Below, in pieces: positions 1 through 64,000 of a stretch of 64,000 bases of DNA. A program made the position numbers and the translations under genes. The notes below the pieces were generated by a model. The model was not told the origin of the DNA. It did no database searches and was given only the letters and a program-made list of their open reading frames with translations. The stretch's first letter is position 1, and every line of letters begins with the position of its first letter. The stretch is from an uncultured Nitrososphaeraceae archaeon (lineage in GTDB: Archaea > Thermoproteota > Nitrososphaeria > Nitrososphaerales > Nitrososphaeraceae): NCBI GenBank assembly GCA_963837175.1, contig CAWIMJ010000005.1:1-64000 (forward strand), read 5' to 3'.

Positions 1-234
1 GGCAAATGTATTAATAAATCCAATATGGATTAGTAAAATCAACCCAAGAAACAACAAACCCAACATAATTCTAGCAAGACTTTGATTCCTGGTATACTTC
101 TGGACTTTGATCTCTTTCATCTGAAATACTCAACAAAGAACTTGTTAACATTTTATAAAGTTATATTATCAGCTTTACATTTTCCAAGATATATTTGCCA
201 GTTTCCAATAAATTTTCATGAGCTAACAAGAAAA

Positions 235-1584
235 ATGATTGGCTGCTTTACATTCGATTTAGATAAAAAAATTTCATTCATTTTCATACTGGTTATCGCA
301 ACCATCGTTATTATTGATTCAACTATTCTTGAATTCTATTCTTTTAGTGGAGTCAGAACTTCTTCCACTGCCAATGTTTTAATTTTTATTACTTTTTCCG
401 TAATTTTTGCCTTTAGCTGTATATTATTGATAACTTCTGTAAAGACACTTCTTTCCAAATCCAAATATAAACTCCCTAAAAACTTGAGAAGTTTTTATTA
501 CATTATTTTTGGTACTCAAATCCTAACTATAGGTCTTATCTCTATAACCATATTCCAAATTATTGCCTTTAATAAATACCATATTCTGCTATTACAGATT
601 GTTACCTATGTTAGTCATGTTTCAGCATTAGTATTTGCAATTCCTTTGGTCGTCATTCTAGTCACTTGGTTCAAATTCAGAAGAAATTACATAATCCTGT
701 TGTACATTATATCATTTTCACTAGTATCCGCAAACATTTTAGTTTCTCTTATCTATTATGAAAAAATTCTTTTGCGTTCACTCAGTACTGAAGTAAGACC
801 ATATAATATGTATGCATATGTATCTGCCTTCTATTCACAGCCAGCTGATGAATCATTATCCACCGTGTATAATATAATCTTCATCGCGTCATTTTTATTC
901 ATATGGATAGCTACTATGGCTTTGCTAAACCAATACAGGTACAAACTAGGCAAAATTAGGTATTATGCTCTTACCATCATGCCATTAATTTATTTCATTT
1001 TCCCTTTTCACACTTATTTCGCCAATTTGTTGTCCCCATTTGTGCTCAGTTCACCCATCGCAGTAAGTGTGATATATACGATTCTTTTTAGTGCTTCAAA
1101 ACCAGTTGGCGCCTTTCTATTCAGCTTATCTTTCTTGATAGCTTCTACTGTAGTTCCAAAGCATAGTGTTAGAAAATCTCTATTAATTTCCTGCATTGGG
1201 ATGACTATACTTTTCAGCTCTGTTGCGATAACACCCCTGCAGTATAAGGCTTTGCCTCCTTATGGCCTTATCACAGAAGTATTTATTCCGCTAGGAGCAT
1301 TCTTGTTACTCGTTGGAATCTTCACTTCAGCTATTTCACTTTCTCAGGACTTGACCTTGCGCCAATCAATAAGAAAATCTGTTATGGAGCAATCAAAATT
1401 ATTGGATAGTATTGGCACTGCAGAAATGGAAAGGGAAATACAAACGCAGGTACTAACAATTCTAAAGAAAACATCAGCTACCATGGAAGAGGAGTCTGGA
1501 GTTGAGGCATCAATGACGGAAGGCGAAATGAAAGATTATGTAGAATTTGTGATTAAAGAGATTCGAAGTAAAAGAATCACATGA
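235..1584 (+). CDS. Polytopic membrane protein with soluble C-terminal tail, function unknown
   Basis: ORF 82..1584; the in-frame ATG at 235 is a more likely start. About 10 hydrophobic segments precede a charged tail (LRQSIRKSVMEQSKLLDSIGTAEMEREI). Confidence 0.75.
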   Translation: MIGCFTFDLDKKISFIFILVIATIVIIDSTILEFYSFSGVRTSSTANVLIFITFSVIFAFSCILLITSVKTLLSKSKYKLPKNLRSFYYIIFGTQILTIGLISITIFQIIAFNKYHILLLQIVTYVSHVSALVFAIPLVVILVTWFKFRRNYIILLYIISFSLVSANILVSLIYYEKILLRSLSTEVRPYNMYAYVSAFYSQPADESLSTVYNIIFIASFLFIWIATMALLNQYRYKLGKIRYYALTIMPLIYFIFPFHTYFANLLSPFVLSSPIAVSVIYTILFSASKPVGAFLFSLSFLIASTVVPKHSVRKSLLISCIGMTILFSSVAITPLQYKALPPYGLITEVFIPLGAFLLLVGIFTSAISLSQDLTLRQSIRKSVMEQSKLLDSIGTAEMEREIQTQVLTILKKTSATMEEESGVEASMTEGEMKDYVEFVIKEIRSKRIT

Positions 1585-1664
1585 CCGCAGATTAAATCAG
1601 GTCTAAAACTCATGTCAAATTTGATCCACAGTCGACCAGCCCCAAAACACGAAGGGTTCATCAA

Positions 1665-1895
1665 TTAAAGTGCTAGACGTTTGTTTCTTCCCTGATTATA
1701 ATAAATCTCTTCTTCTACAAGTAAAGGCTGAACCTTTTGGCACATAGTACATATCTTATTTTCATGATAGTCTGGCAATAAAGTATCTAGGATATTTCTG
1801 ATATTAGTATTATTATTGTCGTCGTCATTATTGTTATTGTTATTATTGTAATATTGCATGGTTGTGTTATTCTCTTCCTTCCTTCCTTCATTCAT
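1665..1895 (-). CDS. Small Asn-rich hypothetical protein with a CxxC pair
   Basis: 76-aa ORF with a poly-N/D tract and KICTMCQK; could be spurious. Confidence 0.3.
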   Translation of the reverse strand: MNEGRKEENNTTMQYYNNNNNNNDDDNNNTNIRNILDTLLPDYHENKICTMCQKVQPLLVEEEIYYNQGRNKRLAL

Positions 1896-1974
1896 TCCTT
1901 ACTTTTTTTCTTCCAAGTTTGATATTCTTGGCTTATGTTTATTATAATGATCTTTAATAAAAATATTAATTAGT

Positions 1975-2056
1975 TATTCTATTATCATTATCAATGCTCC
2001 AACTAGCGCTATAGCCAGAGCAAGAGCAACTCTTACATTATTGTTTCAGATTTCAT
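1975..2056 (-). pseudogene. Frameshifted copy of the signal-peptide region of the 2084..2299 gene
   Basis: ATGAAATCTGAAACAATAATG and GCTCTTGCTCTGGCTATAGCG are shared with 2248-2299. It reads MKSETIM* and then continues VALALAIALVGALI in another frame. Confidence 0.6.
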
Positions 2057-2083
2057 TTCTTTATTCATTCTCCTATCCATCTA

Positions 2084-2299
2084 TCAATTATACATAAGAC
2101 TATTACAGGTAAGAGAGGCATTGCGATTTGTCTCACCGCCTTGAAGAACAGTATCTCTACATTCCTTTTTAGTGCCAAGGAGTCCCTGTTTTGGTGCAGC
2201 ATGTACTTGTTGGTCAATCGCTGGTACAACTACTAATCCTCCTACTATCGCTATAGCCAGAGCAAGAGCGATTGTCAGCATTATTGTTTCAGATTTCAT
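2084..2299 (-). CDS. Small secreted protein (signal peptide plus ~37-aa mature part with two Cys)
   Basis: MKSETIMLTIALALAIAIVGGLVVVPAIDQQVHA|APK...; hydrophobic core and VHA cleavage-like site. Confidence 0.65.
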   Translation of the reverse strand: MKSETIMLTIALALAIAIVGGLVVVPAIDQQVHAAPKQGLLGTKKECRDTVLQGGETNRNASLTCNSLMYN

Positions 2300-2454
2300 T
2301 ATGTGTGACTCCCATGTCGGCCTTTACCATGTCCAGCAGAATGGGTATTAGGTACTCCACCTTTATCGGCTTGTACTGGCTGAAGATCAATTGCTGGTGC
2401 AACTATCAAACTAGCGGCTAATGTTATAACCAGAGCTATAGTAATATTCTTCAT
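2299..2454 (-). CDS. Small secreted His/Gly-rich peptide (51 aa, absent from the ORF track)
   Basis: Manual translation MKNITIALVITLAASLIVAPAIDLQPVQA|DKGGVPNTHSAGHGKGRHGSHT*. Its stop overlaps the next ATG (TAATG) and it shares PAIDxQ with the downstream gene. Confidence 0.6.
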   Translation of the reverse strand: MKNITIALVITLAASLIVAPAIDLQPVQADKGGVPNTHSAGHGKGRHGSHT

Positions 2455-2483
2455 ACAAATATCAGCCTAAAAAAGAGATATGT

Positions 2484-2760
2484 GGCTCTGTTAACTTAAC
2501 AGTTTTCTATATCTCTTAAGTAGATACTAGCATGTATATTGAGAAAGTTTTAGGAGATTCTAGAATAATGAAGGGAGGAAGGGATACATTACCTAAAAAA
2601 GTTAGAGAAAAACTGAGCGTAAAAGATGGAGAATTCTTGACTTATTTGTTGACCAGGAATGGATTTGTAAAAATAAAGAAATTAGAATTTGATTGGGATA
2701 TAGCAATTAAGCAGATAGAGAAGTTAAAAAGGGAAAAATTATTCTTAAGTTAACAGAGCC
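2484..2760 (+). mobile_element. Non-autonomous IS6-family mini-element (277 bp) with a passenger gene
   Basis: Perfect 16-bp terminal IRs GGCTCTGTTAACTTAA (2484-2499) and TTAAGTTAACAGAGCC (2745-2760). 8-bp direct repeat AGATATGT at 2476-2483 and 2761-2768. The IR matches the IS6 copies at 57638 and 15687. No transposase inside. Confidence 0.9.
2532..2753 (+). CDS. AbrB/MazE/SpoVT-family DNA-binding protein (passenger of the mini-element)
   Basis: SRIMKGGRDTLPKKVREKLSVKDGEFLTY fits the swapped-hairpin pattern; the stop codon lies inside the right IR. Confidence 0.75.
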   Translation: MYIEKVLGDSRIMKGGRDTLPKKVREKLSVKDGEFLTYLLTRNGFVKIKKLEFDWDIAIKQIEKLKREKLFLS

Positions 2761-3093
2761 AGATATGTAATATAAAAGTTTTTATACTGTGATTATTTTT
2801 TAGTTTGTTCATTTATTTTTATATTTATTTATTTATCTGCTTATTGAACGTTAATAATAATAATTATTATTATTATATCATTACCTGACTCCATCTGAAT
2901 ATCAGTTTTTCTCTGTCAACTGTCATTATGAGTTTGTCATTGTAAAGCATAGCATATTCCAAATTACAGGCCAAATTCTAGGATTCATAATACTTGTAGG
3001 ATCAGGCTTGTGTTATCATTAGTACTACTACCTTCTATATTTTTTCAAATTAACTGTTTTAATTAGTTAATCAATCATTCAATCAATCACTTA

Positions 3094-4701
3094 TTATTTC
3101 CTTTTATTAGATATAACTTCAATACCATCTTGGGTATATCTCAAAAGTGAAAGTCGGAATGCGTCAAAGAGATCGTATGTGAGGTTACCCTTGCTCTTAT
3201 CCAAACCTCCATTCTCTAAAGTACGAGCAACTCTAATCTGTGTAATAAGTTGCTGGTGTTTCATTGGATGAATAGCAATCAATCCATTTCCAAACAGAAA
3301 CTTCAAATGTGAAATCATTTTTGTTCCATGTCCGGAACCAAATGATACAGGGTACTATTCTTCTACTACTGTAAAGAAAAGGATCTCGCTCATAATCTAC
3401 TATCTCGTCTCCAAACCTCTGCTTAAGAGACTTTATGAAAGATACGTTAGCGGCATCCACATAGACTTTATCAATATGATAAGGACCAACAATCAAATTG
3501 TAAGCAATATCAACCATAGCTTCATGATGTGCATGTTCAAATTCTTTACTGTAAATAACTCTAGCTTTACCATCAATATACTCTGATACTACAAAAGCAA
3601 ATTTTGAAGAACCGTATCCAGCATCTATCCCTAATGTTTTAGTTGTATGAACATTACCCGTTAGTAAATGTTCCATTGACTTACCCAAAGACATAGCAGA
3701 GTCTAATTCAGAAGGTGTAACAACATTACCAATTCCATAGCCGTACTGCAGATTATACTCTCTTTGAAAGGAAGGAGATTTCATTGCTTCTGCAATCTCT
3801 TGTTGAGTGTAAACTTTCCCTAATCCTACTGTGTAAGGTAGAAACATTCTATGATAGATACAAGTCTTGTCGTCTTCTAACTCTATCTTTTCAAATAATC
3901 CTCCCGGTAGATTAGGAGTTGACACCATTGCAATGATAGGATCTGATTTACCAATGTACCTCTCTGATACAATCCTGGCATTCTCTTGCTCCCCTGGTGG
4001 GAAAAAGTCTCCCTCGTCTATCAGGATTAATTTAACATCCGTAAGTCCACGCATCGCATCTAAATGATGGCTGGGGTAGGCCTCAATAATGCAATGATTT
4101 AGTACAAGTACAGTCTCTTTAGTGTTAAATACAATCCCTGAATTTTGCGATATAATCACCTTTAATCTATCAATAAGAGTGACTGCTAAATTAACTCGAG
4201 GACCCGTAACTACACAGATTCGTTTGTATTGTAGTGCATTATCTCTAGTACAAATAAAGGCAATATATCTTAGAAAGAACTCGCTAATTCCAAGACCGGT
4301 AGATTTCTTTATCCAGATGTATTTCTTTTTCTCTTTTCTTTTCTGTCTTTCCTCTTTGCCCTCTTTGCTCTTCTTTTCTCCCTCCCCCAGTTTTTCCTTT
4401 TCTTGTTCTTCTCCTCCGCTTTTTTTTCCTTTTCTTCTTTCTCTTTCCTCCTTTCTTCTTCTTCCTCTTTCATCATTTTTTTCCCCTCTTCCTGCTCTCC
4501 TCCTTCTAATAAACGTAAGATATCCATCTCATAATCAAAGATTGCTTTCTCCGTTCCTTCATTACCCTTCTTTGGTAGACCAACTATATGATTCCAACAA
4601 CACAAATCCCCATACTTAGAATCCTCTTCTTTATGTTTGTCTTTATCTTCTATCCAGAACGGCTTACCTTTGAGTAGAGAAAGAAAGCGTTCTTCTTTCA
4701 T
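3094..4701 (-). CDS. Terminase large subunit-like ATPase-nuclease, split by two frameshifts
   Basis: The frame of ORF 3233..4159 extends upstream to YIWIKKSTGLGISEFFLRY (Walker A-like). Walker B is ILIDEGDF and the coupling motif is VSTP. RNase H-type acidic motifs are LGIDAG, VYVDAAN and DLFDAFRL (the last in ORF 3094..3318). The N-terminus is in ORF 4309..4701. Confidence 0.8.
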
Positions 4702-5000
4702 AGCATTCTCGTTATAGAGAATGGGGTTGTTCTTCTCTAGTCTTCTTCTGAAGTGCTCGTAAACCGGAATGCATCATTACCATATTATTATTATTATTAT
4801 CATTCTATCTTCTATCTCTTCTACTTCTTTTTAATGTTAACTAAATTATAATCTAAATAAATAAACTAAATCAAAAGACTTTACCATTCTTCTTATTGCT
4901 GTTGTACTATCGTTATTGTTATTATTCCTACTATTATCATTATTATCGTTATTATCATCGTCATCATCATTATTCTCATCTCCTTCTTCTTCTTTATCTT

Positions 5001-5501
5001 CTATATCAGAAGAATCTTCATTAGTAGCAGTAGTACTGGTATTATTGGTAGAATAAGTATTGTTATTATCGTCATTATCCAAACATCGTGCAGTATATCC
5101 GTAGTCTTAGTTATCTCCACATATCTATTCTTCATATTCTGAGCATAAGCAATTCCTTGCTCAATCACTTCTCCTCCAGAAGATAACTCCATCTTTGCAG
5201 AGGTTGCATCTGATATGAGACTGAGTAGTGCAATCTTAGCTTGAATAGGAGTATGTTTATCATTAACTAATTGCCAACTGCGATTAATAACCTGCGATAT
5301 ATTTTCATAGCATTCATTATAAATCAAAGGTAGTTTTTCAGAAAGGAATTGCCGCATAGAAGCCGCCGCGTCCTTACGAAGTTGTTGCATTGTTAAACAT
5401 ACAAGACTTTGATTTACGTGTAATATGCCGGATATCTGTGCTTGATTATACCCTTGGCTTGAAAGAGAGAATACCATATCTTTTCTGTAATTGGCCAACA
5501 C
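5001..5501 (-). CDS. N-terminal HTH plus helical protein; candidate terminase small subunit
   Basis: RKDMVFSLSSQGYNQAQISGILHVNQSLV is an HTH-like segment, directly upstream of TerL. It probably has low-complexity extensions (to ~5803 and to 4846) across frameshifts. Confidence 0.55.
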   Translation of the reverse strand: MLANYRKDMVFSLSSQGYNQAQISGILHVNQSLVCLTMQQLRKDAAASMRQFLSEKLPLIYNECYENISQVINRSWQLVNDKHTPIQAKIALLSLISDATSAKMELSSGGEVIEQGIAYAQNMKNRYVEITKTTDILHDVWIMTIITILILPIIPVLLLLMKILLI

Positions 5502-5988
5502 TTTTTGTTTCTTTCTAGAATGTCCTTCTCTTGGTTCTTTTAATCGGCCTGCAGTCGTGGATGGTGTTCGTTCGCCATAATGATTACGACCATAATTATT
5601 ATTATTACTATTACTATCACCATTACTACCACCACGAAATGAAAACGGTGCTGAAGAATAAATAGGATTTTCTACTTTGAAAACGTTGTTGTCTTCTTCT
5701 CCTATGCCTCCTCCTCTTAAGTCTCTTCTATCATCTAGGTTCTCTTTATTGTTATTATCGTTGCCGCTCTCCTACTACCACCAGTATTCTTATTATTACT
5801 CATAGATACGATATACGATTGTTATTAATGTGAAACTTTATTAAACTTTTTCTAAATTAAATGAATTAATATCAGAAAATATCATGACGATATCAAAAGG
5901 ATATCTAGTAACATAATAATATTAGTACTTAACTAATACTATTACTAACCAAATCCCTTCCTCCTCCTCATAAATTAACATCGCTATA

Positions 5989-7368
5989 TCACTCACTCAT
6001 CTTGTTGTTGTTATTTACATCATCAGCAGACAGCAGTAGTTTCTCTCGCTCCTTTATTATTTTTCCTTTTGCATTTCCAAAATGTACAAGATTTTTTTCA
6101 ATTCCAATGAACTTCCTTCCGAGTTTTAATGCAGCTCTCCCATTAGTACCTATGCCCATCATTGGATCAAGTATTATCTCATTTTCTAATGTAATTCTAT
6201 CGATAATCTCTTGTGCCTCTACTACCGATTGTTCCCAAGGATGCTCTTGTTTTTCAGGTGGCTTTGATTCTATAAAAGTGGGAGTGTATCCAATTGATTC
6301 TGCCAGTTTCTCTCCTTTAAAACAATAGAGCATAAATTTACATCCTGCATACATCTGTGCTTCAGGTAGAATTGCATGTTTGCCTGTCATCTTTACAGCA
6401 ATTAGACCATTATATCTAAGGCCTGCATTTCTCATACAATCCAGTATTTCATGAAGCATACCGTTTCCAAAATAAAACACCATAGGAGCACCTGGTTTTA
6501 GTACTCGAGCTGCAAGTTTGAATGCTGCATCATACAAGAACAACGAATGACGATCGTAAGGTGGATCGGTGACTATCGCACCAACTGAATTATCTGGGAT
6601 GTCTTTGCCGTATTCGATAAAATCACCATTAATTAATTTGAATCCTTCAGGTAATGGAATTGTTGCTTGCTTTTCCAATGCTTCTTTTTTAGACTGCTCA
6701 TAATTCTTCTGTCTTTTATATTCATTATACCCCTCATTGACTGTAATCTTGCCTGATTTAACTTTCTCCCATTCTTGTGGACTTTCATCGATTAATGTTT
6801 CGCCTCTGAAGAAGGTAGTAGCTGATACTCCTATATCTTTGGCAATTACTTTATCAACTCTACCTATAGGCGATAGTAGAGTTGGTGATAATGGTGATAT
6901 CGGTGATGATATAGAAGAAGAATCAGAAGAATCAGAAGATAGCTGTGTTTCATATGAAACAGAGCTATCACTACTATTTCCTTTTCCTTTACCATATAAT
7001 TTGCCTGCTAATGACTGATTTTTCTCTGCTAACTTTTGATAGAGATGCTTGAATTTATGACCAAACTCAATCTTCTGTGCATCAGTCATATGCCTTCTTT
7101 TCCCATTAATGTCTTTTATATAGAGTAATTCTAGTAAGGGATCGTCAAAGCATTTTACTTGAATCTCCGGTTCAAGCCCTAGCTCACTACATGCTCTGTA
7201 TCTATGATGACCATCAATTAAAACACCATTCTGATTGACAATGATGGGAATATACTGACCATTATTTTTGATAGATTCCTTTAATGCCTGAAATTGTTGT
7301 TCTGACAGCTTTGACACTAGATTCTCATATTCAGGATTTATTGTTATTGTTGTTATTGTTATTTCCAA
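5989..7368 (-). CDS. ParB/Srx N-terminal domain fused to an N6/N4 DNA methyltransferase
   Basis: PIIVNQNGVLIDGHHRYRAC (ParB-N), IVTDPPY (catalytic motif), HPWEQS, ILDPMMGIGT and FIGIEKN (SAM-binding motifs). Confidence 0.9.
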   Translation of the reverse strand: MEITITTITINPEYENLVSKLSEQQFQALKESIKNNGQYIPIIVNQNGVLIDGHHRYRACSELGLEPEIQVKCFDDPLLELLYIKDINGKRRHMTDAQKIEFGHKFKHLYQKLAEKNQSLAGKLYGKGKGNSSDSSVSYETQLSSDSSDSSSISSPISPLSPTLLSPIGRVDKVIAKDIGVSATTFFRGETLIDESPQEWEKVKSGKITVNEGYNEYKRQKNYEQSKKEALEKQATIPLPEGFKLINGDFIEYGKDIPDNSVGAIVTDPPYDRHSLFLYDAAFKLAARVLKPGAPMVFYFGNGMLHEILDCMRNAGLRYNGLIAVKMTGKHAILPEAQMYAGCKFMLYCFKGEKLAESIGYTPTFIESKPPEKQEHPWEQSVVEAQEIIDRITLENEIILDPMMGIGTNGRAALKLGRKFIGIEKNLVHFGNAKGKIIKEREKLLLSADDVNNNNKMSE

Positions 7369-7466
7369 TGTAGTTTCTTCCTTTTCCTCGCTTTTCCTTA
7401 CTTCCTTACTTTTTTACTTCCTCTTACCACTACTACTTTACTTCTTTGCTTGCTTGCTTTACTTCA

Positions 7467-7832
7467 TTACTTTGCATTACTAGTTACGATAATGTACTCT
7501 GTATCTGACATAGTGCTGCCTTTTCTTGTGATCTTCAAAGTAAGATTACCCTCTTCAATATTTGCCACAATACCCTTACCCCATGTTGGACTAAACTTCA
7601 TAAGTTTAAATCGTGTCCACTTCCCTTCATCTATGCGCTCAGAAGCTGTAAAGACATATTTCATAGACTTTTGCGGTGCCTCTCCTTCCTTCTCAAATAC
7701 CTCTTCTCTAAAGTCTGTCTTTGTTGGATTTATCCTTACTATCTTTGTATCCCCGTCCTTGAATCTAATCTCTGAAAACCTGCTTGCGCTATATGCTTCC
7801 TCTGCTGCTGTGACTTGTTGAAGTCTCTGCAT
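7467..7832 (-). CDS. Putative OB-fold single-stranded DNA-binding protein
   Basis: FKDGDTKIVRI near the N-terminus and LKITRKGSTMSDTEYII at the C-terminus resemble phage gp32-like SSB motifs (from recall). Confidence 0.5.
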   Translation of the reverse strand: MQRLQQVTAAEEAYSASRFSEIRFKDGDTKIVRINPTKTDFREEVFEKEGEAPQKSMKYVFTASERIDEGKWTRFKLMKFSPTWGKGIVANIEEGNLTLKITRKGSTMSDTEYIIVTSNAK

Positions 7833-8140
7833 TCCTAAATCGTCAATTACGTTAGTTGGTGGAATTGATAAAAATTCTTCTTCATATTCCTGTTGTCCTT
7901 GCTGCTGTTGTCCTTGTCCTTGTTGCCTGCTGTGACGTTGTTGTTGTACTTACTACACTATTTCCATTTGTATTTAATCTTTTTTGTTGATGTTGTACTT
8001 GATCTTTTGTTGAAATCATGTCTTTTATATTCATTTATTACTATACATATGTGGTATATAAATTTATGCTCTACACTACAGGTATAAGATAAACTACTAG
8101 ACTCAATATCTATATAGGTATGAATAATAGTCTTTAATAG

Positions 8141-8338
8141 TTGATGACAAAAAAAGTGCTTGCTCATGATATAGTAAATGTGCGCGCTGCTAGAAGCGAT
8201 AAAGACTATGTGCCGCTACTTGTTTCAATTCCTAGAACAATAGTCGAAGCTATAAACATAAAGAAAGATGATAAACTGCATATGTATACAGATGGAGAGC
8301 GAATCTATCTAGATAAAATTAAGGAACCAGAATTATAA
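8141..8338 (+). CDS. AbrB/MazE/SpoVT-family DNA-binding protein
   Basis: LLVSIPRTIVEAINIKKDDKLHMYTDGERIYL. Confidence 0.8.
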   Translation: MMTKKVLAHDIVNVRAARSDKDYVPLLVSIPRTIVEAINIKKDDKLHMYTDGERIYLDKIKEPEL

Positions 8339-8591
8339 GAATCCACATAATCTTTTGTCCTTTCTTCTTTGAGTTTTTCTTTTAAATTCCCCCAATCGTG
8401 AGGGACTAATTGACTAGTAATAGATTCTTCCTCTTTTTGGAACAGAAACTGTTCCACAATCTCTTATTTTTACTAATTGACTAGTAATAGATTCTTCTTC
8501 TGCTACAATTTTAGAGAATTTTTTCGAAAACTTTGCCTCTCTTCCCTCCTTGATATGAATCCACATAATCTTTTGTCCTTTCTTCTTTGAG
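8339..8591. repeat. Nested direct repeats (A-B-B-A) around a hairpin
   Basis: 35-bp perfect repeat GAATCCACATAATCTTTTGTCCTTTCTTCTTTGAG at 8339-8373 and 8557-8591. 26-bp perfect repeat ACTAATTGACTAGTAATAGATTCTTC at 8405-8430 and 8472-8497. Hairpin TGGAACAG-AAA-CTGTTCCA at 8438-8456. Confidence 0.9.
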
Positions 8592-8830
8592 CTCTTCGAA
8601 ATTATTGTATTTACAACCATAACTTGTACATTTTACTGGCGGCCTATTACCTTCCCAATATAGTAATTCCTCTAATGTACCGAGCTTTGGAAACTAGGTT
8701 ACATGGTATTTTACATGGTGGGTACATCTGGCACAGTAATAGGAGAATGGAGTAGAAGGAGGAGAGGAGGAGTCTAAGTATGATGAGGGTGATGGTGACG
8801 ATGACATGATGATAGTAAGTAGGGTAGTAG

Positions 8831-9376
8831 TTACCTAAACTCAGAATTTAGGTAACTGTCAATATCCTCCTCATTTGTGGGATTGAGTCCTTTACTTTGC
8901 ATTTCAGAAGTAATGAAATTATTCAAGTTCTCATAACTACTATTTTTAATACCTTTTTGTTTTGCTTCTACAATAGACATAATGTTCAAAAGTCGTTGTT
9001 CTAAGACACGCTGTTTTACACACTTATATGCCCACTCAAGAGTTACTTTACGGCCTTTACCATGTAATCTATCTACATATTCTTTAGCTAATTCATTATT
9101 ACTACCACCACTACTCTCTACCTGTTTTTTTAAGAAACTCGACCTTTCGAACAGTAGTAGTCTGTTATATCACAATCTTCTCCTGCTGCTCTGTTATAGG
9201 CCCAATCATTCCAACTTCTGCCAATGTATTTCTTTCTTAGTTTGCCTTTGTCTTTCCAATACGCGTACATATATGGCACATGAATTTTTTCATGATGCAT
9301 ATAGGCATCTACATTCTCTATTACCACATTTGACATACTCTTTTCTTATTATTGCATTCTCTGGAATGAAATCCAT
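8831..9376 (-). CDS. DUF6788-like Cys/His protein, frameshifted
   Basis: MDFIPENAIIRKEYVKCGNRECRC, then HVPYMYAYWKDKGKLRKKYIG (ORF 9130..9336), then a third frame ending at 8831. Confidence 0.55.
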
Positions 9377-9518
9377 TATTGTAATTTAAACACCTACCTT
9401 ACCTTACCTTCCTATCTACTTTCTTATCGTTGCAAGCCAGCCTGCCCTCAAATTCCTTCGCTCTATAATATCCACTATAACCTCTGCGCGCTGTTCTAAT
9501 GTATAGTATGTTGGTAAG

Positions 9519-9707
9519 TCATAATGACTTACCTACCCTTGGTGCGTCAATCAGATCTTCCTCATGTCGTTCTAACATATGCAGTGCAAGAAATGGTTTA
9601 TCGATTGCCCTGTAAGAGGAGCAAAACCCACAGGAGATATATCTCGCGAGTGGATCTTCTCGTATGTAGATTAATCTTATACTGGCTGCAACTGCACTAA
9701 TAGTCAT
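9519..9707 (-). CDS. Small C2H2-type zinc-finger protein
   Basis: CGFC-x13-HMLERH; the ATG overlaps the inferred primase stop (TAATG). Confidence 0.55.
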   Translation of the reverse strand: MTISAVAASIRLIYIREDPLARYISCGFCSSYRAIDKPFLALHMLERHEEDLIDAPRVGKSL

Positions 9708-10851
9708 TATGAATGTGACATCTCCTGTTGCAAGCGTCTATGTAGTTCTGGATTATACTTTGCCAGAGTATCAAAACTCATATGGTATATTTGGGGCTTT
9801 TTTGACGAATTATTTACTGCAGATCTTATCAGGTATTCTGCATTAAATTTAGTCTTGATAGAGGACTGCATTTATTCTGCAACCAGTCTTGTATTACTTG
9901 CACTGCTTGTTCATGTAAAAGCTTTTTCTTATATAGTAGGTACGGTGCAAGAATAAGGCTTACTGCATTCTTTCTAAAGTCTCCTATTCCTATTTGCAAC
10001 AGGCATTCAATCCAGCCGGTGATATCAGAGCCGCCATTATTGGAGTGATGTAGCCATTTCTTCTTGCGACTCTCCTCAGATTCAGATTCTTTGGCCCGCT
10101 TCATCTCCTCGATCTTATCTTTGAAGCGGTTATCAAATAGGTAATATCTAAAGTCCCGGAGAACATATTGAATCGCTCCTCGCTCACCGTTCCAAGGCTG
10201 GATTATTGCAACTTCTTGCTCTGGCTGTCGCTTTGTATTCATAGTATATGGGACCCGAAGTAAACATGATTTGACCGTGGGTGTATGTGCTCTATCGCAT
10301 CTACCATTTGTAAAGAATCGCTCTGCAAAGCCCATAAACACAGAAGTCAAATCTTTGTTCCTGTTAATTCTCCACCAATCAGCAAACTCTGCAAACACTT
10401 CATGTTGTTCTGGTATGATGTCGCCGCTTAGCGGTAGATAGATGTGGAATCCTCCGCCGGTCCATAGGACTGTCGGCTGTATGTTATCGCCGAAAGCCTT
10501 CTGAATATTCTTGCAAGTCCTGTCCTTGACCCGGTCCAATTTCACTCTATCATTTGAGAAATTTGTCAGATCCAGATCTATAAAGATAAAGTTAGCCGGC
10601 TGTCTATTTATGCCATTGTAGGATGTGTATCTGGGAAATGCATTGATTCTGCAGTCCTTGTAATTTGCAGCCTTGAAATATGCCAGGATCTGATCCTTGG
10701 AGGATACTACAACCTGTCCTGGGGTCCCAGCAGTCATTATGGTCCGCGGGAATATGGGTTCTTGGGAGTGTTGGAGGGTAAAGTCCACTGCGTCATTAAC
10801 CTTCTGTTCTCGAGTCGAAGAAGAAGGTGGCTGTATTGTCGTCATAACCAT
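9707..10851 (-). CDS. Archaeo-eukaryotic primase (AEP) domain fused to a PriX-like C-terminal domain
   Basis: FIFIDLD, WTGGGFHIY and LLRVPYTMN are AEP motifs. WIECLLQIGIGDFRKNAVSLILAPYLL is PriX-like. A 1-nt shift near 9845 continues NAEYLIRSAV...YNPELHRRL to a stop at 9707. Confidence 0.8.
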
Positions 10852-10871
10852 GGCTATTAGATAGCCTCCTG

Positions 10872-11195
10872 TTATGGTGGTGGATATTCCGACGTCGAAA
10901 TTGCCGGAGGAGAAGAGGAAAGCAGGGCTGCTTTTACTTCAGGATTAGAATTTTCGTCTCTTACATAAGATGTCAGTCGCTTGCATTGATCCACCGCATA
11001 CTCTAATCGGGCGTCCATACCTCCACCTTTACCGACAGGTACTTTGACCATAGCCATTCTATGATTCTCAAACAAGTGGAATTTAAGGTCAAACACTATG
11101 TAGGTCATTGTCTGACGCTGAATTCCAGTACACCAGAAGCAGTAATACTTTAGGTCGTCAATGTTCACGTCATGGTGACTATAATTACTACCCAC
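10872..11195 (-). CDS. C2H2-type zinc-finger protein
   Basis: YYCFWC...FDLKFHLFENH. Confidence 0.55.
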   Translation of the reverse strand: MGSNYSHHDVNIDDLKYYCFWCTGIQRQTMTYIVFDLKFHLFENHRMAMVKVPVGKGGGMDARLEYAVDQCKRLTSYVRDENSNPEVKAALLSSSPPAISTSEYPPP

Positions 11196-11234
11196 TAGAA
11201 CAATTCTCCTCCTTCTCTAACGAAAAAATATTCT

Positions 11235-11299
11235 TTACGGGACATTACGGGGCTACTGAACTTTTGATTGAGACCCGTAGATCTCCGTAAGCTCCGTAA
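11235..11299. repeat. Inverted array of TTACGG/CCGTAA hexamers, candidate origin iterons
   Basis: TTACGG at 11235 and 11245; CCGTAG at 11275; CCGTAA at 11285 and 11294. Confidence 0.5.
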
Positions 11300-11511
11300 A
11301 ATGCGATTTTTCATAAGTATTGCAAGAAATACAATACCAATGTACGAATTCTTGTTTTTGAGATGAGAGTGATTAAATAATTTATACGGGTCTCTTTTAT
11401 GGGTCTCTTGCGTTTTTAAGATATTTACCCCAGTAACCATTTTTATAATTATTTTCTATCGCCTCCCTCTTTACTAGCAGACCTCCGATTATATTTTATA
11501 ATAAACGCTTC

Positions 11512-13820
11512 TCAAAGTCCTCTGGTGTTGGATAGTACATTTTTACCAGGATGCTCAGAGTCTATATGTTTAACACGCTCCATATCACTTGAATAAACTT
11601 GACTACAGTAAAAGCAATTGAACCTCTTGTGTTCTTTCTCCTGCAACTGTGGTGAGGAAGTTGGCGATACTTGATCAATCGATGATGCTATAGTAGGCGG
11701 TATAGAAGACCGCCAATCCTCTTTATCCTGCCATTCTACTTCATTAGGATATATTAAATTATTCGTTTTCGACTGAATCGAATAATTTATTTGAAGCATT
11801 ATCTTCAGGACTTAACTTTTCCACATTTTGATAAGAGTTTTCTTGTAATTCACTATCGATTTCATTAGTTTCCCGATATTCTTCTAACAACCCACTTTTC
11901 GCTAAATTATTTTGCTCTTGTGATGGAGTGGATTGAAGGAAGAACGAGGACAAGTCCTGGCGAACTGGACTATATGTCGTTACTTTAGAACAAATGATAG
12001 ATTTTTCATATATAATGTTATTTTGGATGCTGCTGGTGTTGGAAATATTCGCTACTGTCGCAGAGGAGGAGAAATCTTTTGCCGCTGCTGCCTGCTTATT
12101 CTTTTCGTCATTAATATATTTTGTATTAAAGTATTCCTCTGGGTTCTTGTAATACTGATCTACTAATTCCTCTATTATTATGGTCTGGCCTTTATGATCT
12201 TTTATTTTTATTTCTAAATCGTAGTTTTCAGAATAATATCTCAAGACACCTTGAATTTTAGAGATTAGATATCTTTTATCGGGAAATAATTTAGAATCGC
12301 TAACAGGAACTTTTATTTGTTGTAAATAATTATTCGATTTATCATTTTCGAATAATTTAATATATTTTCTTGTTGTTCTTGTAATAGCGACTACAGGGTA
12401 GTATACGTTGGACCTTTTATCAAGTTCGCTTTCTGTCTTGTCTATGAACCCTTGGTTTATGAGAGGATAGATGTAAGTCTCCAGAAGCTTTTTTGTAGTA
12501 TGGCTTTGATTGTTAACTTCTCTGGTCTTCTCAACCAGCTGTTCTGTGGTTAATGCTATTCTTTTTTCCACTATTATCTTGTCATCTTTCTCTCTTGAGT
12601 CTGGTTCTGCCTTTGAGTTATATGCATCTAAGAATACATCGTAGTACCATTCCAAAATATATGGTCTTACTCCAGTTGCATATTCCATTAGAAATATCAC
12701 TTCTCGCAGGTCTTCAAACAGAGTAAAGGGTATAGTTTGTATCACAGGATTACCTTTTTCTCTTACTGTTATCTTCGGTCTTTTGTCGATGTTGATTATT
12801 GGCAACAAGTTTAAAATTCCAAACAGTCTGGTAGCTGTGGTCATATCAGAAGCATTTTGTTTAGGCAGTGAATTTGCTACAGTTTGATGAAATGGAACCA
12901 ACACATTGTTTTTGCCTGGCTTGACTCTATCGCAAATCTGTTGCATCCTGTCTTTAATTCCCAGAATTATCTCACGTGCTTTTTCCTTATCTAAATCACT
13001 TACGATTTTGGCTTGATAGGCTAGGTCAGGCAATCCATGCTTATCAGAGATCAGGTCCACTGCCCGCTCATACTTCTCTGTTGTCATCTTTAGGGTTTGT
13101 GATAATGAATCGACGCTGGATCTCATCATAACGGGAGTTGTTACTATAGTCTATGGCTTGTGCAAATATTACAGCAGGCCAGCCTCTTAGTATATTAGTT
13201 CTAGTTTTTATTCCATTATGAGTATCAACATACTCATACTCAATCTCGTATCTGTCATGAGATAGCAATGACATAATAGCAGCAAAAAATTCTGGTCTTG
13301 GACTGTCAAAAAATATCAGGACCTTGTGCGATAAATCAATAAGCTTCTTGGCATTCTTTAATAGATCTTCCTTTTCCTTTTCGAGATCTTTTATATTGCT
13401 TTGCAGTGCTTTCTTTAAGTCGCTATTGGTTGTCTTTTTTATTTCAGTTTCGTTCTCTTCTATTTTATCATCAATTTCTTTTATGCTTTCGTCAATTGGT
13501 TTATAATCACCAGATTCATTTTTCACAACCAAAATACCTGCTCTATGGAACAGCGCCTTTTCGCTCATACCTGCAAGCGGTACCACATCAGCTTTAGGAA
13601 AATATTCGAGGACCTTGTTTATGACGTGGCTTTTTCCTACACCAGTAGGTGCATTGACAGCAAGGTTGAGAGGGTTATTTGTGTATGCGCTTAATATGAC
13701 ATAGAACAATTGCTTAACTAACCTATCCTCTTTTCTGGCTTCTCTTAGCATTAGATCCACACAGAACATCACCGAGTCATTGACATCAGCGAAATCGAAG
13801 TACATTTTAATAAAACTCAC
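11512..13820 (-). CDS. AAA+/MCM-like ATPase (putative replicative helicase) with winged-helix-like region and C-terminal C2H2 finger; two frameshifts
   Basis: NPLNLAVNAPTGVGKSH (Walker A), LIFFD and EIQRRFII (Arg finger-like). Overlapping ORFs 13068..13820, 11759..13129 and 11512..11799 (CFYC...HIDSEH) appear to join. Confidence 0.7.
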
Positions 13821-13858
13821 CTTCGCAGGTTCTGCGCTCGTGAACCTCTTCTGTTTTC

Positions 13859-14077
13859 TCAGACTCCATGTAGCCTTTGTTGTAATGTTTTGTCATTATG
13901 TCTCTGCTTAAATACTGCCTTTCGCACAACCAGGGAGTCGCCTACATGCTCCCATGTAAAATAATCTCCTTTGGTAATTTTTAATTTATTTGCAAATTGA
14001 CGTGGCAACACGATGTAAAAGCTTCTGTCCGAGCCAGCTTGCACCTTTCTTAGTTCTGCTTGTTCATGATATAACAT
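13859..14077 (-). CDS. AbrB/MazE/SpoVT-family DNA-binding protein
   Basis: RKVQAGSDRSFYIVLPRQFANKLKITKGDYF. Confidence 0.8.
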   Translation of the reverse strand: MLYHEQAELRKVQAGSDRSFYIVLPRQFANKLKITKGDYFTWEHVGDSLVVRKAVFKQRHNDKTLQQRLHGV

Positions 14078-14081
14078 GATT

Positions 14082-14107
14082 TTCTAGATTATATTTATTA
14101 TCTAGAA
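14082..14107. promoter_or_regulatory. Palindromic operator candidate between divergent genes
   Basis: TTCTAGAT-(TATATTTATT)-ATCTAGAA, an 8-bp inverted repeat around an AT-rich TATA-like core. Confidence 0.4.
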
Positions 14108-14144
14108 GTACGAGGGAAGTACTGTTAGGTGTAATTACTTCATA

Positions 14145-14883
14145 ATGTCAAGAAAGCGCAGACACCTCCATCTGTTCAAAATGTGGAAAGCCCGGCTCTT
14201 TACAACGAGATTGGGTAAGAAGTAGTCGTTACGCAGTTTCACCTGAAACAACCCTTGCTGCTAATGGAAAGTGGGTTGATGAAGAGGAAAAAGATTTCGA
14301 AACTGAAACTATTCAAAAGAAAAGACGCTTCAAGACATTTTCGGACAAATATCTCCATAATTACGTAGTGCATTATGACTCTATAACTCACAAAAGAAAA
14401 AAACACTATATAGATAATATTAGGAAGAAAGAAGAGAAATCTGCTAATCCTAGAGAGGTATTGGTATATTCAATAATGCAGCATGTAAAAACCATTCAAG
14501 GAATAGAAAAGAAAATTTTGAAGTATCCTCCTACTAATCCAGTAGATGATAAACGAATTGCTCAGGCCTTCCGTGAATACACAAATATACTTAATCCAAA
14601 TTTTAAAGGGCCACTCCCAGACTGGTTTAAAGAACTGGAGAGAATTAGACAAGAGTATGACAAGCTGATGCAACAAAAAAGAGAGAAAGTGATTGATAGG
14701 ATTAAAGTAGAGGAATTTGAAAATATTCCTGAGGTAAAGGCAATAATACTTACCAAAGCTAGAGAACTTATTAATGCAATACCAATATATCGCGAATTAG
14801 TATATTGGCACAAACATTACGTAGAACCCCATCTGGCAGATAGAAGTAATTCACTAGCTGATATATTGAGCGAAAAAGCTTAA
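14145..14883 (+). CDS. Hypothetical protein with an N-terminal CxxC zinc ribbon; frameshift near the start
   Basis: The frame of ORF 14368..14883 extends upstream through ICSKCGKPGSL...YVVHYD...KKHYI; the ATG at 14145 is out of frame. Confidence 0.55.
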
Positions 14884-15081
14884 TCTATTTTAGTATGAAT
14901 TCTTTTATATTCTGTATAGTTGTTGTCGTTTATGCTGGTTTATTTGCTTAATGAATAGAGATTATTCGGAGGTTAATTGATGAATATATTCTCGTTAACA
15001 GAGCCTGACCAAGAACAACTCTGCTTTTAGAGATTGTTATAAAGGAGCGTATTAAATTATGTAATACACTTTATCATTAAC

Positions 15082-15702
15082 GTGGACGTTATTAAGTATC
15101 CTATATATCCAATACTTAAATCAGGAGATGTTGTAATTTGGGATTTTACGAATTTCGAGAAATCAGATAAAAACGAGCTGTTGACTTCCAATGATATACT
15201 GCAGCCTAAAAAGGTAGATGATAATTATCTTACTTTTTGCAAATGTCATTTTAATGTTAAGTCTTTAATTTATGAAAAAGCGACACCCGAAGATGTTTTA
15301 TCCGGCTGGATATCAGCAAATGAAGAACTCAAATTAGGCAGACTGGCAAAATTGTTTCTTCGTGACTCACTCTATAATCTTTATTTGACTAAGCATTTCC
15401 ATAACGAGCCAGACTTAATTTTAGTATTAAGACTAGCGTATTGGTTTTATAGATGCAGTCGTCTTAATAGTAATGATTCTTTTAAGTACAAGATAACTGA
15501 GGTTAAGAGAAAATTAACTAAAGGGTTATTAAATCAAAGAGAAAAAATAAACAGGCAGCTAAGCCATCATACTAATAATATTACTATCGTGAATACCTTA
15601 ATTTCAGAGTTGGAACAGATTATATTCCAATTTAGAAATAATAAAGATATACGTAAAGAATTACGAGAGCGATCCGCTAAATATAGGGCTCTGTTCACTT
15701 AA
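15082..15702 (+). CDS. Hypothetical protein, 3' end probably truncated by IS6
   Basis: 206-aa ORF whose stop lies inside the IS6 left IR. Confidence 0.55.
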   Translation: MDVIKYPIYPILKSGDVVIWDFTNFEKSDKNELLTSNDILQPKKVDDNYLTFCKCHFNVKSLIYEKATPEDVLSGWISANEELKLGRLAKLFLRDSLYNLYLTKHFHNEPDLILVLRLAYWFYRCSRLNSNDSFKYKITEVKRKLTKGLLNQREKINRQLSHHTNNITIVNTLISELEQIIFQFRNNKDIRKELRERSAKYRALFT

Positions 15703-16362
15703 CGATAAATCTATAGCTTGAAGATGTCCTATCTCTTTTTATGAATACAAGAAACAGAACATCTTCAGAATATATTGGCTATGGTCTATATTTTTATTTT
15801 TCAGGTCTTTCATTAAGAAAGACATCCGAAAGATTATCGTTTTGTTTTATAAAGAGAAATCATGTATCAATCTGGAATTGGATACAAAAGTATAAACCCA
15901 AAAAGATATTTGAAAGAAAAAAGAAAATCGAGAAATTCATTATCGATGAAATATTAATAAAAATTGGTTCAGAATTGATATGGCTTTGGGTTGCTATTGA
16001 ACTTGAGAGTAAGGAAATCCATAGAATTAGTATATCTAAAGAGAGAAATATGCTCTTAGCTGAGCGATTTATTTCAAGCTTAGTTGGGATTCATGGTCAA
16101 CATCCAGTTTCCACAGATGGAGGTACTTGGTATCCACAAGCTTGTAGGTTCTTGAGATTGCCTCATCATATCCATTCCTCTTATGAGAAAAGCATTATAG
16201 AAAGAACAATGCAGTACATAAAAGATAGAACACAGAATGCTTTGATAATGACTATTTCCCTTGCAGAAAGAAGAATTGTAAATTATTACATGTGTGGAAT
16301 TGGTTAAATCTATTCATAGGTTATCATAACAAGCAATTACAAATCGTTAAGTGAACAGAGCC
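15687..16362 (+). mobile_element. IS6-family insertion sequence (676 bp)
   Basis: 20-bp perfect IRs GGCTCTGTTCACTTAACGAT and ATCGTTAAGTGAACAGAGCC. The flanking 8-mers differ (AAATATAG vs GTACTATA), so there is no TSD. Confidence 0.92.
15741..16354 (+). CDS. IS6-family DDE transposase, frameshift near the C-terminus
   Basis: GLSLRKT...HVSIWNWIQKY, IIDEILIKIG...WLWVAIE, STDGGTWYPQAC, IIERTMQYIKDRT. The alternative frame ends WNWLNLFIGYHNKQLQIVK*. Confidence 0.9.
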
Positions 16363-16411
16363 GTACTATACTACTAACTACTTATATATAACTAAAGCAT
16401 CAAGTTTTCAA

Positions 16412-16753
16412 GTGGCAAGCAAGAAAAATAGATCTTCAGAGGATAAGTCTGATAGAGCAACAGACAGTAATAATTCCGGAGAGCAGGAAGGCCAAGGTCA
16501 GCGACCACAAGAACCTGGGAAAGAGAGACAGGTACATGAAGAGATCATTGCACGCCACTATGAAGGAGGCATGGCTCCGACTCCAGAGGCTTATAGACGT
16601 GCACTTAAGCAATGGCAGCAGCTACCTGGATCGATAGTGCGGCCTCCAACAGATGTGCAGCCACCGGCCAAGAAAGCATCAAATCCTTCTAATGCGACGT
16701 CTACGTCCCAGCCAACAGCCGATGAGCAGACCGACAGAGAGTCTCAGAAATGA
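16412..16753 (+). CDS. Hydrophilic protein resembling the N-terminal leader region of BNR beta-propeller proteins
   Basis: PTPEAYRRALKQWQQLP; ATGA overlap with the propeller gene. Confidence 0.55.
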   Translation: MASKKNRSSEDKSDRATDSNNSGEQEGQGQRPQEPGKERQVHEEIIARHYEGGMAPTPEAYRRALKQWQQLPGSIVRPPTDVQPPAKKASNPSNATSTSQPTADEQTDRESQK

Positions 16754-19670
16754 CGCTGAACGGAAGGGTATGGGCTCCCATCGGTCCTAGCCCTATGATT
16801 GGAGTTCAGGTGGATTCAAGCTGCAATGTAATCGGGAACCGCAGCGACAACGGTTTAGTTTCCTCAATTGCCATTAGTCCTTCTAATCCAAATATCATTT
16901 ATAGAGGCACGCAGGGCGGAGGCTTGTGGCTGAGCAAAGATGGTGGCACCACATGGACACCGATCTTTGACCGGCAACTATCACTTATTGTAGGGGAGCC
17001 CAACGCCATTGCGATTGACCCAAATAATACTGATACAGTGTATGTAGGCACTAGCGCACGTCAAACTGTCCCGGGAACGTTCACCATGCAGGCCACAAGC
17101 AGGTTTGTTTAAATCGACTGATGGGGGCAGTAGCTGGATACAGCTCGGCTCCGGCTTCCCGTCCGGCAATACAGGCAACGCCATACAGTTTGTAAATCAA
17201 TGGATCAATGTAATCATTGTTGATCCTGCCAATAGCGACATCCTCTACCTGGCATCGAACAGCGGAGTATTTTGGTCCAACGATGGCGGCCAGAATTGGA
17301 CGCTGGGTGTAAATTCCAACGGGGATGTTCGTTCGCTCGTGCTTGACACATCTACTCCAGCCGGCTCGCGCACCCTGTACGCGGGCATTTCTGGACGTGG
17401 TGTGTTCCGATCAAATGATGGCGGTCTAAATTGGATAGAAATTCTCAGCGCGACCACTCCACCACCACCAGGTAACCCGGTAGCGACAGCAATAGGTTCG
17501 GGTGGTTTTAACAAGGTCGTAGTTGATATTGCGCCTCCTACCTCGCCTCCTAGCGCAGGAGGTGTGCAGGTGCTATACGTGAGCCTGCAAGGAACCGGAG
17601 GCGCCCTCGACCCGGTAGGAGTCTTCAGGAGGCACAGATCGGGGAGCAACGTGGTCCCAGCGCACCGCCACTAACATGCCCACCAATACACAGGGCGGAT
17701 ACAGCTTTCATATGGCTGTAGATCCAGGCTCACCAGGCGACGGGATCAATGACATCATTTACTTCGGCGCTGTCGGTCAGGCAAGATCAAACGACTCAGG
17801 AAATAACTTTACCACCATGACGGGTCTACATGGCGACACCCATTCGTGGGCCTTTTTTCGGCAGCCTAGTCCCGCGGCATCGATTGTGTTCAATGGTAAC
17901 GATGGTGGTCTTTTTAGGTCTACTGATGGCGGGGTGTCCTGGGCATCCCTCAACGCAGGCGGCCTGCAGACAGGCCTGTTCTACAATATAGATATCAGAC
18001 CCGATGCCACTGGCAGTGTCACTGTGGGTGCTCCGCAGGATAATGGCCTCCAGACTACCTCGGCAGTCGCCGCACCTAACTGGAGCAGCCCTCAAGGCGG
18101 CGACGGCTGGGATATAGCTTATGATGGAGTGACGCCCGGCCGCGTCTACGGTACCAGTGGATTCTGGCCTGCTCCCTGCACGAGGGTCTTCGTTTCGACG
18201 GTTGACGGGGCAGACTTCCCGCCATGTGTTTTCACCACACCGACGAGCCAGGAAATTACACCCCCCTGGGGTACGACGAGCGACCAGCGATGTACACTCT
18301 TTCCAATTACTACAGACCCTAGTACTGCGGGAATTGTATATGTCAGTGGTAACCAGAATTTATGGCAAAGCAGAAACGCTGGAGCTGCAGGTAGCTGGCG
18401 TATCCTCTCTTTCTTTGCTAACACCGGTAACGTTGATGTGTCAAGGACTAATGGGAACAACGTCGTCATCGCCGTTGGTAGTCAGGTATTTCTATCGACC
18501 AATGCGCTAGCGACCACGGTGGGCGCACCGTCGGGGGTTGCCTTCAATAACATAACAAGGGATCTGCCGACGGGGAGAAATGTCATACGGGCAGTTTTCG
18601 ATCCTAATGATCCCAACACAATTTATGCAGTGATGGGTGGGATAAGCGGTGCCTCAGGAGGACACGTTTTTCGCACTTCCATAGGCTCATCGACATGGAC
18701 TGACATTTCGCCTGCGCTAGATATTCCCTTCAGTTCTATTGCGCTTGACGGCTCGGACACTCCTACTTGTATCTATGTAGGCACTGACTTCGGTGTACTG
18801 CGCTCAGTCGATGGCGGCTCCACGTGGTACATACTCGATGATATTCACTTTCCACGAGTGCCGGTCTGGGACCTCGTATTTAGGAATGGAGAACTGCGCG
18901 CTGGCACCTATGGCCGAGGTGTTTTTGCATTTGTTAAACCCATTGGCCCCGCCATCGCCGTGGATCTAGAACATGACCTGGAATTTGGAACTGTCTTCGA
19001 GGGGCCACAGTATTTGAAACTGGAGATCTTCAATGTTGGCGTCCAGGATTTAGTAATCAATAGCCTCCAACGTCTGATGGGCTCCAACGGCTTTACGGTG
19101 TTGCAAGCCCCAGTACCCCATTGGCTATCATGCCTGGCAATCATGTTGACTTCACAATTAGGTACATCCCTACTGCTACGAGTTGCAGTCAGGAAACTGC
19201 AATAATCCGCATTAGCAGCAATGATCCATCGGCTCGCTTTGTAGATTTGCTGACTACTGGCACTGGAAGAGTTCCAATATCTCAGATTAGAGCCCGCATA
19301 GAGACAGGAAATCACGACCCTGATAGGAATACTAGGGTCTATTTAGGATTTGACGGTAAGCATGGTAGGGAGTTTAGAATGAGAACAACTGATGATGCAA
19401 ATCCATTTAGACAAGGCACAGCGCTAGACATTGTATTTGGAAGCGGTGCTAATGTAAGAGATAAAGACATTAACGATCCTACACAACCCCAAATGGATCA
19501 AAATTGCGTAACAGGCGCATATATTAGAATTGAACCAGGACAGGAGAAACCATGGAAAATTGCAAGTGCTCAAGTATTCATAAATGGAAGTGGAACTCCT
19601 ATGTTTTCTCTAAAGCTTCCAAACATAGTACCTGGAAGAGGATGCAGGAGAAAAGGTATCTCTTGGATAA
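16750..19670 (+). CDS. BNR/Asp-box beta-propeller protein (GH74/VPS10-like) with Ig-like and PLAT-like domains; several frameshifts
   Basis: Many Asp boxes (SKDGGTTW, STDGGSSW, SNDGGQNW, SNDGGLNW, STDGGVSW, SVDGGSTW), GTYGRG, an Ig-like LEFGTV...IFNVG...ISSNDP segment and a C-terminal PLAT-like domain. Four overlapping ORFs; visibly higher GC than the flanks. Confidence 0.8.
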
Positions 19671-20156
19671 TAATCAAGTACAACAAAACAGGAGAAAAAT
19701 CGCGACGACATTAATAAGTAGATACACTTTTAAGCATAGCATAGAAGAGGAGTTCCAATGATAATATCTCAGATTAGAGCCCGCATAGAGACAGGAAATC
19801 ACGACCCTGATAGGAATACTAGGGTCTATTTAGGATTTGACGGTAAGCATGGTAGGGAGTTTAGAATGAGAACAACTGATGATGCAAATCCATTTAGACA
19901 AGGCACAGCGCCAGACATTGTATTTGGAAGCAGTGCTAATGTAAGAGATTCGAGCATCAATAATCCTAGTGATCCGCCTATGGATGATACCCAAATAACA
20001 GGCGCATATATTAGAATTGAACCAAGACAGGAGAAACGATGGGAAATTGCAAGTGCTCAAGTATTCATAAATGGAAGTGGAACTCCTATGTTTTCTCTAA
20101 ATCTTCCTAACATAGTATTAGAAGACGATACTACAGATAAGGTATCTCTTGGATAG
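19276..20156 (+). repeat. Tandem ~395-bp duplication (19276-19670 and 19763-20156)
   Basis: The first ~145 bp are identical; the rest is highly similar. Confidence 0.92.
19758..20156 (+). CDS. Stand-alone PLAT/LH2-like domain protein
   Basis: IRARIETG...RVYLGFDG...FRQG...D...IRIEP...WEIASAQV pattern; duplicate of the preceding gene's C-terminus. Confidence 0.6.
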   Translation: MIISQIRARIETGNHDPDRNTRVYLGFDGKHGREFRMRTTDDANPFRQGTAPDIVFGSSANVRDSSINNPSDPPMDDTQITGAYIRIEPRQEKRWEIASAQVFINGSGTPMFSLNLPNIVLEDDTTDKVSLG

Positions 20157-20509
20157 ACCAGTGATCAAAAAGAATTATCACAATTTAAATAATAGATATA
20201 CCTTGAGATAAAACCCTGCTGTAGACATATGTCTAGCTCTGTTCTCTGTTCTCTTGACGATTAACCACTGAAGAATAGCGTAGCTAGTATAGATATCGAC
20301 GACAACTAGGCTATAAGGTATTCGTTACGGTAATATAGTAACCATCTAATAACTACAGAAGTAACAACCTTAGCTGCAAACTAATTCATAGTGAGAGTGG
20401 TTTAATAAGGATGTGTTCAAACATAATCATTGCATTGCCTAATTGATATATCTAGAATTACTTTGTTCATGATTCCTTAGACAATACAAAAGATAAGATA
20501 ATCAAACAA

Positions 20510-20842
20510 TTATTTTGTGTTGTAAGCTGTCTTAAATATAGCATATCCCGTCACTATGATTAGTAATATCAAAGAGGGAATCACTACAATTTTGGCTATT
20601 TCTTCGTATTCAGTTAGTTCGGTTGTAAGGGCAACAATGCCGATCAACATTATGATGCTCAGCATACTGACTCCTAGGGGTTTTAAAATCTGAGCCACCC
20701 CTAGATTCAACATCTCCATGTTTAAAAGGATTGTGCGGAATATTGCCGTTGGGCGTCGGAAAACCTCCGGCGACCCTACAATGATATTCACGACATCAAC
20801 TTGACATCGAGCAATAAGACTCATAGTATAAAGGCAGGTCAA
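20510..20842 (-). CDS. Small membrane protein (two TM segments)
   Basis: Two hydrophobic segments in the C-terminal half; the true start is probably internal. Confidence 0.4.
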   Translation of the reverse strand: MTCLYTMSLIARCQVDVVNIIVGSPEVFRRPTAIFRTILLNMEMLNLGVAQILKPLGVSMLSIIMLIGIVALTTELTEYEEIAKIVVIPSLILLIIVTGYAIFKTAYNTK

Positions 20843-20870
20843 ACCTAACTCTATCTAATAAATATGTGTC

Positions 20871-21152
20871 ATGTACCAATCAATACTTATCATGTCTGCA
20901 AGTCTACCTATCAAGTATTACACAATGAAGTATGGCGATGACACAAGCGCAGCATTTATTCATCTCGTACGGGAAATAGGACAAGTTGCTTTTGCAATCG
21001 AGACGAAAAATGCTCCGGTCCTAGAAGCAAAGCTAACCGAAGCTGTAGCACTTCTTCGGTTTATTGCTCATAGTCGCAAGATAGACTTGGAATCCAATAC
21101 AGAAAAGATGTATTCAAAAAAACTGTCCATTAGCGAGAGGAAATATGAATAA
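20871..21152 (+). CDS. MazG-like all-alpha NTP pyrophosphohydrolase-fold protein (degenerate)
   Basis: HLVREIGQVAFAI...KLTEAVALLRFIAHSRKIDLE resembles the EExGE...ELAD...LA...IDL pattern, with acidic residues partly lost. Confidence 0.45.
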   Translation: MYQSILIMSASLPIKYYTMKYGDDTSAAFIHLVREIGQVAFAIETKNAPVLEAKLTEAVALLRFIAHSRKIDLESNTEKMYSKKLSISERKYE

Positions 21153-21364
21153 AAACAAATCATTTTCTTTGTGAGTAAAAATATCAAAATATGTATATTA
21201 TTTCTACTCAGTCCATGACATTATATATAAAAACTAAAATGGCGAAAAAAGTATTGAACCCTTGTATATGCAAAGCTCAAATACTACAGAATCCATTTAC
21301 ATATCCATGAATGAAATTGCGCGTTTGATTTGCAAAGCCTTGACCTGGCTGTGTGATATATAAT

Positions 21365-21416
21365 GCTACAGGCTCACATGCATCAGAGCTACAGGCTCAC
21401 ATGCATCAGAGCTACA
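21365..21416. repeat. 23-bp tandem duplication
   Basis: GCTACAGGCTCACATGCATCAGA x2 plus GCTACA. Confidence 0.9.
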
Positions 21417-21888
21417 TGTTTAGCTTGACAATTTCGACAGGCTTTAGTTATTGTTTCTACTGAAATGTTTGAGAAATATTTATTCAGTTGGGAGTCATAA
21501 GGAACGATATATCCCTCTTTGATTTCCTCTCCTTCTTCCCATATTAGCAGTGATTGCTTGTTCTTATATAGCGTCTATCATCTGACTCATTAGCCTGTGA
21601 GTCATTCAACAGGTTTACCTACATCATATGCCACATTTGTTTTAGTTGAGGGTACTGATCCCGATGAAATTGTTTTCGGTGTCTCTAAATGTGAATGTTA
21701 AACAGTGCAAGAGTCTGAAAAAACGTGTCGAAACTTACAACTGCTGACATAATAAAATAAAGTACCGCTCCTACTAAAATCTGTTTATCTATCAATCATT
21801 TGATTGCTCTTAGTTATTGCTATAAATGTCTGGTTGATAAATTATATTTGTCATTGTGGTTCATATGCATATACATCATTCTTACAGG

Positions 21889-22770
21889 TTAGTTTCTACT
21901 GTTATTAGATGATGGTAACGGTAATGATATCTTCATAGCTGCAGTTGCTGCTATAATCTCATTTGTCAGTTTTGTTGTTAACTCATTGTAAAGCTTTTCA
22001 GCCTCTTCTACTATCAAAGTAGTATAGCTATCATTAAATGATTGTTGTTGTTGTTGCTGTTGTTGTGTTGACATTAATGAAGGATAGTTAGATCCATAGC
22101 TAATAGTAGTATTATTTGAATTATCATGTATTACGAAGTTATATAAATCAGGGTTCATCCTTAATGATTTAATTACTGAGAAAGTAGCAAATTTCAAGAG
22201 AAGTTTACTGTTTGTTAAAACACTTTTCACACTTTCTTCAGCTGCCTGTTTGATTTTATTAAGATATTCTTCGTTATTACTCTTAAATTCTGTTATAGTA
22301 GCCTCGAGTTTTGCCTTTCCATTGGAGAGATTTTCTACCTCTCTTCTTTCTCTTTCACAAGACATACGAAAAGAATTCAAAAGTGTGCTTGATATTGCTA
22401 TTTGATTGTTCAATTGGTATAGAGTTCTCTTGCATGTATGTTTTTGAGACTGCAGCATACTTACATAATTTCCTAGCCTTTTAAATCGCTCTTCAATGGC
22501 TGGTAAGTCGTTATTAGCAATTGCTAGAAGGTCAATAACTTGCTGGATACCCATGTCTTTGGCCTTGGCTAATTTGTATAACTTTAGAAATGATGATATG
22601 TCATCTTTAATCTCTTCATAAACCATATTCAGACTGTGTAGTTGTTTTAGCTTCAAATACTCTCTACAGAATTTAGTGGCATTTGATTCTCTTAGGTTTA
22701 ATGTAATAGATACATCTAATGGAGTCTTTCTATCAGAAAAGAGTTTGTATGCTTGAATAGAAAGAGATAA
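21889..22770 (-). pseudogene. Coiled-coil protein of a multicopy Nitrososphaeraceae-type family, 5'-truncated by an IS6 fragment
   Basis: QAYKLFSDRKTPLDVSITLNL..., a long coiled coil and a poly-Q tract; the apparent start lies inside the IS6 relic. Confidence 0.6.
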
Positions 22771-22864
22771 CTGTAAACTAGAACATGTTAGCAATTGGAT
22801 GAATCAGTTTGTTTATATGCATAATAGAATGCTTATTAAAAGAAAAAATTAAGTGAACAGAGCC
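22771..22864 (+). mobile_element. IS6 3'-end fragment
   Basis: Encodes CKLEHVSNWMNQFVYMHN (compare CRLEHIINWFNVFVDYHN near 58270) and ends in IR TTAAGTGAACAGAGCC (22849-22864). Confidence 0.85.
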
Positions 22865-22865
22865 G

Positions 22866-25652
22866 CTAGTACACACCTAGTCCAGCACCAGAAGAAAGAG
22901 GTTCGTTTTTATATAATGTACTCTCACGTTTAAAAAATTCTTGTAGACTCTTATCATTAATCCAATTAACGTTATTATTGTTATCATCAACTTTGATTTG
23001 TAAAACTTCCTTCAATTTATTATACCAATCCTCTTCGGTACTACATTTTTCAAGTCTTTCCAATCGAGATTTTACAAAGTTGGTATGAGAAGGTTCGGAA
23101 CTTTTTATATCATATAATATTTCAGCAGGGCTCCAGTATAGCCATCTTATTAATTGAGGCCATTTCAACGATAAGATAATCCACCGACTGACCTGATCGA
23201 AGGAAGGTGTGGATTTTCCCTTGTCAATACTTGTCATAAGAAGGCGTTGAAAACGTAGAATATTAATAAAACGTTTTATGTCTCTTGGATTATTAGAAAA
23301 GTCACAAGCAGCCTCTGATATCTGTTTGTAAAATTCTTCTTCTACATCTGGCAGCTTGTTTATTTTTTCATCCATTTCCTTAAGTTCTGCTCCAAAAGAA
23401 TCAAAAGTTACCTTTTTATTGTTCACGTCTTTTTGACTACCACTTACCGCTGAAGATGTATCCAACTCATCATCCTCGTCTTTTTTATTGACTGTCTTTT
23501 GTTCTTCTGATGAATAATTATTGTTTAGTAATGAATTGGCATACTTACGCGCTTTTTCTCCTATGCTTGGAGTAATAATAATAGGAAGCTGAATAAATTT
23601 ATCCATAAATCGCCATCCTATGGGCATATGAGTTGGGTAACTCGGAAGTTTTGAAATAACTTCTTTATGATCTACTTCTAATGCGGCAGCTACCATTTCT
23701 GTATCTATTCCAAGTATAAACATACAGTCTTTAAATTCAAATTCACCTGCAAGAAAAAGATTAATTCCTTCAATAACCTGTGCAATATTGCTTGGAGAAC
23801 AACGATCTAGATCGTCTATGAAAATAACCATTGGTAGGCAATCTTCACGAATAGTCTCAAAAACAAGTTGTAGATCTTTTACAACATTATGAATGAAACC
23901 TACTTTTTCATTATAGTCTGGAACTTTAACGAACTTGCCCAAGCTTAGCGCTGCTGGTTTGTCTTCTGCATCCTTTTTTTTATCCAAGGCTTGAAAAACA
24001 CCCATACCAGCAGAGCTAATTGCTCCAAACAGACTAGCATAGGGAGTATACGGATTCTGTCCTACTGCTCCTATAACTGCAGTCATTGTTGAAGCTCCAA
24101 TTCCAATTATAGACGCAGATAACCAAGGTTTGAGATTTTGCCATATGTAAGACAGAGTATGCTCTGTTATCCATTGGCGTATACTATCAATATCCCTACG
24201 CTTCAAATTCAAACGTAAATAAAACCATTCGCGTCCTACTGGATCCATACGGTCTGCAACTCCTTTAACTATACTATCAGCTAAACCTGCCCATACTTGT
24301 TCTGTGCTTTCGTATTTCCATGCGTTAAACCAAATAGTTACAACTGGTTTGATATGCCATCCAATGCTTTCTGGAATTTTAGGCTCTGGATGATCTTTAT
24401 TTTGTTTTTTGCACTCAGCTAGCTCCTTTTTTATGTCTTTTACTTTTACCTCTTCTTTTTTTGGCTTATTACTAACACTTTTATAATTAAATGATTCTGT
24501 TTTTGGAGCATCTTTATCAAGCATGTCTCTGAGCATTCTCATAAGAGATGTCTTGCCTCCTCCCCATGGAGCCTGTATGCTGATGGAAATAGGCGCTGTT
24601 GTTTTATCACTGCCTAGAAATCTTGCTAATGTGTACGTGTAGCTTCGATATCCAAGGGCATCTTTTGTTGTCCACATATCGCTTGTAATATAAGTTGGCA
24701 GAATCGGACTGATCTTTGGTAATTTGCTAAATGTTTGAAGATGAATGTTTAGCCAAAGGTTCAGCTCTACTTCAAATAATGAACTAATCTGTGCCAAAAA
24801 ACTATTTGACCAATCTTCAGCATCAAAATTCCATTTTCTCATCTGTTCTCCATGATTAAGAGCAATGACTGTTGTTGGATTATTGTAGATATATGCTCCC
24901 ATAATATGGCGAACACCCATATCAGCATACTGACCATTATTACTGCCCTTCTGAATTTCAAGCGTCTTGTCAAAGATATCCCTTCCCGATTTTGTTACAC
25001 TGCTACCAAAGCTTAGATTAGCAACATTATCATCCGATATCTGTTTTTCACGGATTTCTTGAAGCTTGTCTTTAGATATCTCTCTATAGTTCAATATATC
25101 ATCAATTTTGATTTCTTTCTTTTCTGCATACTCTTGAAACCATTTTGATATGGGATCATGGGAAACCAAAAATGCCAATAATATCGATGTAAAACTAAAA
25201 CTATAACTTTGTGACGTGTTTTCATTAATAAAGGCTGCTCTAACAAGCAGATGTTTCAGATCCTTTGTCATATTGGTGAGTTGCCAAGGATCAGAGGTCT
25301 GTAATTCTTGTTTTATGGATAGTTTGTCATCACTTTTAATAAGTGATTCTATAAGATGAAATACAGGCTTTAAATCAGAGGCCGGACCACGAATTTCTAT
25401 GTTTGTTACGCCTTTGATAGAAATTTTTGCCTCTCTAAATACAAGTCCCTTTTCCGTATATTCAATTCCTTGAAGTCTATCGAGACTCTCACTAACAATA
25501 TCCTCTGATTGTATAAGGTGATCTCTCTGTACATATAATATTATCCGTTTATCTGTAATTAAAAATTTATATTTTTTATTTGCATAATGGACAAATGTCT
25601 TACTCTGGAACCTTATATTCTCCAAAGGAAGTAAAAAATCCTGTACAGACAT
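22866..25652 (-). CDS. KAP-family P-loop NTPase with an N-terminal PH-like domain and two TM helices
   Basis: ISIQAPWGGGKTSLM (Walker A), WFNAWKY, IFIDDLDRC (Walker B), FMDKFIQLP and NPRDIKRFIN. N-terminal FLITDKRIILY...IEYTEKGL is bacterial-PH-like. Confidence 0.9.
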   Translation of the reverse strand: MSVQDFLLPLENIRFQSKTFVHYANKKYKFLITDKRIILYVQRDHLIQSEDIVSESLDRLQGIEYTEKGLVFREAKISIKGVTNIEIRGPASDLKPVFHLIESLIKSDDKLSIKQELQTSDPWQLTNMTKDLKHLLVRAAFINENTSQSYSFSFTSILLAFLVSHDPISKWFQEYAEKKEIKIDDILNYREISKDKLQEIREKQISDDNVANLSFGSSVTKSGRDIFDKTLEIQKGSNNGQYADMGVRHIMGAYIYNNPTTVIALNHGEQMRKWNFDAEDWSNSFLAQISSLFEVELNLWLNIHLQTFSKLPKISPILPTYITSDMWTTKDALGYRSYTYTLARFLGSDKTTAPISISIQAPWGGGKTSLMRMLRDMLDKDAPKTESFNYKSVSNKPKKEEVKVKDIKKELAECKKQNKDHPEPKIPESIGWHIKPVVTIWFNAWKYESTEQVWAGLADSIVKGVADRMDPVGREWFYLRLNLKRRDIDSIRQWITEHTLSYIWQNLKPWLSASIIGIGASTMTAVIGAVGQNPYTPYASLFGAISSAGMGVFQALDKKKDAEDKPAALSLGKFVKVPDYNEKVGFIHNVVKDLQLVFETIREDCLPMVIFIDDLDRCSPSNIAQVIEGINLFLAGEFEFKDCMFILGIDTEMVAAALEVDHKEVISKLPSYPTHMPIGWRFMDKFIQLPIIITPSIGEKARKYANSLLNNNYSSEEQKTVNKKDEDDELDTSSAVSGSQKDVNNKKVTFDSFGAELKEMDEKINKLPDVEEEFYKQISEAACDFSNNPRDIKRFINILRFQRLLMTSIDKGKSTPSFDQVSRWIILSLKWPQLIRWLYWSPAEILYDIKSSEPSHTNFVKSRLERLEKCSTEEDWYNKLKEVLQIKVDDNNNNVNWINDKSLQEFFKRESTLYKNEPLSSGAGLGVY

Positions 25653-26254
25653 AGTGTTTATATACTCAAGTATAGGATGACAGCGATAAATATAAACAAA
25701 TACGTGCTAAAATTGTGTCATCCTCTTGATATTGTTTCTTTCTTTAATTTTGCAACTTTTGCAATTATTGGATATGAAGAGTCATCGCCTGGAGTCCTTT
25801 TTTTCAGTATTTTCATAATATGATTTTATATCCTTCTCCCAATCATTAACATTCTTATCGATTTTTTCTAATAAATCCTTGTTTTCTTCCAAAGGTTTCC
25901 TAACTTCTGGTATCTTGAGCAATAGTTTTATAACTACGTGTATTAACTCTGCATAGTCTGTACTTTTTAGAGAACCCATACCTGTCAAGCAATAGCTTTA
26001 TCAGGACAAACTTGACATTCCTTAGTCTTTTCATATCGATTATCCTTTTGTTATTGGATGTCCAAGGATTACAAACATAGATGGACCATCTGAATCTGTA
26101 CAGACAGCACAGCTAAATTCTAACAAGTACCAACAATTTAGTGCTCTTTGAATAATATTTCCAGCGCAATAAAAGAACCTGTGTTACTCCTTCAGGATAA
26201 TCTTTCTCCTATGAATATGCCAACTAAAGTAGTATAGTATTAATGCAGAAATAA

Positions 26255-28243
26255 TTATCTAAGTTCACTGCTAAAGCAAATTTTGTTAGAACTAAATTTT
26301 CTCAGAAAGCGTCTTTCAAAGGGTACATTTTTCAGGAAGTAGATTTCACGAGCGCAAAATTTAGAGAAGCAGATTTCACTGCATCCAAGTTCACTGCTAA
26401 AGCAGAATTCCATTCGACTGAATTTATAGGCGAAGCAACATTTCATCAAACAGAATTCCAGGAACTCTCTTTTTATAGTGGTGCGTTTACTAAAGTCAAC
26501 TTTACAAATGCCCAGTTCAATAGTAAATCAGAATTCATGCTAACTAAGTTCGAGGAGGTAGATTTCTCAGATTCGAACTTCCATGAAGTGTCATTTATGT
26601 ATGCTGAATTCACAAAAATAGCATATTTCAAGAAGAGCAAATTCTTAAATGATGCATATTTTGATGATGCTATTTTCCAGAAAGCAGATTTCGTTTATTT
26701 CGATGAAGCTGAATTTCTTCAAAATGCATCTTTTAATAAAGCCAAATTCAAAGAAGCGTGCTTCTGCAAAGTAAAGTTCATGGGTATAACATATTTCTTT
26801 TCAACTGAATTTATGGCGAGGATGACTTTTAACGAATGTGAATTTCATAAAGACTCCTCTTATGGTCAATCCGTATTTAAAGACGTATCTTTCTATAAAG
26901 CTAAATTCCATGGAAAAGCTGATTTTACTTTAGCTGAATTCCGTGGAAGACCAGAAGACAAATTCGTAGCCCTAGTCGATTTCTCTCAAGCTAAATTAGA
27001 AAATGTAATATTCCGAGATACCAAGTTTCAAGAAGCGCACTTCGAAAAAGCTGAATTTCAAGTATCAGATTTCGCCTTATCTAACTTCTACGATGAAGTA
27101 TATTTCTCTGAAGCTAAATTCCATGCCATAGCAGATTTCCGTCAAGGTAAATTCCATGACATTGCATATTTTAATGAAGCCAAATTTCAGGAAGCGATTT
27201 TCTACGCTGTAGAATTCCTTGAAGCAAATTTTAATGCAACCAGATTTCAAGAGGCAAACTTCGTTTCAGCCAAGTTCAAACGTAGAGGATTCTTTAATTA
27301 TGTGTTATTGAAAAAAGAAAAGGTCATGTTTAATTCAGTAGATTTAGCAAACGTCTCTTTTAGCAACACAGATATAACTCGAGTTATGTTTGGTGAAGAT
27401 GTAATCTGGGGCAGGAATCCAACTGATAAATTCAAGGTAGTCGATGAAGAACAGCTTGAAACTGCCTATTTATTGTTTAATTGGAATGACAACCTAGAAA
27501 ATATTAAGGCTAATCTCATAAGTTTTTTGACAGAAACTTTGGGATTGGAGTGGGTAAGTAATGATTCAGAGGTAAAAAATAGCATTTACTTTACTAACAC
27601 CATAAATGTCTATTCACAGGATGGCAAAAAATCACTTTCGTTACAACTTAATCATGAACAAGCTAGTGCTACATTATACGCTGAGGGTAACAAAAAATAT
27701 GAATTCTCTGGAAAAGGAGGCTGACAAACTAAACTTATACTATACAAAAAAATAAACATAGAGAGTATCAAGGCAATATATAGAAACTTAAGGGAAAATT
27801 ATGAGTATAGACTTAGGTATGATGAAGCTGGTCACTTCTTTATTAGAGAAATGGAGCTGAAGAGAAAATACAGTGTAGACCGTCAAGGAAAAGTTATAAA
27901 GACTGATTGGTTCAGAAGAAACTTTTCATTAACTGGATTCTATCGCCTAGCATCATATGGTGAAAAATTTCGAATGCCTTTTCTTCTTAGTGGGATAACG
28001 ATAGCAGTGTCAATAATTTTTTGGCTCCTCTATTTACATTCTACCTACTCCCTGTCACTTGATTATAAAGAAGGTCTAGTTCCTTTAGGCAATGCGACCG
28101 AAAGAAGTTTTACTACCTTTCTGCAGCTAAGAAATGAAAAACTCGTTTGGGAAGATTATATTTTTAAAGCATTAGGAATTCTAAGCTTAGGTTTATCCGC
28201 AATACCGTTAAGAAGAAAATTCGAAAGAAAATTCAGGCATTAG
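26255..28243 (+). pseudogene. Pentapeptide-repeat protein with a C-terminal membrane domain; 5'-truncated and frameshifted
   Basis: A(D/N)FxxAKF repeats are open from 26255 with no start codon. A shift near 27715 leads to IYRNLRENYEY...FFIREMELKR...YGE and TM segments. Confidence 0.75.
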
Positions 28244-28255
28244 TATTCAGGCTGC

Positions 28256-28470
28256 TTAACAGACTTGGTTTATTGTCATGTTCGGTCGTATATCGGCTTG
28301 TTCTGGTGACCAATTGATTTGATGGTAAGCTGCTTCTACTTTACTATGGTCAATAGGAGCATTAGCAGTGGTGACTTGATTTTTTTCTGATTTTTCTGCT
28401 ACGTATCTTATTGCGTCATCAACTACAGTCGCATTAGTATTATCTTTTCTCTTTTATCTTCTGTTATTGT
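28256..28470 (-). pseudogene. C-terminal relic of an HTH/TerS-like family related to 5001..5501
   Basis: Reads TEDKREKI and TNATVVDDAIRYVAEK...TINQVC*; aligns with QAKI...GGEVIEQGIAY of the TerS-like gene. Confidence 0.5.
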
Positions 28471-28527
28471 GAAGTAGCTATAATCAAAGAAAAAGCAATA
28501 GCTTTATAAAATTCAAGAGGAATGTCA

Positions 28528-29160
28528 TTATTTGGAAGATTTAGGAAAGACTAGATTGAATGCAAGCAGAAAAGAAGCAATATGGAGACTGAGATGGACT
28601 TCATCAATCGTAGGTTCATTACCTGATTTTTCTATCTTCTGGAGAAGCTGTGGGTAATTATCCCAAGCTCCTATTAATTCATTTAATGTAGTCACATCAA
28701 ACCGTCTGAAGTTTTTGTCCATTTCATTTTCAATCTCATAAACCTTATCCATGAGTTTGTTATAAGGTTCAGCAGTTTTATATTCAGATATAGCGGTATT
28801 CATTAAATCTCTATCTTCTGCTCTTCTATAATAAAAGTCCCTAGTTTTAGAGCCATGTAAGTCTATCGATTCTTGATTATGAATAAAATAATTTTTGCAA
28901 TATTCAACTAACTTCCTAGCATTATCAATTATTTTTTGTAGTATGTCTTTTCGATTAGCAATAAATTTCTCTGCTTCAGGATAACAGGGTGCGTTTTGTA
29001 ACGAGTAAATAAGATCACTATGTAAAGGATTAAAACAAGCATTTTTTAAAGCATTAGTCTCATTCCAAGTGATATATCTATCGACTAGAAGTAATCCTTT
29101 TACATCAGGATCAAATAGATCTTTTATTTCAGATGACATATAATAATATCCATAATACAT
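28528..29160 (-). CDS. Hypothetical helical protein
   Basis: 210-aa ORF, no motif recognised. Confidence 0.6.
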   Translation of the reverse strand: MYYGYYYMSSEIKDLFDPDVKGLLLVDRYITWNETNALKNACFNPLHSDLIYSLQNAPCYPEAEKFIANRKDILQKIIDNARKLVEYCKNYFIHNQESIDLHGSKTRDFYYRRAEDRDLMNTAISEYKTAEPYNKLMDKVYEIENEMDKNFRRFDVTTLNELIGAWDNYPQLLQKIEKSGNEPTIDEVHLSLHIASFLLAFNLVFPKSSK

Positions 29161-29994
29161 ACAAATACCATCTAAATAAGAGTTCAGTGTATCTATAATT
29201 TATAACCTGCTCTATCTGGGGTGTATATATTATTACTGTTATTTTTTCTGCAGTTGTGAAGCCATCAGAAGAAATACTTTAAGCACCCAAGATAATCATT
29301 CCACATAGTTAGGCATTTTTTGTCATGATCGATATCTGTATTTCTCATCTTGATATTTAAAAAAGATATTATATCGTCTTTACTTTCGATATCAAGAAAA
29401 TTAAATCTAAATCTATAAAGTAGGCAAAAACTATCATTGCTTTAGGGTTCTGATTTTGATAATTTTCAGATGTGCAGTTAGCTTTTATATGTTTATAAAA
29501 ATCTCTAATTAGCATTGAGTTATCTGGATTGGATATAGAACTGATTTTATTTATCGTAGTAGTCAGTCTAATTGTTATTGTCTAGTTAGTTTCCTCCTTT
29601 AAAACTATATCCTTCAGTTTATGGTCTCCTACAGTGGCATAAGAACCCACATAGTTAGCGGGTTCGGTGGTTCTCGACCTGATAGCAGTTCAAAAAAGAA
29701 TTCCAATTCAATTAACAGACAGGTTAACTTTCAAGTTTTCGGATTATTATAAAAGTTAAAAAGTTGGTTATTCATACAAAATGATGCCGATAGTTCAAAC
29801 CCTAGTTCCACTAATGATATCACTGCTAAAAATGGGTTTTCAATATTGAAATAAATGAATTGGACACTAGGTTTCTCATTAATTCTCTTTATTTGATAGG
29901 TGATGTAATTTCAATGCTATTATACATAAGTTGAAATAAGTATAGATGATAAACCACAGCTACTTGTTATCAAATTTTAGAAAACACTTTGCAT

Positions 29995-31315
29995 TTATTC
30001 TTCTTTACTTGAGGACTGCTTAGTTGTATCAAGACTTAAACGTGTCATCGCTCTTTTGATGCCATCAATAATTTCTCTAGTAACCAATCCAATACTGAAA
30101 CTAACTGCTGCAAGCCAATAGGTAGTTGAAGTAGTAGTTTGTCCCTGAGACAGTAAAAGCCAAACGACAGTAGCAAGTAATGGAGCTAATGCCATTTCTG
30201 AAAGCTCGGCCTGAGTTCCTACCGCAAATTCCTGACTGTTCTCCTCAGGCTTAATATACTCAGGAGGACGAACATATTGCCTGGAAGCAGCCTTAGAAAG
30301 ATATCTTAAATAGCCACCTGCTAATCCTAATAAAACTACGTAAAAAGGAATACTAATTGTGAATGAACGGTCATTACTAATAGTATTATTACTAACAGTA
30401 TTTCCTCCAATATTTATTGCCCATTCCCTTATAGGAAGCCCATTATTTTTGTCAAATTGAGGATTTCTATCTCTATCCAAAACTTGTTGTAGAATTAGAC
30501 CTACAGGAGAATTTGCTCCAACTTCTACATCAGTAAGAGCAAGTCCTCCTAATATTGAAATAACCATTCCAGAAATAAAAATAAAGCGCCCTATCTTATA
30601 TGGCGTCAGATTCAGAGTATAATATAGAATTCTTAATACAAAAGGTTCCTTGTTTGGTTTTATAAATAATATAAAAAACTCTTTCATTGTTTCTTTCTTC
30701 GAAGGTATAATTGTTGCAACCGTCAATAATCCAAAAAATATGATTCCAGCATATAACAAATAAGCAGTCAAAGTGAAGAATGGATTTACTACTTCAATTG
30801 GAATTGAATATTTTGCTTGAGGTTCATCTATGGGATAAATGGTAATGTTGTATTTTCCAATATTTTGATTGCTTAAGCTATCATAATAAAAATTGCCATT
30901 TTTGTCAGTAGGTATTGATGCGAAATGTGTGATCTTTTGCTTAGGCAGATCGAAATAACACCAAGGTAATGACTGTCCTCCAGTCTGATTAGCTACTATT
31001 ATTAGTGTTGAATTAGTATTCTTTCTAGTATTATTAAAAACACTACCAGAAAGATCAACAATCTGTCCTGGCGAGTACTTTAATCTGCCGATATGTATTT
31101 TTAGCAGACTGCTTTAATGATCCAATATTGTCAGATGGTGAAAGAATACTTGTAGGATTTGACTTACAACTAGGAGAATAAGCTGCTGACAATAGTACAA
31201 TTAATATAATAACTGCTCCGATAATTAGTATGCTACTTATTATAATATGTGAACGATACTTTTTGTTTCTGAAAGTTTCAGAAAACCTCTTCCAAAAAGA
31301 TCGAAAGTTCACCAT
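29995..31315 (-). CDS. Membrane protein, probably one gene split by frameshift(s)
   Basis: ORFs 31055..31315 and 29995..30771 are co-oriented with coding-like sequence between them; multiple TM segments (GLAGGYLRYL, AVSFSIGL). Confidence 0.55.
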
Positions 31316-32897
31316 CTAAATATACAAATGTATCTGGTAGCTTGATAAAATTTATCCTTTAAAATATACTACGAATTTTAAATTACATTGAACACAGCTT
31401 TGCTTATAGTAGTTGTTCATCCATTTTCTTAAAAGAATCCATTTAAAAGCATAAATATTGTAACGCAACAAGGTGTGAAAATAGGAGTCAGGAAAGGATA
31501 AAGAAGGTTATTCCAAATGATGCGCTTGTCACTTTGTTGTCCTCTTGTATTAGTTTAGAGGATGTTCATTTCCAACTACACCTTTGCCCGAGTAGTCTAT
31601 CCTCTCGACTTTATACCTAGGTCATGGGTGATACTATTACTAGGAAGGAGAGTGGAAGAAAGATAGATAGAGCAAATGCAACTCAGATGTTTAATAACAA
31701 TCGTAATGAAGTATATACTTTCTACCGCATACAATATTTAGATATATATTATACTTAAATCTCAAATTCCAAAATGAGAACTAATTACAATCCCTTATAA
31801 GAAGCGATGAATTTAATTTTACTTGGGCATCGCTGAAATAATATTACTTCATATTCAGAATAGCCTCTATTTTTTAGTATTTGTCTATATTCTGGGGGCA
31901 GAATATGGACAAGTGGTGATAATAACGATGCATTTTCTTCTCCTATGGCCTATATTCAAAAGATACATCTGATATAGGGGAAAATATGTGCAAAGGTATT
32001 TTTAAATAAAGAGATTTGATGGTGTAATTCAATATGTAGGCACTTTAGTAGAAGCAGATAAAAGATAATTACTTTAATAATCGTGCTGCTACTTGAATTA
32101 AATCTTGGAGATGTTTGAATATCACTATAGTCTTTTATCGAAATATCCGAAGCTTTAAGCTCTCATATATAACAAGGTAATTATATATGATTTATGAAGT
32201 GTACAAGAGACTGTAGTCGATAAGGTTTTTCTATTATACTAAAGCGGATCAAAAATTTTTTTGAAGCATATAAAATGGGAAAAATAGTGGAATATGATCT
32301 CGTAGGTCCTTGACTGATCTTTGTTATTTCGATGCTACGCACATCAAGCTTGGCTATACCTCAGTTGATACATAGCTCAATCTTCACCAACGATTTTTGT
32401 CATCCTAAGTAAAACATAAACAGAGGCTAGTCCAATAAGGCGCTGTCTATGGATATCCAAGTTGAGTGGTTAAGTAAGATTTAGTTTTATAGATGTAGGC
32501 TTTTAGTGGGGACGAATTGAGTTAACACTTTACTACGATCTACATCATAGTAAGATTTATCAAGTCTTCCACTATCTAATCTTCATCAGTCAATATAATA
32601 GTTAAAATTCAAACAAGTTGTCTATAAGTTATGACAATAATTACTGCTTATAAAAAAACCCTATGGTTTAATTATGCATTTTGATATAATATGTTTGAAG
32701 AGAAGAAAGACTTTGTGCAATAATAAGCAAACTAATTCAAATAGTATCTTATCAACAGCAATTCCATATTCTTATTGTGAACCTATACTCATCGTTACAT
32801 TATGCAAAGTGTTCAAAACACATAGAAGCATATAGGCAGGCACAAGTTTACTGGAACATGGGTTGTCTCATATAATGGTCGTGGTAGTAAGATAACT

Positions 32898-33677
32898 ATG
32901 TCTCAATGTTATATTTGCGGAGTAGATGAAAGTGTTCCCTTTATATGTAATAACTGTCAAGAATCATTTTGTCACATCCATAGAAATCCCATTAATCATT
33001 CATGTCCATCCATAGACAAATATGCAGAGAAAAGAGAGAAAAGAAAGGATGTACTTTTAGATAAAGGGCATGATGTCGGAAATGGAAGTAGCAGTATTTT
33101 GAATTTGATATCCAGAGTAATAAGAATCAAGTCTTCAAAAACTGAATTACTGCATTTATCTGTAGCCGCTTTGTTAGTTACTGCAGTAGGTCTTTCATTA
33201 AACAACTACCGATATATTTCCTGGCAGTTCTTATCTATATTTATTAGTGCATTCCTTGTCCATGAATTAGCTCATAAATTCTTGGCTCAATTTTATGGCA
33301 GTTGGGCAGAATTTAGAGCTCAGGTGTACGGGCTTATTGTAACAGCAATATCAGCACTACCAATTATGCCATTCAAGTTTATAGCCCCTGGTGCTGTAAT
33401 GGTTGGATTATCAGATAGAAATAGGTTTGGCAGAGTTGCATTTATTGGGCCATTAACAAACTTGGTTATGGGTTTTGCACTACTAGCCTTATCCTCTTAC
33501 TACTATCCATATTATCCATATTTGGCAGCAGGTGCATCATTTAACGGTTGGATTGCAATATTCAATCTAATGCCATTTGGTATGTTAGATGGACAGAAAA
33601 TTTTTGATTGGAATAAAGTTGTTTGGGGGTTGACAATGGCTACCGCAATGGGCTTATTTATACTTGGATATATTTAA
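32898..33677 (+). CDS. AN1-type zinc finger fused to an M50-family membrane metallopeptidase
   Basis: CYIC...FICNNCQESFCHIHRNPINHSC, HELAH and NLMPFGMLDG. Confidence 0.92.
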   Translation: MSQCYICGVDESVPFICNNCQESFCHIHRNPINHSCPSIDKYAEKREKRKDVLLDKGHDVGNGSSSILNLISRVIRIKSSKTELLHLSVAALLVTAVGLSLNNYRYISWQFLSIFISAFLVHELAHKFLAQFYGSWAEFRAQVYGLIVTAISALPIMPFKFIAPGAVMVGLSDRNRFGRVAFIGPLTNLVMGFALLALSSYYYPYYPYLAAGASFNGWIAIFNLMPFGMLDGQKIFDWNKVVWGLTMATAMGLFILGYI

Positions 33678-34444
33678 CCCATCGCTTCTAATCAATTTAT
33701 AATAATGAATTGCTTTTGTTTCATAAAACGAAAATACTTTCACATCAGCATCTATCTTTTTATTTACTCCATAATTTTTTTAAACTAATCACATATGCGT
33801 ATTCTATTACATTCAGTTCACCATTAGAACATCCACTAGTATAGCATTCGGTCCTTTGCAACTTCAATTACTTTATATGCTGGAAGAAATGAAATTCGGC
33901 ATCTTTATAAATAAAAATTTTCATTAGCTAGGAACATGGTATTCTACCCAGTTTTGTATGTTGTATAATTATCCATTTCATAATATGTTCACTGATTGTT
34001 ATAGAAGTAGGTATCTGAATTTATATTCATTTTAGATTTTAGAATAAATGCGAGATCCGCTATTTATAATAAAATATCTTCTTTTTCTAACTTTTAATCA
34101 TATACTATTTCAATTAACAATATATTTGAACACTGTTGAACTAAATCATTAACCTATTCCAAAGATTGTCTAGTAATTATATTATATTTAAAATGCCTCT
34201 TTCTAACGTTCTAACAAAAGTAATCTCTTGCTCTGATGGTTTTCAATTGCAAAAACTGTATATCAAGAATTTATGAGAAAAGTATATTTAATGTTTGAAG
34301 AGTCCTGAATGCTTTTTTGCTTCTTGAACTCATTGATTGATTGTTCATAATATTGAGTCAATACACATCCCTAAATGCACACTACACAATACTCTTAAAA
34401 GTCTAGGAAAAGAATGAATGATTATGGTATAATCAGTAAAGAAG

Positions 34445-34687
34445 TTAAATTCTATGGGAGATCGAATCCTCATTTGAATGCCGCCACCATAATATAACAC
34501 CAAGTACAGATATTATTATTCCTGTTATAACGAAAATATAACCATTGATTGTCCATTCAGAATTACTATACATAAATGAAGATGTCGGTCCTACAACTGA
34601 TTTGCTCTGTAATACAAATATATTTCCTAAAACAACTACTACCAGACCAATAAGACTTACTGCTTTACCAATAGATCTAAACTTCAA
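34445..34687 (-). CDS. Small two-TM membrane protein
   Basis: Two hydrophobic helices around GPTSSFMY...W. Confidence 0.6.
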   Translation of the reverse strand: MKFRSIGKAVSLIGLVVVVLGNIFVLQSKSVVGPTSSFMYSNSEWTINGYIFVITGIIISVLGVILWWRHSNEDSISHRI

Positions 34688-35135
34688 AGAATTTTCACCG
34701 CTGTGGAGTATAATATTAGAAGTTTAAATATCTATATTTCGAGAAAGCTTAAAGGTATATAATTATATTCTTTGTACCTATAAATGCGTCTTCTCATAAT
34801 GTCGTTATAAGCATAGGCTTGCAAGATATCATAGAAGTGAAAATATAATATTACTTTAGATCAAACATCAAAAAAATTGTAGAGATTAACTTTGCTTATG
34901 CAAGAGATATTAATAGCGATCCATCTGTCAAAGCTGCTCATAAATTGTCTAAGGATATAATTAGTTAAATTACAAAACAATATGCTGAATAAAAATTAAT
35001 ATAAACGATTAATGTTATGCTATTCTAATCGTATTCTGACCATTATGTTATTTTATATCAACTGTATAATGTATCATTATGACAATACAAATGAAAATGA
35101 ATATGCTTGTAATTGTAAATATATAGAAATACAGA

Positions 35136-35519
35136 TCATCGACCCGTACCAGGTAAACCAAGAACCTTTGTGGGAGATCGAAAATCGCTTTGAATATGTA
35201 TTCCTTCATTAGCAGTGACTTTTACTACGTTGACCATGGTATCGGGTTTTGGATAAAAGAAGTATGACTGACCAGAGTCAAGAAATGATAAATTCTGGAT
35301 ATCATTTTTGCCAAGATCCACCATTATTCCTGTGACTTGCCTCGACCCAATGTTTGTTAATCTTATTCTATATTGTATTCCAGAGATATCTGTAGTATCT
35401 TTAGTTGGATCGACTTCAAGTGCAAACATAGGCTTATTTATTTGAGTAGCATAAAAATAGAATGTCAATATTATTCCAACAACTGCGACAATAAGATAAT
35501 AGATGTAATTCCTAATCAT
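35136..35519 (-). CDS. Membrane-anchored protein with an Ig-like domain
   Basis: N-terminal TM segment; YRIRLTNIG...LDSGQSY. Confidence 0.7.
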   Translation of the reverse strand: MIRNYIYYLIVAVVGIILTFYFYATQINKPMFALEVDPTKDTTDISGIQYRIRLTNIGSRQVTGIMVDLGKNDIQNLSFLDSGQSYFFYPKPDTMVNVVKVTANEGIHIQSDFRSPTKVLGLPGTGR

Positions 35520-36172
35520 TGTAATACCTTTTTTAAATGGAATTATAAAAATATACTAGTGAGAAAAACTGAAATGTCAACTATTTACCACTGCTTCTAG
35601 CTTTTTCTTCTTTGTATATTCAACTACCATTTTTAGATGAGTCAATAAAACCTTGGTAAAGCTATATTAGCATGTTTCTATGTTTGCTCCCTATGGATTT
35701 ATCACTCGTTCAATAACAATATCATTATAGTCACCGGGCGATGTTATAATGTTAATCGAAGCCAGACTATCAAAGCTTAATCTATTCTTTCTTTACGTGA
35801 TCGATAATATTTCATTCTCTTCTCTAATGATAACTTTTGTCTTCTTTCAATATTTCTTTACAAAATCACATCTAATGTATATTTAACCACGTATACCTAT
35901 TAGTCAAGAAAGAAAACAAGGGCAATTGAACATTCGGCACATTCTCAATTCTTCCATTTATGCATCGTAAACTTCTGTCAATTACAAATTGAACAATAAA
36001 CCAACAAATCCTTCTCTGAAGAAAATTCTCTTAAATAACAGACAATATTATCGCATATATTTAATCCATAATATATTGATACATAATATATTGATATATA
36101 ATATGATTATGTATAAATGATATATAATACTTCTCCAGAGTCTAATTAACTACTAGAATTGTATTTGTTAGA

Positions 36173-36670
36173 ATGGGCCAGAGGCTAAGTGATATAAAGG
36201 AAACCACTTCTAACGCAGCAGAAATCCTACGTCAAATTGGAACACCGGAAATGCAAATGTCTCTAGACAAAATCAAAGAAACCGCTAGAACAGCACAGTC
36301 TATAATTGAATCACTAAAAGACCCCGCGATGGTGAAGAATATAGAAAATCTTCGCTTGACCGCCGAGACTGCAGAGAATATGTCCATGAAAGCTGAAAAC
36401 ATGGTGAAAGAAATTAAGCAGACAGGAGTTATTGATGAAGTAAGTGCTACTATTAAATCAGTCAGAAAGACTATAGACTCAGAAGACGGTCCTCCAAACT
36501 TTGCCGAGATAACATCTGCAATAAGAGAAATGTTGCAATCAATTAGTGCTCTCGTAGAAGAATTGAAATTTACGGTTGCATCTTCTAAAAAGACAGGCAC
36601 TCTTTATACCGCTGAGGAAACAGTAAGAGAAGCATCATCAGCATATAAAAATATAAAAGAATTAAAATAG
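36173..36670 (+). CDS. Helical/coiled-coil hypothetical protein
   Basis: 165-aa ORF with amphipathic repeats. Confidence 0.7.
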   Translation: MGQRLSDIKETTSNAAEILRQIGTPEMQMSLDKIKETARTAQSIIESLKDPAMVKNIENLRLTAETAENMSMKAENMVKEIKQTGVIDEVSATIKSVRKTIDSEDGPPNFAEITSAIREMLQSISALVEELKFTVASSKKTGTLYTAEETVREASSAYKNIKELK

Positions 36671-36879
36671 TCATATCTATCTGTCCAATATTGATTTTCT
36701 CTAGTAATACTGTAATTTTAATATTTTTAGTATAGAGATTTTTTTACAGAGTCGGTTAATAAATAGTAAAATATCTATTATCTTAAAGAAAAAGCCTTAT
36801 CTTTATAAAAGAACTTCAATATATATTAGCTATGATATTTCAAGATAGTATAGAGATAATCCAAATAAAACCATACAAC

Positions 36880-37110
36880 TAGGACAACAAACATTTCTGA
36901 TATGACTTGAACAAACTCCTGAACGCTTAAGATGTTACTAAAAATATTCGCGAAGCATCAGACAAGATGAGAGAAGCAGTAAAGATCTCTACCAGAGTGG
37001 TGCCGCTGGCGAGATTACAAAGGCAGTTAGTGAAGCTACTGTAGCAGCACATGATACTGTTAAAGGAATTAGCGATACTGCAAAGAAATGCGAGAATGCG
37101 GTATATTAAG
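36880..37110 (+). pseudogene. Degraded helical-repeat gene similar to its upstream neighbour
   Basis: Fragments DVTKNIREASDKMREAVK and QSGAAGEITKAVSEATVAAHDTVK with frameshifts. Confidence 0.4.
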
Positions 37111-37415
37111 GAAAAATGTTAACGCCGCTGCTTTCTTTAGCCATCTTTTTGAAAATGCTTCATTTCCTTCAAGTCTAATTCTTGTTTCTATTAGTCTAGC
37201 GTATATTGATAGTTACGTTGTATTCTATTATTTTTTCTAACTAGAGAGAATTGCATCAGTAATATGCTAAAAGGACCTGCAAATATTCTAGCAGTAATTA
37301 CCGGTGCATGTTTGGAAATAGTAATCATCATTATAACTATTATTGGCATATGATAATAAATAACTTACAAGATCTCTATAGCAAGCTAGCGTAAAATAAT
37401 GTATGAGATATATAC

Positions 37416-38003
37416 TCATGAGGCATAGTACATTGAATCTAACTCACGATCAATCTCATTTTCAGGAACATCAAAAAAATCCAGTGCCTCTTTTAGTCGC
37501 ATATTATTGTTATTATATGATTTAATAACTTCGTTTTGATTTATTCTAGCCTTAACAACGGTTTCTGAGGCTTCAGTTAACAATATGTAAGCAAAAGAAT
37601 TCCACGTCTGTAAATCCTTATCAGAATTTAAGGTCCTCAATAAAGGAACCAATTTTACAAATGATGCAATTATCGCTATTCTATATTTTTGCAATTGCAA
37701 TTTGAGGGGATTGCTGTCATGCATTGACGGAATTTCAGAGCATATAATGAACTGATATTGATCTAAATTCTTTGCAATAGTTGCAGTCTGGCCAATATTT
37801 GCTAAAACGGTACGTTGTAATTTAATATTTGTAGATATGCCTTCAAAAAGTCCATCTAACCTGTCTATAACTAGCTCCTGCGTCGTTATGCCATCTTTAG
37901 ATAATAGTTTGCGGCATTTTTGGACTGTAGCAATATGTTTATTGACGATTGCTTGAAGTAATCTTACCATTTTATGATACAATATATAAGCACACTCACA
38001 CAC
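37416..38003 (-). CDS. Hypothetical protein
   Basis: 195-aa ORF; likely start MVRLLQ. Confidence 0.6.
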   Translation of the reverse strand: MCECAYILYHKMVRLLQAIVNKHIATVQKCRKLLSKDGITTQELVIDRLDGLFEGISTNIKLQRTVLANIGQTATIAKNLDQYQFIICSEIPSMHDSNPLKLQLQKYRIAIIASFVKLVPLLRTLNSDKDLQTWNSFAYILLTEASETVVKARINQNEVIKSYNNNNMRLKEALDFFDVPENEIDRELDSMYYAS

Positions 38004-38746
38004 TTTTTAAAAGTATAAGTTTGTTTCTAAATCTCGTGTTAGCAAAAAAATCAAATTATGTATCGTTTTACAATATTATGAGTAGCTGCAAAATATATGC
38101 GTATAATCTACATTAAAGAAATAATTAATTTCAAGTAAATGAGAACATGTAAGGGTCCTTTTAAAAAATTATGATTTTGAAAATGTCTTTATCTTTTGCA
38201 AAATATATCTTTAGACTTACTTAAATATTCCAACACATGATACAACATTTCACAAATTCCCTGACTTCTTAGATTTTAGATGTAGTCAGACCATTTGAAA
38301 CAAAAAAAAGAAACAAATTTCTGTTATAATTCAGAATTTAGAAAATTGCATTTATGTTCCTCAGAGCAAAAATGTTCTATTTTTAAAACACCTCTGTTAG
38401 AGTCGCCTTCTATATGTGGCCAACCTTGCTCTGAAAATGTCTTGCCACAATAAGCACAGACTTTGCTTTCCACTGCTTATGCAGAATAATAATCCATTAT
38501 TTGAAAATTTCCATGTGAAAATCATGATGATAATCTAAACTAACCTGCAATAAATAAGGATATATGGATAAATTGACTTATACTTCTAATAATACAGAGG
38601 TTCTAGGGTGGATAAATCCCATCTCCATTTAAATATGATATACACTAAATACTTGATTGCTTAAAATCTAGAGGTAATTAGCTTTCTAGCTTATCAAGTT
38701 ATACCTTTGCAATTATTAGCCTATACTTATAGATTTATAGGCTTTC

Positions 38747-39340
38747 ATGACTGGCTTTTTTACAAATTGGGCTAAAAAGAAGGACCATCTAGACTATACA
38801 AAAAAGAAATTGAAAGAACCAACAAAGCCAAGAATTGAAAGTGTAATCAACAGAACTGAATTGCAAATTTCAAAACTTGATGCTAAAATTGCAAAAATGA
38901 AAGGAAGGGAGGAAGATGTATTTAATAAAATAGTTGATGCTGTGAAAACTCATAATACCACCCATGCAAAAATTTTGTCAAACGAGTTAGCCCTGTTACG
39001 CAAAAACCAACGGACACTAAACCAAGCAAGAATGGCACTAGAACAGGTGTCAATGAGGATTTCTACAATTCATGATTTAGGTGAAATAATGGAAATACTT
39101 GAACCGGCAATGAGTCCCGTAAAAGGATTAAAGTCAGATTTTGAAAGATTAGTGCCTAGTACAGATATGGAACTAGACTATATGCAAATGCTTACGAACT
39201 GTATATTATCTGATTCAAAGCAGAATAATGAAATAGATATTATAAATATGAATATTGGTGGATCATCCGAAAATAATGACACAGATCACATAATGAACGA
39301 GGCGTCAGCAGTTCTCGAAGAACACACCAACAAATTTTAA
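38747..39340 (+). CDS. Snf7/ESCRT-III (CdvB-like) paralogue
   Basis: KPRIE...QISKLD...FNKIVDA...AKILSNELA...ARMALEQVSMRISTIHDLGEI...PAM matches thaumarchaeal ESCRT-III proteins. Confidence 0.88.
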   Translation: MTGFFTNWAKKKDHLDYTKKKLKEPTKPRIESVINRTELQISKLDAKIAKMKGREEDVFNKIVDAVKTHNTTHAKILSNELALLRKNQRTLNQARMALEQVSMRISTIHDLGEIMEILEPAMSPVKGLKSDFERLVPSTDMELDYMQMLTNCILSDSKQNNEIDIINMNIGGSSENNDTDHIMNEASAVLEEHTNKF

Positions 39341-39729
39341 TCTCTATATGAGATCAGCATTAAAACTATGATTAATAATCAGATAAGACATATATATATG
39401 TAATAAATCCGTTCATATAACTATTGTAACTATGAATTATTGAATATTTTTAGACTCTCAATAAAATTTGTCTAAGACAATATTATGATGATTATAATTG
39501 ATAAAATGATATCCAGGCTTAAGAAATAAATGCTAACTATCTACAATTTCTTGCCAAATAAAATTTAGTCAACAATAGCAAGATAAAATTTACTTATATT
39601 TGGAGTCGAGAATTATGTCATAACAAAGAATTTTCACTAGTATATTGTATATTATTTTGATTTTTTAAGCATAAATCCGTAAGATGATTGACTTGTGACA
39701 ATCTTCATTTTAAAAAAAATAAAAATATT

Positions 39730-39909
39730 TTAGCTAGTCCGAATAAGTGCTCTTACCTTTTCTTTGAATTCTGGAGTTATGTCTTCTGCTTTCATATGAT
39801 GAGCTTTTATAGCATGTTCTGCACCATTTTTCATAACCTCTTCTTCTGTCTCGCCCTTTACAACAAAGTCACACTCAAATCCTGCTTCACGACATGTTAT
39901 TGTTTTCAT
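39730..39909 (-). CDS. DUF1059 small metal-binding protein (59 aa, absent from the ORF track)
   Basis: Manual translation MKTITCREAGFECDFVVKGETEEEVMKNGAEHAIKAHHMKAEDITPEFKEKVRALIRTS*. Confidence 0.85.
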   Translation of the reverse strand: MKTITCREAGFECDFVVKGETEEEVMKNGAEHAIKAHHMKAEDITPEFKEKVRALIRTS

Positions 39910-40606
39910 AGTCTCGTGTCATATAAGATAATGTATTTGCTTATAAGAAGTTCTTATATGATAGATCTTTTAATCAAAAGACTTGCTTCATGTTATGTTC
40001 TTACGCGATGAAATTCTTTCACATCAAGTAATTGATGTGTCAACTATTATTTTTTGACAATAGTTTTATCATCATCATCTGCTAAACTACTATTTTATAT
40101 ATGAATCAATAAGCTTTGGTATTTGTATATTAGCATGTTTCTATGCTTCCTCGCCATGACTCTATATGTTGTTCTTAATAACAATAGAGAAGTATCTCCA
40201 CTAGATTATAGATAATCCTAATTATATTTTATATTATATATTGTATTATATTATAATTCATCTATTAACACATAAAACAAATTCACTCCATAAAGGCAGA
40301 AAACGCAGTTCATATCTAGGAAACATTGCTTTGTAAATGGTGTTTCTATTTCTTTATGGTATCTAAAAAGTTATTAAATTTCACTCTTTTTTGCAAATCA
40401 TGACTAAATCATATCTAAAGAAATAGAATCAAGGACAATTTTTTGTGCAAAGCTTTCTAAAAAAAGCAGAATTTTAATTCAACAGAGTATTGAGTGAACC
40501 CATTATAGATCATATAGAAAGAAATTAAGGGAAATTGATATATCATATAGTACTGTTATTGGCTGCATCTAATATAACTCGAAAATAAGTTTCTGTTCTT
40601 CTCACA

Positions 40607-40963
40607 CTACTTTGGTGGTTGCAATCTGTCTATAGAAGACATTGTTGGACCTTTAGAACCAGTGTCGCCGGATTTATCTATTCTTTCTAAACGTCTACAT
40701 AACATTTTAAAGCAATCCAAAACATCTATTTCAATTACCCCTGGCAGATGCTTGATATTAGGAATATAATTGCTTATAGTATAAAGATCTTGTATTCTAA
40801 CTTCTATTATGATATCACTACTTTTTAGATCATCTGAAGTAGATCTGTTTATGACCTGTATTGAATTTGCTAATAGCCTCTGATTACTATTATCATTGTC
40901 AAGCGGATATTTTCCCGTATGAATAGAATCTTCAATCATTTTACATAGTTCAGAAATCTTCAT
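40607..40963 (-). CDS. Hypothetical protein
   Basis: 118-aa ORF with ATG start. Confidence 0.65.
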   Translation of the reverse strand: MKISELCKMIEDSIHTGKYPLDNDNSNQRLLANSIQVINRSTSDDLKSSDIIIEVRIQDLYTISNYIPNIKHLPGVIEIDVLDCFKMLCRRLERIDKSGDTGSKGPTMSSIDRLQPPK

Positions 40964-42337
40964 GATCTCTATTGATCATCTGTCACTGAAATTTAATATT
41001 TATGACTAAATGTTGCTGATCTAAATCCTTTAGATATAACATCTTTTAAATGATGAAATCCAGTATATCGTAATTGCATTATTAATTATCTTCTTTTGAG
41101 TTATTACTATCTTAATTACCTACCTATATATTACAATCTGGAGTAAAAGTTACTTTTTTTAGATTATCGCGTTAAATATCATTGATTCACGGCTTGTGTC
41201 TTTTTGTATATTTTAATTCTTATAGAAATTCTCCTCATCGCAAACATTGTTTCCATTCTGTAGGCCAGTTAGTCTACTAATATGGCCTGAGACGGCAACA
41301 TTATTTCAGTCGATAATTGTGAATAATGTTGTTGAAGTCGCTACAAAGATAATATATCCATCTTGTTGTAGCATCTGAGCAAGAAAGCATACCGAGCCTT
41401 TCCCATTGATACCCCTATTACTTTTTTATGCTTCTACCAGATAAAGAGCAAGAAATGTTGTTCTGATCTTTACTAGTGTATTAATATGAGAATCTCAATT
41501 AAACAGTGGTTAGCATATACATTAAATGAACTCTCATAATGTATATATCTATATAAATATGAAATAGCTGGGAACTTTATGAAAAGGCTTTACAGTACGG
41601 TGTGTCTTTGCTCGAACAAACCATTGTGATGTTTTGAAGAGAATAGAGAACCTATTCATTATATTCTTGCAAGATCTTAGGATGTCTCTTGACAGACTCA
41701 GATATTGATAGCATAAGAATATTTGGTAGATTTGTGCTACTTAAGCGCTTAATAACGATTGGATGCAGATGGTATTCTAGAAAGATCCTTTTATTCAGTA
41801 TACTATCTAACTTAAATTATTCTTGTTGTGATTGTGGTTGTACCTTTTCTTCCTCTTCTAATACTTCATGTGGATCTACCACTATCTGTTCTGACTCTCG
41901 TTCTTCTTTTTGTAATTCTTCTGCAATCTTAATTGCTTTGGGCTGCTCATCTTTTTGATGTTGCTTATCACTAAGATTATTGTTATTATCGGTATGGACA
42001 TTATCATTTCCTTTTGAATGCCTTTTCTTTATTACCATTGCATCAACAAATCCTGACTATTAATGTCATGGTCTGTAGTATAGTATTCTCTTAAAAGGTT
42101 TTTCTGCTGATATTAATACTTACATATATAATTGCTCTTCTTACTCTTCGTTTGTTTAATATTCATGTGATTGTATGTCTCTCCACTGTTAACATGTACT
42201 AAAAATATTTATGGTATTTTTTTCTGCCTTATAATAAAAGTTTGGATGAATATTAGATAGTTGTTGTTTGACAATATGATTAACTCCCAATAAATGACAT
42301 CTTTTTATGTTATCTGATTTTATATATAAATAATTAT

Positions 42338-43066
42338 ATGTTCAAGTTATCAAATGACCAATATTGTGCGCACTATCCTTCTGTATTGATAGATACTTTT
42401 ACATTATACAAGCAGATATCAAAACAATATAGGGATCAAAATATTCTTAATTCTATCAGACAATTGGTACCCAATAAAATATTGAAATTGAGCAGTGACT
42501 CACTATTAAAATCTCTTTTTCACTGGTTCAAAAATGACTTTATGAGTTGGATGCCCAAAGATCCAAAATGTAGAATTTGTAATATTCCTTTGGACATCCA
42601 GTTGATAAATGGCAACTCATGGAAACTTCGAAAGACAGAAGTCCATACATGTCATATATGCGGCTCAAAGCTAATATTTCCTAGATATGGCGAAATTCTC
42701 AGGATTGCAAAGATAAGAACAGGAAGGTGTAGTGAATGGTCTATGCTCTTTGGTGCTATTTTAAATTCATTGTCATTTCAGACTCGAATTGTTCATGATT
42801 ATCTTGACCATTGCTGGAATGAATCAATGATGGATAGTAACTGGGTACATTTGGATTCAACTTTAGACTATCCAATTTCTTTTAATAATCCTCATTTCTA
42901 TGAGCAAAATTGGGGCAAAATGTATGAATATGTTCTGGCTTTCTCTCCTAATAGTCTTGAAGATGTTACACAAACTTATACCGAGCACTGGGATGTTGTA
43001 CAGAAAAGAAGAAGAAAAGGTAAAAAGAACGTAGAAGATTTTAAAACGATTTATTCTACATTATAG
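42338..43066 (+). CDS. Transglutaminase-fold protein closely resembling eukaryotic peptide:N-glycanase (Png1/NGLY1 core)
   Basis: HWFKNDFMSW, CRIC and CHIC zinc pairs, FPRYG, RTGRCSEW, DHCWNE, WVHLDS, YEQNWGK, YVLAF and DVTQTY. Confidence 0.85.
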   Translation: MFKLSNDQYCAHYPSVLIDTFTLYKQISKQYRDQNILNSIRQLVPNKILKLSSDSLLKSLFHWFKNDFMSWMPKDPKCRICNIPLDIQLINGNSWKLRKTEVHTCHICGSKLIFPRYGEILRIAKIRTGRCSEWSMLFGAILNSLSFQTRIVHDYLDHCWNESMMDSNWVHLDSTLDYPISFNNPHFYEQNWGKMYEYVLAFSPNSLEDVTQTYTEHWDVVQKRRRKGKKNVEDFKTIYSTL

Positions 43067-43395
43067 AAAATTAGAGGTTTTTATTGTCCTTTATATATAC
43101 TTATAGTGGTAATTAATTTCCTTAAGTGTATTTTGTTAATTTTTTTACGTTAAAAAAGTAAATCCGATATATTTTGGAAGGATCGCCAAAAATTATGAGT
43201 CTTGTGTAAATTAAGAGCCTCATATTGGGATAATTAATTTTTAGTTAGATCTGCTTTAAGTTTTCAAAATCAAGATAAAACAATCCTCTCAAAACTTTTA
43301 ACTTTTCTGTTTCACATCTATCGAGTTCCAAAACAAATACTATCAACTCAGCTCAAATTAAAAAATATATACACACAAATCACAAACACTGTGAG

Positions 43396-43812
43396 ATGAA
43401 GTCTGATATTCATTCGGCATCCGATATACAGAAAATCTTAGGATTGAAGAATATTGCTGTAGTGGGAATGTCAAAAAATGAAGAGAAACCAGCTCACTTT
43501 GTGCCCAAATATCTCATTGATCACGGATATAATGTCATTCCTGTAAATCCAACTATCTCAGAAGTTCTTGGAAGAAAGTGTTACTCATCCATAGCAGATG
43601 TACCAGAAGATATAGATATTGTCGAGATCTTTAGAAGGTCAGAAGATGTGCCACCTGTAGTAAATGATGCAGTTAAAAAAACAGGAATTAAAGTGATTTG
43701 GATGCAATCCGGCATATACAATGAAGAAGCGGAAAAGGAAGCAAAGGAAAATGGCATGGATGTTGTTTTCAATAGATGCATGATGGTTGAACACAGTAGG
43801 CTATTTGAATGA
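43396..43812 (+). CDS. CoA-binding protein (YccU-like)
   Basis: IAVVGMS, VIPVNP, DIVEIFRRSE, IWMQSG and NRCMMVEH. Confidence 0.92.
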   Translation: MKSDIHSASDIQKILGLKNIAVVGMSKNEEKPAHFVPKYLIDHGYNVIPVNPTISEVLGRKCYSSIADVPEDIDIVEIFRRSEDVPPVVNDAVKKTGIKVIWMQSGIYNEEAEKEAKENGMDVVFNRCMMVEHSRLFE

Positions 43813-44483
43813 TAAGCAAGGGACAGAATCATTATACAGAATAAAAATAATGGATATATATCCTTCATAAGACATGAATTCTCCAAAATATATCTTTATG
43901 CCAATCTGTAATAATACACATTATTACTATGCATGATGCATTAGCATCTTGGCAACTTTAACTTTTCTTGTGGTGGACTCCATTTGCAATACCTTATAAA
44001 CATTTAAATTAACGCCACTTATCGCAGATCTAATCCATAAACGATAATGCATTCTCTGCTATTATAAGTAGCAAAAGTAGCAGAGGTAAAAATATCAAAA
44101 TAATAGAAAAAAATTGTATTAGTTCATAATGGAACAGCCATCTGAATACTAAGATACGTTATAATATTATTATATATTTACTAGCACATTCTACCTTTTT
44201 ATTATCACATCTTTGACTGTACTGAATTTTGGTGTATCTCAAAAGTGATTATTAAGCATGATTGGATCTACCCATATTTATGTAGAACTTGCTGGCGATG
44301 AACATCATTGTAAAAATATCATGATGCAGGTTGTTTCAGCAAAAGACTTAACGATGAATAAATCCATAGGAAAGACCTGGAGTTTACAAGATAAAGCATA
44401 ATGATGTCGGCAGATTATATCACTATTTAGTTTTTTAAAAGTCAAGTTAATATTCAATCATTGCTGTTATTTTCATTCAACAA

Positions 44484-44912
44484 TTGAGGAATGAAAAGGA
44501 TATCAGATTAAGGATAGACATGTTTCAAGGACAGTCTGAAGCCATCGCAAAAATGTTAGTTAAGGCGCTTTCTGGACATAATACTCTATCTATTAAAGAA
44601 TATTCTGCTAGGTTAATCAATCTGCGAGATAGAATAGAAGAATTAATGTGGGTATTAAATGAAAAAAATATTTCACCAAATCTTCTCGTTGAAGTTTACT
44701 CAATAAATGTTCCTGGCAAGAAAATAGAATTTTTGACCGTGGGTCAAATAATGGAAAAATTGAAGATTGGTGAACTAAGCATGAGTGATCTTCAAGCTGA
44801 TGTGGGCGATAAGGTAAGAAAGGCAGCAGTGCAATTAAAAAGTTTAAACCAAAAGCAAGAATTACATTACTGCCTATATAGGAAGACCTTATTACTATTA
44901 TTGAACAGATAA
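44484..44912 (+). CDS. Hypothetical protein
   Basis: 142-aa ORF. Confidence 0.5.
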   Translation: MRNEKDIRLRIDMFQGQSEAIAKMLVKALSGHNTLSIKEYSARLINLRDRIEELMWVLNEKNISPNLLVEVYSINVPGKKIEFLTVGQIMEKLKIGELSMSDLQADVGDKVRKAAVQLKSLNQKQELHYCLYRKTLLLLLNR

Positions 44913-45238
44913 AAGACAAAACTCATATGTTATCTCCATATATCATTTACAACAATTAAGATGTTATCTAAAATAATTAATTGGAATGAAATTAGACATC
45001 TGACTAACCAATTTAATAATTAATAAGCCTTTTCATTGATATTTATACTTATATAAATACAACATTAAAATTAATAATAAATGTATGTGCATTTGCTGGT
45101 AGAGTTATAAATTAAAGTTACAATGATTACTGCCACTAATAATATCTTCATTAGTTGACAGCTTGATTTTTTTTAAACGAGCCATCAACTAATAACCAGA
45201 TATCAATTTAGTATTTGATATATCAACAAAAATATATT

Positions 45239-45700
45239 TTATCTGCCAAATGGAGTCTTAAGCTCAAATCCTGCTATAGATGCTGCTGCATTGGGATCTG
45301 GGTCTTCAGTGGGTTCTTCAGTTAATTCAAAGTTCTTGTATGTATAGGGATTTGCCATGTATTGACTAAAGTTTAGAGTACCATTTCTAAACTGTCCTAA
45401 ACTTAGCTTGTAACCCAATCCCCCAGCATCTACAAGCCAGCCTTCAAATATATTTCCTTCTTTAGGTGAGGCATTTAAGTCTGCAGTAATATTTGTCCGA
45501 TGGCCATTTGAATCAACGGAAATAGATCCCATTTTCTCTCCTCCAAATGGTTTTCCGTTAGAAGATGCCGTAATATCACCTTTAATCTCTTGTGCTTCAG
45601 CTATTTGCATCAGCAAAAACGAGGATGTCGTCGTTGATGTTATCAGCAATACCAGAACCGCTGCCAGAGAAAAAGATGCAAATGTTTTTACTACTTTCAT
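45239..45700 (-). CDS. Secreted protein with an RskA C-terminal-like domain
   Basis: Signal peptide ending AEA|Q; FEGWLVD...LSLGQF...LTEEP motifs. Confidence 0.65.
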   Translation of the reverse strand: MKVVKTFASFSLAAVLVLLITSTTTSSFLLMQIAEAQEIKGDITASSNGKPFGGEKMGSISVDSNGHRTNITADLNASPKEGNIFEGWLVDAGGLGYKLSLGQFRNGTLNFSQYMANPYTYKNFELTEEPTEDPDPNAAASIAGFELKTPFGR

Positions 45701-45995
45701 TCAAGAATTATTAGTTTACAAACTATAAATACCGTCACTACTTATAATTATTCATCATTATAGTAGCAGTGGAAAATAAAACTCTCTATTACTATTATTA
45801 TTACAGATAATTCACATTAAATCTAAATAACAAAAAGTGACATTTAAGATCTCGATTACTTTTTAGTAAAAGAATGTCTACAAAACCAACTATATGAATA
45901 ATGTAAGAAACTAATCAATGTACACAATACATACATAGGATTTTTTATAGGCAGCAATAATAATACTCACACTCAATATCAAAGAGTAATGGTAA

Positions 45996-46575
45996 ATGCC
46001 ATACAACAACACCCCTCCGAAAATCTCTATACGATCGAATCTTTGGGTTATTATACCAATTAGTGCTGTGATAGTTGCGATTCATAGTGCTAATTTGCTC
46101 CTACTAAATTATGTTCATGTCTTTACAGCTGTACTTTGGACTGGGACTGACATATTTATGGCAATGTTACTAGGTCCAGTACCTGAGAAATGTAAGTCTA
46201 TCAACACGTAAAGAAGTTATTTCTTGGCTTATGCCAAAGATGGTGTTTTATATGCCAACTGTTGCTGCTGTTACAACAACTGCTGGTTACTTTCTTGCTT
46301 CTGAAATGGGTTTGATCACTCTAAACCCACCAGTTGTTTATTGGATTTCTGCAGTATTAGTAATTGTCGCTGTTATGTTTATACAAGGATTAGGTATTCT
46401 CCTACCTACAAATCTTCGCATATATTTTGAACTGAGAAAAAACCAGCCAGATATGTTAAGGATTCAAAAACTTATGAAAATGTATGTCAAAGTGGTTGCA
46501 ATTCAAGCAGTTATGCAGTTTGTTATCATTTTCATTATGGCAGAATTTGCTACAGGGTTTTTTATGAAGTTTTAA
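45996..46575 (+). CDS. Multi-TM membrane protein, one frameshift near 46185
   Basis: ORFs 45996..46211 (YVHVFTAVLWTG) and 46231..46575 join. Confidence 0.7.
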
Positions 46576-46750
46576 TCTATATCATAGAGATGTATTTATC
46601 GTTAATGTAATTAATAGTAATAATATATACTCCTCTTATGGCGTATGCATCGTCATATTCAAATTGCTTTGAGCCTCCGATTAATTTTAAGACACCTGAC
46701 TACTTCCCCCGAGGTAATTTTTTATGTAGTTAGAAGCAAAAATGGAGCAA

Positions 46751-47779
46751 CTATTTCTCTCCTCTGACTGCTAACGCCCAAGCGTGTTGTGAAAGATATT
46801 CTTTGGGCCATGGGATATCGAGCCCTCTCCACGAAATACCTGAATCAGTAGAGTAAAATACTCCGCGGTTGTTGACAGCATAGACTTCTCCTGCACACTT
46901 TGGATTTGCGGCAAGGATTGTAATCATTGTTCCATGTGGTTCGGGAAGGCCCTTTGAAACCGCTTTCCACTTTTCACCATCATTAGATCTTCTATATACC
47001 AACGATTCGGCACCTTCAAGGGAATGTGCTTCCCAGGGCCCTAAAGATGCTGATACAATAACAGTTTGGGGATCACCTGAATCGACAGCAAGCCCATAGA
47101 GATAATGATGTCTAAACCCCGCCGTCGGCCTCTTCCATGTTTCTCCGTAATCAAAGCTTTCAAAATAGCCGTCACCTGCCGAAGAGTATAGCCGTTTAGG
47201 CGCCTTTTGATGTGTAGCTAGAATGTGAGTATCATACGGGCCTTGATCAACTCGATCTATCCACGTTTTGCCATCGTCGTGAGTCTGCACAAGGGCTCCG
47301 GCCTCTATGGCAACGAAAACATAATCAGGATCCTTTATATCCGGTTCAATCCAACGCACATGATTAGTCCAAGGTCTCGGAGGAAAGCTCCATGATGTAG
47401 ATGAATCCAAATTGTTTAGGGCGCTCATTTTTTCCCAAGATCTGCCTCCATCATTCGATTTATAAAGTGCGGTCGGCTCAGTTCCCACATATACTTCATT
47501 GAACTCGTCATTCCCACGTTTCAGAGGATTAACTGAAACGGACATCACATCTGGACTGGAGATACTATCTTTTCCAACACTATCCCAATTTTTTCCACCA
47601 TCATCGGTTTTCCATAGACCATCACCGAACGTTCCGCAGTATGCGCGGTTTAGATTCCGAGGATCATATGCTATGCCTTGTGGATGGGTTCCTTTTAAGC
47701 ACTCATGAGTCTTCCATCTGATCTTTGAAGACTCAAACACGAGAAGTGATTTTTGCATTCCCGCTATAAGCGTCGTCAT
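46751..47779 (-). CDS. BNR/Asp-box beta-propeller protein (Ycf48/glycosyl hydrolase-like)
   Basis: TDDGGKNW, SNDGGRSW, THDDGKTW, SFDYGETW, STDSGISW and WSFPPRPWTNHVR. Confidence 0.88.
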   Translation of the reverse strand: MTTLIAGMQKSLLVFESSKIRWKTHECLKGTHPQGIAYDPRNLNRAYCGTFGDGLWKTDDGGKNWDSVGKDSISSPDVMSVSVNPLKRGNDEFNEVYVGTEPTALYKSNDGGRSWEKMSALNNLDSSTSWSFPPRPWTNHVRWIEPDIKDPDYVFVAIEAGALVQTHDDGKTWIDRVDQGPYDTHILATHQKAPKRLYSSAGDGYFESFDYGETWKRPTAGFRHHYLYGLAVDSGDPQTVIVSASLGPWEAHSLEGAESLVYRRSNDGEKWKAVSKGLPEPHGTMITILAANPKCAGEVYAVNNRGVFYSTDSGISWRGLDIPWPKEYLSQHAWALAVRGEK

Positions 47780-48549
47780 TAAAAGAAGGAAGAATTACCT
47801 CATATATTTAAGTGGAGTTACTCATGCACTTAAAGCATCCAAGAATGTCTTACATGAGTCAGCTCGGATCCTATGTTGCTGTTCGCTCACATTCAGTTTC
47901 AAATTTACGGTTTTAACCAAGGATTATTAGAACCAAGATCGTTTACTCCGATATACTCCTTTGTCTATTTGGCTGTTGCAGTTGTCATAACAGCTGTTTT
48001 GAAACTCTACTAATATTCTCTATTGCGTTAATTTGTATGCTTTGTCATCAAATAAAGAAAACAAAAGATTGAATCAATCAGCATTCTCATTATTTGATCA
48101 AATAAATTTGTAGATCTGCTCACATCCCCTGGCAGTGTGTTTGTTATGATATAGTAAGCTAGATCTCTTTGTAAACCTGAATTAATATACGCAGCTGCAG
48201 AATTAACTAGCCAATTGATAATACTTAATTAAAATGAATGAATATTCAGTAAGTTTTAGCAACCTGTAAATTGTTCCAGAAATTTGGTAACACACATAAT
48301 TCATCGTTCAAATCATATGTGGGATACTAGTCTAACATAATTTAAAATATGTTGAGCGAAATGATGATATTTCTGACCTTACGACTGCAACGGTTTTTAA
48401 TATATATCTATCATTTACATCTAAGTACTATAGATAATATGCAATGATGAAAAGAAGAAGAGATGAGAAATAGAGGATTGAATTTTAAAAACGACGCGTT
48501 ATTGATGTGTCTTATCGAGAAAGAAGGAAGAAAGGAATAAAAAACAAGA

Positions 48550-48966
48550 TTAAACCAGCCCTTCATTAGAAGATACCTTCTTAATTTCATTAACGATCTG
48601 CATTAGACCATCTGGCATTCCTTTGGAACCGTCAGTCCATCCAGTCGTATGAGCTTTATCATTAATTGTGACAGTTAAATTACACGAAATATACTTCGGA
48701 TCTTCTTCTTCAGGAGGATAATCAGTTTTTGTTCTAAAAAATTCATTTTTTGCAAATATCTCTTTCAAGTCATTTTCTTCTGAGTCGGAGATAGGTTTGT
48801 GAGATAAGTTGGCACCACTCACATCAGTTGAAGAGGTGAGCATTTTTGTTTTTGAATCGAATGAAATTAGCAGGTAACGTGAGGTTATTCCTCCTGATTC
48901 TGTATATTTGAAGCTAAAATCTGTAATCGATGAATTTTCCTTACCAGTAGTAGCATTATCAACCAT
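48550..48966 (-). CDS. Emfourin-like (protealysin inhibitor-like) protein
   Basis: FKYTESGGITSR...LTVTINDKAHT..WTD; resemblance from recall. Confidence 0.45.
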   Translation of the reverse strand: MVDNATTGKENSSITDFSFKYTESGGITSRYLLISFDSKTKMLTSSTDVSGANLSHKPISDSEENDLKEIFAKNEFFRTKTDYPPEEEDPKYISCNLTVTINDKAHTTGWTDGSKGMPDGLMQIVNEIKKVSSNEGLV

Positions 48967-49135
48967 AAATACAAAGGGAATAGAGCAGTTTTATACCTTT
49001 CGCAGCATTCATTTATGTTTTCTGCGTCAATATACGAAATATTAGATTTTTAATAAGATAGTTTCAATCCTCATATTTATATCGCAGGTTTTTATAACTT
49101 GTGATCAAATTACTCCTATTTTTTCTCTATATGGT

Positions 49136-49510
49136 TTAATAGTCGTTTGGTATGGCAAACCACGGTTCTAGACGGGTAGCTGTCTCATAATGTCGTATAG
49201 AGTAGTTGTTCACCTCTTCTAGTATCTTTTGGGCTTGAGAATTCTCCAATGTATCTATTGACGCCTTGTCAGTAAAGCGATGAATAATGTACCGATTTGA
49301 GCTAATACCAGCAGGCAATATTATAGTCGTTCCAAGGTATCCAGTAGCCGTTCTTTCATATGGAAAATAACGCCTAAGCCAGTCATTGTAATGCTTTTCA
49401 TAACCAGGTTTTATACTCCTGCTGATGACAGAAGTACTGTTTTTGAAGTATTGCTGTCTACCTCCACCTTACTCATCTATCGATACTTTTTTTTCGTATA
49501 TACTCTTCCA
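49136..49510 (-). pseudogene. ABM-monooxygenase-like dimeric barrel protein, disrupted
   Basis: Upstream frame VISRSIKPGYEKHYNDWLRR...GYLGTTI continues into YIIHRFTDKAS...LEPWF. Confidence 0.5.
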
Positions 49511-50173
49511 TTATTTGAGCTATAGATTATCTATTCTATGTTGGTAGTAGGATAAAAATTAAAATAACGCAATCACTCATCACTATATTCACCCCCTTAA
49601 TCTTCTTACCTGATTGCACTTATCGAAATAGATAGATGCGGAAGGAAGGATGTGCTTCATATCTTGATTACTATTTCTGGGCAACATTATATTCAATATC
49701 ATGAAAATCTAAAATATATCAAAACAATTTAAAAGGATATTATTAAAAACTAAAATTATGTATAAAGCTGAAATCATTAAGTATGTAGAAATCAAAAGCA
49801 TTAGAGAAATAATAGATCATTGGTAAAGTAAATACCGGGAATGTGTCAAATGTGGTTTGTCTGTAACTGATTCAGTAGAACCCGCAAGTACAAGAACATG
49901 GACAATAAAAGAGAAGTAGATATGTGAATAGCGTTTAGGTGTGTAACGTTTGTATAGAAAATAATAAGGAAGGGAAAAAATTATTTTTCTCATGCTATAA
50001 AGCGAAAAAGTACCAATAGTCAATCTGACAATATATGAGTCACAAATCCCTCATGTTTTGCCTACTACTCCGAGGGCAACTGAAGCCGGCTTGTAAAAGT
50101 ATGTCTGTTTCATATAGCTGAAACGATTATTATTTTTTCCTGCTTAGTTCGTTCGTTCCATTATTATTCCAAA

Positions 50174-50476
50174 TTATGTTATCTGTTCTATTATCCATTC
50201 TCTAAATTTTGTAATTGCAAAATCCTCAGATTGCTTGATAAATTGTGGATCCTTTATCTTCCATTGATTCTCAGGAACAGAATCAAAAAACTCTTGCATA
50301 CATAGAATAAATCTAAAGCGTAAATTCCGTGTGTTTTCAGTTGTTAGTCCGTAGCGATATAGAATATTAGCTATCTGTCCAAATGCAGTATCATAGTTTC
50401 TTTTAAAAGGTGGTATTTCAAAAGTATGGTATAATATTGAAGATATTGTATCTAAGTCTTGGCGAATAGTAATCAA
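50174..50476 (-). CDS. Hypothetical protein
   Basis: 100-aa ORF. Confidence 0.4.
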   Translation of the reverse strand: MITIRQDLDTISSILYHTFEIPPFKRNYDTAFGQIANILYRYGLTTENTRNLRFRFILCMQEFFDSVPENQWKIKDPQFIKQSEDFAITKFREWIIEQIT

Positions 50477-50840
50477 ATGTATATAGTATGATACCGAAGA
50501 TTAAAATAGTATTGTTAGCCTTCTTGAAGGAGACAGCTTGGGTAGGATATAGATTAAATTTACTCAAATTTGTAAGCCAGAATTATCTTTGCTTAATATA
50601 CTGCTACTATCACAATTATGCTGATATCGATCATCATCTTCTTATTCTACCACCACCGCCACCACCAAGATTCAAAACCAATATTGTTTAGTTAACTCTG
50701 GCTAATACCAATACTTATAGTAAAAAGAAGTTCGTATTCAATTCTCGAGGACTTACCTTTAGAGTCAGTCAGTCTTTTCTATAAGCTTGAAATATGTTTT
50801 TATTTGTTATTTACTTTTCTCCCATTAGGAAAAAAAAGAA

Positions 50841-51029
50841 ATGCCAGTAATACAAATCACAATAAGCCAAGGAAGGTCTGTTGAGCAGAAACGTGAACTT
50901 GTTCAAATGCTGACTAGAGAGACAGCAAGAATAATGAAAACAAAGGAGGAAAATGTAAGAATTCTAATTTATGAGGTTTCAAAAGAAAATTGGGGAAATG
51001 CTGGGACTTTAGCTCTTGATATGAAATAG
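50841..51029 (+). CDS. 4-oxalocrotonate tautomerase family protein
   Basis: Pro-1 (MPVIQI), GRSVEQKRELV, IYEVSKENWG; 62 aa. Confidence 0.92.
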   Translation: MPVIQITISQGRSVEQKRELVQMLTRETARIMKTKEENVRILIYEVSKENWGNAGTLALDMK

Positions 51030-51214
51030 ATTAGTAGTGCTGACTTTAAAATTAATGCAATATTTGATTAGCTATTGGAGTGTATTGATAGGAACATAGC
51101 ATATGCATGCGAGCATAAAAAATGAAAGGAAATTGCGCACAGAAGTATTATCAGGAAATACACTGCTTTTTTATAACGAGTAGATATTCTATAAATTAAA
51201 CCACTATATGTGAT

Positions 51215-51832
51215 GTGATCTTAAATATGGAAAAAAGCGACGGAAATGGTAGTAATATTGCAGTTAGTGATTACTTATTAGAAAAGATTATTCAGAGTAA
51301 ATTTGGAGAACACAATTTCATTCCTTACTCAGATATAGCCACTCTGAAAAATATTTACATTATATATTGTAAAACTTTACTTGAATCATTAAATGAAATA
51401 GTTCTACTTCTCCCCTATTATGAGTCTGTTACTAATGTATTTAATAATTTAAGGAAGGATGGTAATGTAGATGTAGAAAAGTACAAAAAAGAAGGTTCAC
51501 TTGTACTTGTAGAATCAAAAAAAGGATATTTCAGTTTAACAAATGAACTCGTCGGAATTACGATCATGATAAGAATGTTGCTTCAACGAGCAAGCAAACT
51601 AGAAAAGAACGGAGTAACTGTAATTTCAGATATGGGTTTATTCTTTCATATGAATAAAATAGAAGAACTGATGAAACAGGAGCAAGAATTACAATCATCA
51701 ATACATAACATGAAAGTCAAAATCTTTTGTTGTTATAATAACATTGACCTTAAAGTTCTTACAGAAGATCAAATACAAGAATTGCTTAAGCATCATAATA
51801 AAGTTCTATCGACAGAAACTCACTTCAGTTGA
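51215..51832 (+). CDS. MEDS-domain protein
   Basis: GEHNFIPY, GSLVLVES, VISDMGLFF, IFCCYN and LLKHH. Confidence 0.75.
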   Translation: MILNMEKSDGNGSNIAVSDYLLEKIIQSKFGEHNFIPYSDIATLKNIYIIYCKTLLESLNEIVLLLPYYESVTNVFNNLRKDGNVDVEKYKKEGSLVLVESKKGYFSLTNELVGITIMIRMLLQRASKLEKNGVTVISDMGLFFHMNKIEELMKQEQELQSSIHNMKVKIFCCYNNIDLKVLTEDQIQELLKHHNKVLSTETHFS

Positions 51833-52404
51833 TACCTCTATTAAGGATATTATATATAGACATATATATACATACATATACATCTGACGGTTTGAAGAAG
51901 GGTTAGTCGAGAAATTCATTTAAAATGGTACCTCTTAGAAGTGTCTACTGAAGACAACTTTACATTTGTGGTGGTTAAGATGCCAATGAAAAGAATGTGA
52001 ATTTAGTACGGAACATTTGATGTCAATTTATCAGTCTTTGTGAGGTTTAATGTGTCGGTGCGATAATACCCCAAAAGAATGTTTTAACCAGCAAAATAGT
52101 TGAGAATAACGATATACTTAGACTTTCTCTTGATATTTTTAATGTTTATAACTATGTAAATAAACTTGTATTCCTGCATTGAAAATTGGAATACGGTTCT
52201 TCTTCTAAGTATCATTACTAATAATAGTGAACTAGATTCTTTATTATTATATTATTAGTATTGTCTTTCAAATTTAGATATTCAGTATAAATTACCTAAT
52301 AAATAATGTAAATAATGCTTTATCCTCATCTTTTTATTTGAATATCATTTTTTAATTTATAGTAAGATATAAAAAAGGAATTCAAAATTGTTATCACATT
52401 AACA

Positions 52405-54876
52405 ATGTCTTTTATTGCATCTTTGGCATTAAGTGCTTTGCTATTATTATCAGTATTTCTAAATTCCTTAGGTTCTGCAGCTGTTTTTGCTCAGACAAAT
52501 GAAAAGAAGAAGGGATCGTTTATTGACGAAGTAAGATTTATCCAGTATCTGGATGACAACGTAGCACTAGAGGATGTAAAAGCAGGCAATCTTGGTACTT
52601 ATTTTTTTAGAATTCCATTAGAAGTAGCATCCGATATAAAGAGTAATCCAAATGTTAAATCCTATGATAGGATCTCCCAATCATTTGAACTTTTTATAAA
52701 TCCAGCACCATCTCCAAAAAATACTAATTCCATTAACCCATTTCAATTTAAGGAAGTAAGGTATGCCATGAATTATCTTATAGACCGTGAATTTATTTCT
52801 AATGAAATAATGAAAGGTTATGCTAAACCATTAGTTGATCCATTAGGTTATGATTCTCCTGACTATCTTAATATTATTGATACTGTAGAATCCTTTGGCT
52901 TTAGATATAATCCTAGTATTGCTGAAAAAATGATTGCTCATGCGCTTATGGCTGAGGGTGCAATAAAACAGAATGGAAAGTGGATTTTTAAAGGATCGCC
53001 TATTACTATAAAGTGTTTCATAAGAAGCGATGATCAACAAAGAAAATCATTAGGAGAGCTAATATCATCAGAGCTTGAAAAAATAGGCTTCGTAGTTCAA
53101 AAAGACTATGGCGATCTGAATAAAGCAAATGGAATCATATATGGATCTAATCCTCAGGATTTTCAATGGCATATTTACACATCAGCTACTGTGTCATCAG
53201 CATTTTCAAAATATAATCAAGGCATATTTTCTAGCATGTACGCACCATGGTCTGGAAATATGCCAGGTGCTCAAAATCCTAGTTTCTGGAATTATCAGAA
53301 TAAAAGTTTAGATGAAGTTACCCAGCGGTTAACATATTCTAATTTTACATCAGAAGATGAGCGAAATGAATTGTTACAAAATGCAACCAAAGCAGGAATT
53401 CAAGAATCTGTGAGGGTTTTCCTTGTAAAAGTTATAGAACCATATGTTGCTTCATCTACTTTAAAGGGTCTGGTAAATGACTTTGGAGCTGGCATAACGA
53501 GTAAATATTCCCTAGTAAATGCAAGATCTACTAAAGACAATTCTTCTTTGGATGTTGGTGTAAAACAGATCTACCAAGGTGCTTGGAATAACGTAGGTGG
53601 ATTTACAGACGCGTACAGTCAGAATATATATTCTGCCATAGTTGATAGCAGTACTTTTACAAATCCTTTTACTGGTGATATAACGCCTATGAGATATCAA
53701 TGGACAAATATTTCAACTGCAGGTCCACTTGATAAGCTTAAAGTTGCACCAGATGCGCAGTTATGGAATCCAAATACGCAGCAATGGAAAAATGTTGGTG
53801 ACAATGGTACCAATGCAAAGAGTAAAGTGACATATAAAATACTATATTCTAACTGGCATAACGGAATTCCAATGGACAAATCAGATTTACTTTATTCGCA
53901 GTACTTTGTCTTTGAATGGGGAACTAACACTGGACAAAATGATCATACAGTTGATCCTCAATATACCTCTTCAGCCGCTACAGCTATTCCATATGAAAGA
54001 GGAATTAAATTTGATGCGGACGATGAGGTGGAATATTTTTCTGATTTTTGGCATTATGATAAGAATGAAATTGCTGGTTTTGCTGCTTCGTCATGGCCAG
54101 CACAGCCCTGGGAGATAACAGCAGCTACAGAAAGGCTTGTGACTGGAGGAAAACTTGCATATTCAAGAGGAGAAGCAACTGCAAAGAACATTGATTGGTT
54201 ATCTTTAATTATCCCCCAACATGCTAATCTAATAAAAACAGAACTACAAAAAATGAAAGATGAAAGTTTTGTTCCGCCAGCTTTGAAAGGTATTGTCAGT
54301 ATAGATGAAGCAAAGAAACGTTACGATGCTAGCATAAAATGGATTACTACTCACAACCACGCAGTAATCAGCAATGGACCATTTTATCTTGACAGCTATA
54401 ATCCTTCAGGAAGAATAATGACTATCAAAGCATTCAGAGATCAGTCATATCCATTTGAACAGGGGCATTGGTCGTACTTTGAAAATCCAAAACTAGCTGA
54501 AATAGGTAAAGTTGAAGCTCCACAGTTTATTAAGATAGGACAACCGTCTAAGATACAAATATCCATAAAAGTAAATGGACAGCCATCCAACGATGCACTA
54601 GTAAATTATTTTGTCTCTGACAGAGATGGCAGATTAGTTGTTCATGGTCATGTACAACCACCGCCATTTATAACAAATAATACTATTAACAACCCATCAT
54701 CTGGCAGATACGAAATCAATATACAAGGAAACGAAACTTCAAAGCTTTCTGTGGGCCCAAATACTCTAAAAATATTTGCAACTAGTAGGGAAGCATACCG
54801 TCCTGATATCTCGACGAATATACTTTTGGCTATTCCTAGTGCCGCTGGCGGTGGTTCTTCTAATAGCAAAGGATGA
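52405..54876 (+). CDS. ABC transporter substrate-binding protein, family 5 (OppA/DppA-like)
   Basis: Signal peptide; NPFQFKEVRYAMNYLIDR, WHNG and ISNGPFYL. No permease or ATPase genes adjacent. Confidence 0.9.
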   Translation: MSFIASLALSALLLLSVFLNSLGSAAVFAQTNEKKKGSFIDEVRFIQYLDDNVALEDVKAGNLGTYFFRIPLEVASDIKSNPNVKSYDRISQSFELFINPAPSPKNTNSINPFQFKEVRYAMNYLIDREFISNEIMKGYAKPLVDPLGYDSPDYLNIIDTVESFGFRYNPSIAEKMIAHALMAEGAIKQNGKWIFKGSPITIKCFIRSDDQQRKSLGELISSELEKIGFVVQKDYGDLNKANGIIYGSNPQDFQWHIYTSATVSSAFSKYNQGIFSSMYAPWSGNMPGAQNPSFWNYQNKSLDEVTQRLTYSNFTSEDERNELLQNATKAGIQESVRVFLVKVIEPYVASSTLKGLVNDFGAGITSKYSLVNARSTKDNSSLDVGVKQIYQGAWNNVGGFTDAYSQNIYSAIVDSSTFTNPFTGDITPMRYQWTNISTAGPLDKLKVAPDAQLWNPNTQQWKNVGDNGTNAKSKVTYKILYSNWHNGIPMDKSDLLYSQYFVFEWGTNTGQNDHTVDPQYTSSAATAIPYERGIKFDADDEVEYFSDFWHYDKNEIAGFAASSWPAQPWEITAATERLVTGGKLAYSRGEATAKNIDWLSLIIPQHANLIKTELQKMKDESFVPPALKGIVSIDEAKKRYDASIKWITTHNHAVISNGPFYLDSYNPSGRIMTIKAFRDQSYPFEQGHWSYFENPKLAEIGKVEAPQFIKIGQPSKIQISIKVNGQPSNDALVNYFVSDRDGRLVVHGHVQPPPFITNNTINNPSSGRYEINIQGNETSKLSVGPNTLKIFATSREAYRPDISTNILLAIPSAAGGGSSNSKG

Positions 54877-55361
54877 GATAGAAAAAGAGGCTATTACCAT
54901 ACTCTCATCCATACACACATACTTATGTAAAATCTAGTATCTCAAGATAACTGCAAGCTTTCTTAATGATTAAAGACGAAAAAAAACTAACATAAAGATA
55001 AATTGATTCTTTAAGTAATCATCATAAATAAAAAGAAAGAAATAAAGTAACATTATAAATTCACTTTTAGGCTTTATCAGGTTTATAACTTAAGAAAATG
55101 AAATGGAACCAAACATTACCAACAAAAAGAAAGAAACAAAATGAATAATAATTAAATGATTCTTAAATAATAACAATACACCGATGAGTAAAGATTATTA
55201 CAAGCATGCTTCAAACACGTTATCAAATCCAAAGCCAAAGAAAGGTTTAGGATCACATCACTAGACAATTTGACCTGCTCTGCAAGACTCGAAAATATGA
55301 GTAAGGTAAGTATTGCACTGAAGGGGATCCAAATCAATTCTGCCACTCCGATCTTTATAGA

Positions 55362-55695
55362 GGCTCTGTTAACTTAACCACTCCCCCATTACTAGGAACG
55401 TTATGAATTTTATTCTGTTTGTGTACGCATATATGGGTACAATATAAATAATAATTTCAACCAGTTCCAAACATGCTATCTCTATTTGCTATCCTGTCTC
55501 CTACATGGAAAATGATTGTCAAAGCATTCGGTTCTATCTTTTCTATCTGTTGTACAAATCTTTCCTTCTATTAAGTTCTTAAGGCCCGTAATATCATAGA
55601 CGATGGTGCTTTAACCTTAGCCATCACTTGCAAGCATCATCCTCATTCATCGTAACTTTCTGACAACCGCCCATCTGTGTAAATGACTTTTCTAC
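55362..55695 (-). mobile_element. Degraded IS6 3' half
   Basis: IR GGCTCTGTTAACTTAAC at 55362; minus-strand fragments IYTDG, KDRTECFDNHFPCRR and HVWNWLKL. Confidence 0.85.
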
Positions 55696-55708
55696 TACTA
55701 TAATATCT

Positions 55709-56536
55709 TTATTTCTCAGCTGTCTCAAGATTTGATAATGACAAACAAAAATTGTCCTTTCTCTTGAGATAGAGAGATGTACAAGCAGAAAAGATAATCA
55801 TCAAGAGAGGACTCCTGTTATCTGTTATTGAAACTGCGGCATCTGTTAGAAAAATTTTGCAATTTAGGGTAACATTCTCCATTTCTGGAGCCACTTTGCG
55901 TTCTCTAATTGCTCATTACTAAGTTTTTTAACCAAATTAATTATATTTTGTTTTGCTACTTCTAATTGGTTTTTTAGTTGCTTAATATAGTCAATTAATG
56001 GTATATTTCTTTTGTATTCCTCAAGATCATCCATAGTTACATTATAATGTTGCAATACCTGAAGTAGTTTTATTTCTGCATCTTTTATTTCTCCATTCAT
56101 TTTCTCCACCTCTAACTCTTTTTGTATGAGATAATTAGGCAGCTGATCTAGTGGCATTCCTTGCTTCTCTGATAAGACAGACACCTTGTTTATAATATTA
56201 ATAAATTCTTCAGCTTTCATCCCACGCTTAAAACAGTGAATATTGATGTTTTCAATGAAAGATTCTACCAGATCTTCACTCAAATCCATCTCATCTGTTT
56301 TATTTTTTAGTCTGATAGAATCTGCAAGTATCGATAAATCCAAATCTTCATTCTTTAGGAGTAAAGCTACTTCTCTAAGTAAGTCAATGTCAGGAATCTC
56401 TTGTTTAGCGTCTTTTATGATAGCGCTTACAGTTCCAGCTCCTATGCCATTATCTTTGGCAATTTGGTCTCTAGAGGTTCCTTGAAGCCATTGTTTAATG
56501 ACTTGTTGTTTGATAGATTTTGGGACTCGGTTCCAT
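55709..56536 (-). pseudogene. N-terminal HTH plus coiled-coil protein; frameshifted and abutting an IS6 relic
   Basis: The frame upstream of ORF 55864..56343 reads KQQVIKQWLQGTSRDQIAKDNGIGAGTVSAII (HTH); the ATG at 56536 is out of frame by one base. Confidence 0.65.
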
Positions 56537-56644
56537 ACATTAATCTCATATCCTAAAAATGCTTACTTTATAAGATTTTGCATGGAGTTATTTGTTGATG
56601 ATTTTTATTAATTAAAATGCAAATTTTATGTGAGCGTATATACA

Positions 56645-56710
56645 CATCTGACGGGAATCTGACGATAATACGACGATTATCTGACCATCAATGACGAGCA
56701 TCTGACCACT
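56645..56710. repeat. Six helically phased (TCT)GAC(G/C) motifs
   Basis: GAC cores start at 56650, 56661, 56672, 56683, 56693 and 56704 (spacing 11,11,11,10,11). Confidence 0.75.
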
Positions 56711-56811
56711 TCGATGGAAAAGGTAATAGTATATACTAGAAAATAATTTCCTAAAATTAATTAATAATAATTTAGGAAAAAATTTAATCAGCTTAATCAG
56801 TACTAGGAAGA

Positions 56812-57099
56812 TTACTTAATATTATTTGCTGTTGCATCTTCTAATACAGAGCTTGCAGATAATCCGCCAGCTGTGCTATTAGTTGTATTTCCTGTTCTTT
56901 GAGCTATCATATGATTGTTATTATATTTGCCATTATCATTATTATTGTCATTCACCGAACTTGCAGATGTTCCTCCTAGAACCTGACCGAATACTGATAT
57001 TAAGTTACTTACTGGGAATACAAAAAATAATCCTAAAGTAAATGCTAGTATAACAATCAATTTACGTGTTCTCTTCATCAGTACCAATAAAAATTGCAT
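56812..57099 (-). CDS. Small secreted Ser/Asn-rich protein
   Basis: Signal-like N-terminus ending VFG|Q; GGTSASSV and GGLSASSV repeat. Confidence 0.5.
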   Translation of the reverse strand: MQFLLVLMKRTRKLIVILAFTLGLFFVFPVSNLISVFGQVLGGTSASSVNDNNNDNGKYNNNHMIAQRTGNTTNSTAGGLSASSVLEDATANNIK

Positions 57100-57637
57100 A
57101 TGTGAATTTTAAAGGTTCCTAGTCTTAGTAGTAGCGAGAATACACTAATTATTGGCATTATCAAAATTGCTATCAAATTACGAGTAGTATGTCACAGCAG
57201 GATTCACTTTAAGCATTATGGAAGGCTGAAAGATGAATGAGAGATAAGTCTTTTCATACAAAATAGATTATAAGAAGATATTTTTAATAGCCTATATAAT
57301 CACTGATAAAGGGCATCATTTTTTTGAAGCAATTCTAGTAGGACACAGTAACAGATAGAAAACAGATTTTAGCAGGTTTTTCTAGTCTCACACAAGCCTA
57401 AATATTTCACCTAATCGGGGGATTTAGGATACGATGTTCAAAGAAATTTCTAAATAGACATTAAATGGATTCAAAGATAGACATTATATATAGAAAACTA
57501 TGGACTAGAATAATCAACTATTTAGGATCTCAACTAGATCTGTAATACTGTACATATATTGGCAAGAGTATCATGTGAGGGCTTCCGAGGTTTAGGACGT
57601 TAGTCAATTAATTTTTTATTAGTAAATTACATAATAT

Positions 57638-58352
57638 GGCTCTGTTAACTTAACAATAAATCTATAGTTTTAGATACTCTTTATTTCTTGTATTGATTAT
57701 ACTTACCAAAGGAAATAGAACGTCTGCAAATGACATTGAGTATGGTTTATACCTATACTTTATTGGTCTTTCATATCGTAATACAGCAACAAAAGCATTA
57801 TTATTCAGATTTAAAAAAAGAAGTCATGTCTCCATTTGGAAATGGATGATGCACAAGTACAAACCAGAAAAAATATTTTACAACAGAATGAAAATATCTA
57901 AATTTATAGTTGGTGGTGATGAAACTCATTAAACTAGGAAAAGATTACTTTTGGTTGTGGGTTGTTGCCATCATTAAGCCAAAAGATAAGGATATTCTTC
58001 TTCATATTCATATTTCAGCAGCAGAAAGAAACACATGTTTGTTGCAGAACATACATTTTCTACGTTCTTTAGTAAAAAAAGTACGGAAGATACCCAGTTT
58101 CTACTGATGGTGGTGGGACATGGTATCATCCGCAAGCATGTAAATTCTTGCAAATAAAACATCATCTACATTCACTATATGAAAAAAATATCATTGAACG
58201 AAGAATCCAATACATAAAAAACAGAACAGAATGTTCCGATGATTATTTTCCATGTAGAAAAGAGAAGTGTAGACTAGAGCACATTATCAACTGGTTCAAT
58301 GTTTTTGTAGACTATCATAATAAAGAAGGTGATTGCTTAAGTTAACACAGCC
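57638..58352 (+). mobile_element. Full-length IS6 element with a multiply frameshifted transposase
   Basis: IRs GGCTCTGTTAACTTAA and TTAAGTTAACACAGCC; 8-bp TSD CATAATAT (57630-57637, 58353-58360); transposase fragments in ORFs 57693, 57910 and 58148. Confidence 0.92.
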
Positions 58353-58422
58353 CATAATATGATCATATCAATTAAAATATTATCTTATAATTTAACAGGA
58401 ATGAAACCTATAAGACTGTACT

Positions 58423-58635
58423 TTATTCAACCAATACCTTTTCGATAACAGTTTTCCTTTTGATATTGACTCTCTCAAGACCGGTAGTTATTAATTTCAA
58501 CAGCCAAAATACTGCAGCAATTATACTATTAATCCATTGCGAATCTCTTCTTTTCTTTTTCCTCTCTTGTTCTTTTAAATAGGTGCGATATCTTTTTGCT
58601 GTAAACTTTGCTCCATATACGTCATCATCATACAT
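58423..58635 (-). CDS. Small basic hypothetical protein with one hydrophobic segment
   Basis: 70-aa ORF with ATG start. Confidence 0.4.
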   Translation of the reverse strand: MYDDDVYGAKFTAKRYRTYLKEQERKKKRRDSQWINSIIAAVFWLLKLITTGLERVNIKRKTVIEKVLVE

Positions 58636-58910
58636 AAGTTAATATCATCAATTATAATATGTTCAGCTATAATAACATATTTGCAAACTGATTAGCTTCA
58701 AGATTTTGGCAATGTGACTTGGAATTATCGATAAAAAATGGTCTTTACTTTGGCTGTTAGGAGATTTTTATATATGTAACATCAAATATTAAAAGTACTG
58801 ATCCATAAAAAGGATTTAGGCTCTTTTTCCTTTGATGTAGCAAACACAATCCTTGATATTGAAAATTCATGGAGGGGATTGTCTATTCATAACTATAACT
58901 GCCAGAAAGG

Positions 58911-60227
58911 ATGATCATTAAAATGCGCACTATCAAACGGTCTAAGGAGTTAGAACGTAAGGGATCAAAATTCATGCCATCTGGGGCTGCTGATTCTATT
59001 TTTATAAATAATGCTAGAGGTTCACATATTTGGGATGTTGACGGAAATGAATACATCGATTATAAGTTGGGTTGGGGTCCAATCATCCTAGGTCACAGTG
59101 ATCCTGCAGTTCAGAAGAACGTGCATGAATATGACAATAAAGGAATATGCTACGCTCTTGGCCATCCGCTAGAAATCGTGGTAGCAAAGAAGATAAAATC
59201 TCTAGTCCCCAGTGCCGAGATGATTCGGTTCTTTGTCACAGGAACTGAGGCTACTATGCATGCAATTAGAATAGCTATTGCTTATACAAAAAAAGAAAGG
59301 ATAGTAAAGTTTGAATGTCACTACCATGGTACCCATGATTACGCATTATTCTCTGTAGAACCTAACCCTCGGACTGCTCCGGGCAAACCACAACCTAATT
59401 GTTGGGTAATTCCCAACGCTCTAAAAGAGCTAGTCGTAGTTGAACAATGGAATGATTTTGATGCTGTAGAGAAAACTATCAGGAAGAGTGCGAGCAACAT
59501 CGCTGCCATAATTACAGAACCAATCATGACAAATAATGCTGTCATTTCTCCTCGAGAGGGCTACTTGCATTTTCTCAAGGAACTATGTGAAAAAAATGAT
59601 ATTGTGTTAATATTCGACGAAGTAAAGACTGGGTTCAGAGTAGCTGAAGGAGGAGCCCAACAATTGTTTGGTGTGAAACCTCATTTGAGTACTTTTGCCA
59701 AAGCCTTGGGCAATGGTTATCCTATTTCTGCAGTGGTTGGATTGGAAGACATAATGCGAAATTATGCAAATAATAGAGTTATACTTTATCAGAGTACCTA
59801 TGCAAGAAATCCTGTATCGCTTGCGGCTGCAGACGCAACACTAAATCAAATAAAGAAGATGTATGTGCATTCGAATATTGGAAAGATAGGCAATGCCCTT
59901 ATGAAGGGGATTCTAGAAATCTTGAACGATATGAAGATGTATGACGTTATAGTGCAAGGATATCCATCTATGTTTCAATTGCTATTTACCAAACAAGATA
60001 GAGTTTATAATTACAGAGAATTCGTCAAATGCAATAGAGGTTTATTTACAAAGTTGCAAGAGAGACTTTTAGAAAAGGGAGTTATGCTGGATGAATATAA
60101 CAGTGAGGCCTGGTACACATCTGCTTCTCATAACCGCAGTCACCTAGAGCAAACTATGGAGGCGTTCCAAGCAAGTTTACCACTTCTCTCTGCATCTAGT
60201 AGTAGAAAACTGCGGAAAAAGGCGTAA
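58911..60227 (+). CDS. Class III PLP aminotransferase, glutamate-1-semialdehyde aminomutase-like
   Basis: WDVDGNEYID, GPIILGH, TGTEAT, YHG, LIFDEVKTGFR and TFAKALGNGYP (PLP lysine). Confidence 0.9.
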   Translation: MIIKMRTIKRSKELERKGSKFMPSGAADSIFINNARGSHIWDVDGNEYIDYKLGWGPIILGHSDPAVQKNVHEYDNKGICYALGHPLEIVVAKKIKSLVPSAEMIRFFVTGTEATMHAIRIAIAYTKKERIVKFECHYHGTHDYALFSVEPNPRTAPGKPQPNCWVIPNALKELVVVEQWNDFDAVEKTIRKSASNIAAIITEPIMTNNAVISPREGYLHFLKELCEKNDIVLIFDEVKTGFRVAEGGAQQLFGVKPHLSTFAKALGNGYPISAVVGLEDIMRNYANNRVILYQSTYARNPVSLAAADATLNQIKKMYVHSNIGKIGNALMKGILEILNDMKMYDVIVQGYPSMFQLLFTKQDRVYNYREFVKCNRGLFTKLQERLLEKGVMLDEYNSEAWYTSASHNRSHLEQTMEAFQASLPLLSASSSRKLRKKA

Positions 60228-60308
60228 ATCCATTATAATATATTTTGTTATGTCTCTTTTCTCCTAAGCAAATATTTTGAAGCATGATTTAAAATCTTAA
60301 TGTTTTTT

Positions 60309-60428
60309 TTACTGTTGACTCTTCCAATGGCGTAACAACTTTTTGATAATGTCATCCATAGTTTCTTCATATGATCCAATCTTCGTGAGCTCGCGATGTG
60401 TTTCGTCACTAATTCTTAGTGTCTTCAT
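60309..60428 (-). CDS. Ribbon-helix-helix antitoxin-like small protein (39 aa, absent from the ORF track)
   Basis: Manual translation MKTLRISDETHRELTKIGSYEETMDDIIKKLLRHWKSQQ*. Confidence 0.7.
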   Translation of the reverse strand: MKTLRISDETHRELTKIGSYEETMDDIIKKLLRHWKSQQ

Positions 60429-60473
60429 ATTATTATTGAACAGGTGAATTCGACCATCAATATTATATATCTG

Positions 60474-60500
60474 TTATGCAATTTATGCAATTTATGCAAT
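60474..60500. repeat. TTATGCAAT x3 tandem repeat, candidate operator
   Basis: Three perfect 9-mers between divergent small genes, next to TATA-like runs. Confidence 0.7.
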
Positions 60501-60771
60501 ATATATAAATTATATTTAATATACTAATAGTAACAAAATGAACAGCAAACAAGCAGTAATAGCAACAAATCAAACAGTAAAACAAATGTTCAAAAGAGAC
60601 CAGGATTTTGAGCGTATGTTGCTTACCTCTGATCTTGATCTTGCCCCTGGTTATAACTATCTTGATCTAGATAAGGATTACAAAAAGAGAAGGAAGATTA
60701 GCAAGAAGAGTAACTGTTAGTGTTGCGGCAGTAGAAATAACGACAATAATATAATAACAACAACACCTTTT

Positions 60772-61077
60772 CTATCGTTGCCTAGCAAAATACTTTCGAT
60801 TCTCAATCATCTGTTTAACTAGATGACGATGACAGAATTCATCTTCCTTTTCAATACATAACAAGGTGACTATTTTTTTATTTTCTTTATTATCAATCGC
60901 TTTATTGCGTAACATTACAAGCAGTCTCAGAGCATTTTGATTCTTCATTATTTCATTGTTAAATCGTGTTATATATTCTTCTTTAGATATTCTCTTTTTA
61001 TTCTTGTCTTTAGGATACCAGTCTCTATGAAGTTCCTTGCCTGGTGCTATGTCTCTAAGCCAATCAACAATATGCAA
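60772..61077 (-). CDS. DUF488-family protein
   Basis: WLRDIAPGKELH...Y..RF...VTLLCIEKEDEFCHRHLV. Confidence 0.75.
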   Translation of the reverse strand: MHIVDWLRDIAPGKELHRDWYPKDKNKKRISKEEYITRFNNEIMKNQNALRLLVMLRNKAIDNKENKKIVTLLCIEKEDEFCHRHLVKQMIENRKYFARQR

Positions 61078-61254
61078 TTGCTTCTTTGAGTTTATTCTTC
61101 ATGCAGTTCACTTGTAAATAATGATGGGTCGTTAACTTCAGAAGGTACACACGCAATGCATTGTATACGAAATGGTGCACTATTGGCTCTTGGAGCCGGC
61201 GGTTTTTCTACAATTACACCTGGCCTTATTATTAGTGAATTCCCTCAATGTAAG

Positions 61255-61443
61255 AAAGCATCATTGCTGTTTTGAAAAAGATTCATTGAGAAACTACCCA
61301 GTATATCAAGAATAGAATTGAGAATTTGACGATTATTTTTTATGTATTAGAAAAAAGGTATGAATTAAAATATAATAGAAATGGGTTCAATCTATTTGTT
61401 GATCATTACAATAAAGGGGAAATATCTTAAATTAACACAGTCC
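61255..61443 (+). mobile_element. Heavily degraded IS6 3' relic
   Basis: Fragments QYIKNRIE, DDYFLC and FNLFVDHYNK; degenerate IR TTAAATTAACACAGTCC. Confidence 0.65.
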
Positions 61444-61587
61444 TGAATATGAAAGGAAATGTCGTCATAAGCTAATTTGAAATATTATAATCTATAAGAA
61501 GACCAATCATCAAATTTATGTTTGGTAGAGTAACAATAGTGGTTCTTATTTTTCTATACGATAAAAAATCTTATTAATACAGGTATA

Positions 61588-61917
61588 TTGATATTGTTAT
61601 CAATGGCATTGTATGGTATATATGGAAATCACACAACAGAATCCTGTCCCCTCAACAATATACAAAGCAGAAAGATTGTATTAAATATGGCTGAAGATTT
61701 CGATAATATTGCTAATAAAAATAAGATAAAGATCTTAGAACAATACCATTCAGCATTGGAACATACATTTCTCTGGATAGTAGATACAGAAAATGCACAT
61801 TCAGTGGAGCGTTTTATGATTGAATCAGGATGGGCAGCATTTAATGCTGTCAAGATAGTTCCCCTAGGAAGATACCAAAATGTCATTGACGCATGTAAAA
61901 AACTAGGTACTTCATGA
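61588..61917 (+). CDS. Hypothetical protein (DUF3303/GYD-like)
   Basis: HTTESCP...EHTFLWIVD; likely start MALYG. Confidence 0.65.
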   Translation: MILLSMALYGIYGNHTTESCPLNNIQSRKIVLNMAEDFDNIANKNKIKILEQYHSALEHTFLWIVDTENAHSVERFMIESGWAAFNAVKIVPLGRYQNVIDACKKLGTS

Positions 61918-62784
61918 GATGTGAGGACAATAAGATTCCAACAATATATTCAATCTTGTTGAATATTATTTCTATTAATCTAACAATCCCCTAGTGGTAG
62001 GAAACATATATCTAAAGGCATTGTAGGCCTAATCTTCTTCAAAGAAAGGCCTAAACTAAATATAAAAACCTGGGGAGTCATTTGCAAATTGGTTTATTGT
62101 AATCATTTCACATATTTTGTCTTGGAGCTCTGAATGTTCAGCCAATTTCTTTTGCCTCAAACAACCTTAGTATAACTAATACTATATTCTTAGAATTGTT
62201 TATATCTTTCATATACAAAAATCCTCATATGGCAGAATTAGGTGAAAGTGAGCAAGATAGTAAGGATGAAGAAAAAGAAACTGAAATGTTGCCTATTTCT
62301 AATAAAGGGAAGATAGAGTAAAAAGATATCCAAATGACACAATGAACTCATATGCTTGTGTAAATGCTACCTTATAGTAAAATGCAGATGATATACGTCA
62401 TTCTACTGTACCCAAATTCCCATTTGTTTATTTGCTTCTGTTCTGAGGATAGTGCGTTAAATAAAGGAATTAGTATGAAGTAATGATGTTCGTAAATTCA
62501 GACCAAATTTTTGGGGTATGATTGTTTCAAAAATCTATAGAGAAATATTCGTTACTTATTTTATTATCTATAAAAATTAAATCTCAATTGTTTAATATCG
62601 GCTGCAATACTCACTATTCTCTTCATTGACAAAGAGGCAGATTTTTTACAATCCCTATCTTGCTTTAGATTACTTTACATGTTATCGTTGTAGATTGTTT
62701 TTTTCTCTTTTGTAATAATTATTTTTTTACAATGTTTTGTAAACCTATACTTTAAATTTCCTATTGTATATTTTTTATAGTAAA

Positions 62785-63846
62785 ATGAAGGCAGCAGTAT
62801 ATCATGAACATAATAAAGATCCACAAAAAGTTATAAAAATAGAAGAGATAGAAATTCCTAAAATTAAGCATAACCAAGTTCTTATAAAAGTTGAAGCAGC
62901 ATCTTATAATTATAATGATCTTTGGGGAATATGGGGAGAACCAATTAAGATTCCTCTTCCTCACATTTCTGGAAGCGATATTTCCGGAACAGTAGTAGAT
63001 GTTGGAGAAAATGTTTTAGATATAAAAAAAGGAGACAGAATAGTAGGCCATCCCAATCTAACGTGTAGAATATGTAAGGATTGTACTTCTGGCAAAGAAT
63101 ATGATTGTCGCCAAAGACAAGTATGGGGTTTTCAAACTGGTCCTTTATGGGGAGGATTTGCTCAATATACATATTTACCAGAAGTCAATATTATAAAAAT
63201 CCCAGATAATCTTTCTTTTCAACACGCAGCGGCTATTTCTATGGTTGGAATGACAGCCTGGCACATGTTAGTTACTAGAGCTAATATTCAACCAGGACAA
63301 ACTGTTTTGATTATGGGAGGTGGAAGTGGTATGGGAATAGCAGGTATTCAAATTGCAAAGTTGTTCAATTGTGATATTATTGCAACAGCTGGCAATCAAG
63401 AAAAAATGGATAAATGTCTTGAATTAGGTGCTGATCATGTTGTAAATCATAGAGAATCAGATTGGTACAAGAAAGTTAGAAATTTAACAGCAAATAATAA
63501 TCAAGGAGAAGGTGTAGATATTATTTTTGAACATATTGGAAAGTCTGTATTTGCACAAGAAGTTAGTCTCTTAAAGATGGGAGGCACCTTAGTATCTACT
63601 GGAGCCACAACTGGATATGACTCGAAACTAGACTTGAGATATCTCTTCTTTAGAGGACTAAATCTTATTGGAGCTACTCAAGGAACGAAGGCAGGATTAG
63701 AAGAAGTAATTAAATGGACAAGTAAAGGAAAAATAAAAGCAATAATAGATACGATTTATCCATTTGAAGATATGGTGATGGGTCACATAAAAATGATGGA
63801 ATCACAATTGTTTGGGAAGTTAGTTACTACTCCACAAAAATTATAA
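62785..63846 (+). CDS. Zinc-binding medium-chain dehydrogenase/reductase
   Basis: MKAAVY, PHISGSD, structural Zn motif CRICKDC...C, GGGSGMG and FGKLV. Confidence 0.92.
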   Translation: MKAAVYHEHNKDPQKVIKIEEIEIPKIKHNQVLIKVEAASYNYNDLWGIWGEPIKIPLPHISGSDISGTVVDVGENVLDIKKGDRIVGHPNLTCRICKDCTSGKEYDCRQRQVWGFQTGPLWGGFAQYTYLPEVNIIKIPDNLSFQHAAAISMVGMTAWHMLVTRANIQPGQTVLIMGGGSGMGIAGIQIAKLFNCDIIATAGNQEKMDKCLELGADHVVNHRESDWYKKVRNLTANNNQGEGVDIIFEHIGKSVFAQEVSLLKMGGTLVSTGATTGYDSKLDLRYLFFRGLNLIGATQGTKAGLEEVIKWTSKGKIKAIIDTIYPFEDMVMGHIKMMESQLFGKLVTTPQKL

Positions 63847-64000
63847 AGTTAGTTAAAAATAGAATATAGCATTAACCATATATTATCAAGCAAGTATTGA
63901 AAGTCCAAATTATAGAATATAAAATGACTCAAATAAAAAAGAGGTACTTCTTTAGTTATATTATATGTAATTGGCCCCACATTGATAGCACTATTTTTGG

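Follow-up and report, generated by a model that had tools for sequence, protein, structure and literature searches.

The window analysed here (64,000 nucleotides of an uncultured Nitrososphaeraceae archaeon) contains, at 1665/3094 to 14993, a small integrative element that can no longer move and is in decay; an intact copy is approximately 8 to 12 kb in length. The family to which this element belongs is widespread in Nitrososphaeraceae (soil ammonia-oxidising archaea). On balance, the family is probably one of PICI-like satellites of archaeal head-tailed viruses, bringing their own terminase, and this copy is a decayed representative of it. An intact member would carry a tyrosine integrase, AbrB-type regulators, a replication module of its own (AEP-PriX primase, large P-loop NTPase, and sometimes a ParB-methylase), and, at one end, a virus-derived packaging pair of a TerS-like HTH protein and TerL, and would be devoid of portal, capsid, and tail genes. 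A first-pass annotation of the same DNA had described a capsid-less replication-plus-packaging element and had proposed a virus satellite; its observation is confirmed in part, and its interpretation is supported in part. The features of the region are as follows.

1665 to 1895, minus strand: small ORF, 76 aa, no family match, probably still belonging to the element
2084 to 2454, minus strand: two small ORFs in tandem (71 and 51 aa), each with a hydrophobic N-terminus in its translation
2484 to 2760, unstranded: 277-bp unit with perfect 12-bp inverted repeats (IS6-type end) and an AbrB/SpoVT ORF (2532 to 2753, plus strand)
3094 to 4701, minus strand: TerL (terminase large subunit) pseudogene in three frames, from three-frame translation
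4309 to 4701, minus strand: TerL N-terminal piece
3236 to 4528, minus strand: TerL ATPase and most of the nuclease
3097 to 3354, minus strand: TerL C-terminal piece
5001 to 5501, minus strand: TerS-like HTH protein
5989 to 7368, minus strand: ParB_N fused to an N6/N4 DNA methyltransferase (N6_N4_Mtase, 7.7e-13; ParB_N, 1.2e-4)
7467 to 7832, minus strand: 121-aa ORF, no family match
8141 to 8338, plus strand: AbrB/SpoVT-type small DNA-binding protein (PF04014, 4e-5)
9519 to 9707, 10872 to 11195, and 11512 to 11799: three small ORFs with C2H2-like Cys/His patterns, read from the translations
9829 to 10851, minus strand: primase with a C-terminal PriX domain (PriX, 3.2e-4)
11759 to 13820, minus strand: large P-loop NTPase, split in two pieces (13068 to 13820 and 11759 to 13129)
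13859 to 14077, minus strand: AbrB/SpoVT-type regulator at the operon head (PF04014, 1.1e-6, over the curated cut-off)
14994 to 15005, minus strand: solo IS6-type terminal repeat, an exact match to the IS end GGCTCTGTTAAC
15687 to 16362, plus strand: IS6/IS240-family insertion sequence (DDE_Tnp_IS240, 2.3e-7) with 12-bp inverted ends

The absence of structural genes was followed beyond this locus with portal and major capsid protein (MCP) profiles built from viral relatives, which cover one viral lineage, so that they could miss structural genes unrelated to it. Applied to the published provirus Nvie-Pro1, the profiles gave matches of 8e-79 (portal) and 2e-159 (MCP), and among 35 viral loci they matched 33 and 19, respectively. 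Portal and MCP genes were found in 1 of 79 genomic loci (L064; 50 of the 79 have at least 3 kb downstream of TerL), and neither profile matched any of the 80 metagenome loci (21 of which extend 3 kb or more past TerL), among which there were no terminal overlaps. The present genome (91% complete) has no match to either profile or to the generic Pfam families Phage_capsid and Phage_portal. Among 120 genomes from this family, 75 contain TerL (as many as 16 matches in one genome), as do 15 of 18 genera when the present genome is counted too; portal genes occur in 3 of the 120, and MCP genes in the same 3, each 1 to 4 kb from TerL, so that structural genes beside TerL are not routine. The 8 kb downstream of TerL hold 202 ORFs of 150 aa or more; the 104 co-directional ones were scanned with Pfam, and viral structural matches were confined to L064; the remaining downstream ORFs are cellular genes (IMPDH, RadA, AdoHcyase, and AspRS) or defence genes. 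Where 8 kb or more of sequence is available on each side of TerL (17 loci), 14 have a tyrosine integrase within 10 kb of it. The absence of capsid genes characterises the family and is not the result of a local deletion; the capsid-less replication-plus-packaging element of the first-pass annotation thus holds at the level of the family, and the decayed provirus that it had left open is, as a deletion derivative, unlikely from these counts.

The capsid-less TerLs form a single clade. A set of 46, together with the TerL of this locus, lies on one side of a branch (support 100/100, length 0.59) that has all 34 viral TerLs, L064, and Nvie-Pro1 on its opposite side, and none of the 35 viral-contig relatives from IMG/VR falls inside the capsid-less clade. 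An N-terminal CCxNH motif is present in 40 of 49 TerLs of this clade versus 3 of 34 viral TerLs. The clade is under purifying selection, with a median dN/dS of 0.088 (range 0.04 to 0.18, 29 pairs), a value taken from intact ORFs alone and therefore biased downward. The family matches the TerL family phrog_2 (9.6e-18), and the ATPase and nuclease motifs of a translocating terminase are invariant in it. The AF2 model of an intact relative (75% identity) has T4 gp17 and the D6E, HK97, Sf6, and T7 TerLs as its top Foldseek matches (E = 4e-16 to 3e-11); the family TerLs are thus predicted to take the large-terminase fold, as the annotation of the ATPase-nuclease as a terminase had implied.

The compact, almost entirely one-stranded cluster recognised by the first-pass annotation is present on the minus strand at approximately 3094 to 14077, and its AbrB genes, zinc-finger-like ORFs, primase-PriX, ParB-methyltransferase, and HTH gene were all recovered. 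The gene order is the same as that of the related locus L069 (Int, AbrB, NTPase, PriX primase, ParB-MTase, HTH, and TerL), in which a homologue of the AbrB/SpoVT gene at 13859 to 14077 occupies the same position. The PriX domain is matched at E = 1.8e-13 in the primase homologue L057, and the primase itself is 41% identical to L016:6029-7123 and 39% identical to a paralogue at C48:2573-3469; its N-terminal FIFIDLD and GGGFHIY, read from the translation, are what we take to be AEP-like motifs. The ParB-methyltransferase matches phrog_67 (1.3e-28) and has a 37% identical homologue at the same place in L073. The 121-aa ORF at 7467 to 7832 had been labelled SSB-like, a label that is not supported: searches of Pfam, PHROG, and PDB sequences all returned zero matches. 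The gene described as an AAA+ ATPase is a P-loop NTPase with weak Pfam matches (KAP, AAA_16, and ResIII, approximately 3e-3), and is probably the replicative helicase or initiator; an Atlas match (score 0.97) to archaeal and viral clusters with PF27228 is taken as a lead only. This gene is split by a frameshift at 13087 to 13092, outside any homopolymer, whereas its homologue in L069 is a single 685-aa protein, of which residues 26 to 251 align to 13766 to 13092 and residues 253 to 593 to 13087 to 12077.

The terminase large subunit is also present, but in three frames and not as the one gene that had been annotated, with one break within 4322 to 4503 and another at approximately 3350. Intact relatives measure 491 to 498 aa. 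The middle frame has no start codon before 4159, the LLE and YIW codons are separated by 182 nt here versus 15 nt in P0004 and P0005, both of which are intact relatives, and the E/K-rich linker of 45 aa, which is in frame in L133, is out of frame here. At 3349/3350, there is one extra base in comparison with the contigs of relatives in four of four runs. When compared with the invariant columns of the family, the broken TerL retains the motifs KKSTGLG, LIDEGD, STPN, GIDAGYGSS, VDAAN, and DLFDAF; Pfam gave no match in the three pieces, and PHROG matched the N-terminal piece alone, to phrog_38 (E = 6e-4). Every TerL match in this genome is fragmentary, and the matches are distributed over eight contigs (C5, C22, C16, C51, C52, C39, C8, and C35). 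Stops are present in many genomic TerL copies.

The HTH protein at 5001 to 5501 is designated TerS-like on the basis of its position, its HTH, and profile homology. Among 50 loci, 33 have a member of its family no more than 7 kb upstream of TerL, and in 19 the two genes are adjacent; hhalign relates the family to the viral-contig ORFs that come before TerL (probability 94.7%, E = 5.7e-8). The structure model consists of an HTH, two long helices, and a disordered tail, and a fold search with it gave nothing significant (best E = 0.47). In the alignment, the polar tail ending in N-x-x-F of the relatives is missing and is replaced by a hydrophobic read-through, while an alternative frame encodes an acidic tail; the tail has probably been corrupted by another frameshift near 5060. 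That this copy is dead had been overlooked: TerL and the NTPase are frameshifted, the TerS-like tail is corrupt, no integrase is encoded anywhere on the contig, and IS6-type ends lie on both flanks.

Life as a virus satellite appears the most likely for the intact element, which would excise and replicate on its own; its DNA would be recognised by the TerS-like protein, and its TerL would dock on procapsids that a head-tailed virus resembling Nvie-Pro1 makes in the same cell, and would fill these helper procapsids with element DNA. The satellite with its own TerS and TerL in the first-pass annotation agrees with the family trait, but for the mechanism, including excision and dependence on a helper, we rely on inference. 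Nvie-Pro1 (Nitrososphaera viennensis provirus, GenBank FR725450.1), which has the same host family as the elements, is a plausible helper type. Its TerL is 44% identical to that of the intact relative P0006 and groups with L064 in the viral clade (71% identity). It differs in that genes for a portal, protease-MCP, tail tube, tape measure, and baseplate come after TerL, and the ORF preceding its TerL does not match the TerS-like profile. Portal and capsid genes of this lineage are restricted to 3 of the 120 family genomes and are missing from the present one, and therefore a resident helper is rare; a long branch parts the capsid-less from the viral TerLs, so the former would not necessarily fit the portal of a helper.

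A self-replicating, integrated plasmid-like element that recruited TerS and TerL for a job other than filling capsids (cutting concatemers to unit length, aiding excision, or sabotaging the packaging of an invader as a defence) is unlikely, although the capsid-less state, the replication module, and the purifying selection suit it equally well. The rarity of portal and capsid genes in the host family agrees with it, the CCxNH motif hints at an altered partner or role, and some TerL copies adjoin defence genes (GmrSD-HEPN, type I R-M, and KAP NTPase). However, the ATPase and nuclease motifs are both invariant, and a mere nuclease job needs no motor; the TerS-like partner remains linked to TerL; and terminases are described as unidentified in non-viral mobile elements in the accessible part of PMC6563490.

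It is very unlikely that an ordinary head-tailed provirus lost its structural module at this locus, in which case the absence of capsid genes would say nothing about its way of life. Among the loci of relatives, all but one of the 79 genomic ones and all 80 metagenome ones are without portal and capsid genes, the capsid-less TerLs are one selected clade apart from every portal-linked TerL, and the approximately 7 kb from integrase to TerL in L069 are taken up by replication genes, with no space for a morphogenetic module. What speaks for such a loss is the visible decay of this copy, the IS ends on its flanks, the TerL fragments on eight contigs, and one earlier case, NitKor-E1, called "likely a relic" in the accessible part of PMC6563490. 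Just as improbable is an element intact and active in the organism, with frameshifts that arose only in the assembly of low-complexity or low-coverage DNA. Such an assembly error could account for the extra base at 3349/3350, since that base is missing from a near-identical low-depth contig (X1, depth 2) and from the contigs of three other runs, and the first TerL break lies within a purine-rich repeat of a type badly handled by assemblers. Up to four separate lesions would nevertheless be required (two in TerL, one in the NTPase, and probably one in the TerS-like tail), of which the NTPase break is not in a homopolymer, while long ORFs elsewhere in the window (928, 823, and 438 aa) are unbroken, the contig is without an integrase, the other TerL copies in the genome are all fragments, and the close relative L133 bears different frameshifts of its own.

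The satellite reading has parallels in bacteria. PICIs (phage-inducible chromosomal islands) resemble the archaeal elements in their size (approximately 10 to 15 kb), integrase, small repressors, primase/helicase module, and packaging genes without capsid genes. Classical PICIs encode a TerS or redirecting protein of their own and take TerL from the helper, whereas the archaeal elements bring a complete TerS-like and TerL pair and have archaeal hosts. For PICI/SaPI and similar bacterial phage satellites, PMC10085698 was available in part. The cf-PICIs (capsid-forming PICIs), according to the accessible part of 10.1101/2022.09.08.507074, likewise have their own TerS and TerL, but they also make capsid and packaging proteins of their own and steal nothing but tails, unlike the archaeal elements, in which portal and capsid genes are absent. 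In pSSVx/pSSVi and SRCE (10.1101/2025.02.15.638363, in part) and in NMV2S of an Asgard virus (10.64898/2026.08.12.739948, in part), a replication module of plasmid type likewise occurs together with part of a viral morphogenesis or packaging module. As far as the accessible texts go, the former are parasites of spindle-shaped viruses with an AAA+ ATPase or a spindle-virus capsid protein, no terminase is described in NMV2S, and none is a TerS/TerL element of head-tailed viruses. The sole precedent found in print, judging from the accessible part of PMC6563490 (Krupovic et al. 2019), is NitKor-E1. This cryptic element, integrated in Ca. Nitrosopumilus koreensis AR1, has a tyrosine integrase and a TerS gene immediately upstream of TerL, and is otherwise devoid of Caudovirales-like genes. 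It differs as a single, enigmatic, probably relic case whose host is a marine member of the Nitrosopumilaceae and whose cargo consists of VapBC and a restriction endonuclease; compared by description, the soil Nitrososphaeraceae family is large, monophyletic, and selected, and has primase and NTPase modules.

The locus begins at the edge of the contig, window position 1 being the first contig base, and the element probably extends on the left to at least 1665. In two close relatives, L120 (homologue at 1845 to 1955, TerL match ending at 1805) and L171 (homologue at 942 to 1031, TerL match ending at 871), TerL is immediately followed by a homologue of the ORF at 1665 to 1895 (tblastn, 52 to 58% identity). 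The tiny secreted-peptide genes with which the cluster was said to end correspond to the two ORFs at 2084 to 2454, but they are probably not its end; they are either cargo or an insertion, are connected by an 88% repeat (1993 to 2057 and 2235 to 2300), and have MaAIMP_sms (1.9e-4, under its cut-off) as their single weak Pfam match. On the right, the solo repeat at 14994 to 15005 is the limit of the surviving element, and its 12-mer occurs 41 times in the genome. The IS6/IS240 sequence at 15687 to 16362, with many genomic copies, does not belong to the element, and neither does the 277-bp unit at 2484 to 2760, whose AbrB/SpoVT ORF matches PF04014 at 1.3e-3 and of which a second copy, 99.3% identical, is found at C21:11366-11642.

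The element studied here belongs to a widespread, selected type of terminase element without a capsid, and the lack of structural genes extends across its family. The window covers the initial 64 kb of contig C5 (76.8 kb), which is part of an assembly of 3.81 Mb (58 contigs, 33.5% G+C, 91% complete), and it contains no tRNA genes. The compact one-strand cluster described in the first-pass annotation is real, as a tight gene row identified with Pfam and PHROG runs on the minus strand from 14077 down to 3094, as follows.

Genes of the element in the window
13859-14077, minus strand, AbrB/SpoVT gene (Pfam/PHROG)
11759-13820, minus strand, P-loop NTPase (Pfam/PHROG)
11512-11799, 10872-11195, and 9519-9707, minus strand, small Cys/His ORFs
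9829-10851, minus strand, primase with a PriX domain (Pfam/PHROG)
8141-8338, plus strand, second AbrB gene (Pfam/PHROG)
5989-7368, minus strand, ParB_N-methyltransferase fusion (Pfam/PHROG)
5001-5501, minus strand, HTH protein, TerS-like (Pfam/PHROG)
3094-4701, minus strand, terminase region (Pfam/PHROG)

The window copy therefore has packaging genes (those for the TerS-like protein and TerL) and a replication module of its own (PriX primase and large P-loop NTPase) but no structural genes; no ORF of the cluster matched a portal, capsid, protease, or tail family in Pfam or PHROG. The ORF at 7467-7832 had been called SSB-like, a label that gained no support from Pfam, PHROG, or a PDB sequence search, and the N-terminal domain of the primase had no match in Pfam or in a PDB sequence search. 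In the window element, and likewise in its relatives, the terS-like gene and terL are the only Caudovirales-like genes, which matches the definition of the NitKor-E1 type (NitKor-E1 is a published element with TerS and TerL alone; PMC6563490). Judged by profile, Pfam, and PHROG comparisons, the window element appears to have no HK97-fold capsid gene, although an unrelated novel capsid could escape such comparisons.

Sequence searches of the PDB with TerL, either with a single protein or with a profile, returned nothing, and a fold search was therefore needed. The AlphaFold model of P0006, an intact relative of the window TerL, has a pLDDT of 76, and both of its domains match the TerL structures of T4, D6E, HK97, Sf6, and T7 with E values of 4e-16 to 3e-11. 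P0006 also matches the TerL family phrog_2 (9.6e-18), and 7 of the 13 members aligned have a Terminase_6C match. The Walker A-like, Walker B, and coupling motifs and the three acidic motifs of the nuclease are invariant in the family. The terminase named in the first-pass annotation is thus borne out, in that an intact relative models as a full-length large terminase; the family combines an ASCE ATPase with an RNase H-like nuclease, and the polypeptide of the window itself lies in three frames. A CC-x-N-H...GLP motif, located in an extension at the TerL N terminus (for example, at 4560-4600 in the window; loci L006-L084), is present in 40/49 capsid-less genomic TerLs vs 3/34 viral ones and is possibly a clade-specific metal- or partner-binding patch. 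The CCxNH motif also occurs in the TerL of L086, a 99.7-kb contig listed as viral in IMG/VR, where no portal or capsid match lies nearby; this contig may be host DNA carrying an element and not a virus.

The TerL family comprises 2372 proteins at an E value of 1e-5 or better, out of 3855 candidates. A locus search with the single protein P0006 gave no relative, whereas an alignment query succeeded, and the loci compared were 79 genomic loci (from the best 80 of 189 confirmed stretches), 35 IMG/VR viral contigs, and 80 metagenome loci (the best 80 of 512). The records of the related loci are named Nitrososphaeraceae or Nitrososphaerales. On the viral contigs, TerL is 30-43% identical to the query; downstream of it lie a portal of about 120 + 450 aa (phrog_9232) and then a protease-capsid fusion of about 620 aa (phrog_267). 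Profiles made from these portals and capsids matched 33/35 (portal) and 19/35 (capsid) of the viral loci, and the positive control Nvie-Pro1, the published Nitrososphaera viennensis provirus, was recovered with the same profiles (portal, 8e-79; capsid, 2e-159). Among the genomic loci (best 80 of 189), both profiles matched 1/79, namely, L064 (E values of 6e-76 and 2e-156), and among the metagenome loci (best 80 of 512) they matched 0/80. They found nothing in the window or its genome, in which the generic Pfam families Phage_portal and Phage_capsid had no match either. At least 3 kb of sequence lies downstream of TerL in 50 genomic and 21 metagenome loci (within the best 80 of 189 and the best 80 of 512, respectively), so that a portal could have been seen there. 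The 8 kb following TerL in the genomic loci (best 80 of 189) contain 202 ORFs of 150 aa or more, of which the 104 co-directional ones were also run against Pfam; viral structural domains occurred in L064 only, and the other downstream ORFs are cellular genes (IMP dehydrogenase, RadA, AdoHcy hydrolase, Asp-tRNA synthetase, and others), defense genes, or transposases. A 232-aa ORF conserved downstream of TerL in some relatives (cluster c9) had no Pfam, PHROG, or Atlas match.

The same picture was obtained from a single, evenly drawn set of 120 further family genomes, including two flagged as unpublished (G225 and G263). TerL was found in 75/120, with up to 16 matches per genome, many of them with stops, and in 15 of the 18 genera of the tally, in which the genome of the window was also counted; a single contig, C10 of genome G264, has copies in eight places. 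A portal was found in 3/120 and a capsid protein in the same three, each 1-4 kb from a TerL. The absence of portal and capsid genes that had been proposed for the window is therefore largely consistent among the TerL homologues, both locus by locus and genome by genome. Outside the family, TerL is rare (1/114, 1/5, and 0/67 genomes in other families of the class, including the unpublished G132).

The TerL tree comprises 34 viral TerLs, the middle piece of the window TerL, and 49 genomic ORFs (425-580 aa) taken from 48 loci; shorter and broken ORFs were omitted. One side of the tree holds 46 capsid-less TerLs and the window, with a branch support of 100/100 and a branch length of 0.59; the opposite side holds all of the viral TerLs together with L064, its sister L065, and L079, in which less than 1.1 kb of DNA follows TerL. 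The TerL of Nvie-Pro1 joins L064 on the viral side (split support of 99 in a quick tree), and the window TerL forms a long basal branch on the capsid-less side. For 29 pairs of intact capsid-less TerLs with dS of 0.05-1.5, the median dN/dS is 0.088 (range, 0.04-0.18), a value biased downward by the use of intact ORFs alone; even with this bias, it is far from neutrality.

In intact members, a tyrosine integrase lies within 10 kb of TerL in 14 of the 17 loci flanked by 8 kb or more on each side (best 80 of 189), either co-directional and 6.4-8.2 kb upstream of TerL or on the opposite strand and 0.3-6.8 kb downstream. Because the distance between integrase and TerL is about 7-8 kb, there is no room for a morphogenetic module. 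The gene order of the related locus L069 (integrase, AbrB, 685-aa NTPase, PriX primase, ParB-methylase, HTH, and TerL) is that of the window, and the replication modules differ between members. Intact members include those of the L073, L121, and L012 types. In L006, a 1792-aa ORF (3492-8867) joins the large NTPase to a family B DNA polymerase. The same locus carries two TerS-TerL modules 9 kb apart, the second of which is broken, with 73-84% DNA identity across the repeat families (77-78% in the TerL stretches).

An HTH gene is found on the same strand within 7 kb upstream of TerL in 33 of the 50 loci with at least 3 kb upstream and directly beside TerL in 19 of those 50 (best 80 of 189 in both counts). 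Comparison by hhalign of the HTH family profile with the ORFs preceding the viral TerLs gave a probability of 94.7% (E = 5.7e-8). The model of the HTH protein shows an HTH, two long helices, and a disordered tail, which together make up the usual shape of a small terminase. In a Foldseek search with this protein, the G20c/P74-26 TerS appeared at ranks 1, 3, 4, 10, and 12 with E values of at least 0.47, and VIA-align (wide) returned generic helical hairpins only; as the fold search was not significant, the protein is named TerS-like. A complex prediction for the TerS-like/TerL pair of locus L073 scored 0.00 in both runs and gave no verdict.

The window copy is a relic. Its TerL is spread over three frames, as seen by three-frame translation, with the terminase motifs still present, whereas intact relatives are single proteins of 491-498 aa that are 63-76% identical to it. 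At the first break, the N-terminal piece (4309-4701) enters a purine-rich stretch coding for E and K, after which Walker A (KKSTGLG) sits in a different frame with no start codon before 4159; the spacing between the LLE and YIW codons is 182 nt, vs 15 nt in the intact P0004 and P0005. We rejected the reading of 4318-4522 as an insert specific to the window, because the close relative L133 also has a low-complexity linker, which is in frame. Since this linker (45 aa, of the same E/K type, in a sequence 87% identical) keeps the frame in L133, it is a trait of the sub-lineage, and the window copy lost its frame inside it. Contigs from public runs aligned to the window leave 4318-4522 and most of 6.6-15 kb uncovered. 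The second break lies at the RRIVP/VSFGSG junction, where related contigs have one base fewer (3349/3350) in 4/4 public runs compared, including the near-identical, low-depth contig of run X1; this break is accordingly recent or an assembly error. The NTPase, a single 685-aa protein in L069, is split at 13087-13092, and the TerS-like protein ends in a hydrophobic read-through in place of the polar tail of its relatives, which ends in N-x-x-F, with an acidic tail in another frame. Neither of the two integrase types of the relatives was found on C5, except for a 58-aa relic at 29268-29441, and all other TerL matches in the genome are fragments. Among the public sequencing runs, no RNA run was listed with the window sequence, and the DNA runs contained no more than 0.14 of the words sampled. 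The closest relative of the window TerL is at 170-1730 of L133, a metagenome contig (87-98% identity across the aligned pieces), which has frameshifts of its own, different from those of the window, and an E/K/G-rich linker that is still in frame; the sub-lineage of these two TerLs seems to be decaying independently in several places.

Ends of an IS6/IS240-like insertion sequence (IS) flank the element region, namely, a 277-bp unit (2484-2760), a solo end (14994-15005), and a full IS (15687-16362). The direct repeat GTTAACAGAGCC, found at both 2749-2760 and 14994-15005, had seemed att-like, because the identity to a copy on contig C21 stops there. It was rejected as an att core because it is the terminal inverted repeat of the IS; this 12-mer also bounds the 277-bp AbrB unit, and the genome has 41 occurrences of it. 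Direct-repeat scans of the related loci L069, L073, L006, and L068 gave no convincing att site.

The best hypothesis for this element type is a satellite of archaeal head-tailed viruses. The element would excise through its own integrase and replicate with its own primase and NTPase; the TerS-like protein would then bind the element's DNA, and TerL would fill the procapsids of a co-infecting head-tailed virus. The logic is that of the bacterial PICI, from which the archaeal elements differ by bringing a whole terminase. Of the satellite proposed in the first-pass annotation, the replication and packaging genes and the lack of a capsid stand, whereas the window copy has no integrase and its candidate att repeat proved to be an IS end. 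Counting against a satellite is the rarity of resident helpers, given the three family genomes with portal and capsid. Circular or particle-borne forms were not observed, no terminal overlap being present in the 80 metagenome loci (best 80 of 512). The capsid-less clade has no member among the 35 IMG/VR relatives. The main alternative is a terminase used for a job other than packaging, e.g., concatemer resolution or interference with a virus. Ordinary provirus remnants are an unlikely explanation, against which the family counts of portal and capsid weigh. We put forward only tentatively, at slightly below an even chance, the full satellite reading: that most Nitrososphaeraceae genomes carry, often in many copies, a previously unrecognized satellite lineage of archaeal head-tailed viruses, analogous to PICIs, with a complete, selected TerS-TerL motor and no capsid, which parasitizes procapsids like those of Nvie-Pro1.

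If true, these would be the first satellites of archaeal Caudoviricetes; to our knowledge, they would also be the first in any host to combine a full terminase of their own with a lack of capsid genes. Hyperparasitism could then be studied in archaeal head-tailed viruses, and the elements would offer a natural case of a terminase that has to work on the portal of another element. Should they prove not to be satellites, the existence of a selected, non-viral terminase would be an open question in itself. Soil ammonia-oxidizing archaea (AOA) are drivers of nitrification whose viruses and mobile elements have hardly been explored. In two soil studies, TerL is taken as a marker of AOA viruses or proviruses; one reports proviruses in 184/212 AOA genomes with terminase among the search queries (PMC9859776), and the other places most TerLs with "AOA provirus-derived" ones (PMC11849493). 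With TerL in 75/120 family genomes vs portal and capsid in 3/120, TerL mostly marks small capsid-less elements and not proviruses, and AOA provirus counts made by TerL need to be reread in this light; if the elements are satellites, much of what has been counted in this way would be satellites. The paper of Krupovic et al. (2019; PMC6563490) gives five TerL hits in 20 thaumarchaeal genomes and describes the terminase of NitKor-E1, which carries TerS and TerL alone, as "enigmatic" and likely a relic; a full-text search for the name NitKor-E1 gave this paper only. According to 10.1101/2025.02.15.638363, pSSVi and pSSVx were the sole archaeal satellites known before its spindle-virus-associated SRCEs, and a putative Asgard satellite is presented in 10.64898/2026.08.12.739948, the available text of which does not mention a terminase. 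Literature searches outside subscription journals and supplements gave no description of a capsid-less family bearing TerS and TerL in Nitrososphaeraceae.

The surroundings of the element are rich in other mobile sequences. The 277-bp unit at 2484-2760 contains one AbrB/SpoVT ORF (73 aa) between perfect 12-bp inverted repeats identical to the IS6/IS240-like ends, and a second copy, at 11366-11642 of C21, is 99.3% identical. Three public runs have contigs that match the unit, which resembles a miniature element derived from an IS, with a regulator gene on board. The IS family itself is very abundant, with dozens of full and frameshifted copies genome-wide; in the window, it is found at 15687-16362 and 57638-58352, with solo ends at 14994-15005, 22853-22864, and 55362-55373. 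Several contigs begin or finish in the 12-mer end motif, which is probably why the assembly is fragmented. A G+C-rich island at 16400-20160 (0.54, vs 0.33 for the genome) contains BNR/Asp-box repeat ORFs split over three frames (16750-17112, 17105-17674, and 17676-19205), followed by a 90% identical tandem duplication (19276-19669 and 19763-20155), and has the look of decaying DNA of foreign origin. Farther on, the same kind of element has left more relics, seen as a TerS-like fragment at 28259-28453 (weak, E = 5.6e-5) and the integrase fragment at 29268-29441 (E = 1e-6), near a KAP-family NTPase (22866-25652) and a pentapeptide-repeat gene (26537-27724). Taken together, the window's first 30 kb resemble a graveyard of mobile elements.
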